Virus record (IMG/VR): IMGVR_UViG_3300045391_004489
Source: a virus
Reading direction: 5' to 3' (one strand)
DNA: 56,618 nt
The number at the start of each line of letters is the position of its first letter. Position 1 is the stretch's first letter. The notes under the pieces are model-generated. The model was given only the letters and a program-made list of their open reading frames with translations. It ran no database searches and was not told where the DNA came from. Shown one piece after another: positions 1 to 56,618 of this stretch. A program made the translations under genes and the position numbers.

Positions 1-70
1 AATCTTGTGGGCTGTGGGGGTTAGTGTGGCAGACCCGAAGGTGTGTAGTTCCTCGCCCGGGAAACTTCGC
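1..70. repeat. Direct terminal repeat, left copy (70 bp, identical to 56549..56618)
   Basis: Bases 1-70 (aatcttgtgggctgtggggg...gaaacttcgc) recur exactly as the last 70 bases of the window. Confidence 0.95.
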
Positions 71-167
71 TGATCACCTTCGGGCCGGATATTATCCGGA
101 GTATGTCGGGCTCCATCACCCGAGGCCTTTCGGTCGTTGGCCCCCATCGCAGGGGCCGAATAATTGA

Positions 168-196
168 AGTATAGGGCGGGGGTACTACGGTGTCAA
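168..196 (-). promoter_or_regulatory. Sigma70/SigA-like promoter, leftward (TTGACA-N17-TATACT)
   Basis: Minus strand reads gcatTTGACAccgtagtacccccgcccTATACTt; no ORF downstream before the genome end. Confidence 0.6.
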
Positions 197-254
197 ATGC
201 CCTGATAGAGTACTGAGTTGCTCGATGGGTAGATAAACCAAGATCAACATGGAA

Positions 255-502
255 CAAGGCTCCGTACCGCTGTTCCGTGGATGAAGTCCTCGCGGTCTGA
301 GTATTCATCTCCAGCGATACGGAGCCTTGGCGGGCCTGGTGGATTCGAACCACCTCGATAGTACCTACCTTTACCATGCCAGCGTCCTGGCGGCCCTTGT
401 TACTACCAATGACCCCCGCCGGTGGGGGGGCCGAACCGGCGAGGGTCTTCGGAAGACGGCTCGAAGGTAAAACCGAAGGGAGGGAAATCCCCCGAGCGCG
501 AC
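255..502 (-). ncRNA. Candidate structured non-coding RNA (contains tRNA-like T-arm; not a canonical tRNA)
   Basis: Minus-strand GGTGG-TTCGAAT-CCACC (354->338); 12+5+7 bp rod hairpin 255-266/318-329, 268-272/312-316, 279-285/304-310; 7-bp hairpin 417-423/435-441; a weak promoter lies just upstream; I could not fold a cloverleaf by eye. Confidence 0.25.
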
Positions 503-508
503 TAATCA

Positions 509-537
509 ATGATGGCATGCCTTGGCTCAGTTGTCAA
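509..537 (-). promoter_or_regulatory. Weak-to-moderate promoter, leftward (TTGACA-N17-CATCAT)
   Basis: Minus strand ccTTGACAactgagccaaggcatgcCATCAT immediately after the stop of 541..759. Confidence 0.4.
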
Positions 538-540
538 GGT

Positions 541-759
541 CTAGAGAAAGACTATGAGAAATGCCACGAAGCCGACTACCGCAACAGCGGCGATTGCCAG
601 GGTCACGCAAGCACCCGTGATGAGTGCGCGAACCTTGACCTCGTAAGGACCCCCGGGCCGGTCGAACTCGATCTCGTCTCGACGACTCCCAGTGAACAGG
701 CCCGCGAAGAACGGCCCCTCAGTCCATCCCACACCGAAGCGGAGTCTCATCGTACTCAC
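541..759 (-). CDS. Hypothetical protein with C-terminal transmembrane anchor
   Basis: ORF track; GTGA overlap with upstream gene; hydrophobic tail ITGACVTLAIAAVAVVGFVAFLIVFL. Confidence 0.55.
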   Translation of the reverse strand: MSTMRLRFGVGWTEGPFFAGLFTGSRRDEIEFDRPGGPYEVKVRALITGACVTLAIAAVAVVGFVAFLIVFL

Positions 760-1085
760 TCCTTCCGGTTGTCCAGATCGTTTATCCAGGCGATGACCTC
801 GCCGCCGAGCAGGACGAGAGCTCGTCGCAGGGCCGCCGGATTGTCGGTCTTGGCGACCTCGGCCATGTAGCTGCGGGTGCTGAGCAGCCAGGTGACCTCG
901 CCGGCGCTCATCGCTTCGCGCAGGTTATACTGGGTCACGCGATAGTTGCCCGTGTTGCGCGGTCCAGTGCCGTCGGTGTGGAGGTCGTGCTGATTCTGCC
1001 TGTGGCGGAAAGCCGCCATCAGTTCGAGCCCCAGGTCGGCCAGTCTGCCGGCGTCGACCGAAGCGTCGGTGTCGAGGAGGGTCAC
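756..1085 (-). CDS. Hypothetical protein (109 aa, GTG start)
   Basis: C-terminal part of ORF 756..1355 looks protein-like, N-terminal Arg-rich part does not; GTG at 1085 overlaps the stop of 1082..1351 (GTGA). Confidence 0.5.
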   Translation of the reverse strand: MTLLDTDASVDAGRLADLGLELMAAFRHRQNQHDLHTDGTGPRNTGNYRVTQYNLREAMSAGEVTWLLSTRSYMAEVAKTDNPAALRRALVLLGGEVIAWINDLDNRKE

Positions 1086-1351
1086 AGGGTGGACCTCGTT
1101 TCGGGTCGGAAGAGGTGTTGGGGGTTGGAGGTGTACGAGACCTTTATCATGTCGGTCTCCACGAGCACGTCGGGGTTGCCCATGTCGATCCAGAAGCCTT
1201 CGCGCGAGTGGCGGTAGTCGGGGTCGTGCTCCCCGAGGACGGTGATGATGTCCCCCTCGACCGCGTCGTGCGCCAGAACGAAGGATATGTTGTCGTCTTC
1301 TCGCAGCGACTCCAGCATCTCGCAGAGCTGCCGCTTCGTCAAGTTCTTCAT
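1082..1351 (-). CDS. Hypothetical protein (89 aa), near-leaderless
   Basis: ATG 1351 lies 7 nt downstream of the TAGCAT -10 of promoter 1359..1387; MKNLTKRQLCEML... Confidence 0.6.
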   Translation of the reverse strand: MKNLTKRQLCEMLESLREDDNISFVLAHDAVEGDIITVLGEHDPDYRHSREGFWIDMGNPDVLVETDMIKVSYTSNPQHLFRPETRSTL

Positions 1352-1358
1352 GCAAAGC

Positions 1359-1387
1359 ATGCTACCAGGCTCATGACAGGTTGTCAA
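1359..1387 (-). promoter_or_regulatory. Promoter, leftward (TTGACA-N17-TAGCAT), leaderless start
   Basis: Minus strand gcatTTGACAacctgtcatgagcctggTAGCATgctttgcATG. Confidence 0.7.
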
Positions 1388-1403
1388 ATGCCCCCACACA
1401 GCA

Positions 1404-1469
1404 CTGAGCGCCAGGTGGCTTCACTCCCAGATCGAAGGGAGTCGCGGGGAAGACTTACCTGGCGCTCAG
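1404..1469 (-). terminator. Large compound hairpin (perfect 13-bp outer stem)
   Basis: ctgagcgccaggt (1404-1416) is the exact reverse complement of acctggcgctcag (1457-1469); inner stem actccc/gggagt; downstream of gene 1504..2100. Confidence 0.6.
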
Positions 1470-1474
1470 CTATC

Positions 1475-1494
1475 CCCCACCGAGGGTAGTGGGG
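1475..1494 (-). terminator. Hairpin directly after the stop of 1504..2100
   Basis: ccccac / gtgggg, 6-bp stem, 8-nt loop. Confidence 0.45.
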
Positions 1495-1503
1495 AACTCT
1501 GTG

Positions 1504-2100
1504 TCAGTCCTGCTCTTCGAGCGGACGGGCGAGATATTCGGCGAGCTCCTCGTCGCTTATCTCGGCGTTGTGGTACTTGCAGAATGGCTTGGGGTGGCGC
1601 CCACCAGGGCCGCAGTAGTTGTCGACCGGGTCATCCTCGTTGCCGCAGAAGAAGATCTGCGGATGCATCTCGCAGAACTTCGTGCCGTTGACCGTCTTCT
1701 TGTTGCACTTCTCCTCCAGTCCCTTGACCTTCGGGTGCTTCCAAGAGTAGCTGCATATGACCCCGTGCATGCGCTGTCGCTCGGCGACTGTCTTCGTCAT
1801 GCGGGTCATGAGGTCGTCCTCGGCCAGCGGGTCGACCTTCTCGACGATCTTAGGCTTCGGCTTCCGGGGGGCCTTCGTGGTCGAGGTGGTCTTCGACGTG
1901 GATCGAGACCCAGGTCGATTGACCCAGGTCCCGAAGAGCTCCTTCAGTTCGACGAGGTCGTCGGCGTCGATGTTGTACCGAGCGCCTTGACCTACCGGCT
2001 CGAAGGGGGATGCCGAGGACCGCAGGAACTTCCGGAGAACCCTGGCGGTCGTGCCGAGCGAGTCAGCTATCTCGGCGGTGGAAAGCGAGGAGCCCATCAT
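1504..2100 (-). CDS. HTH-type DNA-binding protein with C-terminal Cys-rich domain (paralogue of 11595..11996)
   Basis: N-terminus LSTAEIADSLGTTARVLRKFLRS...VGQGARYNI matches 11595 product LSEEIGTTPKELRKFLRS...VGKGGRYTI; C-terminal half carries many Cys/His (CSYSWKH...CNKK...CEMH...CGNE...CGPG...CKYH); SD ggagg. Confidence 0.7.
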   Translation of the reverse strand: MMGSSLSTAEIADSLGTTARVLRKFLRSSASPFEPVGQGARYNIDADDLVELKELFGTWVNRPGSRSTSKTTSTTKAPRKPKPKIVEKVDPLAEDDLMTRMTKTVAERQRMHGVICSYSWKHPKVKGLEEKCNKKTVNGTKFCEMHPQIFFCGNEDDPVDNYCGPGGRHPKPFCKYHNAEISDEELAEYLARPLEEQD

Positions 2101-2135
2101 ACCTCCATGCCATGCGGTGAGTGCGTCAGATTGCT

Positions 2136-2165
2136 ATGCTAGCATGGCATGGTGGGGAATGTCAA
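2136..2165 (-). promoter_or_regulatory. Promoter, leftward (TTGACA-N18-TAGCAT)
   Basis: Minus strand ccTTGACAttccccaccatgccatgcTAGCAT; the -10 lies inside the ATGCTAGCAT palindrome. Confidence 0.55.
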
Positions 2166-2395
2166 GGCGAGGCGTTATCAGCCACGGGGTAGCCGTTGAG
2201 GACTCCGCACTTGTGGCTGCCGCTGCGATCGCCCACATGCACGTAGCCGTGGAAGGCGCAGTCGAATCCGCAAGCGACGATGGGCTGCTGGCAGTGGCGG
2301 CACTGCGTGCCCGGATTATTGGCGAGCGCGTTCACCACCAGAGACCTGAAAGGCTCGCTGTTCCGTGTGGGTCGGGGTATGTTGACTTCGGTCAC
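2162..2395 (-). CDS. Small Cys/His-rich protein
   Basis: ORF track; CRHCQQPIVACGFDCAFHGYVH...HKC; coupled to neighbouring genes. Confidence 0.55.
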   Translation of the reverse strand: MTEVNIPRPTRNSEPFRSLVVNALANNPGTQCRHCQQPIVACGFDCAFHGYVHVGDRSGSHKCGVLNGYPVADNASP

Positions 2396-2595
2396 TCCAC
2401 TATCTTCTCTATGATCGCGGTGTCGGCGGTGATGGAAGGAGGGCGGCGATTGCTCCGAATCTTGTCCCGCTTTCGCTGGTCCAAGTGGCGCTCGAGAATC
2501 ATGCTGCCGAGGATAAAAGGACCAGCCCCCACACCGAGCCCGGCTCCAAGAGCGAAGCCGAACTCGGTGAGGTGGCCGAAGAACGAGTTGAACAC
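2392..2595 (-). CDS. Small membrane protein
   Basis: GTG start; hydrophobic Gly-rich segment FGFALGAGLGVGAGPFILGSMIL. Confidence 0.55.
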   Translation of the reverse strand: MFNSFFGHLTEFGFALGAGLGVGAGPFILGSMILERHLDQRKRDKIRSNRRPPSITADTAIIEKIVE

Positions 2596-2608
2596 TGTGC
2601 AGTTGGTC

Positions 2609-3058
2609 CTAGCGCTGGTTGCTCTTGCGGATGTTGGTGTGCTGGGTGCGCTCGACGACGAGCTCGGGGGTGACGTAATCGGGCAGCGAGATGACCTCCC
2701 AGCCCTCCACGGGGTCCGAATGGTCCTCGGCCACCATCAGCACGTCGCCGGCGATGTAGTACAGCGGGTCGGGGTAGAACAGCCAGGCGCGGTGGTTGAC
2801 CGGCCGCCGCCGCTCGTGTCCCTCCTCATCTACCACCATCACGATGTGGATGTCGGGGTCGTACTCGGTGGGCCTGAGCTTGTCCAGTTCGGGGGTGCGG
2901 ACGTACCCGGGGAAGAGGTCGGGAATGCCGAGCGAGTCGCAGAAGAACCGCATGAGTGCCGAGTGTGCGATCGTACCGGAGCCAACCTCGAGCTGGAGCT
3001 CGGTGATGGGCTTGTCGGAGTCGGCGGGGATGTGGAGCGCCCGGAAGAAGTTTGCCAC
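2609..3058 (-). CDS. Hypothetical protein (149 aa)
   Basis: ORF track; GTG start 1 nt after the upstream stop; protein-like composition. Confidence 0.65.
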   Translation of the reverse strand: MANFFRALHIPADSDKPITELQLEVGSGTIAHSALMRFFCDSLGIPDLFPGYVRTPELDKLRPTEYDPDIHIVMVVDEEGHERRRPVNHRAWLFYPDPLYYIAGDVLMVAEDHSDPVEGWEVISLPDYVTPELVVERTQHTNIRKSNQR

Positions 3059-3059
3059 G

Positions 3060-3401
3060 TCAGTGGCTCGCCTTCTTGCGCTGGTTCGACGACTTCTTGC
3101 CGTGGCTGCGGACGGGGGCGAAGCGGGACGCGCTGCTCGTCGCGGATCCGGGGGGCAGGGCCAGCCCCCGGTTGACGGGCGGGCAGGGGTTGGTGAGGAC
3201 GAACAAGAGTGAAGCGGGGGAGCAGGCGGGGCAGTTCGCCGGGTGTGAGAGTTCCGCCGTACGCGACCGTCGCAAGGACGTGTGATGCACGGGGGAGGGG
3301 AGGGGGTTGCTGAGCTCGCGGGCCAGGTCGCCGTGCTGGGGGTCGCTCAACATCCCCGCAAATATCGGGGTGTCGCTGAGCGGGAGGGGGTGCGTCATCA
3401 T
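3060..3401 (-). CDS. Hypothetical Pro-rich protein
   Basis: ATG preceded by ggagg; GC3-rich codons; composition is unusual. Confidence 0.4.
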   Translation of the reverse strand: MMTHPLPLSDTPIFAGMLSDPQHGDLARELSNPLPSPVHHTSLRRSRTAELSHPANCPACSPASLLFVLTNPCPPVNRGLALPPGSATSSASRFAPVRSHGKKSSNQRKKASH

Positions 3402-3433
3402 CGCCTCCGAAATAGGGGTCAGGTTCGCTAAGC

Positions 3434-3462
3434 AGTATATCGCTCCACAACTGCCCTGTCAA
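3434..3462 (-). promoter_or_regulatory. Promoter, leftward (TTGACA-N17-TATACT)
   Basis: Minus strand agTTGACAgggcagttgtggagcgaTATACT, followed by a leader with SD ggagg before ATG 3401. Confidence 0.7.
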
Positions 3463-3464
3463 CT

Positions 3465-3701
3465 TCAGGTGGTGGTCAAGCCTTCGTGCCAGGTAGTGTC
3501 GCAGTGAGCGCATCCGTAGTGATGCCCGCCGTAGCATGGAGAATCCAGCCCAGCGTCGGCAGTGTCGTCCGGGATGAAAACGGGGGCGCCGGTGGAGTCG
3601 ACCCCCACTATGGTGCCCAGCTGCATCGTTATGGCCAGCCAGTGATGCTGCCCCGTGGAAGAACCTGCGCAGTGAACGCTCGACGAAACCTCTGCGGACA
3701 T
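3465..3701 (-). CDS. Small Cys/His-rich protein (78 aa)
   Basis: ATG 3701 with SD aagagg; ...CYGGHHYGCAHCDTTWH. Confidence 0.5.
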   Translation of the reverse strand: MSAEVSSSVHCAGSSTGQHHWLAITMQLGTIVGVDSTGAPVFIPDDTADAGLDSPCYGGHHYGCAHCDTTWHEGLTTT

Positions 3702-3715
3702 GCTTACCTCTTGCT

Positions 3716-4234
3716 TCAGACGGCAGAACGGTTGAAAGAGTGGCTGATCCCACACAGAGTGCAGCGACGAACGTCAGCTGAAGTAAAACCCTCCAGAGCC
3801 GTGCCGCGGAACGCGTGATGGTTATGGAAGTACCCGAATATGGTGGGTCGACGGCACTGGAAGCACCAGTCGTGTCGGCCGTACTCGTGGATGAGGTCGC
3901 GGCTGAGGCTCCATACGACGAGGCGTACGCCTTCTGGGCCCGGGATCGGCTTGCCTCCCGACGTCGCGCGGACTCGACGATGAGGTGGGCCATACGATCG
4001 AGCCCTTGACTGGACAGCCGCGTCGTAAATGTCGTCGAGCCGGTCGAGAACGTACCCGGCAGCAGTCTGGTATCCACTGACTTCCTTCTTCGTCCACTTG
4101 GAGTCTTCGGTCTTCTTGACCCACAGTCGCCAGGGCTTGACGCCCGGCTCGACCTGGGTGGGGTACAGCGCCGGCGTCGTCTCGAAGTACTTGCGGAACG
4201 TCTTGTCCTCGAGAAGCGTGGGCAGCGGGATCAC
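3716..4234 (-). CDS. Hypothetical protein with C-terminal CxxC...CxxC zinc-ribbon-like motif
   Basis: ORF track; WCFQCRRP...RRCTLCG. Confidence 0.6.
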   Translation of the reverse strand: MIPLPTLLEDKTFRKYFETTPALYPTQVEPGVKPWRLWVKKTEDSKWTKKEVSGYQTAAGYVLDRLDDIYDAAVQSRARSYGPPHRRVRATSGGKPIPGPEGVRLVVWSLSRDLIHEYGRHDWCFQCRRPTIFGYFHNHHAFRGTALEGFTSADVRRCTLCGISHSFNRSAV

Positions 4235-4503
4235 AGGATATTCCCATCGTTGGACTGGGTCATGGCGTCGCCGGCGAAGTGCTTCATCTGGTCGTAGAAC
4301 TTGACCGTCGGAAAGCCGTTGGCGGGGTCGTGAAGGGTGTGGAGGTTTCGCTCCTCCAACAGGTGGTACCGCTGCATCACACGAATCATGTCCTGTGCAG
4401 CGTCGAGATCGATCACCGCCTGGCCGGTCGTGATCGCCACGTAGGCGATCTCGATGAGCTTGGAGGTGGCCGCGAGCGCGGTCTCTCGGGTGGGGTGCGT
4501 CAT
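4231..4503 (-). CDS. Hypothetical protein (90 aa)
   Basis: ATG 4503 preceded by aggag; MTHPTRETALAATSKLIEIAYVA... Confidence 0.6.
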   Translation of the reverse strand: MTHPTRETALAATSKLIEIAYVAITTGQAVIDLDAAQDMIRVMQRYHLLEERNLHTLHDPANGFPTVKFYDQMKHFAGDAMTQSNDGNIL

Positions 4504-4513
4504 TGTGTTTCTC

Positions 4514-4597
4514 CTAGCAGCCGCAGTAGTAGGAGCCACCCTCACACCAGCAAGGCTCTTGCCGGACTTGGGGCGCGGGCGGCGTCGAGTACCTCAT
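4514..4597 (-). CDS. Possible 27-aa Cys-rich micro-ORF (below the ORF-track cutoff)
   Basis: ATGA overlap with the stop of 4594..4836; MRYSTPPAPQVRQEPCWCEGGSYYCGC; GC3-rich. Confidence 0.25.
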   Translation of the reverse strand: MRYSTPPAPQVRQEPCWCEGGSYYCGC

Positions 4598-4836
4598 TGT
4601 GCCCCCTTCCATCTGTTGGCCAGGCGCCAGCGGTCCTCGGCCTGTATGCGAGCGATGTAAGTTTGGATGAGCTCGAGCTCCCCCGGCTCGAACGCGGCTT
4701 CGGTGTCACCCGAGAACTTCGCCCAGATCAGGCGGGGGCTCGAGTACTTCGGGGTCGGTATCACTCTTCCCACACCGAGTAGAGCCGGTGACTGCTTTGT
4801 CACCACCTGCTCGCCTATCGCAAACTCACCTGCCAT
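4594..4836 (-). CDS. Hypothetical protein (80 aa), first gene of the leftward arm
   Basis: SD aagggagg; downstream of promoter 4864..4893. Confidence 0.65.
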   Translation of the reverse strand: MAGEFAIGEQVVTKQSPALLGVGRVIPTPKYSSPRLIWAKFSGDTEAAFEPGELELIQTYIARIQAEDRWRLANRWKGAQ

Positions 4837-4863
4837 GTCAGCCTCCCTTTTAGCGATGGCACT

Positions 4864-4893
4864 ACTATATCGCTACCCTGTGCTGTTAGTCAA
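4864..4893 (-). promoter_or_regulatory. Promoter, leftward (TTGACT-N18-TATAGT)
   Basis: Minus strand gtagTTGACTaacagcacagggtagcgaTATAGT; divergent from promoter 4923..4951. Confidence 0.65.
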
Positions 4894-4922
4894 CTACTCG
4901 GTCGCTCGAAGCTTCTCAGTGG

Positions 4923-4951
4923 TTGCTTTACTCTGATATTAGTTTTAGTAT
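4923..4951 (+). promoter_or_regulatory. Promoter, rightward (TTGCTT-N17-TAGTAT), leaderless
   Basis: TAGTAT is followed by 6 nt and then ATG 4958. Confidence 0.65.
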
Positions 4952-4957
4952 TTTCAC

Positions 4958-7036
4958 ATGACGACTATTAGCAAAGCCGACCAGATACTGCGCATCATAT
5001 CGCAGGCATGGGGGCCCGAGGACAATACGGGATACTGCTTTTTCCCCTGGGTGGAAGGGCCTGATAGGAAGTTCCGTAGTAAGTCGTTTCAGTGGCCGCA
5101 GCAGCGGGACGATATATTGCAGCACATGCTGGCGCACGAGGGTGACGACCTCTATTGGTGTCCGCTACTCTTCGCCCAGGACGCCCGCCAAGTGCAGTAC
5201 GCCACCGAGGAGTATGCGCTCTGGGCTGACCTCGACGAGGCAGATCCTCGAAAGATCGACCCGAAGTGGAAGCCCTCGATCGCCTGGGAGACTTCGCCGG
5301 GCAGGTACCAGGCTCTCTGGCTACTGAACGACCCCGATGAGGAGGATCTCTACGGGGCTTCTCAGAAGGGTGCGGACAACCAGCGTATGACGAGGCTGGT
5401 CGACGCCGACCCCAGTGGGTGGGACACCACGCAATTGCTGAGGCTGCCGGGCTGGACCAACCACAAATCTCAGTATGAAGATGAGAACGGGGAGTTTCCC
5501 CAGGGCAAGCTGCTGTGGTCCAAGGGGCCTCGATACAACGCGGAGCAGTTCAATGAATTGCCGGCGATCGATGACGAAGGGGAAGAGCTCCCCCTCGACG
5601 CAGAGCTCTTCGAGAAGATCGATGGAGTCGAGCCTGGTGAGGTGCTCGACCGAGTAAGACTCTTGCTCCCAAAGAGTGTCCCTGAGCGAATGGAGCGAGG
5701 GCCTCAGGAGGGCGAAGATCGCAGCAAGCCGATGTTCTACTTCATGCGTTGCCTGGCGGACGTTGGCTGCAGCATCCAGGAGATAGTGGCGGTCATACGC
5801 CCCACACCTTGGAATAAGTTCAGGGGTCGTAAGACTGAACTCGAAGACCTGGCGGAGCAGGCAAAGACTGCCTGGACTAAACGCAAGAAGCAGTTCAGCG
5901 AGACGGTCGACTACACTGGCTTGAATGTCAACGACTTCATAGCCGCGGCGAAGCCGCCCAAGTGGCTGGTGCGCAACATGATCGTCCGGGGCAATGTGGG
6001 ATTCATCGGGGGTGAACCCAAGGCCCGCAAGAGCTGGGTGGCACTTGACCTGGCGATGTCGGTCGCGGGATCTGCCAGCGCACACCACATGCACTTTCTC
6101 GATCAGTTCGCGGTTGAACAGTCCGGTCCAGTGTTGTACTTTGTGTTGGAGGACTCTCCACACCTGATGTCGGACCGCATCAAGAAGGTGTGGGAAGCCA
6201 AGACAAAGTACGACGGTACACAGCTCATTCTGCACGAAGGGGGGGTATACAGTGAACCTCGGGGCTCCCGTATCGAAGCGCCCTTAACTCTGGTACATGG
6301 CCACCAGGTCAATTTCTCTGACAAGGACTCAATGGCGAAGGTTCAACAGCGAATTCGACAGGGTTACACGATGGCAAACGGTAAGAAGTGGGCCTACGCC
6401 CTGGTCATCTTCGACACCTTCATGCGCAGCGTTGGTGGCTCAGACATCAACCACATGGGCGAGATGATGAACATAGTCCTAGACCCACTCACCCGAATGG
6501 CCAAGCGAGAGAACACGACAATACTGCTCGTGCACCACTTCAACAAGTCAAGAGTCGAGGGTGAGATACGCGGTGGCACCCGGCTGCTGGGCTCTCAGGC
6601 GCTGCACGCCTGGGCCGAGGACTCACTCTACCTCACCGCCCGCGAACACGGCTTCATCATGGAGCTAGAGTCTAAGGCCGCCCCCTCCGGGCGGTGGGAC
6701 TTTAAGACCGATCCCACACAGCGCACCTGGGCCCCAACGTACACCCTCGACGCAGGAGCTCAGGTACACGACATCGACTTCTCAACAGTGGAGCGGCCCA
6801 AGCCCCGCCGCGGGTCAAACACACCCAAGCTCAGCGGCAACTCAGCCAAAGTGTGGCGCGCCTGCCTCAGGCTACAGCCCGAAGGCCCCCAACGATGCTC
6901 AGACATCTCTCGCGCAGCGGGCCTCTCACCCGCAGCCACCTACAACTGTCTCAGAAAGCTCCAGGAGATCGGCCGCGCGGCCCAAACCCCCGACAAACTT
7001 TGGACAGTCCACGCGAAGCCTGACCCCGTCAACTGA
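4958..7036 (+). CDS. Primase-polymerase / RecA-like replicative helicase fusion with C-terminal wHTH
   Basis: N-terminal RepB/prim-pol-type motifs (ALWADLDEAD, SPGRYQALWLL, LRLPGWTNHK); AAA_25-like P-loop GGEPKARKSW and LVHHFNK; 692 aa. Confidence 0.9.
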   Translation: MTTISKADQILRIISQAWGPEDNTGYCFFPWVEGPDRKFRSKSFQWPQQRDDILQHMLAHEGDDLYWCPLLFAQDARQVQYATEEYALWADLDEADPRKIDPKWKPSIAWETSPGRYQALWLLNDPDEEDLYGASQKGADNQRMTRLVDADPSGWDTTQLLRLPGWTNHKSQYEDENGEFPQGKLLWSKGPRYNAEQFNELPAIDDEGEELPLDAELFEKIDGVEPGEVLDRVRLLLPKSVPERMERGPQEGEDRSKPMFYFMRCLADVGCSIQEIVAVIRPTPWNKFRGRKTELEDLAEQAKTAWTKRKKQFSETVDYTGLNVNDFIAAAKPPKWLVRNMIVRGNVGFIGGEPKARKSWVALDLAMSVAGSASAHHMHFLDQFAVEQSGPVLYFVLEDSPHLMSDRIKKVWEAKTKYDGTQLILHEGGVYSEPRGSRIEAPLTLVHGHQVNFSDKDSMAKVQQRIRQGYTMANGKKWAYALVIFDTFMRSVGGSDINHMGEMMNIVLDPLTRMAKRENTTILLVHHFNKSRVEGEIRGGTRLLGSQALHAWAEDSLYLTAREHGFIMELESKAAPSGRWDFKTDPTQRTWAPTYTLDAGAQVHDIDFSTVERPKPRRGSNTPKLSGNSAKVWRACLRLQPEGPQRCSDISRAAGLSPAATYNCLRKLQEIGRAAQTPDKLWTVHAKPDPVN

Positions 7037-7058
7037 CTCGCGCGTGCCCGCGGGCGTA

Positions 7059-7078
7059 ATTTACCCTTCGGGTAAAAT
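7059..7078 (+). terminator. Hairpin plus T-rich tail after the primase gene
   Basis: aatttaccc-ttcg-ggtaaaattt. Confidence 0.55.
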
Positions 7079-7095
7079 TTAACAAATGATAAGGT

Positions 7096-7180
7096 GGCAA
7101 GGGCGATCATGGGTCGCCCCTTGCCTCATCCCGATGCACTACTGTGATCGCGGGCTCCGCTTCGCTGCGCTCCCGCGATC
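7096..7180 (+). terminator. Two further GC-rich hairpins
   Basis: ggcaagggcga/tcgccccttgcc (7096-7125) and gatcgcggg/cccgcgatc (7146-7180). Confidence 0.45.
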
Positions 7181-7229
7181 CCAATAATGAACGGGGCGAC
7201 CAATCGCCGACGTCGAGGTGATCACGGGG

Positions 7230-7258
7230 TTGATATGATAGGGCGGGTTTGATATACT
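7230..7258 (+). promoter_or_regulatory. Promoter (TTGATA-N17-TATACT)
   Basis: ggTTGATAtgatagggcgggtttgaTATACT, then SD gaggagg before ATG 7281. Confidence 0.7.
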
Positions 7259-7280
7259 GATGCGTGAGAGGAGGTAAGAC

Positions 7281-7568
7281 ATGAATAGCAAGAAGTCCGC
7301 CGCCCCGGTGATGGGCACCATCCACCGTGGCATGCCCATGTACCGAGTGGTACTGTGCGGACAGGTTGAGTTCGACACACTGAGTGACAGGGAGTACACT
7401 CCTCATCTGCCGATTGTGACTTGCGCCTCCTGTATACAGATAGAGAAGGAGCTGCGAGCAAAGCCCGGCAAACCGCTGCCTAAAAGCCGCACCCGGCGGA
7501 TCATCGACACCCTGGGTATGGGCGAACCTGTCAATCTAGAGGAAATCTGGAACAGTGACTATGAGTGA
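7281..7568 (+). CDS. Hypothetical protein
   Basis: ORF track; strong SD. Confidence 0.6.
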   Translation: MNSKKSAAPVMGTIHRGMPMYRVVLCGQVEFDTLSDREYTPHLPIVTCASCIQIEKELRAKPGKPLPKSRTRRIIDTLGMGEPVNLEEIWNSDYE

Positions 7569-8148
7569 GTTTCTCGACGGGTACCCCTCCGCCGGGCTTG
7601 AGCCAGTCGCGGGCGACCGCGGCTGGTGCAAGGTCTGCGGCGGTGTCCTGGTGTGGACAGAGATCGACGCCCTGATGTCGGGCGGATGGCGACATCTTAT
7701 CGAGTTTAACTACGGCCGAGGATCGTCCGAGAATCACATGCCCGAGCTGGGCGACGTGATGTTCGACACTCCTACCTCGCCCTCGGCCCTGCAGATCACG
7801 CTGGTCTACGCCGACCAGATTCTGCACAACGGCGCGGCGACCATGCCGACCGGCTGTGAGGGCGCCGAGGCCCTGGACCTGCTGGACCACTGGAAGGCCT
7901 CGCTGATCATGAGCCCCTCGTGGGTCAATCTGCTGCAGGTCAAGCTGGCGCAGGTCAGGGCGTGTGGAAGCGGCGATGACGACGATCTACAGGCCTGCCT
8001 GGTAGAGCTGATGGGAGCATGTTTTGCGTGGATCAGGGGTGGCACAAAGACTGTGCAGGGAGATCGAGTGGCTGATAGCGGAGATGTTCTACATATGCTG
8101 GGTGCTGACGGCTATCCTCTTCGTCGTGGTCGGGATAACGCCGCCTGA
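7555..8148 (+). CDS. Hypothetical protein
   Basis: ORF track; overlaps the upstream stop; start may be ATG 7561. Confidence 0.6.
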   Translation: MTMSEFLDGYPSAGLEPVAGDRGWCKVCGGVLVWTEIDALMSGGWRHLIEFNYGRGSSENHMPELGDVMFDTPTSPSALQITLVYADQILHNGAATMPTGCEGAEALDLLDHWKASLIMSPSWVNLLQVKLAQVRACGSGDDDDLQACLVELMGACFAWIRGGTKTVQGDRVADSGDVLHMLGADGYPLRRGRDNAA

Positions 8149-8167
8149 GCACGAGCGCGCCGGACTT

Positions 8168-8195
8168 TTGGCACTGGCGACGGGGATGATAGCAT
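8168..8195 (+). promoter_or_regulatory. Promoter (TTGGCA-N16-TAGCAT), near-leaderless
   Basis: The -10 is followed by 7 nt and then ATG 8203. Confidence 0.5.
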
Positions 8196-8202
8196 ATCGG
8201 TC

Positions 8203-8475
8203 ATGGGCATTGACGATGTCAAGATCAAGATCGCGGACGCATACCAGGCGCAGCTGATACGCAGGTCGATGGAGCTGCAGGACTTTCATCTCAGGCCGTT
8301 CCACGCGGAGCACGACAAGAACACGGTCTGCCTGACGTGCTTCAACATGAGGCTGCAGCGGGCCGGCTGGACCTACAAGTTCGGCGAGCGGGCCGTGGTG
8401 GTCAACCGATACGCAGGAGGAAAGGGTAGAATGACGAGGGCGGGGATGCCGGGGTCGAAGGTGAGGACACGATGA
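8203..8475 (+). CDS. Hypothetical protein
   Basis: ORF track. Confidence 0.55.
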   Translation: MGIDDVKIKIADAYQAQLIRRSMELQDFHLRPFHAEHDKNTVCLTCFNMRLQRAGWTYKFGERAVVVNRYAGGKGRMTRAGMPGSKVRTR

Positions 8476-8918
8476 CGCCTGACGAGAAGAGAGCGCTGGT
8501 CACCGCGCGGCTCGCGGATCGACTGCGGGAGGTGTTATTCGGCAGCGAGGAGACCAAGGACTGGACGGACATGGCCACGCGGGTGATGAACGGCTCGCCG
8601 GCGGAGCAGGTCGGATCGACCATCGTTCGATCGCACCAGCCTGGACTGTGGGAGGTCATGGCTCCGCTGATCCAGAGTCTCGAGGTGCGAGCCATACTGG
8701 AGAACAAGCTGGAGCGGTATCAGGGCATGCCGCTCACCGAGACGGTGGTGAGGGATATTCTCGAGGACATAGACCGCGTGATGGACACCATAAGCGGGGT
8801 CGTCGAGAATCGCAGACCGGTCTCAAGGAGTTTCAGCAACTCGGCAGTGTGGGGCGGTAGAATGGCTAGCGGAGCCGGGGGCGCCGTCCGGGCCGGTGGG
8901 GGGGAGGACGACGAGTGA
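8472..8918 (+). CDS. Hypothetical protein
   Basis: ORF track; ATGA coupling. Confidence 0.6.
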   Translation: MTPDEKRALVTARLADRLREVLFGSEETKDWTDMATRVMNGSPAEQVGSTIVRSHQPGLWEVMAPLIQSLEVRAILENKLERYQGMPLTETVVRDILEDIDRVMDTISGVVENRRPVSRSFSNSAVWGGRMASGAGGAVRAGGGEDDE

Positions 8919-9175
8919 CCGGGTGGCAGAGAGTCAAGCCTGAGCACAGATCGCTGGACAACGCCTTCACACGGGGCTCTGAGGAGCCCGGCGAGATGCA
9001 CTGGATCAAGCAGGCGCAGGGCAAGAAGGGGGGAGTCAAGCGAGAGACCTGGTGCGGGCTCGTCGAGAACATACAGAGTCTGGGCCGGGGGAGGTTCAAG
9101 GCCTCGTACGCTCGTCAGAATGTGACCTGTATGGACTGTCTGGTGGCTGAGGGACTGGGTACGGAGGGTGAGTGA
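8915..9175 (+). CDS. Hypothetical protein
   Basis: ORF track; coupled. Confidence 0.55.
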   Translation: MTGWQRVKPEHRSLDNAFTRGSEEPGEMHWIKQAQGKKGGVKRETWCGLVENIQSLGRGRFKASYARQNVTCMDCLVAEGLGTEGE

Positions 9176-9477
9176 TGGATCTGCGGGAGTTCATCCGGTG
9201 GCGCGAGAGTCTGGATGAGCAGGGACGGGCGGTGGCTCGAGAGATCGCCGCGGACATACTGTTCGGCGAGGTGTTCGCCGGCGACGCTCAGCTGTTCGAT
9301 CTGAGGGACGCGATAGTCGCACGAGTGGAACGACGACTCGCTGCCGCTGACGCTGAAGTCCTGGCTCGATGGCAGATCATCGAACCGAGCCAGGAGATGG
9401 AGATGGAGATGGAGATGGAGATGGAGGGTGGGACGCATGAGCCGCAGATCGGACGCTCAGAGGATCGTACGGACTGA
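9172..9477 (+). CDS. Hypothetical protein with (Glu-Met)n repeat
   Basis: ORF track; contains the GAGATG microsatellite. Confidence 0.55.
   Translation: MMDLREFIRWRESLDEQGRAVAREIAADILFGEVFAGDAQLFDLRDAIVARVERRLAAADAEVLARWQIIEPSQEMEMEMEMEMEGGTHEPQIGRSEDRTD
9394..9426 (+). repeat. Hexanucleotide microsatellite (GAGATG)x5.5
   Basis: gagatg repeated in tandem; encodes EMEMEMEMEME. Confidence 0.95.
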
Positions 9478-9667
9478 GCTCAGCAAGTGTCTGGTCGACC
9501 GTAGGATTAGGGAGAACATGGACGTCGGTGATCTGAGGGTCGTAGGACGACGGATCGTCGACGCGCTGCAGCCCATGTTCACCGAGCTGTGGAAGAACAA
9601 CTGTCCGGGCGGAGAGATCTCGTTCGAGGAGTGGTACATGGACCCTGAGGGGGAGCTCGATGGCTAG
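9428..9667 (+). CDS. Hypothetical protein
   Basis: ORF track; start may be ATG 9437. Confidence 0.5.
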   Translation: MGRMSRRSDAQRIVRTELSKCLVDRRIRENMDVGDLRVVGRRIVDALQPMFTELWKNNCPGGEISFEEWYMDPEGELDG

Positions 9668-10307
9668 GTCTGGTGCTGGTGCTGGGAACGAGCGGATGGT
9701 GCCCATGAGTATGGTGGACACCATGGTGAGGTCGAGGCTCGCGGAGATAGGGGCCGCCGCGGGAGTGAGCCACTCGAGGGTCGGTGTGGAGGTGTTGTTC
9801 AAGCTTCCGCCAGCCCTGCTGCTGGTGTACGAGCTGCTGTGGGATCTTAACATGTACGGTGAGAATAGCCCGGAGGTGGATGGTGGTAGGGACACTCGGG
9901 GGGCTGAAGCGGAGGTTGGAAAGGTGGGAGACCCTAAGAATCGGGGAGGTGGCGGTGGGGGGAGGACTCGAGACACTGACGCTTCTCGATCGCGGATGGC
10001 TGAAGTGGTGGTGCGCTCTGGCGGTAGCGCTCGGCGTGCTGCGCGTGGGGCATCACGGGGAAGCACTGCTCGAACTGCGGGAGTCGGAAACAGGGAGGCG
10101 GCAGAGATCAAGGCTCGTGCGGACAAGCGGCTTCGTGCTGTCGCTCGTGATGTGGCTGCTGAGTTGGCTGCTCTTGGTCTGGGGCTTGATCTTGCTACCG
10201 GGGAACTGATGGTTCAGGTGGGCGGAGTCGGGAATAAGGGGAATGGGGGGAATGAGGGTTTGGTCACCGGCGACGCGATGCGCGACGCAATCGATAAGCG
10301 CGATTAG
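9660..10307 (+). CDS. Hypothetical Gly/Arg/Ala-rich protein
   Basis: ORF track; codon usage (many NNT codons) differs from neighbouring genes. Confidence 0.45.
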   Translation: MARSGAGAGNERMVPMSMVDTMVRSRLAEIGAAAGVSHSRVGVEVLFKLPPALLLVYELLWDLNMYGENSPEVDGGRDTRGAEAEVGKVGDPKNRGGGGGGRTRDTDASRSRMAEVVVRSGGSARRAARGASRGSTARTAGVGNREAAEIKARADKRLRAVARDVAAELAALGLGLDLATGELMVQVGGVGNKGNGGNEGLVTGDAMRDAIDKRD

Positions 10308-10334
10308 GTGCCTCTCTAGGAGTGATGAGAGCTG

Positions 10335-10401
10335 TCTCTGCGCGATGGGTATATGCCGGGCCGATATATGAGTCGGTGAGGTGACGCTCATCGCGCAGAG
10401 A
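10335..10401. repeat. 13-bp perfect inverted repeat with 41-nt spacer
   Basis: tctctgcgcgatg (10335-10347) / catcgcgcagaga (10389-10401). Confidence 0.85.
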
Positions 10402-10647
10402 AGCGTTTAGGAGGGTCGGTGATCAGGGCTGGATCAGGGACGATCATACGTCATTCGTGGTTACACTATGATGGGTGAGGAAACTACGGGGTGCGAGAAG
10501 AGGTTGAGGGGGTGCCACAGTTGCTGGCGGTTCGTTCTCACTGAAATCTACGGGTCAAACTCCAGGCTGGGGTCCAGCTAACACTGTGGCTGGAGTTTAG
10601 TCAACACTCTACAGAGAGCTAGGAGGATTTACATAGCTATTCCCAGA

Positions 10648-10688
10648 GAAAATCCAAGCAAACATAAGGGAAAATCTGTCAAAAATCC
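10648..10688. other. Three phased A-tracts (GAAAATCY)
   Basis: gaaaatcc 10648, gaaaatct 10670, aaaaatcc 10681; spacings of 22 and 11 bp. Confidence 0.7.
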
Positions 10689-10941
10689 GCGAGGAGGTCG
10701 ACTAATCGTATTAGAACGTAGATACACTAAAAAACGCCTGACCTGCGGCGGGACATGACTCAACATCAGGAGTCGAATATCAACTACTAAAACATTTTGA
10801 GGGAGATTCCCAGATGTTTCTGGTGGTATCCCCGAGAAAAACCGGCCACGACACGGGTAAATCTGGGTTTAAACCGTCAGATATTCAGTGTTATGCTCGT
10901 CGGCCGAGGACGAAACGCTTCATAACAGAATCCGACGGCCC

Positions 10942-11015
10942 GCTCGCGGCGTGTGGAAAGTCATGACTGCTCGCGGTGTGGAGTGGACGTTTGTTTGATC
11001 GCGGCTCGCGGCGTT
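10942..11015. repeat. Iteron-like direct repeats GCTCGCGGYGT x3
   Basis: Copies start at 10942, 10969 and 11004, immediately upstream of the AT-rich tract. Confidence 0.7.
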
Positions 11016-11022
11016 CGCGAGG

Positions 11023-11054
11023 ATATATATGCATATTTATATAAGATTATTTTA
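11023..11054. other. AT-rich tract (possible DNA unwinding element)
   Basis: atatatatgcatatttatataagattatttta inside an otherwise GC-rich genome. Confidence 0.6.
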
Positions 11055-11202
11055 GGACTCTTGGGACTTTCCTGCCGGCCAGGAGCTCCGATCTCCGGAT
11101 TCTGCTGGAATCGCCACGGATCAGGATGTAGGGGTGGAAAACGGACATACTGGGACGTACCCGACGCGCGTTACGTGACCGTGAGAGGGCGTTTGGCGCC
11201 CC

Positions 11203-11240
11203 GTGATTGATATGATCCATACATGGATCATATCAATCAC
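11203..11240. repeat. Perfect palindrome, 18-bp arms with 2-nt centre
   Basis: gtgattgatatgatccat-ac-atggatcatatcaatcac. Confidence 0.95.
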
Positions 11241-11337
11241 GTAACGGGGGTCAAAGGCAGGAAAAGCTAAGCCACATATCGGGTGGATAACAAAGAATGG
11301 AATTCCTAGGAACTCCGTAGGGACATGATCGGACGAC

Positions 11338-11370
11338 GTGGTATGCTAGCATTCCGGCTCCGCTGATCTT
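11338..11370. repeat. Conserved intergenic element, copy 1 (contains ATGCTAGCAT palindrome)
   Basis: gtggtatgctagcattccggctccgctgatctt; 27 of 33 positions identical to 14823..14855. Confidence 0.8.
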
Positions 11371-11527
11371 GTCTCAGGGGGCTCGTGAGGGGGTGGCGAT
11401 TATATAACGCGCGCCCGCGCGTATACCACGGTACATGAGTGTTGTCAAGGACCGTGACCTAACTGAGGGTATGATCTTCGTTACCAAAAGATCTTGAAAA
11501 GTCGTCCGCTTTCGGGTGATTTGTCAC

Positions 11528-11556
11528 TTGACAGGGGGTCGGGGGAGTGAGATGAT
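11528..11556 (+). promoter_or_regulatory. Promoter (TTGACA-N17-GATGAT)
   Basis: cacTTGACAgggggtcgggggagtgaGATGAT; a 9-bp stem ggtcggggg/cccccgacc brackets the -10. Confidence 0.55.
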
Positions 11557-11594
11557 TTACCTATCGCCCCCCGACCGGGGGGCAAACCGAAGGG

Positions 11595-11996
11595 ATGATC
11601 AAGATGGCGAAGGTCGAGTACTCCACGAAGTCGCTCAGCGAGGAGATCGGCACCACCCCGAAGGAGCTGCGCAAGTTCCTGCGCAGCGACATGAGCGGCA
11701 TCGAGTCGGTGGGCAAGGGGGGCCGCTACACGATCGGCCTGACCGCCACCCAGCTCGGCAAGATGAAGAAGAGTTTCGCGAAGTGGGGCGAGGAGCTCGA
11801 GGCCAAGCGCGCCGCCAACGCCCAGCCGCTCACCGAGCAGACGGAGATCGACGCGCTCGCGATGATCGACGGGGAGAACGACGCGCCGATCGAGAACGAC
11901 GAGGAGATCGGCGACGACGCCGACGAACCCACCGACGCCGATCTGAACATGATCGACGAGGAGATCGAGCTCGACGAGGACGAGATCGAGGCCTGA
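11595..11996 (+). CDS. HTH-type DNA-binding protein with highly acidic C-terminal tail
   Basis: Paralogue of the 1504..2100 N-terminus; start may be ATG 11604; tail NDEEIGDDADEPTDADLNMIDEEIELDEDEIEA. Confidence 0.7.
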   Translation: MIKMAKVEYSTKSLSEEIGTTPKELRKFLRSDMSGIESVGKGGRYTIGLTATQLGKMKKSFAKWGEELEAKRAANAQPLTEQTEIDALAMIDGENDAPIENDEEIGDDADEPTDADLNMIDEEIELDEDEIEA

Positions 11997-12009
11997 TCTC
12001 AACGCCCTA

Positions 12010-12036
12010 CCACTCACCCCTTCGGGGGTGCAGTGG
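12010..12036 (+). terminator. Hairpin terminator
   Basis: ccact-cacccc-ttcg-ggggtg-c-agtgg. Confidence 0.6.
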
Positions 12037-12243
12037 TGTGTATGCCGACGCGGGTATCTCAAGGGGTTGGTGTGGAGCGTTGAGGATACTGCGTAGTATG
12101 TATGGGGGTGTATGTACACCGCGCGTACACGTCGGTATAAAGGGGTGTATCTGTCGTAGGGCGCCTCTGAGACAAGATCAAATAAGGTGGTATGCTGGCA
12201 TTGGGGACGACTTGATCTTGCGCCAGCGCGGCTAAATAGCTCC

Positions 12244-12272
12244 TTGACAACGTGGCGACTGGTGGATAGGAT
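12244..12272 (+). promoter_or_regulatory. Promoter (TTGACA-N17-TAGGAT)
   Basis: ccTTGACAacgtggcgactggtggaTAGGAT; leader hairpin ttgggg/ccccaa and SD aaagga. Confidence 0.6.
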
Positions 12273-12304
12273 TGGGGTATAACCCCAACCGAAAGGATCA
12301 TACG

Positions 12305-12526
12305 ATGAACGCTCGCGAGGCTCGCCGACGCAACCTCATCGCCTCCGGCGCCCCCCGACCGATCAATGTCGGATCGGTGATCACTCTGACTGAGCAGGTC
12401 GGTTCCCTGCCGGTCGACACCCGGGGTCTGGTCAAGGACTTCAACGACGATCGGTCCCACGCCTGGGTGACCCTGCTCGACGGTCGCGACAAGATCCTCC
12501 CGGTGAGCGCGATGCGCGCGGTCTGA
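12305..12526 (+). CDS. Hypothetical protein (73 aa)
   Basis: ATG 12305 after the SD; in frame with ORF 12272..12526. Confidence 0.6.
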   Translation: MNAREARRRNLIASGAPRPINVGSVITLTEQVGSLPVDTRGLVKDFNDDRSHAWVTLLDGRDKILPVSAMRAV

Positions 12527-12532
12527 CCCTCC

Positions 12533-12561
12533 TTGACACGACGCGGTTGCCGGGATATGAT
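12533..12561 (+). promoter_or_regulatory. Promoter (TTGACA-N17-TATGAT), leaderless
   Basis: The -10 is followed by exactly 6 nt and then ATG 12568. Confidence 0.75.
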
Positions 12562-12567
12562 CGAGGT

Positions 12568-12855
12568 ATGACCTCGACACCGCACACGAACTGCACCCAC
12601 CCCGCCACGAAGGCTGCGCGCGCCGCCTGCCGCCGGCAACGCGCCGCTGCCTCCACCGCCAACCGCGAGGCTCTCGCCGCGATCCTGACCTCCTTCTACG
12701 ACAACTCCGGCGACAGCGAGGAGATCGCCGCGAAGATCGACCTGCTCGCCGCACGCACCGGCGACGAGGCTCTCCGCACCGCCGCTCGCGGCTACTACGA
12801 CGGGTCGCTGACCATCGAGGAGATGATCTACACCGCTGCGCAGTCGAATCTCTGA
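12568..12855 (+). CDS. Hypothetical protein with N-terminal HTxCTHPATKAARAxCR module
   Basis: MTSTPHTNCTHPATKAARAACRRQRA...; paralogous N-terminus in 12997..13380. Confidence 0.65.
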   Translation: MTSTPHTNCTHPATKAARAACRRQRAAASTANREALAAILTSFYDNSGDSEEIAAKIDLLAARTGDEALRTAARGYYDGSLTIEEMIYTAAQSNL

Positions 12856-12866
12856 CATCCCCCGCT

Positions 12867-12886
12867 GAGGCGCCCACAGGGCGCTC
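12867..12886 (+). terminator. Hairpin terminator
   Basis: gaggcgccc-aca-gggcgctc. Confidence 0.5.
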
Positions 12887-12962
12887 TCGCGCTGTGTGGG
12901 GCAGTTGTATATGCCAGCATACCTGACACCTCATGACCGCCTCAAACAGCCCGATCTCGGCC

Positions 12963-12990
12963 TTGACATGGTTCCATGGGGTGGTATGAT
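12963..12990 (+). promoter_or_regulatory. Promoter (TTGACA-N16-TATGAT), leaderless
   Basis: The -10 is followed by 6 nt and then ATG 12997. Confidence 0.75.
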
Positions 12991-12996
12991 TTACCT

Positions 12997-13380
12997 ATGA
13001 CTCCGACCTCTCACACCGAATGCACGCACCCCGCGACCAAGGCGGCTCGCGCCAGGTGCCGTGCGCGTCGGGCTCAGTACATCAAGGATCACACCTTCGA
13101 GATCGAGTATAACCGCCTTGACGCTCTCACACAGGAGCGACACGCAGGTCGCAACGGTCTGATGACGACCGCCATGCACGCTCTCTGTGCAGGTGCCGAG
13201 AACGCCGACGCCACCGAAGGATACGAACCGGGCACTGAGGCCTGGTACTCACTCGCGATCTCGGGGTTCTGGTCGCTCATGAACGACACCGCCGGCGGTG
13301 ACCTGCGGTGGATGTACAACATCGAAGACTGCACCCGTGAAGAGCTCGAGGATCCGCCCTACAACTGGCTCGACGATTGA
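12997..13380 (+). CDS. Hypothetical protein with N-terminal HTxCTHPATKAARAxCR module
   Basis: MTPTSHTECTHPATKAARARCRARRA... Confidence 0.65.
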   Translation: MTPTSHTECTHPATKAARARCRARRAQYIKDHTFEIEYNRLDALTQERHAGRNGLMTTAMHALCAGAENADATEGYEPGTEAWYSLAISGFWSLMNDTAGGDLRWMYNIEDCTREELEDPPYNWLDD

Positions 13381-13395
13381 GATTAGGGGATTGAT

Positions 13396-13593
13396 ATGAC
13401 CAAGATCACCGAGATCGCGCTCGAGGTCGACAAGGTCGCCCAGGAGGCTGGCGAGGACCCTTACGAGATCTTCGTGAACGCGAGGAAGGGCGAGAACCTC
13501 GACTCGCCGCCTGTCGCTTACATCGCCCACATGATCGACAAGTGCTCGCAGTTCGACATCGCGCAGATCGACCGATTGGTCTTCGGGGAGTGA
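13396..13593 (+). CDS. Hypothetical protein (65 aa)
   Basis: SD agggga; second gene of a two-gene unit. Confidence 0.6.
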   Translation: MTKITEIALEVDKVAQEAGEDPYEIFVNARKGENLDSPPVAYIAHMIDKCSQFDIAQIDRLVFGE

Positions 13594-13606
13594 CATGGTT
13601 GCCGCC

Positions 13607-13635
13607 TTGACATTCGAGGTGGTAGGCGCTAGTAT
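13607..13635 (+). promoter_or_regulatory. Promoter (TTGACA-N17-TAGTAT), leaderless
   Basis: The -10 is followed by 6 nt and then ATG 13642. Confidence 0.75.
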
Positions 13636-13641
13636 CTAGGT

Positions 13642-13833
13642 ATGACGCTGAACACCGAACTCGCGATACTGCTCACCCAACGCTCCGATCTCATCCAGGT
13701 ACGCAAGGGCAAGACCCTGGAGCAGATGATCAAGTTCCTGATTGACGACTCAGGGTTCGACGACATCCACCCGGAAGATCGGTTCGAACTCGAACTCGCT
13801 CTCTCGGAGGAGCTCATGGAGATATTCTGCTGA
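13642..13833 (+). CDS. Hypothetical acidic protein (63 aa)
   Basis: ORF track; leaderless start. Confidence 0.65.
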   Translation: MTLNTELAILLTQRSDLIQVRKGKTLEQMIKFLIDDSGFDDIHPEDRFELELALSEELMEIFC

Positions 13834-13843
13834 AGAGCTCTGC

Positions 13844-13861
13844 GCGCCCCTCTGGGGGCGC
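13844..13861 (+). terminator. Hairpin terminator
   Basis: gcgcccc-tctg-ggggcgc. Confidence 0.55.
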
Positions 13862-13960
13862 CAGTAGCGTGTATGAGGTCATGCCTCATGCCAGCAATCC
13901 CTTCGATCCTGAGGCGCTCACAGAGCTTCCTACGGCGCTTAAAATCGCTCGCTGGCCGCC

Positions 13961-13989
13961 TTGACTGCCGGCGCAGGAGGGGGTAGTAT
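13961..13989 (+). promoter_or_regulatory. Promoter (TTGACT-N17-TAGTAT), leaderless
   Basis: The -10 is followed by 6 nt and then ATG 13996. Confidence 0.75.
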
Positions 13990-13995
13990 ATAGGC

Positions 13996-14286
13996 ATGAC
14001 GACATACAACATCACCACCGCCCGCCGCACCCCCAACCGCCGGGTGACGAAGTTCACGAAGATCATCGTCTCGCTGATCTTGGCGCCCTTCTTGATCGCT
14101 GCCTTCGTCGGAACGGGCATCGGAATCGCCGACGCGATCCACCACCCCGCTGCCGCCACCGTCACGAAGAGTGACAACACCGTCACGAACTACAACGACG
14201 GTTGGATCGACGCCAAGCGCGACGACTGCGAGCAGGGGGTCAAGATCGCCTGCCAGTGGCTTGATCAGCAACACATCTCCCACTAA
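13996..14286 (+). CDS. Membrane-anchored small protein (96 aa)
   Basis: TM segment IIVSLILAPFLIAAFVGTGIGIA after a basic N-terminus. Confidence 0.65.
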   Translation: MTTYNITTARRTPNRRVTKFTKIIVSLILAPFLIAAFVGTGIGIADAIHHPAAATVTKSDNTVTNYNDGWIDAKRDDCEQGVKIACQWLDQQHISH

Positions 14287-14294
14287 ACATCTCG

Positions 14295-14324
14295 CCCTGC
14301 CCCCTTGACACCGAGGGGGCAGGG
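14295..14324 (+). terminator. 10-bp perfect hairpin whose loop contains the next -35 hexamer
   Basis: ccctgccccc / gggggcaggg; loop ttgacaccga. Confidence 0.6.
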
Positions 14325-14333
14325 TGGTATTAT
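14305..14333 (+). promoter_or_regulatory. Promoter (TTGACA-N17-TATTAT), leaderless
   Basis: The -10 is followed by 6 nt and then ATG 14340. Confidence 0.7.
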
Positions 14334-14339
14334 CTAGGC

Positions 14340-14576
14340 ATGAACAAAAACGAACTCGACGCCCTCGCTATCTCGCTCCTCGCCACCGACAACATCGCCG
14401 ACATCATCGCCGACGGGCACGACCAGGCGACTGACGACGAAAACGGCTTCGCCATCGCCGCCGGCAGCTTGATCGAAGACTACCGCGAACTGAACGACAT
14501 CTCCGACGAAGACGCTTTCGATCTTGAAGAGATCATCTGCGAGATGATGATCAACGGCGAATCCGCCAACGACTGA
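14340..14576 (+). CDS. Very acidic small protein (78 aa)
   Basis: By my count 22 Asp/Glu versus 2 Lys/Arg; leaderless start. Confidence 0.65.
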   Translation: MNKNELDALAISLLATDNIADIIADGHDQATDDENGFAIAAGSLIEDYRELNDISDEDAFDLEEIICEMMINGESAND

Positions 14577-14578
14577 CC

Positions 14579-14608
14579 TTGACACAACGAGGCAACACGA
14601 GGTATGAT
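14579..14608 (+). promoter_or_regulatory. Promoter (TTGACA-N18-TATGAT), leaderless
   Basis: The -10 is followed by 6 nt and then ATG 14615. Confidence 0.7.
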
Positions 14609-14614
14609 ATTCCT

Positions 14615-14773
14615 ATGATGATGACGATGATCGATCGAATCCCGACCCGCTTCTTCGAAACCCGCGCTGCGCTGATCGCCTACCGCGTCGCCCGACTCTT
14701 CGATCGCCACGAATCGGGGATCGCCGCCGAAATCCGCGACGCGATCCGCGACAACTCCGATCTCCTCGACTGA
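14615..14773 (+). CDS. Hypothetical protein (52 aa)
   Basis: In-frame ATG of ORF 14579..14773 at the leaderless position. Confidence 0.5.
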   Translation: MMMTMIDRIPTRFFETRAALIAYRVARLFDRHESGIAAEIRDAIRDNSDLLD

Positions 14774-14782
14774 TCTCCTGCC

Positions 14783-14802
14783 AGGGGCGCTCACGCGCCC
14801 CT
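14783..14802 (+). terminator. Hairpin terminator
   Basis: aggggcg-ctcacg-cgcccct. Confidence 0.55.
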
Positions 14803-14822
14803 CTCAGGGCGTATCGCGCCGT

Positions 14823-14855
14823 GTGGAATGCCAGCTATCCGGCTCCACTGATCAT
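14823..14855. repeat. Conserved intergenic element, copy 2
   Basis: gtggaatgccagctatccggctccactgatcat; see 11338..11370. Confidence 0.8.
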
Positions 14856-14899
14856 GCCTCAACGAGCTTTGTATGACGTGGCAAGTTGATGCCATCGAC

Positions 14900-14929
14900 T
14901 TGACAACGCAGCATGACGGGGGATATATT
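14900..14929 (+). promoter_or_regulatory. Promoter (TTGACA-N18-TATATT)
   Basis: acTTGACAacgcagcatgacgggggaTATATT; leader with SD gaaggga. Confidence 0.6.
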
Positions 14930-14962
14930 AGGGGTATCAACAAAACAACGAAGGGAAATCTG

Positions 14963-15208
14963 ATGAAGATCGAACTGACTGATGCGAAGTATCTGATCAT
15001 CCAGCTGAACAAGATCGAGAACGGCGAACCGATCATCCGCCGGCAGGGGGAAGATTATGCGGAAATGCAGAATCTCCCCCTCAATTACTGCACGGAATGC
15101 GATTCCCAGATTGATGATATCTGGAATGACGGGCATATCATGATTGGGGATTGGAAGAATCCCATCATTGCGATTTGCTGCGAGGGATATCACCCCCTTG
15201 AGAAATAG
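14963..15208 (+). CDS. Small Cys-rich protein (81 aa), AT-rich codon usage
   Basis: ATG 14963 after the SD; CTECDSQ...CCEGYH; noticeably lower GC than neighbours. Confidence 0.55.
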   Translation: MKIELTDAKYLIIQLNKIENGEPIIRRQGEDYAEMQNLPLNYCTECDSQIDDIWNDGHIMIGDWKNPIIAICCEGYHPLEK

Positions 15209-15230
15209 ATTAATCTGAGATAATCTGAAT

Positions 15231-15266
15231 GCATATATATCCCTTTGATAAAGGGGGTATATATGC
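15231..15266 (+). terminator. Near-perfect AT/GC hairpin
   Basis: gcatatatatcccttt-gat-aaagggggtatatatgc. Confidence 0.55.
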
Positions 15267-15307
15267 GTGTATATGGGGGAGTAATGAAGGATTAAAATAG
15301 TCTATCC

Positions 15308-15366
15308 ATGTATATCTATGTATATCTCAGAATGAACTGATTGATCCGATCATCTATGTATATCTC
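15308..15366. repeat. Direct repeats ATGTATATCT x3 (15-mer atctatgtatatctc x2)
   Basis: Copies at 15308, 15318 (tandem) and 15356. Confidence 0.9.
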
Positions 15367-15526
15367 GTTGTGTCTGGATGTGTCCGATTTGAACCCCCCC
15401 GGGTGGAATCTCCGGATCTTCGTGATTGTCCATCTTACAGACGGTGGTGAGCGGGGGCTGAGGATCTCCCCCGAAACTTTTAACACCGTTACCTCCTCCC
15501 ACCTTCTCGTGTCCACCACACAAGAA

Positions 15527-15556
15527 TTGACAGCACCCTTCCCCAGGTCATAAACT
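15527..15556 (+). promoter_or_regulatory. Promoter (TTGACA-N18-TAAACT)
   Basis: aaTTGACAgcacccttccccaggtcaTAAACT; ACTGTCAT is repeated twice downstream. Confidence 0.55.
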
Positions 15557-15603
15557 GTCATCGACGGACATCACTGTCATATCTCGCGTGAGGGGGTCCT
15601 ACC

Positions 15604-16971
15604 ATGGCTGGCGAAAACTCCCACCTGAGGTTCCCCAAGCGGTCGGGATACCTCTCCTCGGGTCACCCCAAGCCGGGCGACCCAGGCATCCGCAGCGAAC
15701 GAGGCGAGCGCAACGCCCGACGCCGTGAGGCGGGTCTCCGCATCGTAGCGACCGAGATGGAGAACTCCCCGATCGCCCAGGAGGAGCGGTCTCGACCCCG
15801 CGTAGGCCGTAAGTCCAACCGCACCTTCGACAACCGCGGCGGTCTCGCCCCCCTCTCCACACAGATCGACCCTGTGGGCCGCCAACTCCTCGACGAACTC
15901 GACCCCGAGGATCCTGCTTACCGCAGCAAGTATCGGGGCATCATCGCCGAACACACCCGGGTGTGGGAGGAGCTGGGCGCCACGCCGCTGATCATAGACT
16001 TCTCCAACGTGCAGGAGCCGATCGCCCCGCAGCGACTTCACCCCTCCCACAAGCTCAGCCAGCACCCCGAGCGGCCGCTTTACGTGTGGGCCTTCAAGAA
16101 CGCCCACGCTGCGTATCCGCAGAAGAGTGACGAGGGTCGACGACACCGAGAGGAGTGGTACTGGGAGCAGATGGACAAGGGCATGCTGCCGCCCACGTTC
16201 AATCCCTACGCCCCTGGATCGCCCAAACACCACGCCTTCGAGAACCGCCACGTGCTGGTGGACGACAGACCGACGTCCAAGACCTTCTCCGCGGTCACTC
16301 GTCGCGACACCGGCGAGCCCCAGGAGGTGCTCGACACTCCCCGGCAGCTCCGAGCCCGAGCTCGTCGCAAGCTGCAGGCCGGTGGCAAGCTCTCGGAGGA
16401 GGAGTTCGTCGCTCTGTGTGGAAAACCCATCGAAGAGTGGGACCTTGAGGAGCTCGCCAAGGGTCGTACCAAGGACATCAACGGCGAGTTCAAGGGTCGC
16501 GCTCCCTCCGCCTACATGGCCCGGGAGACCCAGGAGCGCATCGAGACGCTGTTCAAGCAGCGGGTGCGTGGTTCGATGAACGAGACGACGGTCAACGCTT
16601 TGTCGACGCTGTCCCAGGTGCTTGACAACGATGACGTGGACATGCGGGGCAAGCCGGTCGTGGCCGCCTCCACGAAGGTGGACGTGGCGAAATTCTTGGT
16701 CGAACACCTGCTGGGCAAGCCCAAGCAGACCGTGGAGAGTGATATCTCCGTCAAGCTGCAGGGTGTTCTTGCCTCCGTGATGGTGGCGCCGGAGCACGCC
16801 ATGCCGCCGGCGGGCTCCACGGACCCGGTCTCGCCCACGGGCCGTATGTTCGCCGGTCAGCGGGGCTACCGCCAGGACTACGAGGACAGCGAGCTGAAGG
16901 CTCTTGAGCGCGCCGGCATCATCGACGCGGTCGTGGTGGACGATGACGACCTAGAGGAGGGTGGAGAGTGA
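15604..16971 (+). CDS. Hypothetical protein (455 aa), basic N-terminus and acidic C-terminus
   Basis: ORF track; SD gaggggg; no motif recognised, and a small-terminase-like DNA-binding role is only a guess. Confidence 0.7.
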   Translation: MAGENSHLRFPKRSGYLSSGHPKPGDPGIRSERGERNARRREAGLRIVATEMENSPIAQEERSRPRVGRKSNRTFDNRGGLAPLSTQIDPVGRQLLDELDPEDPAYRSKYRGIIAEHTRVWEELGATPLIIDFSNVQEPIAPQRLHPSHKLSQHPERPLYVWAFKNAHAAYPQKSDEGRRHREEWYWEQMDKGMLPPTFNPYAPGSPKHHAFENRHVLVDDRPTSKTFSAVTRRDTGEPQEVLDTPRQLRARARRKLQAGGKLSEEEFVALCGKPIEEWDLEELAKGRTKDINGEFKGRAPSAYMARETQERIETLFKQRVRGSMNETTVNALSTLSQVLDNDDVDMRGKPVVAASTKVDVAKFLVEHLLGKPKQTVESDISVKLQGVLASVMVAPEHAMPPAGSTDPVSPTGRMFAGQRGYRQDYEDSELKALERAGIIDAVVVDDDDLEEGGE

Positions 16972-17222
16972 ATCTTCAGCAGTGGGTGTCCGCGGCCAGC
17001 GGCACCAAGATGGTGAATCTGTCCCAGGTCGAGGCCGTCGTGGTGACCGGCTCGGCCAACCCGTTCACGGTGTCCGCGGTGAGCGGGTCGAACACGTACG
17101 CCATCGACGGTCTGTCCTTCACGACCTCAGCGCTGGCCTTCGCCGCCATACAGAAGCTGCTGGGTCAGAGCAACTCGGCGACCGATCCGACCGTGACGAC
17201 CGGCAACACGCACGATGTCTGA
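16968..17222 (+). CDS. Hypothetical protein
   Basis: ORF track; GTGA coupling. Confidence 0.55.
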   Translation: MNLQQWVSAASGTKMVNLSQVEAVVVTGSANPFTVSAVSGSNTYAIDGLSFTTSALAFAAIQKLLGQSNSATDPTVTTGNTHDV

Positions 17223-17499
17223 CGCGTGGAGTAAGGCCAAGACGCCTGATGATGAGTGCGCCTTCTGTGGAACGCCGTACGTCAGTCACAAGGCGCAGGA
17301 GGCCTCTGGCGACATGTTCCACCAGTGGACTAACTCCTCGGGCGAGCTCCATGAGGTCCGTAAAACTCCTGCGCAGCCCTCCACACCGTCGCCGGCGGTC
17401 GTCATCGCGCCTGCGCCGGACATCGTGCTGCGAAAACTGCTGCGTGAGCTCGGTGTGATCACGCCTGAGCAGTATAAGGGCCTGTTTCAGGGTGACTAG
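17215..17499 (+). CDS. Hypothetical protein
   Basis: ORF track; coupled. Confidence 0.55.
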   Translation: MSDAWSKAKTPDDECAFCGTPYVSHKAQEASGDMFHQWTNSSGELHEVRKTPAQPSTPSPAVVIAPAPDIVLRKLLRELGVITPEQYKGLFQGD

Positions 17500-17896
17500 G
17501 CAGCTTCGCTGGCTGGAGTCGGCCAATCTCCCTCGCGCGGTGCTCGATGATATCGCCCGGCATATCGCCGGGGCGCTGCCTAGGGAGGCCGTGGGGCTTC
17601 TCTGGGAGGCCCCGGCACAGCCTGCTGGGTGGGTGCCGCTGCGAAACACTTCGTTCGAACCTGAGAGCTCCTACGCCGTGAATGTCGGCGAGCTGATGGA
17701 CGAATTCCAGCTAGCCACTGGTCGTGATATCATCAGCTCTATGAACGACGAGGGCTTCATGCTGACGCTGTGGCACAGTCATCCCAGCGGTCAGGTGGGT
17801 CCGAGTCGAGGCGACCTGAGGGAGAAGCACGACGGGCTGACGTACATGGTCATCGCTGTGGATGAGGACGGCGGTCTTCGGGCGACTCTCTTCTGA
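17492..17896 (+). CDS. JAB/MPN (JAMM) metallopeptidase-domain protein
   Basis: PREAVGLLW (Glu) plus WHSHPSGQVGPSRGD gives an intact E...HxH-x7-S-x2-D motif. Confidence 0.8.
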   Translation: MTRQLRWLESANLPRAVLDDIARHIAGALPREAVGLLWEAPAQPAGWVPLRNTSFEPESSYAVNVGELMDEFQLATGRDIISSMNDEGFMLTLWHSHPSGQVGPSRGDLREKHDGLTYMVIAVDEDGGLRATLF

Positions 17897-17915
17897 GGAG
17901 ACAGGATGAAGACAC

Positions 17916-18746
17916 GTGACAACCGAATCCCTCGATGTCCCCGATGCGGCGAGCTCGGAGGTCCTGAACGTTCCGATGCCGCCGCCCGAGCCGTCGAAGA
18001 CTTTCATCGTTCAACCGGACACTAGGTTCGTCTTGCCGCCGCTGGTGCTTGACAGCACCATGCACGTGGACCTCGTGCAGGCCCAGGGCGACGACACGGG
18101 CATAGCCAACGCGGCCCGAGTCTCGACGACGGGCAGCATGGGACCGCGGGAGACGTCCGACGAGGACATCGCCGGCCTGATAGACTACCTGATGAAGCAT
18201 CGGCACGGCTCTCCGTTCGAGCACAACACCTTCACGTTCTTCGTCGAGGCGCCGATCTTCGTCTTCCGTGAGTTCCATCGCCACCGTGTGGGGTGGAGCT
18301 ACAACGAGCAGAGCGGACGATACCGTGAGCTTCAGCCGCACTTCTGGATTCCGCCGATCAACAGGCGGATCAAGCAGACCGGCAAGGCCGCCCACTATCG
18401 TCTGGTTCCCGGCAGCGTCCGTCAGATCGAGGTCGCGACGGAGGCGATGGTCTACGGCTACAAGCACGCCTGGGAGGCGTACCAGGCGATGCTCCGTGAG
18501 GGGGTCGCTCGAGAGGTGGCTCGTTCGGTGCTGCCGGTGGGTATCTATAGTTCGATGTACGCCACCTGTAACGCGCGGTCGCTGATGCACTTCTTGAGTC
18601 TGCGGACCGACGACAACCGGGCGATCAACGCCAGCAAGCCCATGGCCGAGATCGAGCAGGTCGCTCGTGAGATAGAGCGACTGTTCCAGGGTCGAATGCC
18701 CCTGACCCACGCTGCGTTCAACAAGTGGGGGCGGGTAGCCCCCTAA
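17916..18746 (+). CDS. thyX: Flavin-dependent thymidylate synthase ThyX
   Basis: ThyX signature FHRHRVGWSYNEQSGRYRE (RHR...S..S.RY). Confidence 0.9.
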   Translation: MTTESLDVPDAASSEVLNVPMPPPEPSKTFIVQPDTRFVLPPLVLDSTMHVDLVQAQGDDTGIANAARVSTTGSMGPRETSDEDIAGLIDYLMKHRHGSPFEHNTFTFFVEAPIFVFREFHRHRVGWSYNEQSGRYRELQPHFWIPPINRRIKQTGKAAHYRLVPGSVRQIEVATEAMVYGYKHAWEAYQAMLREGVAREVARSVLPVGIYSSMYATCNARSLMHFLSLRTDDNRAINASKPMAEIEQVAREIERLFQGRMPLTHAAFNKWGRVAP

Positions 18747-18760
18747 CAGCAACACAAGCC

Positions 18761-18798
18761 GCCCGGCAGGTGAACCGCTCGATCGGACCCTGCCGGGC
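18761..18798 (+). terminator. 10-bp stem terminator followed by TTT
   Basis: gcccggcagg / cctgccgggc, then tttcgtg. Confidence 0.65.
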
Positions 18799-18819
18799 TT
18801 TCGTGTGGGAGGTGATCAC

Positions 18820-19209
18820 ATGACTCTCGCTAACGTCCAGAACAGCGACCAGCTGAACTTCAGTGTCGACGAGGGCGCCCAGCGGGTGCTGACTTTCACC
18901 TGCGAGAATCCCGACGGCACTCCTCAGAACTTCACTGGCATCGTGGTCGAGTTCTCCGCCCAGGCGACTGATGGCACACAGACGGTGAAGATTCTGAACA
19001 CTGACGTGAGCAACTCGATGGGCTCCGTCAACATTCCCACACCGACCAACGGTCAGATCACGCTGACGCTGTATCCTGAAGCGACAGAGGCGATGTTCGA
19101 CAACCGGGGCGGATACACTTACTGGGCGCTCTGGGCACAGCCGAACACTTCGTCGGCCTACACTCTGCTGAACGGTCAGATCACCCCCAACCGGGTGGCG
19201 CAGCCATGA
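18820..19209 (+). CDS. Virion-associated protein (Ig-like/BppU-N-like, tentative)
   Basis: ATG after SD gggaggtg; precedes the fibre-like gene. Confidence 0.55.
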   Translation: MTLANVQNSDQLNFSVDEGAQRVLTFTCENPDGTPQNFTGIVVEFSAQATDGTQTVKILNTDVSNSMGSVNIPTPTNGQITLTLYPEATEAMFDNRGGYTYWALWAQPNTSSAYTLLNGQITPNRVAQP

Positions 19210-20882
19210 CGATCATCGTACTAGACCAGATGCGCTCGGTCACCGTCACGGCGATCACGCCGACGACTCAGGTGACAGTGGCCCAGACCGGCATGCAAGG
19301 GCCACAGGGCAATCCGACGACGGTGAACGGCAAGACTGGGGCCTCCATCACCCTGACCGCCTCCGACGTCGGCGCGGTCGCCTCCTCCTCTGTGGGAGTG
19401 GCTAACGGAGTAGCCTCGTTGGACTCCTCGGGCGAGGTGCCATCGGGTCAGATAAACGTGACGTCGCTCGCCACGAACTTTGTCGATCTCTCCACAAGCC
19501 AGAGTATCGCCACCGGAGTGAAGACGTTTGGCGTCAGCCCGATCGTGCCGACACCGACAACCTCCACACAGGCTGCGAACAAGAGTTACGTCGACGGTCT
19601 GGTGGTCACCGCAGGCACTGGGCTGACTAAGGTCGGCACAGTCATCTCCCTGAGCACGCCGGTGAGTATCTTGAACGGCGGCACTGGCTCTGCGACACAG
19701 AACTTCGTCGACCTGACGACGAACCAGACTATCGCGGGTAACAAGACGCTGAGTGGATCGACCACCCTGGGCAACCAGACGACGATCAACTCCAGCAACG
19801 TCGCCGGCGCGCTGACCATCACTCAGCTGGCGGCTGCCACCAGCAACCCGGGCACGATCAGCGTCCAGGAGACCGGCAGCGGTAACAGCTCGCTGGGCCT
19901 CTACGTCGCCGGCGACACGGTCGCTCGGTACAGCCTGCACGCCTCAGGCACGATGAACTGGGGTCCCGGCGGGTCGACAGCGCAGGACCTCAACCTGTAT
20001 CGCTCCGCTGCTGCCACCCTGAAGACCGACAACAATTTCTCGGTCGGCGGCACTGTCGTGGTGACGGGCGCGAGCACCTTGAACGCGGCCGTCACGATCA
20101 ACACAGGCACCAACCCGGCACTGAAGGTCAATGGTTCGGTCACCGGCCAGCAGCTGGTCAGTACGGTGGGTTTCGACGCCACGACAGTAGGCTATGAGGC
20201 TGAGGTCAGCGGCGACTCTATCAACCGACTGGTCATCCGAGTCGACGGCAGCCACGAGTTTGGATCTGGTGCCGGCGCCAGGGACGCCTTCATGGGTCGT
20301 TCGGCCGCTCAGGCGATGTATATTTACCCCAACTTGGTCGTCGGCGGCCAGACCAGCCTCGGCGATAACGGTGTGGGGGAGCTTCAGCTCAAGAACGCCG
20401 GCACGGTGCCCTCCTCGAACCCCTCCGGGGGCGGTATTCTCTACGCCAAGCAGGGTGTTCCACAGTGGAGAGACCCTCAGGGTCAACTTCTGCAGATGGT
20501 GAAGAGCTACTTTGTCGCTCAGACTGCCGACGTGAACAACTTCACGACAGAGACTGATCTCACTGGCGCCACCCAGAACGTTGAAGTGACGGGCAGCAAC
20601 GCCACGGTGAACATAGAGGCGACCTTCGACTGCGCCCTGGGCGCTGGTGCTGGCACGATCAATGGCATCTTGACCTGGAATGGGGTCGACCAGGCGGCGA
20701 TGGCGACCTTCGTCGCCACAGCGGCGGGTCAGCGAGCAACCGTGACGCAGCAGTGGCAGATCACTGGGGTCACAGCTAGCACCTATGTCGCTAAACTGAG
20801 GGCTACCTGTACTACAGGTAACACCAGTAACGTAGTACGTCACCAGCACACCAACATGTCCATCACAGTGTTGGAGGCATGA
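19206..20882 (+). CDS. Tail fibre-like / minor tail protein
   Basis: GMQGPQGNP, repeated ...NFVDL(S/T)T(S/N)Q(S/T)IAG.K. units and AANKSYVDG, typical of fibre shafts. Confidence 0.7.
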   Translation: MTIIVLDQMRSVTVTAITPTTQVTVAQTGMQGPQGNPTTVNGKTGASITLTASDVGAVASSSVGVANGVASLDSSGEVPSGQINVTSLATNFVDLSTSQSIATGVKTFGVSPIVPTPTTSTQAANKSYVDGLVVTAGTGLTKVGTVISLSTPVSILNGGTGSATQNFVDLTTNQTIAGNKTLSGSTTLGNQTTINSSNVAGALTITQLAAATSNPGTISVQETGSGNSSLGLYVAGDTVARYSLHASGTMNWGPGGSTAQDLNLYRSAAATLKTDNNFSVGGTVVVTGASTLNAAVTINTGTNPALKVNGSVTGQQLVSTVGFDATTVGYEAEVSGDSINRLVIRVDGSHEFGSGAGARDAFMGRSAAQAMYIYPNLVVGGQTSLGDNGVGELQLKNAGTVPSSNPSGGGILYAKQGVPQWRDPQGQLLQMVKSYFVAQTADVNNFTTETDLTGATQNVEVTGSNATVNIEATFDCALGAGAGTINGILTWNGVDQAAMATFVATAAGQRATVTQQWQITGVTASTYVAKLRATCTTGNTSNVVRHQHTNMSITVLEA

Positions 20883-21112
20883 TGAGCAACACTTCGGACC
20901 AGAGTACCTGGCAGTTCGCGATGATCGGTCAACAGGGTCTGGCGGGCGGCACGTTCGGGGCTGGGGACGGCTGGACGGATGAGTTTGCGTTGGCCCTTTA
21001 CAACGCGCTGAACGTGCTTACCTGGCCTGCCAACACCAGCTTCTCTCTGGTCAAATACGAAGTCTCAACAACCACCTCCCAGATAACCGGCAACCCCGGT
21101 CAGCTCACTTAG
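20879..21112 (+). CDS. Hypothetical protein
   Basis: ORF track; ATGA coupling. Confidence 0.5.
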   Translation: MMSNTSDQSTWQFAMIGQQGLAGGTFGAGDGWTDEFALALYNALNVLTWPANTSFSLVKYEVSTTTSQITGNPGQLT

Positions 21113-21120
21113 GAGATCAC

Positions 21121-21456
21121 ATGACCGCCACGGCGATCGCGGTGACCAAGATCACCAACGCCGGTGTTGCCGGGGTGGCCCCGGTCGCCGGTGACTCAGT
21201 GAATGGCAACACAGTCAGCAACAACGGCCTCTCCACCTGGGTCGAGGTCACCAACGCCGACACGGCAGTCCACCACATCTCGTTCCAGCCGACCCGCACG
21301 GTCGCCGGCTTCGAGGTGACGCCGCCCCTGATCGCCATCCCGGCCTCGACCACGGTGCCGATCAAGTTCGGACCCTTCTCGGCCCAGGACTACGGTCCGC
21401 AGCTCGAGATCACGGTCGACTCCGCTCAGATCAAGATCTCTGCATACTCCTTCTAG
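21121..21456 (+). CDS. Hypothetical protein
   Basis: ORF track; SD ggag. Confidence 0.55.
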   Translation: MTATAIAVTKITNAGVAGVAPVAGDSVNGNTVSNNGLSTWVEVTNADTAVHHISFQPTRTVAGFEVTPPLIAIPASTTVPIKFGPFSAQDYGPQLEITVDSAQIKISAYSF

Positions 21457-21459
21457 GAG

Positions 21460-21786
21460 GTGATCCCCATGGGCTATAAGTTCTTCGCCGACCAGCGCAT
21501 GGGCTCTGAGTACGGTGGGGTGCAGTACCAAGCTCGACAGGTGCAAAACACCGTCCAGCCGAAGGTCGCTGAAGCTCTGACGGGCAACGAGCGACTGAGA
21601 CTCGGCTACCTCACCGGCCAAGACGACAACTCCATGTCGCTTGAGGACCTTCGACAGTTCGTCGGTCTGCGTCACTCCGACGGTCGACCCTCCTGGTTCG
21701 TCACCGGTCAGCCCTACGGCCCGACCTACGGCGAGGCCTGGCAGGACGCGCAGCGGATCATCGACGCTACGCAGAACTGGATGTGA
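21460..21786 (+). CDS. Hypothetical protein
   Basis: ORF track. Confidence 0.55.
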   Translation: MIPMGYKFFADQRMGSEYGGVQYQARQVQNTVQPKVAEALTGNERLRLGYLTGQDDNSMSLEDLRQFVGLRHSDGRPSWFVTGQPYGPTYGEAWQDAQRIIDATQNWM

Positions 21787-21787
21787 C

Positions 21788-21991
21788 ATGGCCAAGCTCA
21801 CGACCAAGATGCGCAAGAATCTGCCGAACTCCGCGTTCGCCATCCCTGCCACTCGGGAGTATCCGATCATGGACAAGGCGCACGCAGTCGATGCCCTCGC
21901 TCGTGTGGAGGCCAATGGCACTCCGCAGCAGAAGGCTCAGGTGAGGGCAGCGGTCAAACGACGCTACCCGAACCTGCCCAGCTCCAAGTAA
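21788..21991 (+). CDS. Small conserved phage protein (67 aa)
   Basis: ATG 21788 in frame with ORF 21641..21991; MAKLTTKMRKNLPNSAFAIP... Confidence 0.55.
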   Translation: MAKLTTKMRKNLPNSAFAIPATREYPIMDKAHAVDALARVEANGTPQQKAQVRAAVKRRYPNLPSSK

Positions 21992-22000
21992 GGAGGGATC

Positions 22001-23413
22001 ATGAGCGACTATACGCCCGGTCCCGGCAAGGTCTTCCGCAAGGATCTCTGGTTCCAGAAAACCGGCTACGTCCCACACGGTGGGCAGCGACTCGTGCACT
22101 ACAATCCCGCTCGACACCGGGTGCTCTGCAACGGACGACGGTGGGGTAAGACCCTGGTTGGCGGCAAGGAGTGCGAGGCAGCCGCCTTCGTCAAGAACTT
22201 CCTCGGTCAGCCTCAGATCGGTTGGATCATCGGTCCTGAGTACACTGACTGCGAGAAGGAGTTTCGTGTCATCTTCGACACCTTCAAGAAACTCGGGATC
22301 GACCGGATCTCCGACCGATTCCTCAACAACACCGAGAACGGTAACATGCACATCAAGACCAAGTGGGGTTTTGATCTGCAGTGCCGCTCTGCTCGCCACC
22401 CTGAGTCCCTCGTCGGTGAGGGCCTTGACTTCGTACTCATCGTCGAGGCTGGCCGTCAACGCCGCAAGATGTGGGGTGACTACGTTCGACCCGCGCTCTC
22501 TGACAAGCGGGGTTGGAGCCTAGCCTCTGGGGTGCCTGAGGGTGCAGCGGAGGACTCGCTGCTCTACTCGCTGTACCAGCGAGGACAGGACCCCACCAAG
22601 AAATCGTGGTGGTCGATCCGGATGCCATCCTGGACCAACGTCACAGTCTTCCCGGGCGGCTACAACGACCCCGAGATCCAGGAGGCCAAGGACGACCTCA
22701 CGGACGACGAGTTCGACCGCCAGTACGGCGCGCAGTTCGTCGAACGTGTGGGGCGCGTTATGAAGGAGTGGGACTCCGACGTCCACATCAAGAAGGTGGA
22801 GTACAACCGTGCGCTGCCTCTGTATGCCGCGGTCGACTTCGGCTACGTGAACGACTGGGTCTGGCTGCTGATACAGATAGATCACTGGGGCAAGATCTCG
22901 GTGATCTACGAGCAGCGGTGGCAGATGCACGACACCGAGGAGATTGCCAAAGAGCTGCTGCAGAATCCGCTCACGCGACACGTCAACATGATCTACGTTG
23001 ACCCCGCGGCACCATCTGACGCATCGATCCTTCGACGGGTGCTCCAGAAGAACACGAACAACAACACCGGCGGCGAGATTCTTGACCGGGTGCGTATGAT
23101 CAGGTCGGCGCTGAAACGACGGCCCGAACATCTGCCTGACGACCACCCCGAGAAGCAGCCCAATCTCTTCGTCGACGAGAATTGCCAGCAACTTATCTGG
23201 GAGATGAAACAAGGTTATCGCTGGCCGGAGCACAAGGATCCGAAGTACGGCGAGGGCAAGAACCCCGGCGAACTTCCGCTCGACCGGGACAACCACGGCG
23301 TCGAGGCGCTGGGGCGATTCTTCAAGGGCCACGTACAGACAGTGTCCAAGGACCTGGCGCTGGGAGCATCGAGGCAAGCCAGAACGACCAAGACTGTGGG
23401 AGGTAGACGATGA
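22001..23413 (+). CDS. Terminase large subunit
   Basis: Walker A NGRRWGKT, Walker B DFVLIVEAG, C-terminal nuclease-like half; lies directly upstream of the portal gene. Confidence 0.92.
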   Translation: MSDYTPGPGKVFRKDLWFQKTGYVPHGGQRLVHYNPARHRVLCNGRRWGKTLVGGKECEAAAFVKNFLGQPQIGWIIGPEYTDCEKEFRVIFDTFKKLGIDRISDRFLNNTENGNMHIKTKWGFDLQCRSARHPESLVGEGLDFVLIVEAGRQRRKMWGDYVRPALSDKRGWSLASGVPEGAAEDSLLYSLYQRGQDPTKKSWWSIRMPSWTNVTVFPGGYNDPEIQEAKDDLTDDEFDRQYGAQFVERVGRVMKEWDSDVHIKKVEYNRALPLYAAVDFGYVNDWVWLLIQIDHWGKISVIYEQRWQMHDTEEIAKELLQNPLTRHVNMIYVDPAAPSDASILRRVLQKNTNNNTGGEILDRVRMIRSALKRRPEHLPDDHPEKQPNLFVDENCQQLIWEMKQGYRWPEHKDPKYGEGKNPGELPLDRDNHGVEALGRFFKGHVQTVSKDLALGASRQARTTKTVGGRR

Positions 23414-25176
23414 GCGCTAAGTACTTCGGCGGACAGCCTCCCTGGGAGGCTTATCCGTTCCCGACCGGCATATCTCCGACGTTCTTACCGGATGAGGACG
23501 GCGAGCGAGCCTCCACCTACGATTCTCTCGAGTCGATGTACTGGTCTGAGGATGCGTCGTACACCCTGCGAGTCATCGTCACCGAGCAGCCGATCTACTC
23601 GCCCAACCCGCGCATCGTAGTGGACACGATCAGCCACTACCTGCTGAAGGGGTTGTGCATCAAGGTCCAGGACCCGGAGAAGCACAAGCAGGAGAACGAG
23701 GATCTCGAGGACTTCCTCGACCGGGAGATGTTCTACCCGCGGTTCCACATCGCCAAGCATGGCGGCTGTATCCGGGGCGACTTCTGCCTCCACATGACCG
23801 CCGACCCCTCGAAGCCCGCCGGCAAGCGAGTCTCGCTCACGCCGGTGCACCCGGGCAAGGTAGTCCGCAAATTCGACGACGACGACGGTGAGCACGTCAC
23901 CGAGGCCTGGATCGTCGAGCCCTACGTGGACAGCGACGACCCCGAAGCCAACCTGGTCCGACGTCTGCACTACTGGTACGTCGAGGATGACACCTCGACC
24001 AAGACCGATGACCCCGAGATCCACACCTCGGCGATGGCGACCGCGATGGACGCCGACATCTCCAAGGCCACCGCCATGCGGCTGGTGTGGAGCGAGGAAG
24101 AGATCCTCCAGGACAACGATAAGCTGTGGGGCACCGAGGAGGAAGTAGTGCAGGTGCTCAACGCACCGGCGCCGCTTCCCGACGAGATCAACCACATTCC
24201 GGTATTCTGGTTCAAGAACATCGCCATGGACGGTCAGCCCTTCGGTTCCTCCGATCTCCGCGGTCTTGAGCGGGTCTTCCGGGGTGTCTCGCAGCAGACC
24301 ACCGACCTGAACGTGGCCATGGCGCTGGACGGTCTCGGTCAGTACGTCACCGATGCACCTCCGCCCACCGGCCCGAACGGGGCTGAACTCAGTTGGACCA
24401 TCGAGCCGGGCATGGTTCAGCAGGTGCCGAACGGCAACTTCTTCAAGCGCGTCGAGGGTGTGGGATCGGTCCAGCCGATGCTCGACACCATCAAGTACGC
24501 GGAGTCGAAGATCGGTGACGCCGCCGGCATCACCTCGGTCTCCACGGGTAACGTGCAACCCGCCACAGCATCCAATCCGATGGCGCTGGCGGTGAACTTC
24601 CTGCCGACGCTGTCGAAGATCCAGGAGCGAGACCACATCGGTATCGCTCGGCTCAAGCACGTCTTCCACATGTGGACTCAGTTTCGGGAGGCCTACGAGA
24701 ACAAGGCCTGGCCCGACAAGCTGAAGATCCTGGTGGAGATTGGTGAGAAGCTGCCCCAGGACAGGACCGCTCGGGTGAACGAGCTGAACAACATGCTCGA
24801 CCGCGACGTCATCTCGAAGCAGTACTACCGCGAAGAGATGACGAAGCTCGGCTACGAGTTCCCCGACGACATCCAGGATCAGATCGACGAAGAGCGCGAG
24901 AAGGAACTGGAATACAACGCGCCCGAAGATCAAGTCGCAAACGTCCCCGCAGAGACCGCGCTTGCTGCAGCAGCCGCGGGTTTGCAGGGTGCAGCTGGAC
25001 AGGGTGATCCGGCCCAGCTGCCGGCTGGGGTTAACGGTCAGAAATCTACGACTCTGCCCGGCAAGCCCAACCAGAGTAACAACGCCAAGAAGACCAACGA
25101 GTCCGACGGGACTGAGTCGGGTCAGAAGTTGGCGCGGCAGACCACTGCCAAGAAGAAACCGGCCGCTAAGGCGTGA
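23410..25176 (+). CDS. Portal protein
   Basis: 588 aa, ATGA-coupled to TerL; position and size. Confidence 0.85.
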   Translation: MSAKYFGGQPPWEAYPFPTGISPTFLPDEDGERASTYDSLESMYWSEDASYTLRVIVTEQPIYSPNPRIVVDTISHYLLKGLCIKVQDPEKHKQENEDLEDFLDREMFYPRFHIAKHGGCIRGDFCLHMTADPSKPAGKRVSLTPVHPGKVVRKFDDDDGEHVTEAWIVEPYVDSDDPEANLVRRLHYWYVEDDTSTKTDDPEIHTSAMATAMDADISKATAMRLVWSEEEILQDNDKLWGTEEEVVQVLNAPAPLPDEINHIPVFWFKNIAMDGQPFGSSDLRGLERVFRGVSQQTTDLNVAMALDGLGQYVTDAPPPTGPNGAELSWTIEPGMVQQVPNGNFFKRVEGVGSVQPMLDTIKYAESKIGDAAGITSVSTGNVQPATASNPMALAVNFLPTLSKIQERDHIGIARLKHVFHMWTQFREAYENKAWPDKLKILVEIGEKLPQDRTARVNELNNMLDRDVISKQYYREEMTKLGYEFPDDIQDQIDEEREKELEYNAPEDQVANVPAETALAAAAAGLQGAAGQGDPAQLPAGVNGQKSTTLPGKPNQSNNAKKTNESDGTESGQKLARQTTAKKKPAAKA

Positions 25177-25202
25177 CGCCTAGGCAAGGAAGGAGAAGCG
25201 TG

Positions 25203-25928
25203 ATGCTTCCCAAGAGTGAACTGGCCCCGTGGCTCAAGAGCGTGATGCTCGTCGGGTACGAGGACCAGGACCCGCAGGGCGGTACCGGCACCGAGGGTGA
25301 TCCTGGTGACGGCGATCCGACCGACGGCGACCCGAGCCCCGAGCCCGACAACGACGGTCTGAAGAAGGCCCTCGCCGCCGAACGTCTCCGGAACAAGAAC
25401 CTCGAGAAGCGGCTGCGTGATGCGACCGCATCGAAGGGTGCGACCGGGGATGACGACGAGGAGCCCTCGGACGAGCCTCAGGAATCCGAGAAGGGCAAGG
25501 GCAAGTCATCGCGCAGCCCCGCTGCCCGAGCGGCTGAGGAGAAGCTCCAGAGGGTCACCGCCGCATTCGTCAAGTCGTCCTTCCGTTCCACCGTTCGTGA
25601 TCTCGCCACCAACTTCGTCGACCCGGACGATGCGGTGGCCGCGCTCGACATGAGTCTGATCAACCACGAGCAGGACGAGGACGATCCCTCCAACATCGTG
25701 TGGGACGAGTCCGAGATCAAGACCGCACTGAAGGATCTCGCCAAGAGGAAGCCCCACTTCCTGAAGGCGGCCGACGCCGGCAACGGCGCACAGACTCCCA
25801 GGCGACCGAGCGGTTCCAAGTTCGGCGGCGCCGGGAAGCCCAGCACCCAGCAGACTCCACAACAGAAGCTGGACGACTATCAGCGTCGCTTCCCGGCTTT
25901 CCGTGGGGTCGTCGCACCCCCCAAGTAG
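25203..25928 (+). CDS. Scaffolding protein
   Basis: Acidic, low-complexity, helical protein between portal and capsid genes; SD ggaaggag. Confidence 0.7.
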   Translation: MLPKSELAPWLKSVMLVGYEDQDPQGGTGTEGDPGDGDPTDGDPSPEPDNDGLKKALAAERLRNKNLEKRLRDATASKGATGDDDEEPSDEPQESEKGKGKSSRSPAARAAEEKLQRVTAAFVKSSFRSTVRDLATNFVDPDDAVAALDMSLINHEQDEDDPSNIVWDESEIKTALKDLAKRKPHFLKAADAGNGAQTPRRPSGSKFGGAGKPSTQQTPQQKLDDYQRRFPAFRGVVAPPK

Positions 25929-25942
25929 AAAGTAGGTGAACC

Positions 25943-26398
25943 ATGGCCGACGCACGGTACGACAAGGTCAACCCCGACGTTGGGCTCTTCCGGGCTCCGC
26001 TCGCCGCCGCGATCAACAGCGGTTCGGTGACCGCGACCGGCGGCTACGGTCCGGTCGCTTGCTCGCTCAACGCGAGTGGCCAGGTCGTCATCGGCACCGC
26101 GGGCCAGTCCGGCTTCGTCGGCGTCTTCGTCAAGAACTTCCCGCTCTACCCCCGGCTGGGTAACATCCCGGGGCAGCCGAACCTGGCGGTGCCGATCGGC
26201 GGCGAGGCGGGAGCGATCGTCGACGTGATGACCGCCGGCGAGATCAACAACGTCAACCTCACGGCGGGTACGAAGTACTACGCCAAGAGCGACGGTACCC
26301 TCTCGACCACCTCCACCGACGGTCCGCTCGTCGGCTGGACGGTCGAGGCCACCCGACTCATCGTCCGCACCGGCTTCGCCCAGGTCGCGGGCTCCTAA
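25943..26398 (+). CDS. Head decoration-like protein (DUF2190-like, tentative)
   Basis: 151 aa, Gly-rich beta-type sequence immediately upstream of the capsid gene. Confidence 0.55.
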   Translation: MADARYDKVNPDVGLFRAPLAAAINSGSVTATGGYGPVACSLNASGQVVIGTAGQSGFVGVFVKNFPLYPRLGNIPGQPNLAVPIGGEAGAIVDVMTAGEINNVNLTAGTKYYAKSDGTLSTTSTDGPLVGWTVEATRLIVRTGFAQVAGS

Positions 26399-26418
26399 CC
26401 AAGGAAGGAGGTAGCCTG

Positions 26419-27657
26419 ATGCAGACTCTGCTGTATGGTGAGACGCCCGTCGTCCACACCAACGCGGTGACGAAGAGGAACATCTTCGCCCGCATGCTCG
26501 AGGGCGAAGACCTCGACACGATGATGCTCCGAGGGTTCGACGAGGGTACCCTCGAGCGATCCGACGTGCTGGTCCAGGCGGCCGACGGCTCGGACATCAA
26601 CGAGATCTGGAACGACATCCAGCAGGCGCTGTCGATGTGGAACACGCAGCGCAACCGGCTGGTCGACTACCTGACCTTCCCGGTCGACGAGGTCATCAGC
26701 TACGTGGGTGTTCCGGTCGAGGTCGACTTCGAGAAGGCCTCGGAGTACGGCAAGCCGCAGGGCATCCGCGGTTCCGGGTACTACTACCGGGGCTACGACT
26801 TCGAGTTCTACGACCTGGCCATTCGGTACACCTGGATGTTCCTGGCCGAGTCCTCGCGTCAGCAGATCGACAACTACACCAACATGGCGTTCGAGGCGGA
26901 CAACCGCCTGCTGTTCAAGAAGGTCATGTCGACCGTCTTCAACAGCGCCAACGGTGTGGGCGTCGCGGACAAGAACATCCCGACCACGGTGTATAAGTTC
27001 TACAACGGCGACGGCGAGGTTCCGCCGGCGTACAAGAACATCACCTTCACCGGGTCCCACACGCACTACTACACGTCGTACTCGCTGCCCAGCCAGGTCA
27101 GCAACGCGGCGCTGCAGCCCGCCACGATCGACGACCTCGAGACGGACTTCTACAACCACGGCTACACCCTCCAGAACGGCTTCGACCTGGTGCTCTGGGT
27201 CAACCGCCAGGAGGGCCTGAAGATGCGCCAGTTCAAGGTGCTGAACGGGGCCCGGTACGACTTCATCCCGTCGCAGAACTTCGGCGGCGGCGTGCTGATC
27301 CCGTTCAACTCCGGCATCGTGGGTCGCCCGGACGGTTCGCCGGTCGACGGTCAGATCGGCACCTACGGTCCGTGGCACATCGTCGAGGAGCCCTACATCC
27401 CGGCGGGCTACGTCGCGGCCTTCGCTTCGGGTGGCTTCGCGAACCTCAACAATCCGGTCGGCTTCCGGGAGCACGCGAACCCGGCCTACCGCGGCCTGCA
27501 GCTGGTGCCCGGCGACAACGGTGCGTACCCGCTGAAGGAAGCGCACTACCGGCGCGGCTTCGGCACCGGTGTCCGGCAGCGCGGCGGCGGCATCGTCGTG
27601 CAGCTGGTGTCCAACACGTCCACCACGTACACGGTCCCGACCGCGTACAACGCGTAG
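26419..27657 (+). CDS. Major capsid protein
   Basis: 412 aa; position after scaffold and decoration genes; SD aaggaagg. Confidence 0.8.
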   Translation: MQTLLYGETPVVHTNAVTKRNIFARMLEGEDLDTMMLRGFDEGTLERSDVLVQAADGSDINEIWNDIQQALSMWNTQRNRLVDYLTFPVDEVISYVGVPVEVDFEKASEYGKPQGIRGSGYYYRGYDFEFYDLAIRYTWMFLAESSRQQIDNYTNMAFEADNRLLFKKVMSTVFNSANGVGVADKNIPTTVYKFYNGDGEVPPAYKNITFTGSHTHYYTSYSLPSQVSNAALQPATIDDLETDFYNHGYTLQNGFDLVLWVNRQEGLKMRQFKVLNGARYDFIPSQNFGGGVLIPFNSGIVGRPDGSPVDGQIGTYGPWHIVEEPYIPAGYVAAFASGGFANLNNPVGFREHANPAYRGLQLVPGDNGAYPLKEAHYRRGFGTGVRQRGGGIVVQLVSNTSTTYTVPTAYNA

Positions 27658-27671
27658 TAGGAAGGAGGATC

Positions 27672-28007
27672 ATGGCTGAAATGAAGGAGCCCCCGGCTCT
27701 GAAGGACCGGAACGGTGAGAAGATCGTCGTCTTCCGCAACTCGGACGGTTCGTTCTTCTCAAACCATCCGGACTACCCGATGGCGCTGGCCCTGCACGAG
27801 CAGGCTCAGACCGACGACGAGGTCGAGGAGGACGAGGCTCCCACGCCGGACAACGGCGACGGGCAGGTCCAGTACTCCGAGATGAAGTCCGCCGACCTGG
27901 TCGCCGCGGCTAAGGATCGGGGTATGTCGGTTCCCTCGGGCACCAAGCGATCCCAGGTGATCGCGATGCTCGAGGAGGACGACGCGAAGGCCACGGAGGC
28001 CAAGTAG
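27672..28007 (+). CDS. Small protein with HeH/Rho-N-like motif
   Basis: SD gaaggagg; MKSADLVAAAKDRGMSVPSGTKRSQVIAMLEE. Confidence 0.55.
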   Translation: MAEMKEPPALKDRNGEKIVVFRNSDGSFFSNHPDYPMALALHEQAQTDDEVEEDEAPTPDNGDGQVQYSEMKSADLVAAAKDRGMSVPSGTKRSQVIAMLEEDDAKATEAK

Positions 28008-28008
28008 C

Positions 28009-28353
28009 ATGAGTGTGGATCTGGCCCCCGCGGATCTGGTCCGCCTTCAGTGCGGCGAGTCCATCCCTGACGATGGTGACGACAGCGACACCTTGTTCAC
28101 GGATGGCCAGATCCAGACTTTCCTCGACCAGTGCAACCAGATGATCAACGCTGCTACGGCGATGGCCTGGCGGGCCAAGGCCGCGATCTTCGCGACCCAG
28201 GTCGACGTTGTCGAGGGTAACTCGCAGCGTAAGATGTCCCAGGCTTATCAGCAAGCTAAGTCCCAGGCAACTTTCTGGGCTTCGCAACCTGAGAACAACT
28301 CGCTCATCGGTAAGTCCCGTCAGATCATCAATCGACGGAGCATGCCTTGGTAG
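28009..28353 (+). CDS. Head-tail connector protein
   Basis: Size and position. Confidence 0.6.
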   Translation: MSVDLAPADLVRLQCGESIPDDGDDSDTLFTDGQIQTFLDQCNQMINAATAMAWRAKAAIFATQVDVVEGNSQRKMSQAYQQAKSQATFWASQPENNSLIGKSRQIINRRSMPW

Positions 28354-28760
28354 CCAAGATCACAGCGCAGATGCGCGTTGAGATCGGCCTACGACGGAGG
28401 AGCCTGTCGGCTTACATCGCCGCGGATCCGATCGAGATCGTGTTCACTCGATACCCCCGCATCGACGATGGTGCGGGGGGCTGGCGACGCGGTACACCCG
28501 TCGAGGTCGGTCCACAGATCATGCGGCTCGTGCCCTACAAGCGGCGACTCTCGTCGCTGACGGACATGGTCACTGCCGGCGAGATTCCCAACGTGCAGTA
28601 CTCGTTGTTGGCGCTGTATGACGCAGACGTTCAGCGATACGACGAGTTTCAGCTGCGGGATGAGTGGATGAAGGTCGTCGGTGTGGAACCGAAGAGCAGC
28701 ATCCCCGAGATGTCAGACCGGCTGACAGTACTCATCGAGATTCGGGACAAGGCAACCTAG
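28347..28760 (+). CDS. Head-tail adaptor / head closure protein
   Basis: Size and position; TTG start. Confidence 0.55.
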   Translation: MVAKITAQMRVEIGLRRRSLSAYIAADPIEIVFTRYPRIDDGAGGWRRGTPVEVGPQIMRLVPYKRRLSSLTDMVTAGEIPNVQYSLLALYDADVQRYDEFQLRDEWMKVVGVEPKSSIPEMSDRLTVLIEIRDKAT

Positions 28761-28769
28761 GAGGTCGCC

Positions 28770-29141
28770 ATGGCTGGTCTCTCAGGCTTCTTCTTCACTG
28801 ACACCTCCCTCGCGGTCGGCCTCGCGGAGGCTGACATCGAGGTGGTTAAGCAGATGGAGGAGGTTCTGCTCGAGGTTGCCTCCCGATCTTTGGAATACGC
28901 CAAGGCTAACGCGCCTTGGACTGACCGAACAGGCAACGCCCGTAACGGTTTGGACGTCGCCGTCGAGAACGACGGCAACGCCCTGATCATGGAGCTGTTC
29001 CACACGGTTGACTACGGCCTCTGGTTGGAAGTCATCCAGAACGGGCGGTTCGCCATCATCATGCCCACACTCCAGGGCTACGCGCTGGAGCAACTGGGCT
29101 CGGATCAAGTGATCGCCTCAGTGGTCGGGGAGGGGGACTGA
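28770..29141 (+). CDS. HK97 gp10-like neck/tail protein
   Basis: APWTDRTGNARNGL motif; position. Confidence 0.65.
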   Translation: MAGLSGFFFTDTSLAVGLAEADIEVVKQMEEVLLEVASRSLEYAKANAPWTDRTGNARNGLDVAVENDGNALIMELFHTVDYGLWLEVIQNGRFAIIMPTLQGYALEQLGSDQVIASVVGEGD

Positions 29142-29551
29142 TGCTCGCTCGGCAGTGGGTCTTTCAGACTCTCGTCAACGACTCGGGAGTAGGCGAGATA
29201 GTCGACGATCGAATCCTCGCTAACCAATCGGGGATGACCGCTCAGATTGGGCGACCGTTCCTGGTGCTTAAGTTCGGCAACGACAGCGACGAGCAGCAGT
29301 TCGACGACCCCGACATCCCACAGCGACCACACCGCCAGTTTCTCGAGGTGTGGTGCCACGATTCTCGGCCGAGTTATACACAGATTGATGAACTCGTGGC
29401 CGCCGTCAGGGAGGCGCTCCGGGTTGACCAGATCGCACCTGACGCGCATATAATGGCGGTGAAATACCTTGAGACAAGTGCTGACATGGATGACCAGACT
29501 ATGGACACGGTACTTCGGTACATCCGATTCCAGCTGGTCATGTCAGAGTGA
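29141..29551 (+). CDS. Tail completion/terminator-like protein
   Basis: Size and position. Confidence 0.55.
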   Translation: MLARQWVFQTLVNDSGVGEIVDDRILANQSGMTAQIGRPFLVLKFGNDSDEQQFDDPDIPQRPHRQFLEVWCHDSRPSYTQIDELVAAVREALRVDQIAPDAHIMAVKYLETSADMDDQTMDTVLRYIRFQLVMSE

Positions 29552-29561
29552 AGGGAGTTAC

Positions 29562-30011
29562 ATGTTCAACGTCCTGAAGTACATCGGCGACAGCGCCAAG
29601 CGGATCCTCACCACCGAGGACCTGAAGAACCTCGGTGCCACCGAGGACAATCTGAAGTCTCTGTCCGGCAACACCGTCCTCACCTTCGTCAAGGGCGTGG
29701 CGCACGACGTCGAGGCAGGACTGGCCAGCTTCATCGCCAGCCACCCGACGCTGAGCAACGAGTTCCACATGCTCTCCGACGAGGAGGCCGCCGACGAGAC
29801 CGAGATCAAGAGCCCGGTGACCGAGGCGGCAGCCCCGGGCTCCACCGAGCCGGCCGGCACTACGCCGGCGGCAGAGTCCTCGCCGGCGGAGACCTCCACC
29901 ACAGAGTCCGCCGCGCCGGCCGAGCCTTCGCCGGCCACGACCGAGGTGGCGGCTGACGCGACCACCGAGGCCACGACGCCGTCGACCGACACCCCGACCG
30001 CGACCGCCTGA
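29562..30011 (+). CDS. Hypothetical protein with Thr/Pro/Ala/Glu-rich C-terminus
   Basis: ATG 29562 after SD aagggag. Confidence 0.5.
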   Translation: MFNVLKYIGDSAKRILTTEDLKNLGATEDNLKSLSGNTVLTFVKGVAHDVEAGLASFIASHPTLSNEFHMLSDEEAADETEIKSPVTEAAAPGSTEPAGTTPAAESSPAETSTTESAAPAEPSPATTEVAADATTEATTPSTDTPTATA

Positions 30012-30028
30012 TCGCGCGCGATCGATAA

Positions 30029-30070
30029 GCGAGGGGCCCTCTCAGGGAAGCCTGGGAAGGGCCTCTTCGC
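30029..30070 (+). terminator. Branched GC-rich hairpin
   Basis: gcgaggggccc ... gggcctcttcgc with inner cagg-gaag-cctg. Confidence 0.45.
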
Positions 30071-30133
30071 ATGTCAGCGCCCGATTGTCGGGTCATCAGG
30101 CGCGCGACTAAACCTAAGCGCTTAGGAGATCCG

Positions 30134-30370
30134 ATGGTCGAACTCAGATGTCCGGGCACGATGCACGCCCGCATAGATCTCGAGTCCATGTCGCTCGAAG
30201 TCAAGTGCAAGCGTCGAGGGTGTGGAGCTGCGCCAGGAGTGGTGGTGCTCCACACCTTCTCGCTGACCTCAGGTCGGCTGCTACAGACCCGGCGGTTCCA
30301 AGACCCAGCAAGTAGAGAGGAGGGTCGACATGACCCTGCCCAGTCCGTCCCTGCCGTTCGGGCTGCGTGA
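30134..30370 (+). CDS. Possible Com-like zinc-ribbon micro-protein
   Basis: SD aggag; MVELRCPGTMHARIDLESMSLEVKCKRRGCG; overlaps the major tail gene start. Confidence 0.25.
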   Translation: MVELRCPGTMHARIDLESMSLEVKCKRRGCGAAPGVVVLHTFSLTSGRLLQTRRFQDPASREEGRHDPAQSVPAVRAA

Positions 30371-30878
30371 CGTCAAGGTTTTCCCCATCGACGACCAAGG
30401 CAACGTCGGCTCGGGTGTGGACCTGCCCGCGGCGCAGACCTTCAGCTTCAAGGAAGCTGAGACCTTCGAGATGCTGAAGGGCGACGACCTGACGCTCGCC
30501 AGCCACGGTGGTGGCCCGACCGTCTCGTGGGAGCTTGAGTCCGGTGGTATCTCCATGGAGGCCTACGCGGTCATCATGGGTGGCACCATCACCACGTCCG
30601 GCTCGGAGCCCAACCTGGTCAAGACGTACTCCAAGGGTGCGCTCGACCAGAAGCCGTATTTCCAGGTGGAGGGTCAGGCCATCTCCGACTCAGGCGGTGA
30701 CTTCCACGCGGTCGTCTACCGCTGCAAGGCGGACGGCGGCTTCGACGGCTCCTTCGCCAACTCGAAGTTCTGGGTGTCCAAGGCCACGGGCACCGGCTTC
30801 GGCAACGTGCAGTCCGGCGGCGACCTGAAGCTGTACGACTTCGTGCAGAACGAGGCCGTCACCGCTATAGTCTCCTAG
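30330..30878 (+). CDS. Major tail protein
   Basis: 182 aa; SD gagaggagg; position upstream of the chaperones and tape measure. Confidence 0.75.
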   Translation: MTLPSPSLPFGLRDVKVFPIDDQGNVGSGVDLPAAQTFSFKEAETFEMLKGDDLTLASHGGGPTVSWELESGGISMEAYAVIMGGTITTSGSEPNLVKTYSKGALDQKPYFQVEGQAISDSGGDFHAVVYRCKADGGFDGSFANSKFWVSKATGTGFGNVQSGGDLKLYDFVQNEAVTAIVS

Positions 30879-30905
30879 TCAACTGGCTGATCCCCAGGAG
30901 GACCA

Positions 30906-31427
30906 ATGCCAACCTCACCCCGCAAGAAAGTAACACCCGTCGCCGATTGGAAGAAGGCGCCGGAGCCCATCGAGTTGCCGTCGGGCAAGTTCATCTCGCT
31001 CAGCAACGCGAGTCTGTCGTCCTTCGTCGTCACTGGCCAGATTCCCAACTCGCTCATGTCTGTGATCACCGGCGCGGTGAACACGAAGAAGGGCAAGGGC
31101 AAGCAGACGGAGCAGGAGACCATGGACCAGATTCTCGAGAACCCGAAGGCTCTCGAGGACATGTTCCGCGCCGTCGATATCTACGTCTGCGGCATCGCGC
31201 TCGACCCCCAGATCCACATGGTCCCCGAGAACGAGGACCGAGACCCCGATCTGCTGTACATCGACGAGATCGAGCAGGCCGACAAGATGTACATCTTCCA
31301 GCGAGGCATCGGAGGTACCACCGATCTGGAGACCTTTCGTCGAGAATTTGCCGCAGGTGTGGATCTTGTACAATCAGGCGAAGACGTGGAGCTGCCGCCC
31401 AAGCGTGCTGCTCGATCTCGGCGCTGA
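30906..31427 (+). CDS. Tail assembly chaperone
   Basis: Position immediately upstream of the tape measure; acidic. Confidence 0.7.
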   Translation: MPTSPRKKVTPVADWKKAPEPIELPSGKFISLSNASLSSFVVTGQIPNSLMSVITGAVNTKKGKGKQTEQETMDQILENPKALEDMFRAVDIYVCGIALDPQIHMVPENEDRDPDLLYIDEIEQADKMYIFQRGIGGTTDLETFRREFAAGVDLVQSGEDVELPPKRAARSRR

Positions 31428-31632
31428 TCCCTACCGCTCGTATTGCCTCGACGAGGCGGTGGGTTTCTTTGGCAACATGGTTGAGAATGAACTCAACCAA
31501 TGTGAAGGTCAGGGGCAAGATCTCCACAGAGCGAGACAGGTAGTTCTCGACTCTTACTTCGGTAAGGATGAGGCACCCGCCAAGGGTCTCTACGCAGACC
31601 CGGCGGTTATGTTCGGTGGTGTCAAGGCGTAG
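31348..31632 (+). CDS. Tail assembly chaperone extension (recoding product) or independent small gene
   Basis: Protein-like ORF overlapping the chaperone end in the +1 frame and stopping 4 nt before the tape measure start. Confidence 0.5.
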   Translation: MPQVWILYNQAKTWSCRPSVLLDLGADPYRSYCLDEAVGFFGNMVENELNQCEGQGQDLHRARQVVLDSYFGKDEAPAKGLYADPAVMFGGVKA

Positions 31633-31635
31633 GAG

Positions 31636-34455
31636 GTGGGGCGCATGGCCAACCTGCTGGGTACGGTTTCCGGTCAGTTGAAGGTGGACGTATCCCAGGC
31701 AGTGGCTGCTTACGCGGCCGCACGCTCTGCAAACGCCGCCACCATGACCGCGATCGAGAGATCACGGAAGTCGGTCAACGATGTAAGCAACGCATTCCTC
31801 GGTGTGGGAGTGGCGATCGCCGGCGCGCTGGGATACGCCGCCGAACAGGCCGCCCAGTTCAACGCCGAGATGGACTACTTCCAGGCGGTGTCCAAGGCGA
31901 CGACCTCGCAGATGGACGCCATTCGGAAGAAGGCCATAGAGCTGGACCAGACGACGATGTTCTCCACAGAGGACATCGCGACTATGTTCACCCAGCTGGC
32001 CAAGTCCGGTGAGTCTGTCAATGAGATTCTGGGCGGGGTGGCGGATGCCTGCACCAACCTCGCCCAGGCCGCACAGATTCCGCTGACCAACGCCACCAAG
32101 GACGTTGTCACCATCATGTCCGCCTTCAATCTGAAGGCTTCCGACGCGGCGATGGTGGCTAACGAGCTCGCCGGCGCGAGCAACAACTCTGTCCTCTCTG
32201 TGGATGACCTGGCCACTTCGATGAAGTACGCCGGTGCGGTCGCGGACACACTGCATGTCTCCATGCAAGACACAACCACGGCCCTGACCCTGATGGGTCG
32301 CGCAGGCATCCAGGGTTCGATGGGCGGTACCGAACTTCGGCAGATGTTCCTGCAGTTGACTGCTCCGACGGCGGCTGCGACCAAGGAACTGCAGAAACTC
32401 GGCATCATCACGAAGAACGGCACCAACCAGCTGTTCAACGCCAACGGCACCGCCAAGTCGCTGGCCCAGGTCTTCCAGATTCTGCAGAACGCAACCTCGA
32501 AGATGGGCGCTGAGCAGCAGACAGCGGCGCTGAAGACGATCTTCAACTCTCGTGCACTTGCCGGCGCGGAGATCTTGACGAAGGCCGGGGCCAAGGGCTT
32601 CGACCAGATGAACGCGGCCATCAACAAGACTACTGCCGCTGACGTCGCAGCCAAGCGGATGGACAACCTGCAGGGTTCGGTCAAGATTCTGACGTCGTCG
32701 CTTAAGACGATGGCTATCGGCGCGGGCCAGCCTTTGCAGCAGTTTCTGACTCAGGTGGTACGCGGGGTCACCTCGCTCGTCCAGGGGTTCAGCCACTTGT
32801 CGCCCCAGACTCAGTCGCTGATCATCCACATTGTCGCCATCGTCGGTGGCCTCGCGCTATTCCTGGGCATCGTCGGCAAGGCGATCTCCATCGGCCTTGG
32901 CCTGTGGAAAACTATCACAGATCTAGGCATGGCCTTCAAGTTTCTGTGGGGGTTGGGCGAGTCGCTCATCGGCATGGTGCGCACGCTCACTGTAGCTCTC
33001 ATGGAAAACCCGATCGCTCTCATAGCGGTCGCGGTTATCGCCCTAGGCATCGCCTTCTACGAGCTGTACGAGCACTGCACGTCATTCCGTAACGCCATCA
33101 ACGACATCGGTCGATGGTTCAAGAGCGTCTTCGAAGACACTGTCAACTGGTTCAAGAAGGTTCCACAGTACTTCGAAGACGGCTGGAACGCTATCAAGAA
33201 CGTCTTTACCACGGGCATCGACTGGATCAAGACTCACTGGAAGACGATCGTCGCCTGGCTGATAGACCCTGTCGGCGAGGCCTTCAAGCTTCTGTGGGAT
33301 AAGTTCGGTGGCCAGATCACCGCCTTCTTCGGGCGGATGTGGTCTGACGCTGTGGATGGCATGTCCAAGTTCGGTAAGGCAGTGCTGACCGAGCTGGGCA
33401 AGCTGCCTGACCAGATCGCTTACTGGACTGGCTTCATCCTAGGTCGTTTGATCCGGTGGATCGTCGAACTCAACATAGATATAGTTAAGGGCTTCGGCGA
33501 CATGATGGCCGCCATCGTGCGGTTCTTCGAGCAACTCCCTGGCCGGGTCATGCAGTATGGCAAGGACCTGTACAACGACTGGGTCAACCTGCAGCTGCGC
33601 ATGGTTCACGATGCAACCCAGTGGGGACAAGACATCGTCAACGCGATAGTGGGATTCTTCGAGCGACTGCCTGGCGACATCGAGAACTTTGCGATTAGCA
33701 TCTACAACAAGTGGACCAGCTTCCAGACTCGGATGAAGTCCGACGCCACCAAGTGGGGCTCGGAGTTGATCAACGACATCGTCGGCTTCTTCTCCCGACT
33801 GCCCGGTGAAATCTGGAACTGGGTCGAGTCCACGTACAACAAGTTCGTGACCTTCATGGGTCAGATGAAGTCCAAGGCCGAGCAGATGGGCCAGGATGTT
33901 GTCAACGGCATCGTCAACTGGGTGAGTCAGATACCCAGTCTGATGGGCAACATCATGAGCAACGTCATCTCTACCCTGGAGAGCTGGGTCAGCAAGGCGT
34001 TCGACGCGGCCAAGAACTTCGCCGGCAGCCTGTGGAATGGCTTCAAGAAGGGACTCGGCATCAACTCGCCTTCGTTCATCGAGAAGCAGATGACTCAGAT
34101 CGGCGAGTGCATGGACACCGAGACTCGCAACATCAACAAGTACGTCAAGCAGATCCAGGGTCTTGGCTCACAGCTCCAGGGTAACAACCCCTTGCTTGCC
34201 TCGACTAACTACAGCGCGATGACCGCAGCTCAGATGCAAGCGAACTTGAACTCTCAGCTGCGTCAGCTCAACGTGACCGGGGCAGTATCTGTGCCGGGCT
34301 ACACGACCGTTTCTTCCAACGCCTACGGCAACGGTGGACTCGGAGGTCAGCCGACCAAGGTACTCGAGGTCAATGTCTTCAATCCGACCGCTGAGTCTAG
34401 CGCTAGTAGCACCACCAAGCAACTGCAGACTCTCGCCAATCTGGGAGCATTCTGA
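31636..34455 (+). CDS. Tape measure protein
   Basis: 939 aa; helical N-terminus, central TM block, W/F-rich repeats; start may be ATG 31645. Confidence 0.9.
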   Translation: MGRMANLLGTVSGQLKVDVSQAVAAYAAARSANAATMTAIERSRKSVNDVSNAFLGVGVAIAGALGYAAEQAAQFNAEMDYFQAVSKATTSQMDAIRKKAIELDQTTMFSTEDIATMFTQLAKSGESVNEILGGVADACTNLAQAAQIPLTNATKDVVTIMSAFNLKASDAAMVANELAGASNNSVLSVDDLATSMKYAGAVADTLHVSMQDTTTALTLMGRAGIQGSMGGTELRQMFLQLTAPTAAATKELQKLGIITKNGTNQLFNANGTAKSLAQVFQILQNATSKMGAEQQTAALKTIFNSRALAGAEILTKAGAKGFDQMNAAINKTTAADVAAKRMDNLQGSVKILTSSLKTMAIGAGQPLQQFLTQVVRGVTSLVQGFSHLSPQTQSLIIHIVAIVGGLALFLGIVGKAISIGLGLWKTITDLGMAFKFLWGLGESLIGMVRTLTVALMENPIALIAVAVIALGIAFYELYEHCTSFRNAINDIGRWFKSVFEDTVNWFKKVPQYFEDGWNAIKNVFTTGIDWIKTHWKTIVAWLIDPVGEAFKLLWDKFGGQITAFFGRMWSDAVDGMSKFGKAVLTELGKLPDQIAYWTGFILGRLIRWIVELNIDIVKGFGDMMAAIVRFFEQLPGRVMQYGKDLYNDWVNLQLRMVHDATQWGQDIVNAIVGFFERLPGDIENFAISIYNKWTSFQTRMKSDATKWGSELINDIVGFFSRLPGEIWNWVESTYNKFVTFMGQMKSKAEQMGQDVVNGIVNWVSQIPSLMGNIMSNVISTLESWVSKAFDAAKNFAGSLWNGFKKGLGINSPSFIEKQMTQIGECMDTETRNINKYVKQIQGLGSQLQGNNPLLASTNYSAMTAAQMQANLNSQLRQLNVTGAVSVPGYTTVSSNAYGNGGLGGQPTKVLEVNVFNPTAESSASSTTKQLQTLANLGAF

Positions 34456-35333
34456 TGTCAGTATCAACCGCCGAGACGGTCACTGTCGACGGATTCGTTC
34501 TCAACACGTATGCGTTCAACATCTCGACTCTGTCAGGTCGACTGACCACGCCTGACCTGCGCACCAAGAATGTGGAGGTGCCAGGCAGGCATGGTACGCT
34601 GCGTGTTCGGAACAAGAAGTTCCAGGAGAACATCTACACCCTAACCATGTGGGTGAAAGGCTCCCTGCCTGACGGATCTGTCCCAACTCAGAAGATCGCA
34701 CGTCGGCTGTTCTACGAAAACGTGGACAACCTCATGCAGATCTTCACACGACGTACAGGTCTACTCAACATCCAGCAGGTCATGCCTGATGGTAGTGTCA
34801 GGCAGTGCTTCGGTGAGGTGCTCGCCACCATCACCCCCGAGAGCTCGTCGTCCAATCCTCTGGGTAAGTTCAACGTGGCTTTCACTCTGCCCGGGGTTTT
34901 CTGGCAGGATCTTGAGCCGGTCACGTACACCTCGCCGGCAGGACTACCAGTCTCGGAGATACTGACCCTGGACCCATTCATCGGCGCCACCGCCCCGATG
35001 GAGGATCTGCAGATCACCGTCACGGGTCGAGTGTCTCAGTTCAAGATCCAGGCGCTGGAGAACGGCTCACCGTTGGAGATAGACACGTGGGTGCAGTATA
35101 ACGCACCGGTGAGCAGCACTCAATCTGTCACCCTGGACTCCAGCGACTGGAGTATCTCCGCCTCGAGTGGCACACCGTCCATCGTGAATGTGGTTCACTC
35201 GGGATCGAACTTCTGGCTGTCTCTACCTCCCGGATGGCAAAACTCCGCGCCCCAGATTGCGTGGACCTGCACCAACCCAGACTCCCAGACCAAGCTGAGC
35301 ATCACTGGTACTCGTAAGTACGTGGTCGTATGA
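34455..35333 (+). CDS. Distal tail protein (Dit)
   Basis: Siphovirus tail-component-like N-terminus; position after the tape measure. Confidence 0.7.
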   Translation: MSVSTAETVTVDGFVLNTYAFNISTLSGRLTTPDLRTKNVEVPGRHGTLRVRNKKFQENIYTLTMWVKGSLPDGSVPTQKIARRLFYENVDNLMQIFTRRTGLLNIQQVMPDGSVRQCFGEVLATITPESSSSNPLGKFNVAFTLPGVFWQDLEPVTYTSPAGLPVSEILTLDPFIGATAPMEDLQITVTGRVSQFKIQALENGSPLEIDTWVQYNAPVSSTQSVTLDSSDWSISASSGTPSIVNVVHSGSNFWLSLPPGWQNSAPQIAWTCTNPDSQTKLSITGTRKYVVV

Positions 35334-38300
35334 CCAAGATCAGTGGCGACAACTTCGAGCTGCGTATCGTCAATCCTTCCACAGGGTTGGCGGACACAGT
35401 GCTGCCGGACTTTCAGACTTTCACCCTGTCTCCCGTCATCAGCGACGCGGGCACCGTGCAGTTCACCTATCCGCGTAACGGCCACAACTATTCCGCCATC
35501 CAGATGGACCTGGACCTCGCCGTATTCTTCAACGGTGTGGAACTCGGCTACCTACGGTCGACTATGGAGCAGCGGACCTGGGACGATGCGAACCCAGGCG
35601 AAGAGGGTGACGTGGCCTCGATCACCTGTCGCACCTCCCTGGCTAGAATGCAGCGGGCGGTAGTGTATCCACAGGGGTGGCCGGATAACACCGACCCGCC
35701 CTCCTACGCCTTCACCGCAGCCACCCCAGGCGTCATACTGCGCACGCTCGTAGAACTGGCCCAGCTGCGTGGCACTATCCCTGAGATCGACATCTCATCG
35801 TTCAGTGACACCAACGACTCGAACGGGGTGCCCTGGGCACAGACTATCTCCATGACGTGGGACGCTCAGTACGACTACCTGCAGGTGATCAACGATCTGT
35901 ACACGTACGGCCAGTGCGAAGCGGTCATGGACGTCTACAGTCTTCACCTGTACAACTACCAGACGCTGGGCAGTGACCTGACTGTCGTTGACCCGCCGGT
36001 CGTCATCCGTAAGGCCAGAGACCTCACCCAGAGCTCCGTACAGGAATCCACACGTGACCTGCGCACTGTCGTGCTGGCGAGCGGATCTAACAACCTGTAT
36101 GTGGAGTCTGAGTCTGAGGGTGCCGTGTTGCTCAAGGGGCGACGTGAGACTGGTACCAGCGCCTCGGGTATCACTGACGCGACCCAGCTGCAGCAGATCG
36201 GCGACACCTTCGCCGTGAGTGTGTCTAACGACATCATCGCCCGCACCAACGCGCTGGTCTTCGACGATGGTTCGCCTGTCCCCGGCACCGACTTCGACCT
36301 CGGGGACTGGGTGTGGACTAGCATCGACGGCACCCTATTTCGCCAGCGCACGATCCAATGGTCCCTCAGTTGCGATGGGACAGGCGTGATCACCGGCACT
36401 TCAGCCATGGACAACATCTTCGGTGAGTTCCTCACCCGGCTGCAGGCTCAGGTCAACGCTATTGAGAATGGCATGACCATCACGGGTGGGTCTGACCCTA
36501 CGTCCGTCACCGTGATCAACTCACCACCCCGGAAGCCTGGCACAGTCTCCGCCGGCACGAGCGCATACCTAGACAACCAAGGCCACACATACAGCGCCAT
36601 CACGGTCGTGTGGAGCGCGGTCACTGAGGATCAGAACGGCGCAGCTGACCCTAATATTGCTGGGTACCAGGTTCGACTGGCGTTCCATGGTACCACCACC
36701 TGGTCTACTGTGACGACCGACAACAACACTCTGTCGTACTACTTTGGGTCGTTGTTGCCGTCGACTCAGTTCGACTACCAGGTACAGTGTTTCGACAATC
36801 AGTCAAACTACTCTGGCTGGTCTACCGTGCAGACGGTGACGACCGCGTCTGACACTACGCCGCCGAACACACCCTCCACACCGGTAGTAGCGTCGACTCT
36901 GGGTCAGTTGTCTATCACCTGGGACGGTAAGGACAGCCTCGGCGCCAACATGCCGGGCGACTTCGACCATCTCTCGGTGTACGTCAGCTCCTCGTCACCA
37001 ACCTTCACGCCGAGTCCAGCTAACCTGTACCAGAATATGCGTGGCGGCGGCACTGTCACAGTGCCAGGTGCAGTGTTGACCTACGGGACGACCTACTATG
37101 TTCGGTTCATCGCCTACGACCAGAGTGGTAACGCTTCGGTTGCGTCGACTGCTGGCTCGGCTACTCTATCACAGGTGGTCTCGACCGACATCGAGTCGGG
37201 ACAGGTAAGCCTCTCGAATCTGTCCTTCTCTGACGTCGGTAACCTGATCGACAACGGTTCGTTCGAAGATCCGAACTGGCGGGCGGTTCGTAACACCGCC
37301 TTCGGAGGCACTCACTTCGCACTCGACAACACTACATCGTCGTCTGGCATCTGGTCAGTAGTCCACACCGGAACAGCTGGGCAGGTGGACGAGAGTGTCA
37401 ACCTGGCGACTGTTAACTGCACGCCAGGGCAGACATTCATGGGCGCTGCAGACTGGAAGGTCAGCTCTGCAGTCACCTCGACTATGCGCGTGGCGGTGGG
37501 GGTCAACTTCCACGACATCAACGGTGTGGGATTAGGCTACTCCGATCTGAGCTACTGCCAGACTCCGCCCTCCACGAACGACAACACGTGGCGAGCTAGA
37601 ATCTCGAGTCAGGCAGTCACCGCGCCGGCGACAGCTGCCACAGCGACGTTCGTGCTAGCCGCCCACACCCACACAGCTGGGTCTATCTGGGCAGATAATG
37701 TAGAAGTCCGTATGCAGCAGGACAACCTCCTTATCGCGGATGCGGCGATCACCGACGCCAAGATCGGCACAGTCTCAGCCAACAAGATCATCGCCGGCAC
37801 GATGTCCGCCGGAGTCATCATATCTGGCTCTATCGGTACAGCCTCGTCGGGTCAGCGATGCGTCATGGACGGTACGGGTTTTCACGCGTACGACAGTAGC
37901 GGCAACTTGGTCTTTGATGTCAATGACTTCAGTCAGGTGCTCACGCTAGGTCAGACTGGGGGCGGTCCACGGATTCAGATGGATATGTCCGGGGCATTCC
38001 CGACTATGCGGTTCTACGACACCTCTAACGTGAACAACTCGTTCATGAATGTTATCAACGCTGACAGTAACACCGCAGCGTTTGGTATCAACGGGGGTGA
38101 GTTTACCTCTGGGTCTCGTACACTACGCGGGCGCATGCTACTGTGGGGTCCGAGCACTGGCGCTAAGCTCCAGATCATGGACTCAGCTACCCAGGTTCAG
38201 GATGGCGGTCTGCTGGAGCTGCTGCCTGACACGGCCACTCACGGTATCTTTGTGAATGGGGCAACCCATGGTGGTCAGACCATCTTCAGCTCAGACTCAG

Positions 38301-38593
38301 TCAACTCTGACGCCATAGTTGAAATAGATGGTTACTGGGACGGAGTCATCAGGACTCAGAATGCCAGCCAGTTGTTCAGCGCAATCGGTTTGGCGCCAGC
38401 GGGTGGAGTCAACGCCGTCTACGGCCCAACCATGTTCAGCACCGTAAGACCTATCGCCCAATACTCTTGCAGCACCTTGGGTGTCACAGGCGGTAATGTT
38501 AACGGCACCAGTTCCACAGGCTTTCTCTACACGCTATCGGCTTCTTCGCCGGCAGCCTGGTCTGTTCTTGCATGGTTGGTGAGGACTCGATGA
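35330..38593 (+). CDS. Tail-associated/minor tail protein with FN3 domains
   Basis: 1087 aa; two FN3-like segments (PPRKPGTVSAG...VVWSAV...; PPNTPSTPVV...ITWDG...). Confidence 0.75.
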   Translation: MTKISGDNFELRIVNPSTGLADTVLPDFQTFTLSPVISDAGTVQFTYPRNGHNYSAIQMDLDLAVFFNGVELGYLRSTMEQRTWDDANPGEEGDVASITCRTSLARMQRAVVYPQGWPDNTDPPSYAFTAATPGVILRTLVELAQLRGTIPEIDISSFSDTNDSNGVPWAQTISMTWDAQYDYLQVINDLYTYGQCEAVMDVYSLHLYNYQTLGSDLTVVDPPVVIRKARDLTQSSVQESTRDLRTVVLASGSNNLYVESESEGAVLLKGRRETGTSASGITDATQLQQIGDTFAVSVSNDIIARTNALVFDDGSPVPGTDFDLGDWVWTSIDGTLFRQRTIQWSLSCDGTGVITGTSAMDNIFGEFLTRLQAQVNAIENGMTITGGSDPTSVTVINSPPRKPGTVSAGTSAYLDNQGHTYSAITVVWSAVTEDQNGAADPNIAGYQVRLAFHGTTTWSTVTTDNNTLSYYFGSLLPSTQFDYQVQCFDNQSNYSGWSTVQTVTTASDTTPPNTPSTPVVASTLGQLSITWDGKDSLGANMPGDFDHLSVYVSSSSPTFTPSPANLYQNMRGGGTVTVPGAVLTYGTTYYVRFIAYDQSGNASVASTAGSATLSQVVSTDIESGQVSLSNLSFSDVGNLIDNGSFEDPNWRAVRNTAFGGTHFALDNTTSSSGIWSVVHTGTAGQVDESVNLATVNCTPGQTFMGAADWKVSSAVTSTMRVAVGVNFHDINGVGLGYSDLSYCQTPPSTNDNTWRARISSQAVTAPATAATATFVLAAHTHTAGSIWADNVEVRMQQDNLLIADAAITDAKIGTVSANKIIAGTMSAGVIISGSIGTASSGQRCVMDGTGFHAYDSSGNLVFDVNDFSQVLTLGQTGGGPRIQMDMSGAFPTMRFYDTSNVNNSFMNVINADSNTAAFGINGGEFTSGSRTLRGRMLLWGPSTGAKLQIMDSATQVQDGGLLELLPDTATHGIFVNGATHGGQTIFSSDSVNSDAIVEIDGYWDGVIRTQNASQLFSAIGLAPAGGVNAVYGPTMFSTVRPIAQYSCSTLGVTGGNVNGTSSTGFLYTLSASSPAAWSVLAWLVRTR

Positions 38594-39066
38594 TCACAAG
38601 ACCGATTCGGGCGGTTCAGCATCACCCAGACGCCGGTGGTGTGGGGGGTGCCTGGAGCATTCTCTTCGACCATGAGACCAAGGGGCCCTGGCTGTACTTT
38701 CTCCCAGTATCTTCGCTATGGTACCGATCAGCGGAATACGAGATCGATCTCGGTGACGCCGACACTCTGTTCGACACGGTGTTGCACGAGGCCGCAGCTA
38801 TGGACTTTGATCTTGGAGTTCATCACACAGACCCGGACTTCGTCGCCCACGTTCCCGCAGCCCAGGCGTGGCAGGCACATCAGGCACGCATCGCCAAGGT
38901 CAAGCAACTCGTGACCCACGATGATCCACAGAAGTTGATGTCGGTCATCACCAAGCACCACCTCGACAACAGGGGTCACAAGCACTTGAACCAGTTGTAC
39001 CAAGACCACAGGTCGATCGTGGGCAGTATCCGCAAACAGCGTTTCCCGATCTCGCAAGCCCCGTGA
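38590..39066 (+). CDS. Hypothetical protein
   Basis: ATGA overlap with the upstream stop. Confidence 0.5.
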   Translation: MITRPIRAVQHHPDAGGVGGAWSILFDHETKGPWLYFLPVSSLWYRSAEYEIDLGDADTLFDTVLHEAAAMDFDLGVHHTDPDFVAHVPAAQAWQAHQARIAKVKQLVTHDDPQKLMSVITKHHLDNRGHKHLNQLYQDHRSIVGSIRKQRFPISQAP

Positions 39067-39078
39067 TATGATAGGGGT

Positions 39079-39423
39079 ATGACGAATGGAATGCTGGGAG
39101 AAGAATTCTCCCTCGACCAAAACATCCTGATCCAGCAATTGCAAGAAGAGCTTGGCGCTGCCAGGATCGAGCTCTCCATGCAGCGAGCGGCCTTCAGCCA
39201 GCTGAAGGGCATGTACAACCAGCGGATCGCTGAGAAGGAGCACCTGGAGGACCGACTGGGTGAGACTCGGGCGGATCTCGAGGAGGCGGAGAAAACTGTC
39301 AACGACCTGACGGTGACCGTGGACGAGTTCAGAGCCTTCAAGGCACTGTTGACGAAGTCCGGCTCCACCTACGACTCGTTCCTCGAAGAGGTCCGGAAGG
39401 CAGTGGCCAAACTGGAAGAGTAG
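39079..39423 (+). CDS. Coiled-coil protein
   Basis: ORF track; heptad-like sequence. Confidence 0.55.
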   Translation: MTNGMLGEEFSLDQNILIQQLQEELGAARIELSMQRAAFSQLKGMYNQRIAEKEHLEDRLGETRADLEEAEKTVNDLTVTVDEFRAFKALLTKSGSTYDSFLEEVRKAVAKLEE

Positions 39424-39441
39424 CAGAGTAGGGGGAGATTT

Positions 39442-39792
39442 ATGACCGCCGAGATCCTCAGTTCTCAGTACAGTGCTGGCGCTCTTCTCGCAGTCGTCTT
39501 GCTCTCGGTGATCTTCGGCATTCTCCTCCCGAGATGGACCGTCAACCAGATTATCCGGGCCAAGAACGAAGAGCTAAAGGCCAAGAACCAGCAGCTAGAG
39601 GCCAAAGAGAAAGAGCTCAATCTCTACCGGGAGGCGGTCGAAAACTACCGGCAGGCTAACCTGAAGCTGTTCGAGGCCTCGGACAAGCAGCTGGTGGTTA
39701 ACGAAGTAACTACCAAGGCACTCCACGCACTAACCACTAGTGCACACCGAGGAGAACCAGATGAAGTTGCGCATACTCAAGCACCTTCGTAA
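39442..39792 (+). CDS. N-terminally anchored membrane/coiled-coil protein (lysis-associated?)
   Basis: TM segment AGALLAVVLLSVIFGILLP followed by a coiled coil. Confidence 0.5.
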   Translation: MTAEILSSQYSAGALLAVVLLSVIFGILLPRWTVNQIIRAKNEELKAKNQQLEAKEKELNLYREAVENYRQANLKLFEASDKQLVVNEVTTKALHALTTSAHRGEPDEVAHTQAPS

Positions 39793-40039
39793 GTCTGACT
39801 CTCCAGGGGGCGAGCCGGAGGAACAGGATCTTAATCCTGCCCTGGAGGCTGTGGAGAGGAGCAAAATCGCTCTCGAGAAAGCAGAAGAAGGCAACAAACG
39901 TGCCGAGCAGATTGCAGCTCACGCAGCACGGATAGAACAACGTAACGGATTTGGTCAACTCCTTGATAAGTTGACCGAACCAAAGCCTACGAGAGAGTCT
40001 GGGAGGAACTTTCGCCATGGGCATAGCGGGAATGCTTAG
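39761..40039 (+). CDS. Hypothetical protein
   Basis: In-frame ATG of ORF 39740..40039. Confidence 0.4.
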   Translation: MKLRILKHLRKSDSPGGEPEEQDLNPALEAVERSKIALEKAEEGNKRAEQIAAHAARIEQRNGFGQLLDKLTEPKPTRESGRNFRHGHSGNA

Positions 40040-40394
40040 CAACATCGCAAGCTATGGTTTCGCAACAGTACCGATCCTAATATTCGTCCTTTGGACGTGG
40101 CTGGGTAACTGGTACACCTACAGTCTGGGTTGGATGATCATGATCCTGGACCTCGGTCTGTGGATGCTGGACATGCCCTCCACAGCCTACCACATCGTCC
40201 ACTTCAACGTGACCACGGAGGGTTGGAGGTGGTACTACGTCTGCGCCGAGTGGATCATACTGGTGGCGATGACTTGGCGAGGCTACGTGATGATCCGTGA
40301 ACTCTACCTGAAGAAGAAGGAGGCCAAACGATGCGCACCATGTACGACGGGGTCGACTCCGATGCACGAGTCATCCCAGCCAACGCCCAGCTGA
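40017..40394 (+). CDS. Holin-like membrane protein
   Basis: Three or more hydrophobic helices; immediately upstream of the endolysin. Confidence 0.6.
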   Translation: MGIAGMLSNIASYGFATVPILIFVLWTWLGNWYTYSLGWMIMILDLGLWMLDMPSTAYHIVHFNVTTEGWRWYYVCAEWIILVAMTWRGYVMIRELYLKKKEAKRCAPCTTGSTPMHESSQPTPS

Positions 40395-41119
40395 TCGCCT
40401 ACTACATCGACGGCAACTACAAGTGGACCGACGCGGAGATAGCGCTGTTCCCCCACTCGGTTCACGTGCCGATCGCGGTACACTCGACCACCAACAACGG
40501 CATCGTGCTGGACTGTGAGCGAGGAGACGCCACGCCCGCCGAGTCGGTGGACTGGGTGGTGATGCGCCGCAAGGCAGGCGCGGACCCGACGGTGTACTGC
40601 AACCAGAACGATCCGCAGACCGGGTGGCCTGCTGTCCGAGCTGCGTTCAAGGCCCGGGGTGTACCAGAGCCACACTACTGGGTCGCCAACTACAACGGCG
40701 ACACGACGATCCCGGCTGGCGCGACGGCGCACCAGTACAAGAGCACGGCCAGCTGGGATCTGTCCAGTGTGGCCGACTTCTGGCCCGGTGTGGACAAGGA
40801 GCCCGCCGCGCCTGTCACTCAGGAGGAGGATGACATGCAGCAGATAGAACCGCTCCACGAACACCCGGGTGAGTACGCCTACGGCACGCCCGCCGGCAAG
40901 ACGAAGATCAACTTCTTCGCAGACGGCTACAGCATGGCACCGGCGAAGCTGCGCGTCGTGGCCTGGGTCGGACCGAACCCTCAGGTGCACGACGGTCAGA
41001 CTCTCGGAGGCAGCAGCAAGATCCACAGCCTCACCATCGCGCTGCCCTCGGGTTGCACGGCAGTGACCGTGCGCCGGGCGGACACCAGTGAATTCCCCGT
41101 TGGTGTCAACTTCTCCTAG
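40331..41119 (+). CDS. Putative endolysin (glycosidase-like, DUF1906/Rv2525c-type resemblance)
   Basis: Strong SD aaggagg; position after the holin; weak by-eye similarity only. Confidence 0.5.
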   Translation: MRTMYDGVDSDARVIPANAQLIAYYIDGNYKWTDAEIALFPHSVHVPIAVHSTTNNGIVLDCERGDATPAESVDWVVMRRKAGADPTVYCNQNDPQTGWPAVRAAFKARGVPEPHYWVANYNGDTTIPAGATAHQYKSTASWDLSSVADFWPGVDKEPAAPVTQEEDDMQQIEPLHEHPGEYAYGTPAGKTKINFFADGYSMAPAKLRVVAWVGPNPQVHDGQTLGGSSKIHSLTIALPSGCTAVTVRRADTSEFPVGVNFS

Positions 41120-41154
41120 TTGATCATCCGTCGCTGTTACGATATACTACATGG

Positions 41155-41203
41155 GATCGCCCCTTCGCTGATAGTTGGGTCATCAGCGAGGGGGCGATCT
41201 TTT
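41155..41203. terminator. Bidirectional intrinsic terminator between convergent units
   Basis: gatcgccccttcgctgat / atcagcgagggggcgatc (18 bp with one G-U), then tttt. Confidence 0.8.
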
Positions 41204-41239
41204 GTGTATGTGGGAGATTTCTCAGAAGCGCTAGGGATG

Positions 41240-41794
41240 CTAGGAAGCAGTCGCCTGAGTGATGATGCACCCGATGCGCCGCAGGCGCTCAGAGGTTTCT
41301 CTGACGAATTCGGGATCATTCATCTGGTGATTGAGACCGCTGGGATGGGGGAACCGGTAGAACTTGAGTCCCTGTCGCGCGCGTACGACCCGGCCGAACA
41401 TGGGCACGGTACCGGGCAGGTCGAACGCATCCCACACCTTGCGGCCAAGCACGATGACTTCGACCCTGTTGTGCAAGGTGTGGAAATCGGTGTACGCTGA
41501 GGGACTGAGCTGGTTGCGCAGGTAGTCATCCTGCCGGCTTGCGAACAGCTCAGCGTGCATACGAGCTACTCGCTTCGGGAAGTTCTTGGTCTTGAGCGTG
41601 CCCGAGGGTCGACGCTCGTTCTCGAGCTGAGGCAACGGTGTGGGAAACAGGTTGGCCAGGCGGAAGTACCGCAGCAGCTCATCCCTGCTTTCCACACCTG
41701 CCCACTTGAGCAGGCGGTCTCCGCTCGGTCCCGTGAAGGGTCTGCCGTCGCCCAATCTGGACGGAGCTTGACCCAGTATAACTGGAAGTATCAT
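41240..41794 (-). CDS. Uracil-DNA glycosylase superfamily protein (stand-alone)
   Basis: Motif A-like VILGQAPS...PFTGPSGDRL at the extreme N-terminus; motif B-like FPHPSGLN. Confidence 0.7.
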   Translation of the reverse strand: MILPVILGQAPSRLGDGRPFTGPSGDRLLKWAGVESRDELLRYFRLANLFPTPLPQLENERRPSGTLKTKNFPKRVARMHAELFASRQDDYLRNQLSPSAYTDFHTLHNRVEVIVLGRKVWDAFDLPGTVPMFGRVVRARQGLKFYRFPHPSGLNHQMNDPEFVRETSERLRRIGCIITQATAS

Positions 41795-41818
41795 GGATTC
41801 CCTATCTAACTACACCGA

Positions 41819-41854
41819 GAGCCGGTGGCCATGTATAGTTGTGGCCACCGGCTC
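41819..41854 (-). terminator. Perfect 13-bp intercistronic hairpin
   Basis: gagccggtggcca / tggccaccggctc with a 10-nt loop, between 41874..42413 and the UDG-like gene. Confidence 0.6.
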
Positions 41855-41873
41855 CTCGCCGGGTACTGCGTGA

Positions 41874-42413
41874 TTACTCGTCGTCGTCGAGGTCGAGCTC
41901 GTCGTCCTCGTCGTCGAGCTCCTCGACCGGGTCGGCCTTCTTGGCGGCCTTCTTGGTCGTGGTCTTCTTGGGCTGGGCGGCGCGCTTCTCAGCGGCCTTC
42001 TCCTTCAGCGCGGCCAGCTTGGCGCGCTTCTCCTCCTCGCCCTCGCCGGCGGCGTAGGCCTCGACCAGCGCCACGACCTCCGGGTCCTTCGGGCCGGACC
42101 AGCTGTACTGGGCGCGGTTGCCGGCGACGATCTCGCGGTCGATGCGGCCCGAGTCGTCCCGGGCCAGCTTCCGGGCCAGCACTCGGAGCTCCCGGGGGGT
42201 GACCTCCTTGCCGTGCTTCTGGAGGATGAGGTCGCAGACCTGGCGGATGCCGAATTCGACCTGCGGTCGACCCTTGGAGGTCTTCGCCGGCGTCTCGGAC
42301 TCGACAGTCTCCTCGACCTCCTCGAGCTCCTCCTCGTCCAGTTCCTCGGGCTCCGGCTCGGTGACCTGCGGCTTCGCCGCAGCCTTCTTGCGGGTGGCGG
42401 TACGAGCAGCCAT
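41874..42413 (-). CDS. Acidic/basic nucleoid-protein-like DNA-binding protein
   Basis: Central TPRELRVLARKLA... segment distantly like the 11595 and 1504 products; AKK/KKA-rich region and acidic termini; SD aaaggagaagg. Confidence 0.7.
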   Translation of the reverse strand: MAARTATRKKAAAKPQVTEPEPEELDEEELEEVEETVESETPAKTSKGRPQVEFGIRQVCDLILQKHGKEVTPRELRVLARKLARDDSGRIDREIVAGNRAQYSWSGPKDPEVVALVEAYAAGEGEEEKRAKLAALKEKAAEKRAAQPKKTTTKKAAKKADPVEELDDEDDELDLDDDE

Positions 42414-42463
42414 TTCCTTCTCCTTTATTCGGCGATCATTCGTCGGTGATGTCGACAGGGCCT

Positions 42464-42492
42464 ACTTTATACCGAGTGCGCCGGCATGTCAA
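42464..42492 (-). promoter_or_regulatory. Promoter, leftward (TTGACA-N17-TAAAGT)
   Basis: Minus strand ccTTGACAtgccggcgcactcggtaTAAAGT. Confidence 0.65.
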
Positions 42493-42543
42493 GGTGGCCG
42501 GAACCCTCGCCTGAGCACGCCTATATATAATCGCCAACGGCGG

Positions 42544-42572
42544 TTGACATAGTAGCCATGATGCGATACCAT
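42544..42572 (+). promoter_or_regulatory. Promoter (TTGACA-N17-TACCAT), leaderless
   Basis: The -10 is followed by 6 nt and then ATG 42579; divergent from 42464..42492. Confidence 0.65.
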
Positions 42573-42578
42573 GGTGGC

Positions 42579-42941
42579 ATGCGATTGATAGTAGTTGAGG
42601 TAGATAACGACGAGACCGCTGAGAAGCTGGTCGCCAAGTTGAACGCGACAGGATTCGCTCGCGTCAAGGGCATGTTCCAGGTGCCCAAAGCCCGGTGCAA
42701 GTGCGCTAACCTCGAAGAGAGGTTCGGCAAACTGGTGCCGGCACAGAAGAAGTCTATCCGGGGGCAACTCTTCGGGTGGTGGGTACACGACGTTTGCCAC
42801 AAGGTAGCGAAGGGGCTGCACTCGGAGAGCAAGAACCTGATCAAGCGCGAAGACCAGCCTCAGGGAGAAGGGCTGCTGCCGACCTACGTTGACTACATCG
42901 CGTGGCACGACAAGGGCTTCTACAATGACGATCCCAAGTGA
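42579..42941 (+). CDS. Hypothetical protein (120 aa)
   Basis: In-frame ATG of ORF 42558..42941 at the leaderless position. Confidence 0.6.
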   Translation: MRLIVVEVDNDETAEKLVAKLNATGFARVKGMFQVPKARCKCANLEERFGKLVPAQKKSIRGQLFGWWVHDVCHKVAKGLHSESKNLIKREDQPQGEGLLPTYVDYIAWHDKGFYNDDPK

Positions 42942-44508
42942 GTTCTTTCTCCCCGAGCTTCGGCGATATAATGGGGCCGCTATCAAGAAGCGGGACTTTC
43001 TGGGGAGGAAGAAGGGAGAGCGGGTGAAGTACAAGTGGAAGACGCGTCCATACCGTCACCAGGTGGAAGCGATCTTCAAACTCATAGAGACTGGTTTCGG
43101 TGGCGCTCTGTTGATGGAGCCCCGAACTGGTAAGACGAAGACGGTCATCGACTACGCCTCCATCATGCATCTGGCAGGCAAGGTGGAGCGAATGATCATC
43201 TTCTGCCCCGTCTCGGTGCTTGGAGTCTGGCAGGACCAGTTTGAGGCTCACTGCCCTGTCCCCTACCGCATCACGGTGTGGGATCGCAAGGCACGTAAGA
43301 AGCATGGTCTGCCTCAGCGCAAGCCCGGCATCCTCGACGTGATCATCCTGAACTACGACGCACTCTCCACACCGGGCGCGAGGTACACCAACCGCGAGGG
43401 ATACGAGGTTAGGTCGAAGCGTCGGGGTGGTAGGTTCGACGTCTTCAAGTCTTTGTCCGACTGGGCCCCACACCTGGTCGCCCTCGACGAGTCCCATCGG
43501 ATCAAGACGGCCACCGCGAAGAAGACCAGCATGGTGATCAAGCTTGGCGAGATCGCGGATTACCGGGTGATCATGACCGGTACGGTGGTGACCAAGAAGA
43601 AGCGGATGCACGACATCTGGGCGCAGTGGCAGTTCCTGAACCCTGAGAGGTTCAAGATGAGCCACGCTGAGTTCAAGTCATTCTACGGTAGGTTCATACC
43701 GATGAACGGCTACACTAGATGGACCGCGAACCAGAACACCTCGCTACTGCACGAGCAGATTCATCAGGACGCGTACGCGGTCACGCGCGCAGAGTGTTTC
43801 GATCTGCCGCCCCGTGTGGACAACCAGATCGTCTATGTGGATCTTGAAGACTCGAGGGCGGCGTACGAAGACATGGCCCAACACATGCTCCACGAGATAG
43901 AGACTGGTGAGGTTACGCAGGCTAACCTGGTGATCACTCAGACTCTGCGCTTGCGACAGATCGCTTCAGGAGTCGCGAGAACTGATCCGAGCGATGAGCA
44001 CCCGAAGGGGCGACTCTACCGTGTTGGTCAGGAGAAGCTCGACGCGCTTGAGGACTACCTCCAGGATTTGGTGGAGCAGGGCGAGAAAGTGGTGATCGCA
44101 GCTCAGTTCACCGCCGACATCAAGGCCATCGAGACAATCTGTCAACGCCTCAAGATGAAGACGTTCATGTTGTACGGCGCGATCAAGCGAACTGACCGTG
44201 ACGCAAACATCAAGGCCTTCAGAGCGACGGAAGAACCTGCGGCGTTCATTATGCAGCCTCAGGCGGGATCGCTCGGCATCGACCTTTCAACCTCTGGGAC
44301 GTTCATCTGGTTCTCTCTGACAAACTCCTATGTCGACTATACTCAGGCGGAGGACCGCATCGCGCTCAACCCTCGGGGTACGCGGTTCGTATACTTCCTG
44401 GCCAGGGACACAGTCGAGGAAGCAATCTACGACACGCTGCAGGACGACGGCGATGTCGCACGGGCGATCATGGCTAGCCCCCGCCTCCTTCTCGGTCGTC
44501 GGGGATAG
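42925..44508 (+). CDS. SNF2-family helicase/ATPase
   Basis: Motif I EPRTGKTKT, motif II LDESHRIK, motif III MTGTVV, motif VI QAEDRI. Confidence 0.9.
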   Translation: MTIPSEFFLPELRRYNGAAIKKRDFLGRKKGERVKYKWKTRPYRHQVEAIFKLIETGFGGALLMEPRTGKTKTVIDYASIMHLAGKVERMIIFCPVSVLGVWQDQFEAHCPVPYRITVWDRKARKKHGLPQRKPGILDVIILNYDALSTPGARYTNREGYEVRSKRRGGRFDVFKSLSDWAPHLVALDESHRIKTATAKKTSMVIKLGEIADYRVIMTGTVVTKKKRMHDIWAQWQFLNPERFKMSHAEFKSFYGRFIPMNGYTRWTANQNTSLLHEQIHQDAYAVTRAECFDLPPRVDNQIVYVDLEDSRAAYEDMAQHMLHEIETGEVTQANLVITQTLRLRQIASGVARTDPSDEHPKGRLYRVGQEKLDALEDYLQDLVEQGEKVVIAAQFTADIKAIETICQRLKMKTFMLYGAIKRTDRDANIKAFRATEEPAAFIMQPQAGSLGIDLSTSGTFIWFSLTNSYVDYTQAEDRIALNPRGTRFVYFLARDTVEEAIYDTLQDDGDVARAIMASPRLLLGRRG

Positions 44509-44538
44509 TTTACAAACCTGCCATTAAGATGGTAGAGT
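44509..44538 (+). promoter_or_regulatory. Promoter (TTTACA-N18-TAGAGT)
   Basis: agTTTACAaacctgccattaagatggTAGAGT, then SD gaaggagg. Confidence 0.5.
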
Positions 44539-44562
44539 AGTTGATGAAGGAGGAACTACCTG

Positions 44563-44880
44563 ATGCGTATACTGAAGAAGGTTGCCGGTGGTGCTGACAC
44601 CATCGGCGACCTCAAAGAGTTCATCGCGGCTGCAACGCAGGAAGGATTCACCGACGACCACAGGCTGAACGGCGGCGCCACCGTGGGGCTCTTCGTACAG
44701 GTGAACGACGACCGGCAAGCGCCGCTCGAGGACTACACCGGCAAGTGCGTCGAGTGCTTGCGCCGGGTTCCCGCGACCAAGGAGGGCGTGGCTAAGTCGC
44801 ACCTCAGGGGAGACACTGTTCACTCGGGGGAGTGCAGCGGCAGCCACCGGCGGGTCACTCAGCTGGGGCCGAGCCTGTGA
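44563..44880 (+). CDS. Hypothetical protein
   Basis: ORF track; strong SD. Confidence 0.55.
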   Translation: MRILKKVAGGADTIGDLKEFIAAATQEGFTDDHRLNGGATVGLFVQVNDDRQAPLEDYTGKCVECLRRVPATKEGVAKSHLRGDTVHSGECSGSHRRVTQLGPSL

Positions 44881-45407
44881 TCATCCTGGAGGGGCCGGAC
44901 GGCGCCGGCAAGACCTCGCTCATCCGACACCTGAACGACTGGCTCGCCATGCCGGTCGCTCCGAGGGTGGTGGGCCAGGACACCAAGCCACTCGTGGATA
45001 TATACGAGTGGACGAACAAGAACCTGGCTGAGGGTTTCCAGGACAAGCTCTTTGACCGACACCGCCTCATATCTGAGCCGATCTACTCGACGGTGATGGG
45101 TGGCGACCGGGACGAACAGTTCTGGGATCCGGCCTGGATGGGCGCTGCGCTCCGGGCGTTGCGGGAGATACAGCCGATAGTTATCTGGTGTCTGCCTAGT
45201 TTCAAGGCGGTCAATCACAACGTTCTCGGCGACCCGCACAACCAGACGGTGTGGATGCACATCGACAAGATCTACAAGGCCTATCAGTATGCGTGGTTGC
45301 TCAACACCTACGCGCCCTATCAGGTCCTCTGGGACTACCAGAACACCGATCTCCGGTGGTTCCAAGACCATCTGACCAACCTCATACGACGCAGGAAGGA
45401 CTCCTGA
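44877..45407 (+). CDS. Thymidylate-kinase-like dNMP kinase
   Basis: GTGA-coupled GTG start; P-loop ILEGPDGAGKTS; DRH..SEPIYS resembles the Tmk DR(Y/F)..S motif. Confidence 0.8.
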   Translation: MIILEGPDGAGKTSLIRHLNDWLAMPVAPRVVGQDTKPLVDIYEWTNKNLAEGFQDKLFDRHRLISEPIYSTVMGGDRDEQFWDPAWMGAALRALREIQPIVIWCLPSFKAVNHNVLGDPHNQTVWMHIDKIYKAYQYAWLLNTYAPYQVLWDYQNTDLRWFQDHLTNLIRRRKDS

Positions 45408-45892
45408 TGCTGGAGATCCCGACCGAGATATCCACGGATGACCCGAAGCAGCACGGCATCCCGTATCAGTCGGCGGCAGGTGTGGAGGGCGATCTCCCAC
45501 ACCGGGGGACGTACGACATGCTCCGAACGATCTTCGCGGGGCAGGTGCAGCTCGCTCAGCGGTACTACGAGGTGGAGCTCAAGAACGGCGAGCCCATGCC
45601 GTCGGAGGCCGACTGGGGCAACCTGCACTCGCGCACCGTCCAGATGAGGCTGCAGAGTCTCTTCGGGTATCTCGTGAGGGAGATGGGTGAGGCTGTCCAG
45701 CACCTGGACGCCAAGCCCTGGAAGACCAACTACCGCCCGACGCCCAGGAAGGAGTTCGTCGAGGAAGTGGCCGACTCGCTGCACTTCTTCGTCGAGTTCT
45801 GCCTGGTCGCCGGGATCGGGTCGAAGGAACTCTTCGACACCTACTTCTCGAAGTGGCAGACGAACCGTGACCGACAGGCCTCCAGTTACTAG
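45407..45892 (+). CDS. All-alpha NTP pyrophosphohydrolase (MazG / dimeric dUTPase-dCTPase type)
   Basis: ATGA-coupled; EMGEAVQHL ... EEVADSLHFFVEF acidic metal-binding helices. Confidence 0.75.
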   Translation: MLEIPTEISTDDPKQHGIPYQSAAGVEGDLPHRGTYDMLRTIFAGQVQLAQRYYEVELKNGEPMPSEADWGNLHSRTVQMRLQSLFGYLVREMGEAVQHLDAKPWKTNYRPTPRKEFVEEVADSLHFFVEFCLVAGIGSKELFDTYFSKWQTNRDRQASSY

Positions 45893-46003
45893 GGGCGCCC
45901 AGATCTTCGGGAAGGTGGCCGCCGTCGTTGTTCTTGGCGGCGGTCTCCTTCTCACTCTTCTCATCATCATCTGGGTCGCTGTACAGATTATCAGAGGAAT
46001 CTA

Positions 46004-47068
46004 GTGTACACCTACACCGCCAAGACGATGTCCGGTCTGCTGGACAGCATGACGCTGGACATCATGAGAGCTCCGTCGGACGAGCTCGACGTCATCTCCA
46101 ACGTCGACGTAGCCAAGCAGAATGTCATGGGCTACGCCGAGCACATGGACTACGAATTCGACCTCAAGACCATCTGGTTGGGTACAGCCCGCTGGTCGAT
46201 GATGGTCCGGCAGTACCTCGATCGTGACGAGGTGATGTCGTGGCTCCACCAGGCCTCCACTAAGATCGGCAAGCGAGGTCGAGGTCAGGCAGTACTTCGC
46301 ACCCGCATCGTTAAGCCCCGAGGTGGCGCCGCAACTGGCCACACGAACATGCAGACCCGCAAGTGGGGATCCTGCATGTTGTCGCTCAGCTACCGAGCAC
46401 TTCCCACACCGACGATCACGCTTCACAGTCGCACCTCGTATCTGGGGTATCTGTCGGCGCTGGACTTCAACATCGCCCACGTCTTGGGCCGGTATCTCGC
46501 CGACCAGATCGGCATCTCAGTCAAGGACATGTCGTTCGTGTGGATGGTTGAGTCAGTGCAGTGGCACGGCTTCAAGTCGCTGCCCTTCGCCATCTGCAAC
46601 AGCGACCCCAAGATCCGCCGATACTACCGACGTCTGCTGACCAAGAAGTTCGACGACTTGGACGCTGAGGAGCTCATCGAGTCCCAGACGCCGGCGATGC
46701 TGGTCACACGTCGATGGGTCAACTATGTCCGTCGGGAGGACCAGGCGGGCATGACTCTCGGCGACACGAACTACAACACTTACCGTCGAGTCCGCCGGCG
46801 GTGGCACACCGAAGTGCTGGGTTACAAGAAGGCCCAGGAGTTCGAGGGGTGGTCCCACGATCGCAACACGGGGGAGCGGAAGGAGTTCTTCAAGGCCTAC
46901 AAGCCTCTGCCCTCCGTCATGACTTCGTCGCTGGATCTGTCGCCGCTCAAGCTCCCGTTCGGGGGGGCATGGGTCTCGAACATCGACCTGACCGAGGACA
47001 TCAACGAGGCTGACACCATGTGCCTCTACTGTGGGGAGACCGAGTATGACGAATGCGAAGAAGACTGA
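46004..47068 (+). CDS. Divergent thymidylate-synthase(ThyA)-fold protein, function unknown
   Basis: By-eye alignment to the ThyA core: WGSCMLSLSY ~ [16 protein letters not shown] ~ YQRSC, DFNIAH ~ PFNIAS, DMSFVWMVESVQWH ~ DFVWTGGDTHLY. Confidence 0.6.
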   Translation: MYTYTAKTMSGLLDSMTLDIMRAPSDELDVISNVDVAKQNVMGYAEHMDYEFDLKTIWLGTARWSMMVRQYLDRDEVMSWLHQASTKIGKRGRGQAVLRTRIVKPRGGAATGHTNMQTRKWGSCMLSLSYRALPTPTITLHSRTSYLGYLSALDFNIAHVLGRYLADQIGISVKDMSFVWMVESVQWHGFKSLPFAICNSDPKIRRYYRRLLTKKFDDLDAEELIESQTPAMLVTRRWVNYVRREDQAGMTLGDTNYNTYRRVRRRWHTEVLGYKKAQEFEGWSHDRNTGERKEFFKAYKPLPSVMTSSLDLSPLKLPFGGAWVSNIDLTEDINEADTMCLYCGETEYDECEED

Positions 47069-47270
47069 TCGTCCGAAGTACATCTTCACCGTTATCGCCA
47101 ACGCCGCCGGGGGTTACGACGTCACCCGTCGAACCGCTGGTTCGGCACAGTCCTGGGTCATGGTATCGTATGACGACCGACAGGACGCCGACAACCTCAA
47201 GCAGCAGCTCGACATGCTGGAGCTCAGGGTGTGGGCTCGACGCGTACGACAGGCCAGGAAGAAGGGCTGA
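47046..47270 (+). CDS. Hypothetical protein (74 aa)
   Basis: In-frame ATG of ORF 47031..47270. Confidence 0.5.
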   Translation: MTNAKKTDRPKYIFTVIANAAGGYDVTRRTAGSAQSWVMVSYDDRQDADNLKQQLDMLELRVWARRVRQARKKG

Positions 47271-48145
47271 TGCACCACATACAAAGCCGATGGTTTCCCT
47301 CGATATGGGACGACGCAGTAGAGCTGCTCCTCACGTTCGGCGAGACCATCGATGGCTCAACTCGGTGGCAAGGCCAGGACGTTGCCGGTAAGCAGGACAT
47401 GGTGCCGGTCGAACTGCAGAACGTGATATTTGAGATGAGCATGCCCCACACAGTCGCGGGTGCCAACCGGGTGTATCACCCGAACCTGCCCTGGGCTGAG
47501 GACCACTTCCTCGAACGTGTGGGAGGCGCTCCGCTCAATCCGCCCCCGTCGGCTAAGACCTGGCCCTTCGCTCAGTCTGGCCATGTGATGCACACCGACA
47601 AGCAGGGTCAGTTCTCCCACACGTACCCCGAGCGGTTCTGGCCGAAGCACGCTGGTCACTCGGCGACTGGCTGTAACGCCGTGACTCATGAAGAGGGTGA
47701 CAACATCTACTGCGACTACGGTCGCAATATCGGGGTTAGGTACTACCTTGGCGATCTGATCGACGTGGTCGATCTGCTTCGCCGTGAGCCGAGCACCCGT
47801 CAGGCCTATCTGCCGATCTGGTTCCCGGAAGACACGGGTGCAGCCGAGGGTCAGCGGGTGCCGTGCTCTCTCGGGTACCACTTCATGGTCCGCGAGGGCA
47901 AGCTTAACATCACGTACATGATCCGCGCGGTGGACTTCATGCGCCACTTTCGGGACGACGTCTACATGGCGACTCGTCTTGCTCAGTGGGTGGCGAGGGA
48001 GTTGGATAACTTGTACCCGCCGGGAATGTTGACCATGCACATCATGTCGTTGCACTGCTTCGTTGGTGACATGCCGGCGCTTCGATCGATCGCTTCAAAG
48101 ATTGGTCAAGGACGGTCTGAGAGATTGCTTGGAGCGATGAGATGA
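47270..48145 (+). CDS. ThyA-family pyrimidine-C5 enzyme with Asp at the Asn177 position (dCMP hydroxymethylase/methylase-like)
   Basis: TRQAYLPIWFPED...VPCSLGYHFMVREGKLNITYMIRAVDFMRHFRDDVYMATRL aligns colinearly with E. coli ThyA SRRIIVSAWN...[40 protein letters not shown]. Confidence 0.8.
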   Translation: MHHIQSRWFPSIWDDAVELLLTFGETIDGSTRWQGQDVAGKQDMVPVELQNVIFEMSMPHTVAGANRVYHPNLPWAEDHFLERVGGAPLNPPPSAKTWPFAQSGHVMHTDKQGQFSHTYPERFWPKHAGHSATGCNAVTHEEGDNIYCDYGRNIGVRYYLGDLIDVVDLLRREPSTRQAYLPIWFPEDTGAAEGQRVPCSLGYHFMVREGKLNITYMIRAVDFMRHFRDDVYMATRLAQWVARELDNLYPPGMLTMHIMSLHCFVGDMPALRSIASKIGQGRSERLLGAMR

Positions 48146-48639
48146 GCTCAGCCGAGTCATCATTCAGCGCGCGTCGATCCTCGAGCCGTAAGATTCTCAT
48201 GGAGTCTGCGAAGCTTTGGGCCCAGAGATCGACCTGCAGCCGCAGTCAGGTCGGAGTGGTCATCTCCTCTCTTGACAATCGTATCCTGGTGACTGGCTAC
48301 AACGGTGCACCCAGTGGTATGCCTCACTGCAACCACTCGTGCGACTGTCAGATCGAAACCTTCGGTCAGGAATACCACGCACCCTACTGTGCGCTCATGC
48401 TCGGCTGTGAGATCTCGGTGCATGGAGAGGCCAACGCCATCGCCTTCGCCGCCAAGAACGGCATCCGGTTGGTCCAGTCACGCCTGTACACTACTCTGTC
48501 GCCTTGCTACAAGTGCGCGCAGCTGATCATCAACGTGGGTGTGGAGGAGGTAGTCTACCTGGAAGCCTACCGCGATCTAGCAGGAGTGGACCTACTTGCC
48601 AACGCGGGGCTAGAGGTGGTACAATATGGGCATGACTAA
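48142..48639 (+). CDS. dCMP deaminase
   Basis: Zinc motifs VHGEANAI and SPCYKCAQLI; ATGA-coupled. Confidence 0.88.
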   Translation: MSSAESSFSARRSSSRKILMESAKLWAQRSTCSRSQVGVVISSLDNRILVTGYNGAPSGMPHCNHSCDCQIETFGQEYHAPYCALMLGCEISVHGEANAIAFAAKNGIRLVQSRLYTTLSPCYKCAQLIINVGVEEVVYLEAYRDLAGVDLLANAGLEVVQYGHD

Positions 48640-49015
48640 GCACATCGATATCAACAACCCGGCCCAGGTACACAACTGGCTGGTTGCCCGGTTCCCCAAC
48701 CGCAAGCCGGAGAACGCCGCCGACAAGACATACCAGGTCTTGATCACGTGGCCGATGCCGTTCAAGCGAGACGGCAACGAACCGCATGAGATCCTGGGCA
48801 CCATCGACGAGTGGTGCACCCAGCTGTGGAAGGCCCACAGCCTCCGATCAGAATTCGAGTTCGAGTTCTTCCATGTCTGGGGCTACGCGATGAGCGGTCA
48901 ACTCAGTCTCGCCTTGAGCTCGGAGATGGCCGAGGCCCTCTGTGACGCGATGGCGCGCGCACCCTATTTCCTGCTCACCTACCCGGGCTTCTGTATGAAG
49001 TTCACCAGCAACTGA
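48626..49015 (+). CDS. Hypothetical protein
   Basis: ORF track. Confidence 0.55.
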   Translation: MGMTKHIDINNPAQVHNWLVARFPNRKPENAADKTYQVLITWPMPFKRDGNEPHEILGTIDEWCTQLWKAHSLRSEFEFEFFHVWGYAMSGQLSLALSSEMAEALCDAMARAPYFLLTYPGFCMKFTSN

Positions 49016-49022
49016 GGACGAT

Positions 49023-51545
49023 ATGATCTACGACAGCGCTTGCACCAAGTGCAAGTTGCATCGTGGCACCGAGTCCGTCTGCGACCCTGGTTTCGGCCAG
49101 GCGCAGGCGGACATTATGGTGGTGTCCAAGATGCCGAACGGCGACAGATACCAAGCCGCGCTCGAGGAGGACCTGGCTCAGGCAGGTGTGGATCTGGGGC
49201 GAATATACTGGGCGTCGGCGCTGAAGTGCCGAAACTTCGACGCCAATGCTAGCAACGCGGATGTCAAGGCATGTAAGCCCTACCTCGACGCTGAGATCGA
49301 GAAGGTTCAGCCCCGGTACATCCTCTCCCTGGGTAACGAGGCGCTCCTCGCGACGACGGGTCACAGTGGTATCACGAAGTGGCGCGGCAAACCCGTGGAG
49401 CTGGGCAACATGACCATCTTCCCGACCATCTCGCCGGCGGCTGTACTCGCCCGCCCTCAGAATCGCCCGGGCTACCAGGCCGACCTGAAGTTCTTCGCCA
49501 CGATGGCGAACGGTCAGCAAGCTGAGGGTGTGAAGGTGATCACGCCCGACACGATTCTGAGCAATGATGATCTGAGACTACTCAAGGTCAGATTGAAGGA
49601 CGCCAAGCTGGTGTACTTCGACATCGAGACTAACATCGTGCCGCTCCAGGAGTTCGACCCTCGCGCTCGGGTTATCTCGATGTGCGGCACATATGTCAGC
49701 GCCTCCACAGGCGAGGTGGGAGGCTTCAGGATTCCTCTGTATCACCCTGAATCGCCTTGGCGCACTCAGTGGCGATCTATGCTGCGGCACGTCGTGCCAA
49801 TCATGGCCAAGATCCCAATCCGCATCGCACACAACGGTAAGTTCGACTGCCGGTGGTTGCGTAAGCACAGCGGGGTCCACATCACTCTCACGTTCGACAC
49901 CATGATTGGTGTACACCTGCTGGACGAGAATGTGCAGAAGGGTCTTAAGCCACAGGGCACGATGAGACTCGGCGTCGCACCATGGGGTGTGGACACGAAA
50001 GACCTGCTCAGCATGCCGATCGAGGAGGTACTGGAGTACAACTTCCTCGACACTTTCTACGGCTACCTGATCTATCTGCAGGTACGCGAGGAGCTCATCG
50101 CTCAGCCCAGGTTGCTCCGGATCATGATGAAGTTGCTCATGCCGGCAAGCAACAATCTCACAACTGCGGAGGGTAACGGTGTCTGGCTTGACGTCGAGAG
50201 ACTTGCAGAACGTACCCCGATCGCCCAGGCTAAGCTCGATGAGATCGAGAACAAGGTTCGGGCTTACATTCCCGATCCCTCGATCGAGACCTGGCCCACG
50301 AACAAGGCTGGCAAGAAGGTGGAGGTTAATCTCAACGCGTCAATCTTCGCCAAGTGGTTACTCTTCGACCACCTCGGACTACCTGTACTGGCTCGAGGTA
50401 AGGAGAAGCCTGACGGCCGGCCGGGCGACCCAAGCATGGCTGAGGGAGTACTACTCCTTCTCAACGACGTGCCCAAACCCCACCCCGTCGTGCAGACTAT
50501 GCTGGATCGCATCGAATGGCAGAAAGCTATGTCGTCGTTCTTCGGTCCCTATTCGGGTCTGTACGACGAGAACCAGAAAGTCCACACATCCTTCAAGCTT
50601 ACCGGCACTGTCACCGGCCGACTTAGCAGTGGCAAGGAGGATGCTTCAAAACTTAGTGGACGCACTTCGTCTATTCGGGGAGTCAATCTTCAGCAAGTTC
50701 CCCGCGATCCATTCATCCGCGGTCTCTTCGGTGCAAGTCCAGGTCGTACCTGGATTGAGGCCGACTTCTCTCAAGTTGAGCTTAGGGTCGCTGCCTTCTG
50801 TGCTAAAGAACGGACGATGATCTCGCTCTATCAGCAGGGCGCAGACATCCACATGGTTACGGCCATGCGCATGACAGGCAAGGCAGCGAAGAACATCACC
50901 AAAGAGGAACGGAAGAAGGCCAAGCCGGTGAACTTCGGCTTCCTCTACGGTATGGGGTGGCTGAAGTTCATCGTCACCGCGTTCAACAACTATGGGGTGA
51001 AGTTCAGCGAGGCAGAAGCGAAGGCTTACCGTAAGGCATACTTCGATCTGTACCCCGATCTGCTCGCCTGGCACGAACGTCAGCGACGACTCGTACATTA
51101 CAACGCTCGGGTGCAGTCGCCGATCGGCCGAGTACGTCACCTGCCGGACATCAACTCCCCCGATCCAAAGGTGCGTGCAGAGGCTGAGCGTCAGGCCATC
51201 AACTCTCCCGTACAGGGGTTGGCCAGCGACATGGCCTTGGCCGGGATGAATTTGTTCGTTGAGAGGTTGACAACCGAGGGTCTGTCGGATAAGGTCTCAG
51301 TACTGGGCCTTGTTCACGACGCCATCAATATCGAGGCTGATGACGACGTCGCGGGCCGGGCCATGGTACTGCTGAAGGAGTCGATGGAGGACATGGACAA
51401 CATGCGGAGGCTGTTCGGCCTCGACATGACCGTGCCTATCGTCGCCGACGTCAAGGTGGGCCGACACTGGGGTGACTCGGTCGAACTCACCGAGGAGCAG
51501 GTCTACGACTTCACCACACTCGACAAGATGGGATTAGTTGCATGA
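49023..51545 (+). CDS. Family A DNA polymerase with 3'-5' exonuclease and N-terminal degenerate UDG-family-4-like domain
   Basis: Exo I VYFDIETN; motif A DFSQVELRVAAF; motif B RKKAKPVNFGFLYG; motif C LVHDAI; N-terminus CTKCKL...ADIMVVSKMPNG...KC...LGNEAL...PTISPAAVL. Confidence 0.92.
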   Translation: MIYDSACTKCKLHRGTESVCDPGFGQAQADIMVVSKMPNGDRYQAALEEDLAQAGVDLGRIYWASALKCRNFDANASNADVKACKPYLDAEIEKVQPRYILSLGNEALLATTGHSGITKWRGKPVELGNMTIFPTISPAAVLARPQNRPGYQADLKFFATMANGQQAEGVKVITPDTILSNDDLRLLKVRLKDAKLVYFDIETNIVPLQEFDPRARVISMCGTYVSASTGEVGGFRIPLYHPESPWRTQWRSMLRHVVPIMAKIPIRIAHNGKFDCRWLRKHSGVHITLTFDTMIGVHLLDENVQKGLKPQGTMRLGVAPWGVDTKDLLSMPIEEVLEYNFLDTFYGYLIYLQVREELIAQPRLLRIMMKLLMPASNNLTTAEGNGVWLDVERLAERTPIAQAKLDEIENKVRAYIPDPSIETWPTNKAGKKVEVNLNASIFAKWLLFDHLGLPVLARGKEKPDGRPGDPSMAEGVLLLLNDVPKPHPVVQTMLDRIEWQKAMSSFFGPYSGLYDENQKVHTSFKLTGTVTGRLSSGKEDASKLSGRTSSIRGVNLQQVPRDPFIRGLFGASPGRTWIEADFSQVELRVAAFCAKERTMISLYQQGADIHMVTAMRMTGKAAKNITKEERKKAKPVNFGFLYGMGWLKFIVTAFNNYGVKFSEAEAKAYRKAYFDLYPDLLAWHERQRRLVHYNARVQSPIGRVRHLPDINSPDPKVRAEAERQAINSPVQGLASDMALAGMNLFVERLTTEGLSDKVSVLGLVHDAINIEADDDVAGRAMVLLKESMEDMDNMRRLFGLDMTVPIVADVKVGRHWGDSVELTEEQVYDFTTLDKMGLVA

Positions 51546-52594
51546 CCACGATGACAATCACTACGAAGGGAGGCTTCAAGAATCCACTCAGCGTGATCGA
51601 GCGGCGGTGGCTCAAGGTGTGGACCTTGGGCCACGTTGTTTTGCTCTCCACGATCTACATGCTGGACTCGATGAGCCACCGTACCTTCGACCAGACCATC
51701 CAGGCCTGGGACGCCAACATCTTTCAGAACATCGCTCGCTACGGTTACTTCGAACATCAGTCCACACCTCACAGTGTCGCCTTCTTCCCCGGCCTGCCAG
51801 TTATCCTGGGTCTAACCAAGAACTTCACCGCGGGCAACTGGGTGGTGGCTGAACTGTTGATCGCTTATGTATCTGGATCGATCGCGCTAGTGGGCCTCGC
51901 CCGACTTCATCCCGCCGCTCCCAAGTTCATGCTCATGTCTCCCGCAACCATCTTTTTGATGCTCGGGTATAGTGAATCGCCCTATCTTGCCTTTGCAGTG
52001 TGGGCATGGTACCACACCAGGCGGCGTCACTACTGGGCTGCGGGATGGTTGCTCGCCGGCGCATGCTCACTTCGTGTGGAGGGTCTGTTTCTGTGGATCT
52101 CACTTATGTTGATGGGCAAATCGGTCAAGCTGATGATAGGGCTTATCACACCCCTCCTCTACGAGCTGTTCCTCTTCGTCCACACCCACGACTGGCTGGC
52201 CTGGAGTCATGCAGAGGCTGCCGGTTGGAACCGCCGCACCGAGTGGCCATGGGATACCTGGGAGGCCTCATGGCACTACGCGGGGTGGGCTGGCGGATCA
52301 TACGGCGGGGAGGAGAAAGTCGAGATCTTCTGCGCCATCGTCATGCTACTCTTCTGTATCATCTTCCTGATTGACAAAGACTGGCCCTCTCTGGTATACT
52401 GCTGTATCACGATGATGACGCTAACTACCTCTGACTTCTACATGAGCATCCCGCGGGCACTGCTCGTAGTCTTTCCCATCTGGGTCAGGCTGGCACGGTC
52501 GAGAGAGACTGTGCGCTGGGGATGGTTGTCGGTAGCCGCGCCTGTCATGGTGATGATCAGTTACTTCTACCTGACAGGACAGTGGGCTGGATGA
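51542..52594 (+). CDS. Polytopic membrane GT-C glycosyltransferase (PIG-V/mannosyltransferase-like)
   Basis: WDANIFQNIARYGY...HSVAFFPGLPVILG signature followed by many TM helices. Confidence 0.7.
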   Translation: MTTMTITTKGGFKNPLSVIERRWLKVWTLGHVVLLSTIYMLDSMSHRTFDQTIQAWDANIFQNIARYGYFEHQSTPHSVAFFPGLPVILGLTKNFTAGNWVVAELLIAYVSGSIALVGLARLHPAAPKFMLMSPATIFLMLGYSESPYLAFAVWAWYHTRRRHYWAAGWLLAGACSLRVEGLFLWISLMLMGKSVKLMIGLITPLLYELFLFVHTHDWLAWSHAEAAGWNRRTEWPWDTWEASWHYAGWAGGSYGGEEKVEIFCAIVMLLFCIIFLIDKDWPSLVYCCITMMTLTTSDFYMSIPRALLVVFPIWVRLARSRETVRWGWLSVAAPVMVMISYFYLTGQWAG

Positions 52595-52794
52595 TCCACA
52601 CGATCGTGATGAACGCGAACGGCCGCAAGGTGTGGGAGGGTAGGCTGCCCCTCCTGGCTAAGGGTCAGCGCATCAACCTCGACGGCAGCTCCTACCAGGT
52701 TGTGGAGTCGGCCCTCGGCCTCTACACTCAGTCCTCCAACCAGGAGGATCCCGCTACCCTGCAGAGCGTGGTCATGGAGCGCACTCGTGACTAA
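52591..52794 (+). CDS. Hypothetical protein (67 aa)
   Basis: ATGA overlap with the glycosyltransferase stop. Confidence 0.5.
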   Translation: MIHTIVMNANGRKVWEGRLPLLAKGQRINLDGSSYQVVESALGLYTQSSNQEDPATLQSVVMERTRD

Positions 52795-53848
52795 CCTCTA
52801 CGTCGACCCGGAGATCGATGCGGAGGTGGTGACTCACTCCTCCCTGAAGGTCATGCGACGATGCCCGAAGCAATACGACTACAAGTACATCCAGCGACTG
52901 GCGCCAAAGCGACTCTCCAAGCCGCTCGAACGTGGTACCTGGATGCACGCTCTGCTGGAGGAACACCACTCCGGTCGGGACTGGCGGGCCGAGCACCTGC
53001 GTCGTAGTGCCAAGTTCAGCGATCTGCTGGACGAGGAGAAGGACTACTACGGCGATCTGCCCCTCGAGCTCGAAGCTCTGATGGAGGCTTATCTCTGGTA
53101 CTACGAGGACGATCCGGTCAGGTGCATCGAGACCGAGTACACCATCGAGACCGAGTTGCCCAACGGTGTAGTCTATCGGGGCAAGGTCGACGCCATCATG
53201 GAGGATCAGTTCGGCCTCTGGATTTGGGATCACAAGACCCACAAGAGTCTGCCCGATCTCAACTTCCGGCTGCTCGACGGTCAGTCCGCTCTCTATCTGT
53301 GGGCTGCCCTTCGTAAGGGTCTGGGCGTGCAGGGCTTCAAGTGGAACTACATACGCACAGTCGCTCCCTCGAAGCCCAAGGCCATCAAGGATGGCAGCCG
53401 ACTCTCCAAGGTGCTCGGCGACACAGACTACAAGACCTACAAGGCCGAAGTGCAACGGCTGATGCGCGTCGGCGAGCTGAGCAAGCGTCCCACAGACCTG
53501 GACAACATCAAGGCGACGCTGCGGTATCTGAAGCAGCAGAAGTATCGCCCGGGCGAGCCTCAGACCTCTCCGTTCTTCCGTCGCGACTCGCTCGAGAAGG
53601 GCGAGGAGATGCTTCACCGTGTGGCTATGGAGAACTACCACACCGTGCAGCGCATACAGCGATACCCCTTCCACAAGCAAGACTCCATCGAGCGTATGGT
53701 GGACCGGGGCTGCACCTACACCTGCAGCTTCGTCGACCTCTGCACTGTGGAGCTCATGGGGGGTAATCCGCGAGCTATCCGTATCAACAACTACAGGACG
53801 AAGGATCCGATGCACTACTACCAGGATGAGCGGGAGGGTTCGCGCTAG
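52787..53848 (+). CDS. Cas4/RecB-like PD-(D/E)XK exonuclease
   Basis: GKVDAIMED...IWDHKT nuclease motif; one N-terminal Cys (RRCPKQY) plus C-terminal CTYTCSFVDLC cluster. Confidence 0.8.
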   Translation: MTNLYVDPEIDAEVVTHSSLKVMRRCPKQYDYKYIQRLAPKRLSKPLERGTWMHALLEEHHSGRDWRAEHLRRSAKFSDLLDEEKDYYGDLPLELEALMEAYLWYYEDDPVRCIETEYTIETELPNGVVYRGKVDAIMEDQFGLWIWDHKTHKSLPDLNFRLLDGQSALYLWAALRKGLGVQGFKWNYIRTVAPSKPKAIKDGSRLSKVLGDTDYKTYKAEVQRLMRVGELSKRPTDLDNIKATLRYLKQQKYRPGEPQTSPFFRRDSLEKGEEMLHRVAMENYHTVQRIQRYPFHKQDSIERMVDRGCTYTCSFVDLCTVELMGGNPRAIRINNYRTKDPMHYYQDEREGSR

Positions 53849-54636
53849 TGCCTGCCAAAGACTACGAATCCATCGCTTCTCGGACCATCGTGAAGCCGTC
53901 CCAGATCAAGAAGATACCCCGTATACTGGTGTACGGCCGGAACAAGAAGGGCAAGTCCACCTTCGGCGCGTCGGCTCCCGATGTCCTGATCGCTGACCCG
54001 GAGCAGGGGTCGGTGTGGATGAAGGGACTCGATCCCGACATCTGGCCGCTGAACAGGTGGGAGGATCTCAACGATCTCTACTCCTATCTGCGACTCGGCA
54101 AGCACCCCTACAAGTGGGTGGTGCTTGACGGCCTGACTCGGATCAATGACATGGCGTTGGACTTCACCATGAAGATCCGCGAAGAGAAGGCTATCGACTC
54201 CCAGCCGGGCATGGTCGACCGTCGCGACTGGGGTCAGGCGGGTAAGGTGATGAAGACCATGATGGTCAACTTCTACAACCTGCCCAACATCGGCGTCATC
54301 TACACTGCGCAGGAGCGACCCCTCGAGCAGCAGGGTTCCGAAGCTGACGAAGAAGCCGAGGAGACTCCGATGGGGTTCGTCGCCGACCTGCCCAAGGGTT
54401 CTCGCGGCTCGATCAACTCCCTGGTCGACGTCATCGGGCGCATCTACGTCGTAGACGTAGATTACAACGGCACGACGAAGAAGCAGCGTCGACTGTGGCT
54501 GAGCGAGCACCCGCTGTATGACACCGGCGGACGCTCTGACCACGTGCTGCCCGATTACATCAAGAACCCGACCGTGCCCAAGCTTCTCGAGCTGCTCGAG
54601 ACCGGCAAGGTTCCCGTGCGCAAGCGCGCGCAGTAA
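53848..54636 (+). CDS. RecA-fold ATPase (AAA_24 / Sak4-like)
   Basis: Walker A VYGRNKKGKST, Walker B WVVLDGL; classic neighbour of a Cas4-like nuclease and a DUF669-like SSB. Confidence 0.8.
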   Translation: MPAKDYESIASRTIVKPSQIKKIPRILVYGRNKKGKSTFGASAPDVLIADPEQGSVWMKGLDPDIWPLNRWEDLNDLYSYLRLGKHPYKWVVLDGLTRINDMALDFTMKIREEKAIDSQPGMVDRRDWGQAGKVMKTMMVNFYNLPNIGVIYTAQERPLEQQGSEADEEAEETPMGFVADLPKGSRGSINSLVDVIGRIYVVDVDYNGTTKKQRRLWLSEHPLYDTGGRSDHVLPDYIKNPTVPKLLELLETGKVPVRKRAQ

Positions 54637-54701
54637 GATCCCGTTGACCGGTGCGATAGCATATAGACATCGCTCCACACCAAAGAGAGGTAATACCCGA
54701 C

Positions 54702-55343
54702 ATGGGAGCATCGAAGCAGAGTCTTGACTTCACCAACGTGAAGGAAGGCGGGGGTGCCTGGAACAAGAAGCGGCTCCCCGAGGGCGACCACCGTGCCCGC
54801 ATCACCAAGGTGCAGGACGGCAAGTCCAAGAAGTCCGGCGAGGCGATGTGGATCTACACCGTCGAGGTCAAGCACAGGGGCCAGGTCGGCACCTACGCAG
54901 TCTACATCGTTCTCAAGGAGGACAACCTCTGGAAGCTGCGGCTCCTGTTCGCGGCCGCCGGCATCGTCATACCCAAGAAGCGCATGTCGGTCGACCCCAA
55001 CCGCATCGTGGGTCGTGAGATCGGCGTGACGCTGGAGGACTCCGAGTACAACGGCCGCCTGCAGTCCGAGATCGCGACCATGATGCCAGTCTCCGAAGTC
55101 GCTACGGCCGAGACGGACGCTGACCAGGACGAGGACGAGGACGAGGACGAGGCCACCGACGAGGAGGAGTCGGAGGATGAGGAGACCTCGGACGACGAGG
55201 AGGAAGAGGAAGAGGAGGAGGAGGAGCCCGAGCCGGCACCCAAGAAGAAGGCTGCCGCGAAGAAGGCTGCCGCTCCGGCCCCGAAGAAGAAGCGCGCCGT
55301 CCAGGACGACGATCTCGAGGAACTTGATCTCGAAGACGTCTGA
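54702..55343 (+). CDS. ssDNA-binding-like protein (DUF669-like) with poly-acidic/Lys-rich tail
   Basis: Position after the Sak4-like ATPase; long D/E run, KKKAAAKKAAA, terminal DDDLEELDLEDV. Confidence 0.65.
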   Translation: MGASKQSLDFTNVKEGGGAWNKKRLPEGDHRARITKVQDGKSKKSGEAMWIYTVEVKHRGQVGTYAVYIVLKEDNLWKLRLLFAAAGIVIPKKRMSVDPNRIVGREIGVTLEDSEYNGRLQSEIATMMPVSEVATAETDADQDEDEDEDEATDEEESEDEETSDDEEEEEEEEEEPEPAPKKKAAAKKAAAPAPKKKRAVQDDDLEELDLEDV

Positions 55344-55355
55344 CATGGCATGATG

Positions 55356-55384
55356 TTGACATAGGGATCGACCTATGCGATGAT
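55356..55384 (+). promoter_or_regulatory. Promoter (TTGACA-N17-GATGAT) with ~140-nt structured leader
   Basis: tgTTGACAtagggatcgacctatgcGATGAT; leader hairpins ggagct/agctcc and ccaccggt/accggtgg. Confidence 0.5.
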
Positions 55385-55530
55385 TGCTTAGCAGCCGTGA
55401 TGGAGCTGAGTGGGTAGCTCCTTTCACACCAGAAGGCCACCGGTACTCCTTTGCCTGGGGTGCGTCAACCGGTGGTCTTCTCGGTGTGTCGGGGTGATAT
55501 GATGAAAGCCCTAGAATGAACGGAGGAGAT

Positions 55531-55848
55531 ATGCCCAGCGGGCCTGAAACCCGACTGCAGCAGCGCATACAAAAGCGCCTGCGTGAGCTCGGTGTGTTCA
55601 ACTTCAAGATACACGGCTCGGCCCTCATGCCGGCGGGCCTGCCCGATCTGATCTGCTGCGTGGACGGCGCGTTCGTCGGCATGGAGGTCAAGCTTCCACA
55701 GACCAGGAACGACGTCTCGCCGAAGCAGCACTACCAGCATGGGGAGATCCGTAGGGCCAAGGGCATCGTGTATGTCGTCTGCTCGGTCAGCGACGCTGAG
55801 CAAGCGATCGAGCAGGTGCGCGACGCGATGCGCAAAAAGATGATTTAG
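55531..55848 (+). CDS. VRR-NUC domain nuclease (Holliday-junction-resolvase-like)
   Basis: GLPDLICCVDGAFVGMEVKLPQ (D...ExK); SD ggaggag; an alternative ATG lies at 55516. Confidence 0.8.
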   Translation: MPSGPETRLQQRIQKRLRELGVFNFKIHGSALMPAGLPDLICCVDGAFVGMEVKLPQTRNDVSPKQHYQHGEIRRAKGIVYVVCSVSDAEQAIEQVRDAMRKKMI

Positions 55849-55850
55849 GG

Positions 55851-55890
55851 AGCGCTGGGAAGAGCTTCCTATCGATGGGCACCCAGCGCT
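55851..55890 (+). terminator. Hairpin after the VRR-NUC gene
   Basis: agcgctggg / cccagcgct, 9-bp stem. Confidence 0.5.
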
Positions 55891-55965
55891 GCGATAAATG
55901 AGTAGCGCGACATGCTTGAAGCGCTCAGAGAAGCCTTAAGATCGATTATGCTCGACGACACACCG

Positions 55966-56002
55966 CGAAGCCCCGACTCGAGGAGAGTGAGCCGGGGCTT
56001 CG
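55966..56002. terminator. 10-bp perfect hairpin between convergent units
   Basis: cgaagccccg / cggggcttcg. Confidence 0.6.
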
Positions 56003-56022
56003 GGGTGTGGGATCGTGGTGGT

Positions 56023-56160
56023 CTAGGCGGGGCCGAGGTCCCTACCGCAGCCGGAGTTGCAGATTCGCCGGCCGGCGAGGATCACTTCTCGGGAGTGAGG
56101 GCAGTCTTCGTGGTCGTAGTCCCCCTGAGGAAAGGGGCGCGGGTTGTCCTTGGCGCCCAT
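56023..56160 (-). CDS. Possible 45-aa Cys/His micro-protein
   Basis: TGATG overlap with the upstream gene; MGAKDNPRPFPQGDYDHEDCPHSREVILAGRRICNSGCG... Confidence 0.35.
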   Translation of the reverse strand: MGAKDNPRPFPQGDYDHEDCPHSREVILAGRRICNSGCGRDLGPA

Positions 56161-56324
56161 CAGTAGTTGAAGGTACCGTCGGAGAGACCGGCCTTGAGCT
56201 GGTCCTTGTCGGTGTCGCTCAGCATGTCCCACTGGGTGCGGTAGTCCTTCAGCGAGTCGAACTTCTTGCCCTTGACCCCGTCCTGGTCGGTCTCGAACCA
56301 GGTCTTTATCTGGAGCAGCGTCAT
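56160..56324 (-). CDS. Hypothetical 54-aa protein (below the ORF-track cutoff)
   Basis: MTLLQIKTWFETDQDGVKGKKFDSLKDYRTQWDMLSDTDKDQLKAGLSDGTFNY; SD gagaggga; consensus promoter upstream; GC3-rich. Confidence 0.5.
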   Translation of the reverse strand: MTLLQIKTWFETDQDGVKGKKFDSLKDYRTQWDMLSDTDKDQLKAGLSDGTFNY

Positions 56325-56373
56325 CGTTGTCCCTCTCGGTTAAAGCGAGGCATCGCATTATCGCGATGAGTAA

Positions 56374-56402
56374 AGTATAGGGGCCGCTTGACGAGATGTC
56401 AA
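56374..56402 (-). promoter_or_regulatory. Promoter, leftward (TTGACA-N17-TATACT)
   Basis: Minus strand gcatTTGACAtctcgtcaagcggccccTATACTt; flanks nearly identical to promoter 168..196. Confidence 0.7.
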
Positions 56403-56548
56403 ATGCTATGTGGCGCCTCAGCCAGACACGGCAGAGCCCCCAGAGCGATAAGTCGGGGGGAGGAACTTATCGTCTGGGGGCCCTCTTCGCCGGGGAATCG
56501 CGTTGCCGGCGGGTCAGATGGTCCTCGGTGGGCTCGGACTCGTGGGTG

Positions 56549-56618
56549 AATCTTGTGGGCTGTGGGGGTTAGTGTGGCAGACCCGAAGGTGTGTAGTTCC
56601 TCGCCCGGGAAACTTCGC
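56549..56618. repeat. Direct terminal repeat, right copy
   Basis: Exact copy of bases 1-70; implies closed/complete genome (physical DTR or circular-assembly overlap). Confidence 0.95.

Follow-up and report, generated by a model that had tools for sequence, protein, structure and literature searches.

A non-coding island in a metagenomic phage genome as the probable left junction of a long terminal repeat

The genome analysed here (the window, an IMG/VR metagenomic virus record of 56,618 nt) carries between two blocks of rightward genes a stretch of 1.3 kb, positions 10,308-11,594, in which no gene is apparent. What is this island? A preliminary description, made from the sequence alone, saw in it a candidate replication origin and/or an early-to-middle switch region that could also encode structured sRNAs. 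Another reading is rather likely: the island would be the junction at which the rightward operon of replication genes ends and a terminal repeat (DTR) of ~4.85 kb (10.6-15.44 kb), carrying the early genes, begins. A physical end of the genome is probably located in the island because the boundary found there most likely separates the replication (right) arm from early genes lying within the long DTR, and not early from middle genes.

Composition and coding status of the island

The island is an ordinary kind of region. Its GC content is 0.52 versus 0.60 genome-wide and, together with a second gap, it contains the only stretches of the genome below 50% GC. In ten related metagenomic phages, an equivalent low-GC gap of 1.1-2.0 kb separates the primase-helicase block from a small MerR-like HTH gene. 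All features listed in the preliminary description were retrieved, none displaced by more than one base, and its proposal of a control hub is borne out: the island is a conserved non-coding cis-regulatory region that has the replication block on one side and on the other a series of clustered small genes, for each of which a sigma-A-type promoter is predicted. The coordinates of the features are listed in Table 1.

Table 1. Sequence features of the island, the first early gene and the right junction (the slash marks the predicted cut).
Feature	Position	Strand	Remarks
Long hairpin	10331-10405	+	Probable terminator of the primase-helicase operon; directly after the stop (10307) of a 215-aa gene
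Left junction element ACTGTGGCTGGAGTTTAGTCAACACTCTACAGAGAGCTAGGAGG	10583-10625 (about 45 nt)	+	Predicted left DTR boundary; cut about 10590-10626
A4-A6/T4 tract array, units GAAAATCC, GAAAATCT, AAAAATCC and others	10645-10845	unstranded	~11-bp phasing
Three GCTCGCGGYGT direct repeats ("iterons")	10942-11015	+	Copies at 10942, 10969 and 11004
AT-rich run	11023-11054	unstranded	Abuts the GC-rich segment; 90% A+T over the richest 30 nt
Invariant box AAAACGGACAT	11138-11148	+	One WWWnCGGAC copy
Non-coding control block, ~390 bp	11165-11560	unstranded	Sequence conservation
Perfect palindrome	11202-11241	unstranded	19-nt arms 11202-11220 and 11223-11241, 2-nt spacer
Leftward sigma-A-type promoter, TTGACC-16 nt-TG.TATGAT	11227-11254	-	Overlaps the right arm of the palindrome; consensus prediction
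Second conserved element GAGACATGATC...GGTATGCTAGCAT...GATCTTGTCTC	11318-11377	unstranded	Imperfect inverted repeat; kept in 8 phages
First early promoter region	11484-11556	+	-35 TTGACA 11528-11533, 17-nt spacer, -10 GATGAT 11551-11556, TG-preceded; consensus prediction
First early gene	11604-11996	+	GC3 0.98; codes for a small MerR-like winged-HTH protein with long helix and acidic disordered tail
Right junction element GTGTCCGATTTGAACCCCCCCGG...GATTGTCCATCTTACAGAC/GGTGG...GGCTGAGGATCTCCCCC	15380-15480	+	Predicted right DTR boundary after 15442

The island is non-coding. None of its ORFs has the GC3 signature of the genome, in agreement with the earlier finding that no ORF was convincing, and it shows neither a conserved ORF nor codon periodicity. 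Variable columns of the conserved control block are spread evenly over the three codon phases (60/65/65) while in the adjacent gene they number 15/13/28. A real or recently decayed protein-coding gene hidden in the island is suggested by the ORFs of 69, 98 and 73 aa that gene callers place in the islands of three relatives (L007, L008 and L010), the 98-aa ORF being 83% identical between L007 and L010 and having its own promoter copy. However, these ORFs sit in insertions that are absent from the window, peptide matches occur in all frames of both strands wherever the DNA is conserved, and the leaderless minus-strand ORF at the palindrome does not keep its frame or start from phage to phage, is missing in L016 and shows a GC3 of 0.43-0.63. 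The GC3 values, the lack of codon periodicity, the comparison of peptides in six frames and the properties of the palindrome ORF thus led to rejection of a hidden gene, which is very improbable in our estimate. No tRNA or tmRNA was found in the island.

Probable terminal repeat and its two predicted junctions

The closest isolates of the window phage are the actinophages Triscuit and Huwbert (Microbacterium) and Shrew (Curtobacterium), although the proteins shared with them are only 35-62% identical. The large terminase has 61.6% identity to the one of Shrew, 60.4% to Huwbert and 60.0% to Triscuit (over 97% of the protein), compared to 40% for the next-best phage, and the capsid protein is 45-48% identical to those of the three isolates. 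No similarity between the island DNA and isolated phages was found. The DTR is exactly 4512 bp long in Shrew and 3811 bp in Huwbert, and about 3.76-3.8 kb in Triscuit (PMC7302621). In Shrew and Huwbert the repeat starts in the non-coding gap downstream from the primase-helicase and its small genes, and its end falls within a second AT-rich gap. This layout of two gaps bracketing small early genes is shared by the window and 9 metagenomic relatives, the gene order common to this clade and the isolates being primase-helicase, small genes, gap, small early genes including HTH proteins, and second AT-rich gap. The repeats implied by the two low-GC gaps of the clade are 3.4-4.9 kb long, to be compared with 3.8-4.5 kb in the isolates.

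Short-read assemblies commonly lose DTRs (PMC10438801). The first and last 70 nt of the window are identical, indicating that its assembly closed into a circle. The island would therefore appear internal because both copies of the repeat were collapsed into this circle, and the circular closure would have hidden the DTR boundary from the preliminary description. Virion DNA would be linear and carry the early-gene block at both ends. If this is correct, the circular-looking genome stands for a linear one of about 61 kb whose terminal repeat measures ~4.85 kb, and the phage belongs to an uncultivated clade of at least 10 members related to Triscuit, Huwbert and Shrew. This alters the orientation and annotation of the genome and the judgement of its completeness.

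At the left end of the island, the hairpin that follows the last gene of the replication block has as its core the 13-bp inverted repeat recognised previously (10335-10347/10389-10401, 100% complementary). Its DNA fold is estimated at -21.8 kcal/mol (z = -5.8; 0/200 shuffles) and the first 110 nt of the island fold as RNA with -54 kcal/mol. An equally long hairpin of different sequence is found after the gene, at the same place, in six or more relatives. These energy predictions suggest that the hairpin is probably the terminator of the primase-helicase operon, where a hairpin of this strength would halt transcription. Further to the right, the tandem gatcaggg (copies at 10421 and 10432) and the two long-range complementary pairs gccacagt/actgtggc (at 10514, and not 10513, with 10583) and aaactccag/ctggagttt (10557/10590) are present as described before, but were rejected as functional features. 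The pairs are absent in all relatives and thermodynamically ordinary (fold z = -1.2), and the tandem is not conserved and attributable to chance or to the lineage.

The left junction element lies on the same strand and at the same relative position in 9/10 relatives, with CTGG.GT...G......CTC invariant. Across it, GC content falls from 0.52 to 0.42 and the number of A/T tracts rises from 0-1 to 3-6 in 8/8 phages. The spacing of its GAGAGCT is the one found at the cuts of Huwbert. The element would form the left edge of the repeat and would probably belong to the sequence recognised by the terminase or by the end-processing machinery. A profile search with the clade element gave no match at the left junctions of Shrew or Huwbert (all matches have E >3 and fall elsewhere); homology between these left ends was consequently rejected, a resemblance seen by eye (GTGTCTGG...GAGAGAGCT) being kept as a lead only, and the left-end sequences of clade and isolates are not detectably homologous. 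Because its profile misses the left ends of the isolates, we only infer a role of the element as probable left DTR boundary, and the same wording applies to the existence of the repeat in this phage and to the exact left cut.

The contig of a 99.4%-identical strain starts at 10626, just past the left element. This start is treated as a coincidence because seven other short contigs start elsewhere (1/8 starts within 35 nt of the predicted left cut, hence no clustering), and contig ends were rejected as indicators of where the genome physically ends. In one relative, two assemblies stop 87 and 105 nt beyond the predicted right cut, an anecdotal observation.

The right junction element is present in the second gap of 8 relatives, and in the window it holds the only plus-strand C7 run. 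The best match of the clade right-junction profile is located in Shrew at 4452-4472 (DTR boundary at 4512) and in Huwbert at 3759-3855, spanning the DTR boundary at 3811. Taken by themselves these matches score weakly (E = 0.066 and E = 1), and they are persuasive only by their location at the boundaries of the isolates. The alignment brings CGGAC/ of the window opposite GCGGAC/ of Huwbert, and a common signature is composed of GAACCCCCCCG, 40-42 nt, the cut, and GAGAGCT/AGCTCTC about 17 nt further on. Sequence comparison thus shows the right junction as homologous to known DTR ends. Neither junction element was found in the distant relative L001/L005. The combination of GAACCCCCCCG, 40-42 nt, cut and GAGAGCT with the left element could serve to flag collapsed terminal repeats in assemblies with no need of reads.

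These results bear on the opposite explanation, which is that there is neither a terminal repeat nor a genome end at this locus. Headful packaging would make the genome circularly permuted, and the island would be no more than a long regulatory region between genes, comprising operators and the first early promoter besides a terminator and curved upstream DNA. This explanation would account for the contigs of the window phage and five relatives that cross the island unbroken, for contig ends that do not cluster at the left cut and for the failure to detect homology between the left element and the left ends of known DTR phages. Unbroken contigs are nevertheless expected anyway because assemblers collapse a DTR. 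Headful packaging is further opposed by a large terminase 60% identical to those of three DTR phages and only 40% to any other, by the right-junction motif shared with the DTR boundaries of the isolates, and by the two low-GC gaps that flank a 3.4-4.9-kb early block in every relative. We regard it as unlikely.

The DTR reading gives the island a layout known from unrelated phages of unrelated hosts. In T7, T5 and SPO1 the terminal repeat or the region just inside it carries early promoters for the host polymerase and the first-expressed genes. Arrays of short repeats adjoin the terminal repeat of T7, only 160 bp long, and a minor leftward host promoter is found near the left end of its genome; the repeats of T5 and SPO1 contain numerous small genes for early functions or host takeover, every one of them under a strong promoter. 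This resemblance is one of layout only, a lead and not a test.

Phased tracts, control block and first early gene

The three GAAAATCY copies noticed earlier at 10648, 10670 and 10681 were confirmed and belong to a larger array of A/T tracts (10649, 10671, 10681, 10729, 10789, 10795 and 10837). Tract density is 9.3/kb in the island and 0.8/kb elsewhere, and the power of the 11-bp phasing is 0.337 versus a null of 0.131 +/- 0.038 (0/2000). In all relatives the tracts begin 37-60 nt past the left junction element and are spaced by 11, 22 or 33 bp; L016 has five tract units of 10-11 bp. The repeats of Triscuit, Huwbert and Shrew differ by their lack of 11-bp tract phasing. The array is probably intrinsically curved DNA or a protein-binding array, which could be one-sided and would lie just inside the genome end. 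Beyond it, the island continues with a variable stretch terminating in a GC-rich and then an AT-rich segment.

The control block that follows is 69-75% identical to those of L012, L014, L016 and L017, values close to the 71-75% of the 5' part of the adjacent gene. It includes a perfect palindrome, a real feature whose extent had been given slightly short (18-bp arms, 38 bp) and is 40 bp. The palindrome (fold z = -8.1) can form a hairpin on either strand and is found in 5 phages, with a compensatory G>A/C>T double change in L016. A role as dispersed operator was rejected, the half-site occurring nowhere else in the genome (0.26 expected). Between 5 and 42 kb the minus strand has a single consensus promoter, the leftward one embedded in the palindrome; it recurs in L012, L014, L016 and L017, with GGTCAA invariant. 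Its start is predicted near 11220, toward the AT-rich run, and no conserved ORF was found downstream; the promoter would yield a non-coding transcript into this run.

A functional RNA product of the conserved block, be it this leftward transcript or a long structured leader ahead of the first early gene, would agree with a near-consensus promoter that precedes no conserved ORF, with a stable hairpin maintained by compensatory change and with the strong conservation of a non-coding sequence. The search for such an RNA found no Rfam family at the gathering threshold, a permissive scan giving only far-sub-threshold microRNA-hairpin matches on the palindrome. Folding of the control block across homologues with RNAalifold gave an unfavourable covariation term (+3.44), by which a single large structured RNA spanning the block was rejected. 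Furthermore, the second inverted repeat is thermodynamically ordinary (z = -0.4), and a dimeric protein binding to the DNA palindrome would give the identical compensatory change. One or more functional ncRNAs encoded by the block are accordingly quite improbable, and the idea of structured sRNAs is not upheld. Because of its unexceptional fold, the second conserved element is probably conserved at the sequence level.

A short box was identified by its invariance (AAA.CGGACAT in 5 phages). Its motif, WWWnCGGAC, occurs at 1.85/kb in the non-coding ends and 0.08/kb elsewhere (24-fold enrichment), with 24 copies in islands versus 3.0 +/- 1.6 in shuffles, and is found at three conserved sites. Boxes of this kind lie close to the palindrome, within the first early promoter region and at the right junction. 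Upstream from the first early promoter, a conserved A/T-phased region (AAAAGATCTTGAAAAGTCGTCCGCTTTCGGGTGATTTG) holds a minus-oriented copy at 11504-11512. No other part of the island is conserved as widely as this promoter region, which has 83-91% identity even to the distant L001. Predicted strong plus-strand promoters of sequence TTGACA-17-TAnnnT are clustered, with 10 out of 13 located within 11528-15527, one per small gene, and the same clustering of early promoters is found in the relatives. A search with the strict TTGACA pattern in the repeats of the isolates gave no promoter clustering; the isolates thus differ from the clade by lack of the palindrome and of a dense TTGACA promoter cluster. 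The control block would combine the WWWnCGGAC boxes with the first of ten host-type early promoters, whose activity is predicted from the match to the consensus. The palindrome with its promoter, phased A/T tracts, WWWnCGGAC boxes and promoter-per-gene cluster constitute testable cis-elements of early control in actinophages.

The first early promoter would drive synthesis of a small MerR-like DNA-binding protein that may bind the WWWnCGGAC boxes. Its AlphaFold model has a pLDDT of 67.5, reaching about 85 for residues 1-70, and the top Foldseek matches are RacA, BmrR, NmlR, Par and BldC, all of them weak (E >0.07), so that the likeness to MerR-like proteins combines weak fold matches with a model of moderate confidence. 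The early protein models as a MerR-type winged HTH, and Streptomyces BldC, RacA and pSK1 Par, small proteins that attach to arrays of DNA repeats, are among its top structural neighbours. BldC recognises an AT-rich 4-mer and a C-G pair 4 bp away, as in the whiI site TGTGTCCGAATTG... (PMC5859096). Both the word GTGTCCGA(A/T)TTG at the right junction and the enriched WWWnCGGAC boxes conform to this rule. On the other hand, BldC does not have the long helix and acidic tail of the phage protein, and its repeats are 9 bp apart while the island tracts are 11 bp apart. The MerR-like repressor Gp36 of mycobacteriophage D29 binds GC-rich direct repeats containing GCGGC (PMC12266134); GCGGC is present in 2/3 of the window GC-rich repeats, but it is common in GC-rich DNA.

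Resemblance to a plasmid replication origin

The proposal that the island is, or also holds, the phage replication origin, similar to an IncQ oriV or to the T7 primary origin, is compatible with the DTR reading and not exclusive of it. The "iterons" of the preliminary description exist as three GCTCGCGGYGT repeats, which are the only copies in the genome and lie within 73 nt. They are nevertheless 11-12 nt units with irregular spacings (27 and 35 bp), and the array is absent in L012, L014 and L017, being specific to the window phage; single GCTCGCGGY.TGTGGA copies are found in L012 and L016. The 32-nt AT-rich run was confirmed as described. In the window, L012, L014 and L017 it follows the junction element at a distance of 431-450 nt and has a common core ATATATA.ATATTTATATATAG.

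The primase-helicase has Pfam domains RepB_primase (5.5e-14) and AAA_25 (4e-26), its only solved-structure (PDB) matches are RSF1010 RepB' (3H20) and RepA (1G8Y), and it is the only window protein resembling these two. RepB' primes on hairpin-forming inverted repeats (PMC8567376). In the oriV layout measured on an IncQ1 plasmid sequence, 22-bp iterons are followed by a GC-rich and then an AT-rich stretch, with the ssiB/ssiA hairpins about 100 nt further. The parts of the island come in the same order (direct repeats, GC-rich segment, AT-rich run and, 147 nt on, the 40-bp palindrome), hairpin-forming inverted repeats being found in both cases about 100-150 nt beyond the AT-rich stretch. The likeness of the primase-helicase to RepB'/RepA and of the layout to IncQ oriV makes a replication origin in the island plausible. 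Both the AT-rich run and the palindrome show positional conservation, and a conserved promoter is directed into the run. A repeat-bound protein and/or transcription from the leftward promoter would open the AT-rich run, the RepA-like helicase would load there, and the RepB'-like primase would prime on hairpins extruded by the palindrome.

Several observations argue against the analogy. IncQ iterons are 20-22 bp long, bind RepC and are repeated with a regular period of 22 bp, unlike the short, unevenly spaced and non-conserved units of the island. IncQ has two separate 40-nt ssi sites in inverted orientation whereas the island has one perfect 40-bp palindrome that shows no sequence similarity to ssiA and is missing from the L007/L008/L010/L019 subclade and from L001. 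The island and IncQ oriV are not similar in sequence, and the search for a RepC-like initiator among the early proteins found none. Cumulative GC skew was rejected as an origin marker, since it shows no origin-type switch and is marked by nothing more than local G-richness at 8-12.3 kb. On balance we consider an origin of this kind at this locus a doubtful but serious possibility, and the island a candidate origin site for phage primase-helicases of the RepB'/RepA type.

The DTR reading and the origin could also be joined in a speculative model, unlikely as a whole, in which the two low-GC ends of the repeat form one protein-organised terminal structure coupling transcription, replication initiation and terminase cutting. 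The MerR/BldC/RacA-like early protein, or the BldC of the host, would bind the phased tract units and the WWWnCGGAC boxes and thereby bend the DNA ends. This would couple autoregulated early transcription with hairpin-primed initiation of the RepB'/RepA type at the palindrome and AT-rich run and with terminase cutting at the boundaries. If true, it would represent the first defined origin and end-processing module for widespread actinophages with RepB'-type primase-helicases.

A conserved non-coding island downstream of the primase-helicase region

The low-GC non-coding stretch at 10308-11594 (the island) is most readily explained as the left-edge control region of a long direct terminal repeat (DTR), where a terminator, the repeat boundary, a leader and the early-promoter control region would be brought together. 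Such left-edge control regions are already known from DTR phages; what is new here is the uncultivated clade and some details of its cis-elements. The features recorded in the preliminary description were all found, with coordinates exact or at most one base off. The GC content of the island is 52% compared to 60% for the whole window (56,618 nt; coordinates in the table). The first 70 nt of the window (1-70) are identical to positions 56549-56618, so that the assembly is closed into a circle of ~56,548 bp and its start point is arbitrary. The genome is that of a siphovirus-type actinophage.

Relatives were collected through the gene downstream of the island (11604-11996), which has 20 relatives in a large protein database. 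The contigs fetched, several of them 56-58 kb long, come from ten independent phages with one common order of parts: primase-helicase, small genes, ~215-aa gene, gap, HTH-like gene, small genes, second gap and ~400-460-aa gene. The gap equivalent to the island measures 1.1-2.0 kb and has 47-53% GC. The earlier statement that it holds no convincing ORF is borne out, as no island ORF has the pronounced GC3 bias that marks the real genes. Variable alignment columns are spread evenly over the codon phases in 11165-11560 (60/65/65), against 15/13/28 in the adjacent gene, and where island DNA is conserved, translated matches between islands turn up in every frame and for either strand. One candidate, a minus-strand ORF that begins in the palindrome, was rejected: its start and frame shift between phages, it is missing in relative L016 and its GC3 is 0.43-0.63. 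The small ORFs called in the islands of relatives L007, L008 and L010 sit in insertions that the window does not have. The suggestion that the island encodes structured RNAs was not upheld, a permissive Rfam scan giving only far-sub-threshold hairpin matches on the palindrome and RNAalifold an unfavourable covariation term (+3.44). The island is thus a conserved feature of the clade, non-coding and without known RNA.

Coordinates and characteristics of features in the window
Feature	Position	Strand	Remarks
Primase-helicase (RepB-primase/AAA_25)	4958-7036		35-37% identity to Shrew/Huwbert/Triscuit
Long hairpin	10331-10405		just 3' of upstream stop codon; z = -5.8
Left junction element	10583-10625	+	~45 nt
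WWWnCGGAC site 1	11138	+	conserved; ~60 nt left of palindrome
Palindrome arms	11202-11220 / 11223-11241		19 nt each
WWWnCGGAC site 2	11504-11512	-	conserved; just 5' of first early promoter -35
First early promoter	11528-11556	+	predicted from consensus
C6...G6 hairpin (CCCCCCGACCGGGGGG)	11567-11583		in predicted 5' untranslated region of first early gene
Second gap	14773-15604		non-coding, low GC (down to 0.39)
WWWnCGGAC site 3	15382-15390	-	conserved; just before right-junction C-run
Large terminase	22001-23413		60-62% identity to Shrew/Huwbert/Triscuit; next-best phage 40%
Major capsid protein			45-48% identity to Shrew/Huwbert/Triscuit
Portal; tape measure			genes identified
Family-A DNA polymerase (PolA)	49023-51545		UDG-like N-terminus
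SNF2 helicase			gene identified

Isolated relatives and the boundaries of the predicted terminal repeat

The nearest isolates are Shrew, a Curtobacterium phage, and Huwbert and Triscuit, which infect Microbacterium; a search of 50,697 genomes of isolated phages gave no DNA match to the island. Shrew has an exact DTR of 4,512 bp, Huwbert one of 3,811 bp, and that of Triscuit was published as ~3.76-3.8 kb (PMC7302621). In Shrew and Huwbert the DTR starts inside the non-coding gap 3' of the primase-helicase and small-gene run, encodes small proteins of early type, some of them HTH proteins, and terminates in another gap that is AT-rich and non-coding. The window has the same layout. Long terminal repeats are usually lost or collapsed by short-read assemblers (PMC10438801), so that a DTR junction would look internal.

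Shrew and Huwbert both have GAACCCCCCC(C)G 40-41 nt before their right DTR end and (A/G)GCTCTCT ~17 nt past it. The sole plus-strand C7 run of the window, at 15394, lies in the second gap inside TTTGAACCCCCCCGG, and eight relatives carry in this gap the extended element GTGTCCGA(A/T)TTGAACCCCCCCGGGT...GATTGTCCATCT...GGACGGT...GGCTGAGAGCT...CCCCAAA. A right-junction profile built from the metagenomic clade alone was scanned over the loci of the isolates. Its best match is at 4452-4472 in Shrew (DTR boundary 4512) and at 3759-3855 in Huwbert, across the boundary at 3811, where the alignment pairs the clade CGGAC with GCGGAC ending at the cut. Both matches score weakly (E = 0.066 and E = 1); it is very unlikely that both best matches fall on known DTR boundaries by chance. 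By this comparison the right cut of the window is predicted to occur after 15442. The second gap also features GTATATC-type repeats and a small low-GC ORF (~14964-15207) preceded by a TTGACA promoter of its own (14900).

The left boundary is marked by a plus-strand element conserved ~250-400 nt into the island in nine of the ten relatives (consensus ~TGGTAGGCTGGKGTYTRGTnAACACTCC.GAGAGAGCTA; invariant part CTGG.GT...G......CTC). Across it, GC drops from ~0.52 to ~0.42 and A4/T4 tracts become denser (0-1 per 200 nt before it, 3-6 after), both in eight out of eight phages. A similar GC step is found at the real DTR ends of Shrew and, at the right end only, of Huwbert. In four phages the word GAGAGCT follows the invariant CTGG at 23 nt, and in four it stands ~17 nt past the predicted right cut. 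These spacings match the +20 (left) and +17 (right) of Huwbert, which would put the left cut near 10594-10597. The DTR lengths implied in the clade, 3.4-4.9 kb, bracket those of the isolates. The left-element profile did not find the left ends of Shrew and Huwbert, and contig starts do not cluster at the predicted left cut; for these reasons we only infer this cut and place it within ~10590-10626. The contig of a 99.4%-identical strain (L023, JGI contig Ga0572181_0346006), equivalent to 10626-12221, begins exactly past the left junction element. The most distant relative (L001/L005, IMGVR_UViG_3300012359_000033) keeps the low-GC gap (6571-7679) with the promoter module and many WWWnCGGAC/CGGACA words, yet lacks both junction elements and may use a different end-recognition sequence.

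Other features of the genome were recorded. The family-A DNA polymerase has an N-terminal uracil-DNA-glycosylase-superfamily domain (residues 22-147) followed by 3'-5' exonuclease and polymerase domains. Two genes are thymidylate-synthase-like (17916-18746 and 47231-48145): one is ThyX-type, with relatives matching Pfam Thy1; the second (phrog_160), a remoter homologue, might be a dUMP or dCMP hydroxymethylase, a hint of modified DNA bases. The window has no tRNAs and no Rfam family matched it at gathering threshold. In the segment 8000-12277, G strongly outweighs C (GC skew up to +0.37; cumulative maximum at 12277); the segment covers the small genes 5' of the island, including the (EM)n repeat in the 9172-9477 ORF.

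Island anatomy and the question of a replication origin

The island opens with a long hairpin, probably a terminator, whose core is the 13-bp inverted repeat of the preliminary description; equally long hairpins of different sequence occupy the same place in at least six relatives. The following segment (10406-10582) is not conserved. The gatcaggg pair and long-range complementary pairs reported earlier are present, but occur in no relative and are thermodynamically ordinary. The phased A-tracts, on the other hand, are real and general across the clade: A/T tracts reach 8-12 per kb in islands versus 0.4-2 per kb elsewhere, and start 37-60 nt after the left element with spacings of 11, 22 or 33 bp (in L016 at +37, 48, 59, 70, 92 and 114). 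Their periodicity peaks at 11 bp with a power of 0.337 (null 0.131 +/- 0.038; none of 2000 simulations as high). Further on, the AT-rich run adjoins a GC-rich segment and its position (+431 to +450) is kept in four phages.

The preliminary description read the island as a candidate replication origin or control hub. Its control role is retained; an origin, although compatible with a DTR boundary, is plausible but rather unlikely. Among solved structures the primase-helicase matches only RepB' (3H20) and RepA (1G8Y) of the IncQ plasmid RSF1010, where RepB' primes at hairpin-forming inverted repeats once RepC and RepA have opened oriV (PMC8567376). In the one IncQ1 plasmid sequence measured, oriV is ordered as 22-bp iterons, a GC-rich stretch, an AT-rich stretch and, ~100 nt on, the ssiB and ssiA hairpins. 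In the island, repeats are similarly followed by a GC-rich segment, the AT-rich run and the palindrome, and a conserved promoter is directed into the AT-rich run. However, the putative iterons (GCTCGCGGYGT), whose three copies are the sole ones in the genome, are irregularly spaced and the array is not conserved, being absent from relatives L012, L014 and L017. The palindrome is absent from half of the clade, no RepC-like protein was seen and GC skew is uninformative on the origin.

Early promoters, the first early gene and a candidate reader of WWWnCGGAC

The left-edge control region would include the control block at 11165-11560, which is 69-75% identical to four relatives, the level of the 5' part of the adjacent gene. 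Its palindrome, with arms one nucleotide longer than first described, was found in five phages, L016 having altered both arms together. It is overlapped by a predicted leftward near-consensus promoter (TTGACC-16-TG.TATGAT), which recurs in four relatives; from 5 to 42 kb the minus strand has no other consensus promoter. A second element of the block is kept in eight phages, and the A/T-phased region upstream of the first early promoter has 83-91% identity even to the most distant relative.

Ten of the 13 strong plus-strand promoters fall at 11528-15527, one per small gene, with the same clustering in relatives; their consensus is TTGACA-17-TAnnnT, and few of the small genes lack one in front. 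With a promoter for each gene, this early module is reminiscent of the host-takeover regions of T5 and SPO1. Eight of its proteins were compared with Pfam, none showing a significant domain. L007 (5377-5673) and L010 (5042-5338) carry in their islands an extra 98-aa ORF (83% identical between the two) that comes with a separate copy of the early promoter module; it appears that early genes are acquired together with a promoter, as cassettes. L008, L010 and L019 have hairpins comparable to the C6...G6 one, with a C-run and a G-run, in the same position.

WWWnCGGAC is concentrated in the non-coding ends (1.85/kb versus 0.08/kb elsewhere), and islands hold 24 copies compared to 3.0 +/- 1.6 in shuffles. 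The first early protein (130 aa, gene at 11604-11996) is modelled as a winged HTH with a long helix and then an acidic, disordered tail behind it; its closest structural neighbours are all MerR-type (RacA, BmrR, NmlR, Par, BldC; none with E < 0.07). This MerR-like protein is a possible reader of the motif, for which two parallels serve as leads. The BldC target combines an AT-rich 4-mer with a C-G pair 4 bp away (whiI site TGTGTCCGAATTG...; PMC5859096), and D29 Gp36, a small MerR-like phage repressor, binds GC-rich direct repeats with GCGGC (PMC12266134). In strain L023 the sequence for the acidic tail has lost 51 nt and is frameshifted, which shortens the first early protein to 88 aa, so that the tail seems dispensable or variable.

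Follow-up and report, generated by a model that had tools for sequence, protein, structure and literature searches.

An array of phage mini-genes with predicted leaderless starts at a constant distance from their promoters, reordered among related actinophages

The locus described here, a run of nine rightward mini-genes (m1 to m9, Table 1) within 3 kb of a phage genome, raises the question of how such genes are expressed and how they came to stand together, most of them having been noted to follow a near-consensus promoter at a fixed distance from an ATG without a leader. The window (the whole stretch of DNA that was analysed, 56,618 nt) has both ends joined by a 70-nt overlap, so it is a circular assembly, and it represents an uncultured actinophage whose genome was assembled complete. 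The window was compared with the metagenomic relatives L002, L003, L032, L033 and L034 and with the cultured phages Triscuit and Shrew, the latter a lytic Curtobacterium phage with which the window is syntenic over the whole genome; the relationships are remote, with amino-acid identities of about 35-69%. The hosts infected by the closest phages, together with a genome G+C of 0.60, suggest an actinobacterial host.

Table 1 Predicted features of the array and its flanks (promoter spacers and distances in nt)
Feature	Coordinates	Strand	Details
Module copy 1	11316..11383	+	upstream of HTH gene; core ATGCTAGCAT at 11343-11352, long dyad arms; nhmmer E 7e-12; repeat families D5, I2
HTH gene promoter	11528..11556	+	TTGACA-17-GATGAT
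Helix-turn-helix (HTH) DNA-binding protein	11595..11996	+	133 aa, acidic tail; phrog_15118, E 5.5e-7
GC hairpin 3' of HTH gene	12002..12041	+	-28.8 kcal/mol, z -3.2; terminator-like, no U-tract
Module copy 2	12164..12232	+	core ATGCTGGCAT at 12192-12201; nhmmer E 1.4e-10; also matches own reverse complement (nhmmer)
Promoter P1, leadered class	12244..12272	+	TTGACA-17-TAGGAT; predicted +1 12279 in GGGGT-ATA; SD site GAAAGGA
m1	12305..12526	+	73 aa, basic, pI 10.6; L032 homologue at 8368
Promoter P2	12533..12561	+	TTGACA-17-TATGAT, cgaggt, ATG; starts 7 nt past m1 stop codon; geometry to ATG identical in L032 at 7966
m2	12568..12855	+	95 aa, predicted leaderless
GC hairpin 3' of m2	12870..12884	+	folding
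Module copy 3	12884..12951	+	core ATGCCAGCAT at 12911-12920; nhmmer E 2.9e-10
Promoter P3	12963..12990	+	TTGACA-16-TATGAT, ttacct, ATG
m3	12997..13380	+	127 aa, predicted leaderless; paralogue of m2
m4	13396..13593	+	65 aa, SD site, without own promoter; L032 homologue at 7196
Promoter P5	13607..13635	+	TTGACA-17-TAGTAT, ctaggt, ATG
m5	13642..13833	+	63 aa, acidic, predicted leaderless
GC hairpin 3' of m5	13837..13868	+	folding
Module copy 4	13862..13928	+	core ATGCCAGCAA at 13888-13897; nhmmer E 3.8e-9
Promoter P6	13961..13989	+	TTGACT-17-TAGTAT, ataggc, ATG
m6	13996..14286	+	96 aa, one predicted transmembrane helix, predicted leaderless; phrog_31224
Hairpin 3' of m6	14292..14327	+	strong 16-bp stem; -33.8 kcal/mol, z -6.7
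Promoter P7	14305..14333	+	TTGACA-17-TATTAT, ctaggc, ATG
m7	14340..14576	+	78 aa, very acidic, predicted leaderless; pI 4.05; 22 Asp+Glu vs 2 Lys+Arg
Promoter P8	14579..14608	+	TTGACA-18-TATGAT, attcct, ATG; starts 2 nt past m7 stop codon
m8	14615..14773	+	52 aa, predicted leaderless
GC hairpin 3' of m8	14778..14807	+	folding
Module copy 5	14801..14869	+	core ATGCCAGCTA at 14828-14837; nhmmer E 7e-13
Promoter P9, leadered class	14900..14929	+	TTGACA-18-TATATT, aggggt-ATCAACAAAACAACGAAGGG...ATG; leader recurs in L032 at 9130
m9	14963..15208	+	81 aa, four Cys; L032 homologue at 9191
Hairpin 3' of m9	15229..15268	+	18-bp stem; -28.5 kcal/mol, z -5.8
TTGAACCCCCCCGGG motif	15388..15403	+	14-51 bp inside right DTR edge in Shrew, Triscuit

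Eight sites of the form TTGAC(A/T)-N16-18-TAnnnT (P1 to P3 and P5 to P9) lie where the sequence-only reading had placed them; its narrower formula for the -10 hexamer, TA(T/G)nAT, fits seven, the P9 hexamer being TATATT. Exactly 6 nt separate the -10 hexamer from an ATG at six of the eight sites, those serving m2, m3 and m5 to m8, and all six positions were given correctly. A hexamer so placed should direct transcription to begin with the A of the ATG. Leaderless mRNAs are common in Actinobacteria, where they are bound directly by 70S ribosomes. In Cluster O mycobacteriophages SigA promoters have been predicted with +1 coinciding with the start codon (PMC4351075). The window contains 28 promoter-like sites with the -35 hexamer matching in at least five of six positions, against a mean expectation of 6.25 in 100 dinucleotide shuffles, and the 8-kb region 10000-18000 contains 15 (3.0 expected). 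N6-ATG follows nine of the 28 (0.06 expected; two at most in any shuffle), and TTGACA-N17-TAnnAT-N6-ATG has four matches against 0.00 expected. Promoters of host type, placed for transcription start at the A of ATG, are supported by the sequence. AGG stands 1-3 nt before ATG at four of the six leaderless starts, too near for a normal Shine-Dalgarno (SD) site, yet not nothing.

The constant spacing does not hold as a hallmark of the array, being also found at operon heads elsewhere in the genome and throughout the phage lineage. Beyond the array it recurs, as had been observed, at 4958 (TTGCTT-17-TAGTAT-N6-ATG) and 42579 (TTGACA-17-TACCAT-N6-ATG), and with a gap of 7 nt, not 6, at 8203 and 1351(-). 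Two more N6-ATG sites were found, at 48596->48632 and 11254(-)->11220(-); since the second of these falls within a perfect 19-bp inverted repeat, its status as a promoter is doubtful. The geometry is enriched in the five metagenomic relatives and in cultured Shrew and Triscuit: N6-ATG follows five of six promoter-like sites in L033, 4/6 in L003, 3/6 in L002, 3/9 in L034 and 6/22 in Shrew, with 0.01-0.12 expected per genome, and annotated starts show it in Shrew genes 3, 15 and 28 (gene 33 with a 7-nt gap) and Triscuit genes 9 and 14.

In part the spacing is a property of the promoter module itself: in units with a leader, too, GGY-AT(C/G) sits equally far from the -10 hexamer. This second module class, found at m1, m9 and the HTH gene, has the same GGY-A(+1)T followed by a conserved leader of about 30 nt with a GAAGGG SD site. 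Among six phages (G)G-Y-ATGA is present at all 16 leaderless units and A-T stands at the same distance in ten of 13 leadered ones, and a start region shared by both classes supports that A as +1. In some cases among the relatives (L002 363, with a 10-aa ORF; L033 8034) a leader and a start further downstream come after the +1 ATG, hence the geometry alone is not proof of a leaderless gene.

The nine ORFs were found with the sizes expected, and for none of the products was a recognisable function detected, as had been stated; the proposed host take-over or anti-defence role, like any other host-directed function of the array proteins, would be purely speculative. The third-codon-position G+C from the starts in Table 1 is 0.78-0.91 for m1, m2 and m4-m8, and 0.73 (m3) and 0.64 (m9) for these two as longer ORFs from upstream start codons. 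Upstream in-frame start candidates (TTG 12547, ATG 12976, TTG 14579) fall in the promoter spacer or -35 hexamer and have no SD site, and JGI gene calls on independent contigs chose the leaderless starts of m6, m7 and m8. The m2 product, with H-x2-C-x-H-x9-C at the N-terminus and then four helices, belongs to a family kept in all five metagenomic relatives; M1 is nearly invariant in 37 homologues from independent metagenomes, and the structure model (pLDDT 92.9) had no match found in PDB. The m2 and m3 units form a 74% DNA repeat from the -10 hexamer to about codon 22 (12556-12632 vs 12985-13061), and homologues of both in L003, L032 and L033 start at the same leaderless ATG. In L032, L034, L003 and L033 the m6 homologues carry a leader and an SD site, whereas m6 itself is predicted to be leaderless. 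Co-transcription with m3 is predicted for m4.

Folding bore out GC hairpins near the five positions proposed. No U-tract follows any hairpin, and GUGU(A/G) lies 3' of each; the -35 hexamer of P7 straddles the stem and loop of the m6 hairpin, and the m9 hairpin stands where an AT-rich stretch of GGGGGTATAT-type repeats begins, similar to ones in L003, L032 and Shrew. The proposed promoter-gene-terminator build stood for several units and failed at junctions m1-m2, m4-m5 and m7-m8, where folding revealed no hairpin, and at m4, which lacks a promoter. The missing U-tracts and the three hairpin-free junctions imply that some "leaderless" genes would appear within longer RNAs too, as internal cistrons. 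On sequence grounds the array resolves into four blocks (m1-m2, m3-m4-m5, m6-m7-m8 and m9), each bounded by a repeated composite module.

This module, copies of which make up the long intergenic gaps, combines a GC hairpin, a palindrome with ATGCYRGCAT core and a promoter, and is conserved across six phages. Its five copies in the window are all within 11.3-14.9 kb; among the 22 copies of the six phages A-T-G-C-n-n-G-C is invariant or nearly so. Relative to the predicted +1, the palindrome centres group near -82.5 and -104, although the common descent of the copies weakens this spacing as an argument. The first copy precedes the HTH gene. This gene is conserved as the array's left-hand neighbour, and its promoter and leader (about 32 nt, with a GC hairpin and the GAAGGG SD site) are the same in L003, L032 and Shrew. 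Homologues of the HTH protein are encoded in L032 (69%), L003, L033, L034 and, inside the terminal repeat, by Shrew gene 2.

The idea of an exchangeable, cassette-like region was upheld by comparing synteny and gene turnover in the relatives. In L032, the closest relative with an array, the same families are reordered, gained and lost, each gene with its own promoter: the order is X1-m4'-m6'-m2'-m1'-X2-m9' against m1 through m9 in the window, m3, m5, m7 and m8 are absent, and X1 and X2 are missing from the window. The m2 units of the two resemble each other from about 12 nt ahead of the -35 hexamer onwards. At such divergence part of the apparent turnover may be plain sequence divergence; no recombination junction between near-identical genomes was seen, and the sole near-identical contigs (99-99.9%) show no cassette difference.

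The array occupies the place of the direct terminal repeat (DTR) of Shrew, a perfect repeat of 4,512 bp which holds the HTH homologue and small genes, and lies just left of the TTGAACCCCCCC motif. In Shrew and Triscuit that motif stands 14-51 bp away from the edge of the DTR; in the window, L032, L003, L034 and L002 it directly follows the array. The position of TTGAACCCCCCCGGG in the cultured phages predicts a right terminal-repeat edge at about 15.41-15.45 kb; the left boundary of the putative DTR was not located. Synteny and the shared motif make it most likely that the array lies within a DTR of several kb, or else at its inner end.

We regard as likely the explanation that the cassettes form a DTR-associated accessory region, are transcribed, probably early, with the primary sigma factor of the host, and undergo shuffling at the repeated regulatory modules. 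Host RNA polymerase with a primary sigma factor (sigma-A or HrdB type) would recognise the eight near-consensus promoters; in six units a start at the A of ATG would give an mRNA with neither 5' leader nor SD site for direct 70S binding, and m1, m9 and the HTH gene would use the leadered class with its SD site. The GC hairpins would attenuate read-through and give the four blocks, the single module ahead of each being the regulatory unit. The palindrome is probably bound by a dimeric phage regulator, for which the adjacent HTH protein is the candidate, and the modules probably also act as homology patches for duplication, swapping and reordering of cassettes between phages. Early expression becomes more plausible because the promoters are of near-consensus primary-sigma type, no sigma factor or RNA polymerase gene was found by Pfam among about 50 ORFs, and the array is syntenic with the Shrew DTR. 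The array resembles the T4-type PeSLs and the host-takeover module of SPO1, but with predicted leaderless mRNAs; the promoter-ATG arrangement can be judged real and conserved in related phages, yet as a variation on the early-gene cassette regions already known from phages.

It is conceivable, if unlikely, that the promoters are real and the 6-nt rule stems mainly from a duplicated module, its AT(G/C)A initial transcribed sequence having been spread by duplication and gene conversion, with leaderless translation incidental and the genes mostly served by read-through or other starts. Such an origin would suit the GGY-AT(C/G)A of the leadered units, the leadered cases L002 363 and L033 8034, the homology of promoter units to one another (repeats D4, D7, D8) and the three junctions without a terminator. 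It sits poorly with the fact that all six ATGs open ORFs of 52-127 aa with coding-type third-position G+C, with the N-terminus exactly common to homologues, and with upstream start candidates that lie inside promoter elements. Moreover, the six nucleotides vary in sequence at a constant distance in six phages, which indicates selection on the distance and not descent only.

For the intergenic module a structured RNA (small RNA, processing site or antitermination signal) in place of a protein's DNA site seems very improbable to us. Being just 3' of the hairpins the module would occur in read-through transcripts, three entire intergenic regions give better folds than shuffled sequences do (z -1.9 to -2.9), and some copies are long imperfect palindromes; but RNAalifold found no consensus fold or conserved pair in the 22 copies, which favours recognition as DNA, there is no Rfam match, and the extended dyad is strong in just three copies. 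The invariant part is a palindrome of 8-10 bp with asymmetric variants in both orientations (ATGCCAGCAT and ATGCTGGCAT), as fits a dimeric DNA-binding protein. Least probable of all we hold the view that these are morons or immunity-type genes, constitutive or prophage-expressed under the HTH neighbour as repressor, and not an early or take-over module. A moron is by definition a gene with its own promoter and hairpin, as each gene or block here has; the HTH gene with its upstream palindrome adjoins the array, and m6, a predicted small membrane protein, would in this resemble many superinfection-exclusion proteins. Against this, the scanned ORFs yielded neither an integrase nor a recognisable repressor, no prophage relative of the capsid gene turned up in 185,579 species genomes, and Triscuit, a cultured relative, has been reported to be lytic, with a DTR of ~3.8 kb (PMC7302621). 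The overall genome layout is that of lytic DTR phages, and the carrier of the array is most likely a lytic, Shrew-like actinobacteriophage.

The nine open reading frames of the array (m1-m9, between 12244 and 15270) have the lengths claimed for them in the sequence-only reading, and their third-position G+C at the claimed starts (0.78-0.91 for m1, m2 and m4-m8) indicates that they are real genes. All eight promoter-like sites (P1-P9, numbered after the genes; there is no P4) were found where they had been placed, and the claimed gap of exactly 6 nt between the -10 hexamer and an ATG (N6-ATG, a predicted leaderless start) is present in six of the eight. The sites proposed elsewhere in the genome, at 4958, 42579, 8203 and 1351(-), also agree with their description, and two additional N6-ATG sites were detected. 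Compared with dinucleotide-preserving shuffles, the window contains 28 promoter-like sites (6.25 expected) and nine N6-ATG sites (0.06 expected); the strict promoter-N6-ATG pattern has four matches against 0.00 expected, and the region 10000-18000 holds 15 promoter-like sites against 3.0. The observation of a promoter/N6-ATG array is correct and far beyond chance. One of the additional sites, 11254(-), is contained in a perfect inverted repeat with 19-bp arms and may not be a promoter. This inverted repeat belongs to the 1.3-kb non-coding stretch left of the HTH gene, the left neighbour of the array, and recurs nearly base-for-base in the metagenomic relative L032 (about 5900-5950); operator, origin and a site related to packaging are conceivable roles.

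Coordinates of the features in the window
Feature	Position	Promoter	Predicted leaderless start	Remarks
End overlap	1-70 and 56549-56618			identical
7-nt-gap site	1351(-)
Second HTH gene	1504-2100(-)	2165(-)		198 aa; TTGACA-18-TAGCAT
Perfect ATGCTAGCAT palindrome	2136-2145			encloses the -10 (TAGCAT) of 2165(-)
N6-ATG site	4958
GGGATGATAGCATATC	8183-8198
7-nt-gap start	8203
Stretch without convincing gene	10310-11595			1.3 kb
Conserved island	10589-10627			39 nt
Inverted repeat	11202-11241			CGTGATTGATATGATCCAT / ATGGATCATATCAATCACG
Additional N6-ATG site		11254(-)	11220(-)
Leader hairpin of HTH gene	11563-11594
HTH gene	11595-11996(+)			133 aa; S class
AT-rich repeats	12090-12140
m1		12244		73 aa; S class
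m2		12533	12568	95 aa
m3		12963	12997	127 aa
m4				65 aa
m5		13607	13642	63 aa
m6		13961	13996	96 aa
Hairpin after m6	14292-14327
m7		14305	14340	78 aa
m8		14579	14615	52 aa
m9		14900		81 aa; S class
AT-rich zone, GGGGGTATAT / GTATATCT-type short repeats	15209-15403
TTGAACCCCCCCGGG	15388-15403
Predicted right edge of DTR	~15.41-15.45 kb
455-aa gene	15604-16971	15527		TTGACA-18-TAAACT
ThyX	17916-18746
Large terminase, portal, scaffold, major capsid	22.0-27.7 kb
Stand-alone UDG-superfamily protein	41240-41794(-)
N6-ATG site	42579
dUTPase_2-like protein	45251-45892
Weak thymidylate-synthase-like protein	47231-48145
Additional N6-ATG site		48596	48632
DNA polymerase I, N-terminal UDG-like domain	49023-51545

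The 70-nt overlap of the window ends is exact, so that the window represents a circularly assembled complete genome. It has a G+C content of 60%, no tRNA genes, a set of tailed-phage proteins and, among the replication and metabolism functions, a RepB-type primase with an AAA ATPase domain, an SNF2 helicase, ThyX and a DNA polymerase I fused to a UDG-like domain. The best matches of the polymerase are actinophages (Curtobacterium phage Shrew with 50% identity, then Streptomyces, Microbacterium and Gordonia phages), and synteny with Shrew extends over the whole genome (tblastn). No near DNA match to the window was found among GenBank phages; the array itself gave zero matches there in megablast and only ~65-135-nt matches of 73-83% identity in blastn, e.g. 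over the m2 motif. The array matches two short JGI contigs (samples 3300060805 and 3300060918) at 99.9% identity, and two further JGI contigs are 99-99.9% identical. Searches with two anchors, the 455-aa neighbour of the array and the m2 family, retrieved the metagenomic relatives L002, L003, L032, L033 and L034 as well as more distant ones. When metagenomes were scanned with the 455-aa neighbour, few contigs were added to those known from other searches, and IMG/VR queried with the HTH protein, m3 and an m2/m3 profile gave no new closer relatives. The capsid gene has no prophage relatives in 185,579 GTDB species genomes, hence the host is not assignable by that route.

The eight array promoters match primary-sigma hexamers (-35 TTGACA-like, -10 TAnnnT, 16-18 bp spacing) at 9-11 of 12 positions; CC directly precedes TTGACA in seven of them and the DNA upstream of the -35 is GC-rich. 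In all six predicted leaderless units the start codon is ATG and the 6 nt upstream of it lie within the promoter; an AGG ending 1-2 nt before the ATG in four of the six is too near to serve as a Shine-Dalgarno (SD) site. Promoter modules fall into two classes: in the L class the -10 hexamer is followed by 6 nt and ATGA, in the S class (m1, m9 and the HTH gene) by GGGGT, ATC(A/G)A and a conserved leader of ~30 nt with a GAAGGG SD site at its end. Both classes have G-G-Y-A-T at equal distance from the -10 hexamer, which is expected if that A is the +1. Transcription-start maps of Mycobacterium and Corynebacterium place a TAnnnT hexamer 6-7 nt upstream of +1, and a quarter to a third of the genes in these genera are leaderless.

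The same geometry recurs in the relatives. Across six phages the ATG stands exactly 6 nt after the -10 hexamer in 16 of 16 L-class units, and the 6 nt themselves vary. N6-ATG was found at five of the six promoter-like sites of L033, four of six in L003, three of six in L002 and three of nine in L034 (~0.01-0.03 expected in each). In Shrew it occurs at 6 of 22 promoter-like sites (0.12 expected), coinciding with the annotated starts of genes 3, 15 and 28, with a 7-nt gap at gene 33, and in phage Triscuit at genes 9 and 14. The start codon has support of its own: Met1 hardly varies among 37 aligned m2-family proteins, which come from unrelated metagenomes and of which a single one is extended at the N-terminus, and the m2 and m3 homologues of L003, L032 and L033 start at +1. 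Since the distance is kept and the start codon independently supported, the geometry is conserved and selected; judged from these comparisons, N6-ATG is a lineage-wide construction of promoter-proximal genes and not specific to the array. A Pfam search of about 50 ORFs revealed no phage sigma factor or RNA polymerase; this result and the conservation of the promoters across six phages give indirect support to their use by the host RNA polymerase. On the basis of geometry, statistics and conservation, the reading of the array as host-type promoters, predicted leaderless mRNAs and small accessory genes in an exchangeable modular region is well supported. Shrew gene 11 (4538-4981) is annotated from 4538, which may be too far upstream: by the position of a TTGACA-17-TATGAT-N6-ATG unit, a leaderless start is predicted in frame at 4652, immediately to the right of the edge of the direct terminal repeat (DTR).

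The array had been described as a series of promoter-gene-terminator units. Its promoter-like sites are present, and folding confirmed the GC hairpins at unit ends, but it does not consist of nine identical boxes: m4 lacks its own promoter and has an SD site, and there is no hairpin at the m1-m2, m4-m5 and m7-m8 junctions, where the next promoter follows 2-14 nt past the stop codon. The array is therefore made up of four blocks: m1-m2, m3-m4-m5, m6-m7-m8 and m9. One copy of a composite module precedes each block and the HTH gene. These five homologous modules of 110-130 nt each combine a hairpin, a palindrome and a promoter in the order GC hairpin, CTCT..GTGT(A/G), palindrome core ATGCYRGCAT, variable spacer and CC-TTGACA; a profile search (nhmmer) found exactly five copies in the whole genome, all at 11.3-14.9 kb. 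The hairpin after m6 encloses the -35 hexamer of the next promoter, P7, which straddles stem and loop. Although stable, the array hairpins differ from intrinsic terminators (GC hairpin plus U-tract) in that none is followed by a U-tract, the tails reading GUGU(A/G). A terminator consensus scan picked out only the hairpin after m6 among them, with a weak T-run, and yielded five hits in total against 4.5 by chance. In Actinobacteria, hairpins without U-tracts have been reported to terminate transcription, and by analogy it is possible that the array hairpins do so. Another hairpin, of a G-run and a C-run, lies in the 5′ leader of the HTH gene just before its GAAGGG SD site; it is conserved in all relatives (e.g. 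L003 1055-1110, Shrew 1112-1171) and may be a translational or stability control element.

When 22 module copies from six phages are compared, only A-T-G-C-n-n-G-C proves (nearly) invariant. The context is often GG(T/A)ATGCYRGCAT(A/T)CC, with a perfect 16-mer in one L003 copy, and the variants ATGCCAGCAT and its reverse complement ATGCTGGCAT both occur, as expected for a symmetric site. We considered that the module might act as a structured RNA; RNAalifold revealed no consensus pairs in it and Rfam gave no match within 10-16 kb, so this reading is disfavoured and the palindrome is better understood as a DNA site for a dimeric protein. The palindrome ATGCTAGCAT could also be read as a bidirectional extended -10 promoter (TGnTAGCAT), which was rejected because most copies carry G or C at the essential A of the -10 hexamer. 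As to the DNA site, the palindrome centre lies at -82.5, -81.5, -103.5 and -103.5 from the predicted +1 in the window and clusters about -83 and -104.5 in the relatives, i.e. two helical turns apart, a spacing that is only suggestive since the copies are related by descent. We hypothesize that the adjacent HTH protein (phrog_15118) binds the module palindrome GGTATGCTAGCATTCC: in every relative it is conserved beside the array, and of the module copies the one upstream of its own promoter is the most symmetric, which makes it the obvious candidate regulator.

Several observations touch on this protein and its putative site. The N-terminal domain of a second HTH protein is 43% identical to that of the array HTH protein; the -10 hexamer of its promoter lies inside a perfect palindrome with a core identical to that of the array modules, which may reflect autoregulation or coincidence. 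Shrew has no such palindrome site outside its DTR. GGGATGATAGCATATC, with three mismatches to the 16-bp palindrome consensus, overlaps the -10 serving the 7-nt-gap start at 8203. The JGI contig L030 (99% identical) differs by one 21-nt in-frame deletion and its HTH product has 126 residues instead of 133, seven fewer, which places the deletion within the HTH gene, possibly in the repetitive acidic tail of the protein; this is strain-level length variation.

The closest relative covering the array is L032, with 56-69% amino acid identity in the flanking proteins. The order of units is HTH / m1 m2 / m3 m4 m5 / m6 m7 m8 / m9 in the window and HTH / X1 m4′ / m6′ / m2′ m1′ / X2 / m9′ in L032; this permuted order, with genes gained and lost, supports the earlier proposal of a modular, exchangeable region. 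Each promoter stays with its gene through the reordering. Similarity of the m2 unit between the two genomes starts ~12 nt upstream of the -35 hexamer; farther upstream lies the 3′ end of m1 in the window but a module copy in L032. In L003 and L033 an m3-type paralogue precedes the m2-type gene, the reverse of the window order, and m6 comes before m2 in L034 as in L032. The m6 family is leaderless in the window; in L032, L034, L003 and L033 it has an S-class leader, in spite of which L032 keeps the N-terminus MTTY. Modules are among the best-conserved DNA between these phages (79-92% over 36-49-nt segments), and for most cassette genes no similarity is detectable at the DNA level. We infer, from relatives at the protein distance of L032, that recombination has probably taken place at the modules. 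Within the window, the m3 unit carries a repeat (D7, 74% over 77 nt) of the m2 segment that begins at the -10 hexamer and takes in the first ~22 codons. The idea that m3 is a chimera of the m2 N-terminus and a body like that of L032 X1 was dropped, as BLASTP found no similarity; m3-type paralogues are present in L003 and L033.

Shrew possesses a perfect DTR of 4,512 bp which carries an HTH homologue (gene 2), the small genes 3-10 and AT-rich GGGGGTATAT-type repeats, with TTGAACCCCCCCG 39 bp before its edge. Triscuit is a lytic phage with a DTR of about 3.8 kb (PMC7302621) and has GAACCCCCC at 3745, 14-50 bp from the repeat edge, so the TTGAACCCCCCC motif is found near the DTR edge in both phages. 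In the window the 1.3-kb non-coding stretch, the HTH gene, the array, AT-rich repeats and TTGAACCCCCCCGGG follow one another, and the order is the same in L032, L003 and L034. From this synteny the array appears to be the counterpart of the DTR-borne gene set, with the right edge of a DTR predicted shortly after TTGAACCCCCCCGGG. The assembly of the window is circular with the array in single copy, as would result from the collapse of a DTR. For the left edge, the termini of Shrew and Triscuit shared only chance-level 9-mers with the window; by synteny with Shrew, the genome end formed by this edge should lie in the 1.3-kb stretch without a convincing gene. Together with the lack of Pfam matches to phage sigma factors or polymerases and of prophage relatives of the capsid gene, the DTR synteny makes transcription early in the lytic cycle by the host polymerase the most plausible regime for the array; early timing of its genes is plausible from their position.

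Further features of this region are shared. A 39-nt island in the 1.3-kb stretch is 92% identical to L032 5277-5315. AT-rich repeats followed by the C-run motif precede the right DTR edge in Shrew (4020-4473), Triscuit having the C-run motif alone (3745); the combination is also present in L003, L032, L034 and L002 and may be a packaging or terminus signal. The first gene right of the predicted DTR edge, in the window and in L032, encodes the 455-aa protein, which is conserved in all relatives (32-62% identity), has no Pfam or PHROG match and is preceded by a conserved promoter of its own.

As stated in the sequence-only reading, the products of m1-m9 have no recognizable function: Pfam, PHROGs, NCBIfam, PDB and BFVD provided no functional matches. 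Proteins m2 and m3 are members of a small, widespread family in which His6, Cys9, His11 and Cys21 are invariant, a set that resembles a zinc knuckle. The AlphaFold model of m2 is confident (pLDDT 92.9) and has four helices; it has no neighbours in PDB, its only structural matches being uncharacterized proteins from the Streptomyces phages Zuko and KimJongPhill. A tblastn search with m2 found nothing among the GenBank phages. Zuko was discarded as a synteny reference because, despite the m2 structural homologues, its genome layout is different. One transmembrane helix is predicted in m6; m4, m5, m7 (pI 4.05) and m9 are acidic and m1 is basic.

The closest likeness is to the PeSL (promoter-early stem-loops) cassettes from the hyperplastic regions of T4-type phages (Arbiol et al. 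2010, PMC2839356; Comeau et al. 2014, PMC4122927). Both consist of repeated ~100-bp composites in which a strong host sigma-70-type promoter is joined to a GC-rich stem-loop, placed ahead of small orphan genes that cluster in a variable region; the stem-loop may overlap the promoter, as at P7, and between relatives the flanked genes are gained, lost and reordered. However, PeSLs occur in T4-type myoviruses and the array in a siphovirus-like (Shrew/Triscuit-like) phage of a probably actinobacterial host; the PeSL motif ends in an SD site and a start codon, whereas six array units have neither SD site nor leader; the palindrome 80-105 bp upstream of +1 is peculiar to the array and the AT-rich UP region to PeSLs; and recombination at the motif is deduced in the array from distant relatives, not from a close genome pair or mini-circles. 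By this comparison the array modules are best regarded as an analogue of PeSLs, not a member of the group.

The pre-early region of T5 is a parallel case of an early module in a terminal repeat. The host-takeover module of SPO1 also lies in the terminal redundancy, according to Stewart et al. 1998 as cited in PMC6873191. These modules share with the array many small genes of unassigned function in several short operons, each with a strong host primary-sigma promoter. They have no sequence homology with it, and they reside in long DTRs of lytic phages, whereas the DTR location of the array is deduced from synteny with Shrew and Triscuit; strong ribosome-binding sites in SPO1 contrast with predicted leaderless mRNAs here. 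In Cluster O mycobacteriophages, SigA-like promoters have been predicted that place +1 on the first nucleotide of the start codon (Cresawn et al. 2015, PMC4351075), and these genomes also carry a repeated palindrome without an assigned role. Only three such promoters, at operon heads, have been described there, and they form no dense array; their palindrome has another sequence and is scattered genome-wide, and the composite terminator-palindrome-promoter module and the cassette shuffling proposed here do not figure in those descriptions. The start-associated sequences (SAS/ESAS) of Cluster K mycobacteriophages and Cluster EF Microbacterium phages (PMC3203893; PMC7302621) are likewise conserved, presumably regulatory repeats at the starts of some small non-structural actinophage genes, but SAS occupy the ribosome-binding-site position on leadered mRNAs, whereas the array motif is a promoter and most of its genes have no ribosome-binding site.

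A tentative model, rather unlikely to hold as a whole, is that Shrew-like actinophages keep in their long terminal repeats a cassette system analogous to the T4 PeSLs. In this system the host polymerase would produce leaderless or short-leader mRNAs from a conserved terminator-operator-promoter module right after DNA entry. The module would be switched by the phage HTH protein acting on the GGTATGCYRGCATACC-type palindrome on one helical face at about -82 or -104, and would serve as a portable recombination site at which cassettes move, duplicate, reorder and flip between leaderless and leadered forms. If this is true, the array would provide a predictable address for actinophage take-over and anti-defence genes. 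Three elements were known before: SigA-type promoters for leaderless mRNAs in actinophages, cassettes of promoter and terminator in variable regions, and early modules placed in terminal repeats; what is new is their combination, that is a hairpin-palindrome-promoter module conserved across a lineage of DTR actinophages, with L and S alternatives in one gene family.

A simple sequence rule, near-consensus -35/-10 followed by 6 nt and ATGA or by the GGGGT-ATC leader variant, appears to mark promoter-proximal genes across a poorly known actinophage lineage. It would correct start calls such as that of m3 by JGI, where an upstream start was called, and perhaps that of Shrew gene 11, and it delivers a compact set of candidate early genes for take-over and anti-defence screening. 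The role of regulatory cassettes as shuffling points would be extended from T4-type coliphages to phages of high-G+C Gram-positive bacteria, with leaderless expression, and m6, which exists in leaderless and leadered versions, allows the costs and benefits of leaderless translation to be studied in a natural experiment. As Shrew and Triscuit are in culture, these proposals are testable.

Outside the array, the window encodes an unusual nucleotide-metabolism set comprising the stand-alone UDG-superfamily protein, the dUTPase_2-like protein, the weak thymidylate-synthase-like protein (possibly a pyrimidine hydroxymethylase), ThyX and the DNA polymerase I with its UDG-like domain. The set hints at modified or uracil-related DNA chemistry, and Shrew carries the same one.

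What the first reader, a model, noticed from the sequence alone, without database searches (positions are those of the whole stretch)
41240..41794. Stand-alone UDG-superfamily gene on its own leftward island in a genome predicted to modify cytosine
Seen: a 184-aa protein that begins directly at a motif-A-like strand (MILPVILGQAPS...PFTGPSGDRL). It ends with a motif-B-like FPHPSGLN, which is the architecture of UDG families 2/4/5, but with Gln-Ala-Pro-Ser instead of GE(A/G)PG or GQDPY. It is transcribed against the flanking modules. It lies behind a perfect 13-bp intercistronic hairpin (41819..41854) and ends at a bidirectional terminator.

Established: small active-site changes retarget UDG-fold enzymes to other bases.

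Inference: in a phage whose own DNA may lack normal C, a retargeted glycosylase could attack host DNA, process modification intermediates or counter host uracil/deaminase-based defence.
Basis: partly seen in the sequence, partly recalled or inferred. Interest (0 to 1): 0.65.

Follow-up and report, generated by a model that had tools for sequence, protein, structure and literature searches.

The report
Phage mini-UDG tied to cytosine modification

Summary
Window 41240..41794 (-) encodes a 184-aa protein that passes Pfam's UDG threshold. It folds confidently (pLDDT 91) into a UDG fold. It has GQAPS in place of the usual motif A and FPHPSGLN as motif B.

It fits none of the described UDG families:
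- It has no Fe-S cysteines.
- It has no motif-A Asp or Asn.
- It pairs a family-4-like motif A with a MUG-like motif B.

It belongs to a large uncharacterised clade (phrog_12275, "unknown function"), with 3,715 representative clusters. In that clade the uracil-contacting Asn (N48) and the catalytic His (H150) are invariant.

The genome does look like a cytosine modifier. It carries:
- a thymidylate-synthase homolog with Asp at the N177 specificity position;
- a second, unannotated TS-fold protein;
- a dUTPase_2-type NTPase, a P-loop kinase and a dCMP deaminase.

Its DNA polymerase carries a UDG domain that lacks the catalytic residues.

In 26 of 35 unrelated viral contigs, clade members lie within 10 kb of a cytosine-C5 modification gene, usually adjacent to it. 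These genes are CmoX-type C5 methyltransferase cassettes, TET-associated glycosyltransferases or TS homologs.

Best reading: a repair glycosylase for deaminated, 5-substituted cytosine. This is inferred, not assayed. An attack on host cytosine is not supported.

The parts
41240..41794 (-). Gene for the 184-aa mini-UDG (motif A G8-QAPS, F20, N48, motif B H150-PSGLN).
   Evidence: ORF and sequence. Pfam PF03167 scores 36.3 bits against a cut-off of 24.3. AF2 model pLDDT 91.4. Foldseek finds UDG-fold hits only. Forty homologs of 29-77% identity.
41819..41854 (-). Intercistronic RNA stem-loop (13-bp perfect stem, 10-nt loop) between the upstream gene and the UDG gene. No U-tract follows it. It probably attenuates or stabilises read-through into the UDG gene (inferred).
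   Evidence: Hairpins of different sequence lie at the same position in L001-L004. No promoter-like site lies between it and the UDG start.
41874..42413 (-). First gene of the leftward island: a 179-aa highly charged protein with acidic stretches and a Lys/Ala-rich tail. It is conserved upstream of the UDG in relatives. Function unknown; possibly DNA-binding.
   Evidence: sequence. phrog_16498, unknown function. No Pfam hit. The syntenic partner is present in L001-L005 and L011-L017. It is also present without a UDG in Curtobacterium phage Shrew, gene 67.
42464..42492 (-). Promoter-like site (TTGACA-17-TAAAGT) for the leftward island. It is divergent from a rightward promoter-like site at 42544..42572.
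   Evidence: This is a consensus match only.
41153..41203 (.). Strong hairpin between the convergent lysis-side gene (40331..41119 +) and the UDG gene. It is a canonical terminator (T-run) on the + strand only.
   Evidence: -55.7 kcal/mol for 121 nt on the + strand (z -5.2) and -45.9 on the - strand (z -5.9).
47231..48145 (+). Thymidylate-synthase homolog with Asp at the E. coli ThyA N177 position, the dCMP-type specificity residue. D169 is retained.
   Evidence: Pfam and PHROG hits. The best PDB sequence hits are MilA CMP hydroxymethylase and the L. casei TS N229D mutants. BLASTP against E. coli ThyA. Residue rules come from PMC13326640.
46004..47068 (+). Second TS-fold protein (354 aa, phrog_13667 'unknown function'), highly conserved in the lineage.
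   Evidence: AF2 pLDDT 86.9. Foldseek hits: MilA at E 5.6e-8, phage HY126 dCMP hydroxylase and T4 dCMP hydroxymethylase. More than 1000 homologs.
45407..45892 (+). All-alpha dNTP pyrophosphatase (dUTPase_2 family).
   Evidence: Pfam PF08761 scores 28.5 bits against a cut-off of 22.9. The same family is called in relatives.
44832..45407 (+). P-loop nucleotide kinase-like protein.
   Evidence: phrog_761 'thymidylate kinase', E 1.3e-10. Weak AAA hits. Annotated 'adenylate kinase' in phage Shrew.
48142..48639 (+). dCMP deaminase. Its start overlaps the stop of the TS homolog.
   Evidence: Pfam PF00383, E 3e-22.
49023..51545 (+). Family-A DNA polymerase whose N-terminal UDG-like domain (about residues 1-160) lacks the catalytic residues. 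It has KMPN for GEAPG, Ser for the uracil-binding Asn, and ISPAA for HPxA.
   Evidence: Pfam UDG + exo + PolA. Sequence. Alignment across seven lineage members. The class with a dead UDG domain is described in the text read.

Best explanation
The gene encodes a small, monofunctional DNA glycosylase. It belongs to an uncharacterised, mainly phage-borne clade of the UDG superfamily.

Proposed mechanism:
- It flips a uracil-type base into a pocket. F20 stacks on the base, N48 reads N3-H/O4, and H150 of motif B stabilises the leaving base.
- It cuts the glycosidic bond and leaves an abasic site for host base-excision repair.
- Its likely targets are the deamination products of the phage's own 5-substituted cytosine. 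These are uracil and probably 5-substituted uracils (T or hmU-type) opposite G, which host UNG cannot remove.

On this view it is the repair companion of cytosine-C5 modification, playing the role that Vsr plays for Dcm or TDG/MBD4 for 5mC. It is transcribed from the divergent early-side promoter behind a stem-loop that probably keeps its level low.

Shown: the fold, the conserved residues, and the genomic association with C5-modification genes. Inferred: the substrate range, the mismatch preference, the timing and the attenuation.
For: 1. UDG fold and family.
- Pfam hit above threshold.
- AF2 model pLDDT 91.4, pTM 0.88.
- All significant Foldseek hits are UDG-superfamily proteins: UdgX, MUG, TDG, family 4 and phage UDGs.

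2. The active-site kit is under strict selection. Across 179 clade members, N48 is kept in 178 of 178, and P149-H150-P151-S152 in 179 of 179. G8 is kept in 174, and position 20 is F in 134 and L in 38.
- Profile alignment puts N48, H150, F20 and Q9 on family-4 N80, H155, F54 and E41.
- The roles of those family-4 residues in uracil binding and catalysis were measured (PMC5387724).

3. The residue where UNG has the thymine-excluding Tyr is always small: S in 122, A in 30, G in 16. Motif B, PSGL(N/S), matches the MUG wedge NPSGLS. Both are compatible with 5-substituted uracils opposite G.

4. This genome predicts 5-substituted cytosine.
- TS homolog with the N177-equivalent Asp (residue rule).
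- A second TS-fold enzyme, dUTPase_2, a kinase and a dCMP deaminase.

5. Clade-wide neighbourhood. Of 35 IMG/VR loci fetched with a motif from short clade members:
- 15 have a C5 DNA-methylase homolog next to the UDG. It often comes with homologs of the CmoA, CmoY and chorismate-mutase genes of the 5-carboxymethylcytosine pathway.
- 9 have a TET-associated glycosyltransferase.
- 2 more have a TS homolog.
(pathway.)
- The order and orientation of these genes vary, which argues for a functional link rather than mere inheritance.

6. C5 methyltransferases deaminate their target C to U when the cofactor is missing (PMC3804486, abstract). This gives a concrete source of lesions.

7. The polymerase's own UDG domain lacks the catalytic residues throughout the lineage. 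Any phage-encoded glycosylase activity must therefore come from this gene.
Against: - No activity was measured.
- The Q9-A10 doublet corresponds to the E41Q change, which lowers Thermus family-4 UDG activity about 900-fold. The enzyme may therefore be slow or work differently.
- The alignment of the loop after motif A, which decides whether C5 substituents fit, is ambiguous because that loop is two residues shorter than in family 4.
- Cultured relatives with the same nucleotide module (phages Shrew, Zuko, Triscuit) lack the gene. Its window-type subclade is rare next to the more than 1000 homologs of the neighbouring TS-fold gene. It is therefore dispensable.
- In this window the gene lies 5.5 kb from the TS genes. 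It keeps its place by synteny within one lineage, so here the link rests on the wider clade.
- No AP endonuclease was identified in the window, although not all small genes were annotated.
- The 35 loci are not phylogenetically independent. L030-L033 are near-duplicates, and so are L039 and L040.
Confidence: 0.5

Rival explanations
1. It is an ordinary uracil-only DNA glycosylase supplied in trans to the replication machinery. It removes dU misincorporated from the dUTP that the phage's own pyrophosphatase and dCMP-deaminase flux generates. It thereby substitutes for the dead UDG domain on the polymerase.
For: - The uracil-binding residues are conserved.
- The polymerase-fused UDG domain is inactive across the lineage.
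- Phages with UDG-polymerase fusions use them to remove dU ahead of the fork, and many phages encode a UDG in trans (bioRxiv 10.1101/2025.03.26.645540).
- A dCMP deaminase and a dUTPase_2-type enzyme are present.
Against: - It does not explain why clade members sit directly beside post-replicative cytosine modifiers (CmoX-type methyltransferases, TAGT) in phages of other architectures.
- Most lineage members with the same dead-UDG polymerase lack the gene.
- There is no bulky residue at the position that excludes thymine in UNG.
Confidence: 0.25
2. It is a glycosylase for a modified cytosine or a modification intermediate: TDG-like excision of 5fC, 5caC, 5-carboxymethyl-C or incompletely modified bases. 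It would act either as quality control of the phage's own hypermodification or as a weapon against competing or host DNA.
For: - The clade is adjacent to TET-associated glycosyltransferase and CmoX-type cassettes.
- From established knowledge, mammalian TDG (UDG family 2) is the partner of TET and removes 5fC and 5caC while keeping an Asn in the pocket.
- Brig1 shows that UDG-fold enzymes can take bulky cytosine derivatives.
- The small residue at motif A position 5 leaves room at C5.
Against: - N48 is invariant, whereas Brig1 uses Glu to read the cytosine face.
- Dense excision from the phage's own fully substituted genome would be self-destructive.
- There is no match to defence-system models.
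- The clade occurs with chemically different modifications, which a single modified-cytosine specificity would not fit.
Confidence: 0.15
3. It is a non-catalytic or non-glycosylase UDG-fold protein. It could be a uracil- or lesion-binding factor, a cross-linking protein like UdgX, or a base-exchange enzyme.
For: - The Q-A doublet resembles a crippling mutation in family 4.
- The closest solved fold is UdgX.
- UDG domains that have lost catalysis exist in this very genome.
Against: - The catalytic His and the base-reading Asn are invariant over 179 diverged sequences. That is not expected of a degenerate domain.
- The UdgX-specific loop with its nucleophilic His is absent.
Confidence: 0.07

Closest known systems
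Family 4 UDG (UDGa; Thermus thermophilus TTHA0718 / 1UI0, Sulfolobus tokodaii 4ZBX) and its offshoot UdgX
   Same: - The motif A layout G-x-A-P-x ... G-R-P-F-x-G-x-x-G aligns.
- The base-reading Asn (N80) corresponds to N48, the stacking Phe (F54) to F20 and the motif B His (H155) to H150.
- These give the best Foldseek E-values, with UdgX at 1.6e-4.
   Different: - It has Gln instead of the family's Glu (E41) in most members. Across 179 members the count is Q 134, E 38.
- It has Ser instead of the final Gly of GEAPG.
- The loop after motif A is two residues shorter.
- It has no Fe-S cysteines (one Cys in total) and no N-terminal extension.
- The UdgX KRRIH loop is absent.
- Identity is at most 21% and TM-score only about 0.5.
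Family 2 MUG/TDG (E. coli MUG 1MUG/1MTL; human TDG)
   Same: - It is small and has no Fe-S cluster.
- Motif B PSGL(N/S) matches the MUG NPSGLS wedge.
- Foldseek TM normalised to MUG is up to 0.65.
- The proposed job, removing deaminated or 5-substituted pyrimidines opposite G, is the MUG/TDG job.
   Different: - Motif A has Ala where MUG/TDG have the catalytic Asn (GINPG).
- Motif B starts with His rather than Asn or Met.
- Sequence similarity is not significant (E 0.14-0.34).
PDB 3IKB, an uncharacterised UDG-fold protein of Streptococcus mutans
   Same: It is the best sequence match of the wider clade's profile to any solved structure (E 1.1e-6). It shares GQAPG, SGDRL and a GKG-x-GD loop.
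   Different: It has Pro where this clade has the invariant N48, and HPSPRN as motif B. It is itself uncharacterised, and I found no paper on it.
Vsr endonuclease with Dcm; T:G mismatch glycosylases encoded next to C5 methyltransferases
   Same: They share the proposed logic: a repair enzyme is encoded together with the cytosine-C5 modifier whose product or side reaction yields U or T opposite G. This comparison rests on established knowledge and on PMC3804486.
   Different: The fold and chemistry are unrelated, since Vsr is an endonuclease. The analogy is functional and inferred.
Brig1, an anti-phage UDG-superfamily glycosylase (Nature 2024)
   Same: It is a UDG-fold enzyme whose biology revolves around phage cytosine hypermodification.
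   Different: - Brig1 is host-encoded.
- It excises alpha-glucosyl-hmC.
- It reads the base with Glu (E147) instead of Asn.
- This protein is phage-encoded and keeps Asn.

Membership tests
UDG superfamily (Pfam PF03167) | Profile score above the curated threshold. | tested here: met
   36.3 bits against a cut-off of 24.3, covering residues 5-171.
UDG superfamily (Pfam PF03167) | Alpha/beta UDG fold, with motif A after strand beta1 and motif B (x-P-S) late in the chain. | tested here: met
   AF2 model pLDDT 91.4. The significant Foldseek PDB hits (19 with E <= 0.001) are all UdgX or MUG, followed at weaker E-values by TDG and family 4. G8-QAPS and H150-PSG are present.
Family 1 UNG | Motif A GQDPY with the catalytic Asp and the thymine-excluding Tyr; motif B HPSPLS. 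| tested here: not met
   A10 replaces the Asp and S12 replaces the Tyr. UNG structures appear only at Foldseek E > 0.02.
Family 2 MUG/TDG | Motif A G-I-N-P-G with the catalytic Asn; no His in motif B. | tested here: not met
   Ala is at the Asn position and His starts motif B. Only the PSGL wedge resembles MUG.
Family 3 SMUG1 | Motif A GMNPG; motif B HPSPRN. | tested here: not met
   Neither motif is present. No SMUG1 structure appears among the 50 Foldseek PDB hits listed.
Family 4 UDGa | Motif A GE(A/G)PG with Glu. | tested here: not met
   The window protein has Q9. Across the clade the count is Q 134 and E 38 of 179, and the last residue is S, A or G.
Family 4 UDGa | 4Fe-4S cluster held by four conserved Cys. 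| tested here: not met
   There is a single Cys (C177) in the protein, and the clade median is 1 Cys.
Family 4 UDGa | Base-reading Asn (N80) and motif B His (H155). | tested here: met
   N48 and H150 align to them and are invariant.
Family 5 UDGb | Motif A GLAPA, Fe-S cluster, motif B HPSPLN. | tested here: not met
   GQAPS, no Cys ligands, HPSGLN. The family-5 structure 2D3Y appears only at Foldseek E 0.011.
UdgX | GEQPG plus the inserted KRRIH loop, whose His cross-links to the abasic site. | tested here: not met
   There is no such loop or His in the window protein or in the clade.
Family 6 HDG (hypoxanthine-DNA glycosylase) | Family-specific motifs and the NCBIfam model for the family. | tested here: inconclusive
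   No NCBIfam model matched at E <= 10. I did not compare against HDG sequences directly.
phrog_12275 (phage protein family, unknown function) | Match to the PHROG profile. | tested here: met
   The window protein scores E 4.7e-9, over the C-terminal part only. All 43 sampled clade members match, with a best E of 3.6e-30.
Brig1-like defence glycosylases | Glu instead of Asn reading the Watson-Crick face; an enlarged pocket for glucosyl-hmC; host defence-island context. | tested here: not met
   Asn is invariant. The gene is phage-encoded. There is no PADLOC hit, although Brig1 postdates that library. Pocket size could not be measured.

The most novel reading that the evidence does not exclude
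The clade could be the phage counterpart of the TET-TDG axis. On this reading it is a dedicated glycosylase, or even a base-exchange enzyme, that recognises unfinished, over-oxidised or wrongly placed 5-substituted cytosines such as 5fC, 5caC and 5-carboxymethyl-C. It would proofread or erase hypermodification, or destroy rival DNA that carries a different mark. It would then be an unrecognised core component of several cytosine hypermodification systems: CmoX, TET/TAGT and TS-based.
Probability: 0.15. Interest if true: 0.85.

Novelty: new variant of a known kind. Interest (0 to 1): 0.6.

Why it matters
Phage DNA hypermodification is being mapped quickly. The papers I could read on the 5-carboxymethylcytosine pathway, the phage TET/glycosyltransferase clusters and the phage T-dioxygenases do not mention a UDG-family partner.

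A large clade (3,715 representative clusters, listed in PHROGs as 'unknown function') recurs beside three chemically different cytosine-C5 modification systems. This points to a general cost of modifying cytosine: its decay to uracil-type bases that host UNG cannot remove. It also suggests a dedicated phage answer to that cost.

Biochemically, the clade would add a compact (140-190 aa), cluster-free UDG family with an untested motif combination. It could be useful as a reagent if it excises 5-substituted uracils or cytosines.

For this window, it turns an isolated oddity into a testable prediction about both the phage's DNA chemistry and the enzyme's substrates.

Tried and rejected
- **Direct sequence matches.** phmmer against PDB sequences gave nothing. 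tblastn against 50,697 deposited phage genomes found no match at E <= 0.01. NCBIfam gave nothing, and PADLOC defence models gave nothing.
- **Thymidine hypermodification.** I first suspected this (hmdU) because of the dCMP deaminase, the TS homolog and the UDG-polymerase fusion. I rejected it for the annotated TS homolog, which has Asp rather than Asn at the N177 position. No aGPT-Pplase was found.
- **5-hydroxy-dCMP synthase.** The diagnostic D169N change is absent, because D169 is kept.
- **Methyl or hydroxymethyl product.** This could not be decided. The L143-equivalent residue aligns as Arg with HMMER and as Val with BLAST.
- **Stand-alone UDG as a copy of the polymerase's UDG domain.** They share no detectable similarity.
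- **Host cytosine or thymine attack.** The invariant Asn disfavours it. In addition, the phage's own thymine appears unmodified, so thymine excision would be suicidal.
- **The hairpin as a canonical intrinsic terminator.** It has no U-tract.
- **Searches that failed or found little.** The search for related loci failed with the broad alignment A2 and with A1 on genomes. A scan of 185,579 species genomes found no close relative of the window-type clade. It found only eight short-type members, all in Verrucomicrobia MAGs, with no modification genes detected nearby.
- **Literature on PDB 3IKB.** None found.
Full report
**1. The observation**

Window 41240..41794 on the minus strand is an ATG-initiated ORF of 184 codons. 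GC3 is 0.73 against GC2 of 0.45, as in the neighbouring genes.

The protein begins MILPVILGQAPSRLGDGRPFTGPSGDRL and carries FPHPSGLN at residues 148-155. A C-terminal helix follows that motif.

One public gene call for this same contig starts at a TTG 13 codons downstream (P0001, 171 aa). That start would remove motif A. Homologs align from residue 1 with G8, A10 and P11 conserved, so the ATG is the better start.

The gene is the second of two leftward genes; the first is 41874..42413. They lie between a rightward tail and lysis block and a rightward replication block.

Signals around the island:
- The 13-bp perfect hairpin at 41819..41854 is real. Related contigs have hairpins of different sequence at the same place. 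No U-tract follows it.
- The downstream hairpin (about 41153..41200) is very stable but has a T-run only on the plus strand.
- Promoter-like hexamers face both ways in the 42414..42580 gap.

**2. What the protein is**

Pfam's UDG model matches above its curated cut-off (36.3 bits against 24.3, residues 5-171). An AlphaFold2 model built on 36 homologs is confident (pLDDT 91.4, pTM 0.88).

Foldseek finds only UDG-superfamily structures at significant E-values: UdgX, MUG, TDG and family 4. Identity is at most 21% and TM-scores are about 0.5-0.65. Among predicted viral structures, the best matches are two small phage proteins annotated as UDG, from Bordetella phage MW2 and Sinorhizobium phage phiM9.

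By sequence, no solved protein matches the single sequence. A profile of the subclade reaches family 4 only through motif A, and MUG only through motif B, at E of 0.04-0.14.

The protein has one cysteine, so it cannot hold the Fe-S cluster of families 4, 5 and UdgX. It has Ala where families 1-3 have the catalytic Asp or Asn. It has Gln where family 4 has Glu. It is therefore a UDG-fold protein outside the described families; the membership table gives the tests one by one.

**3. The clade**

A word-indexed search found 40 relatives, most of them on contigs of 55-64 kb. An exhaustive profile search of 1.84 billion cluster representatives found 3,715 proteins at E <= 1e-3 and 1,185 at E <= 1e-10. 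Most are only 140-170 aa.

All 43 sampled members match phrog_12275, which PHROGs lists as 'unknown function'.

Conservation over 179 members:
- N48 is kept in 178 of 178.
- P149-H150-P151-S152 is kept in 179 of 179.
- Position 9 is Q in 134 and E in 38.
- Position 12 is always small (S 122, A 30, G 16).
- Position 20 is F or L.

A profile of the wider clade aligns N48 with the family-4 Asn that hydrogen-bonds uracil N3 and O4. It aligns H150 with the His that stabilises the leaving uracil, F20 with the stacking Phe, and Q9 with E41. The roles of those residues were measured in Thermus UDGa (PMC5387724).

The same paper shows that E41Q alone costs about 900-fold in activity. That is a caution about how fast this enzyme may be.

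The window's subclade differs from the short majority. It has a roughly 30-residue insert (about residues 52-105), and it has lost a GKGD-x-F loop that the short forms conserve.

**4. The genome around it**

The window is a whole 56.6-kb phage contig. Its polymerase is 47-50% identical to those of actinobacteriophages: Curtobacterium phage Shrew, Streptomyces phage Zuko and Microbacterium phage Triscuit.

Rightward of the island lie, in order:
- an SNF2 helicase;
- a P-loop kinase-like protein;
- a dUTPase_2-type pyrophosphatase;
- a 354-aa protein of unknown function;
- a thymidylate-synthase homolog;
- a dCMP deaminase;
- a family-A polymerase with an N-terminal UDG domain.

*The TS homolog.* Its best solved relatives are MilA (a CMP hydroxymethylase) and, tellingly, the N229D mutants of L. 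casei TS. Alignments to T4 td, MilA and E. coli ThyA all put an Asp at the N177/N229 specificity position, while D169 is kept. According to the rules summarised in PMC13326640, this predicts a dCMP-specific C5 enzyme that is not a 5-hydroxy-dCMP synthase. Whether the product is methyl or hydroxymethyl could not be decided.

*The 354-aa protein.* PHROGs lists it as unknown. It also has a TS fold (AF2 pLDDT 86.9; Foldseek hits to MilA, a phage dCMP hydroxylase and T4 dCMP hydroxymethylase). It has more than 1,000 close homologs.

*The polymerase's UDG domain.* Throughout the lineage it lacks the equivalents of E41, N80 and H155. It therefore belongs to the catalytically dead class described for N4-like polymerases.

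No C5 DNA methyltransferase or TET-associated glycosyltransferase is present in the window. Any cytosine modification would therefore be made at the nucleotide level, before replication.

**5. Synteny**

Homologs from 77% down to 33% identity occupy the same leftward island. They sit next to the same charged upstream gene, in contigs with the same nucleotide module.

Cultured relatives have the module and the upstream gene but no UDG. The gene is therefore an accessory of this lineage.

**6. The unexpected part**

Three more distant members (P0037, P0094, P0149) sit beside a C5 DNA methylase, an asparagine-synthetase-like ligase, a SAM-methyltransferase-fold protein and a chorismate mutase. 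That set corresponds to the CmoX, CmoY and CmoA genes of the recently described 5-carboxymethylcytosine pathway (PMC12783734). The chorismate mutase would supply the prephenate that CmoA needs.

I fetched 35 viral contigs using a motif of the short clade members. I searched their flanks with phmmer and Pfam. The tally is:
- 15 loci have the C5-methylase homolog directly next to the UDG, in varied order and orientation.
- 9 loci have a TET-associated glycosyltransferase (PF20691). It is adjacent in 7 of them.
- 2 further loci have a TS homolog. One of these, L052, combines the ligase, a TS homolog of the window's type and a dCMP deaminase.
- 9 loci show none of these genes.

Some loci are near-duplicates, and the set is not phylogenetically independent. 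Even so, three chemically different cytosine-C5 systems share this neighbour.

The papers on the CmoX pathway, the phage TET clusters and the phage T-dioxygenases do not mention a UDG-family gene in the text I searched.

**7. How it most likely works**

The invariant Asn and His, together with the stacking Phe, argue for an active glycosylase that reads a uracil-type face.

The small residue in place of UNG's Tyr and the MUG-like PSGL wedge are compatible with 5-substituted uracils opposite G.

The shared feature of all the contexts is 5-substituted cytosine. Its deamination products (T, hmU and the like) are invisible to host UNG. In the post-replicative systems there is also a C5-methyltransferase-fold enzyme, and such enzymes deaminate their target C to U when cofactor is short (PMC3804486).

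I therefore read the protein as the repair companion of cytosine-C5 modification, functionally like Vsr beside Dcm.

Expression from the divergent early-side promoter through a conserved stem-loop suggests early, low-level synthesis. This step is inferred.

**8. Rivals**

- **A plain uracil-only UDG working in trans for a polymerase with a dead UDG domain.** This fits the window but not the clade's neighbourhoods.
- **A TDG-like enzyme acting on modified cytosines or intermediates.** This fits the TET association and cannot be excluded, because TDG also keeps an Asn. It is hard to reconcile with a fully substituted genome and with the chemical diversity of the contexts.
- **Attack on host cytosine.** This is disfavoured by the invariant Asn; Brig1, which takes a cytosine derivative, uses Glu at that position.
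- **A non-catalytic role.** This is disfavoured by the strict conservation of the catalytic residues.

**9. Verdict**

The proposed host-attack role is not supported.

The gene is a member of a large, unstudied UDG clade whose recurrent link to cytosine-C5 modification cassettes appears to be undescribed. All functional statements remain inferences until the enzyme is assayed.

Noticed in passing
window 46004..47068 (+): The 354-aa protein listed by PHROGs as unknown (phrog_13667, no Pfam hit) is predicted to have a thymidylate-synthase fold. Foldseek hits include MilA, phage HY126 dCMP hydroxylase and T4 dCMP hydroxymethylase. It has an invariant Cys124 and more than 1000 close homologs. The lineage therefore carries two TS-fold enzymes in tandem.
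   Followed up: partly
window 49023..49500 (+) and the same region of L001-L005 and L007: The N-terminal UDG-like domain of the family-A polymerase has KMPN for GEAPG, Ser for the uracil-binding Asn and ISPxA for HPxA in all seven lineage members. It still keeps several conserved Cys. It looks like a catalytically dead UDG module retained on the polymerase.
   Followed up: partly
L021, L022, L026, L027, L030-L033, L035, L037, L038, L042, L044, L047, L054; also L006, L009, L010: Short members of the same UDG clade are encoded directly beside homologs of the 5-carboxymethylcytosine pathway genes: a C5 methyltransferase (CmoX-like), a CmoA-like SAM enzyme, an Asn-synthetase-like ligase and a chorismate mutase. 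Gene order and orientation vary between loci.
   Followed up: yes
L020, L025, L028, L029, L034, L041, L043 (adjacent); L019, L039, L040 (1.5-3.7 kb away): Other clade members sit next to TET-associated glycosyltransferase genes (PF20691). In L034 the UDG gene lies between the glycosyltransferase and an NAD-dependent sugar epimerase/dehydratase.
   Followed up: partly
L043 4184..7813 (+): A single 1,210-aa ORF combines a TET-associated glycosyltransferase domain (residues 100-316) with a family-A DNA polymerase domain (residues 853-1208). It lies immediately upstream of a mini-UDG gene.
   Followed up: no
L052 (UDG about 9590..10579; ligase 10537..11928; TS homolog 14573..15442; deaminase 15714..16316): One contig combines the mini-UDG and the Asn-synthetase-like ligase with a TS homolog of the window's type and a dCMP deaminase. 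It bridges the pre-replicative and post-replicative contexts.
   Followed up: no
window 51542..52594 (+): A 350-aa polytopic membrane protein with a short but above-threshold match to PIG-V-type mannosyltransferases (GT-C-like) sits between the polymerase and the PD-(D/E)XK nuclease genes. That is an odd place for an envelope-modifying enzyme.
   Followed up: no
window 41874..42413 (-): The upstream island gene encodes a 179-aa protein with a basic N-terminus, long acidic runs, a Lys/Ala-rich histone-tail-like segment and an acidic C-terminus. It is conserved next to the UDG gene and also in phage Shrew, which lacks the UDG. Its function is unknown.
   Followed up: partly
window 42544..42600 (+): The rightward promoter-like -10 hexamer (42567..42572) lies inside the longest ORF that starts at 42558. 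The real start may be the ATG at 42580, which would give a leaderless or near-leaderless mRNA.
   Followed up: no
L023 3730..5868 (+): A terminase large-subunit ORF next to a mini-UDG gene contains a Hint (intein-type) domain.
   Followed up: no
L055-L062: Short-type clade members also occur in several Verrucomicrobia MAG contigs, some of them large (0.55-1.7 Mb). No C5-modification genes were detected within 8 kb. These copies may be prophage-borne or cellular.
   Followed up: no
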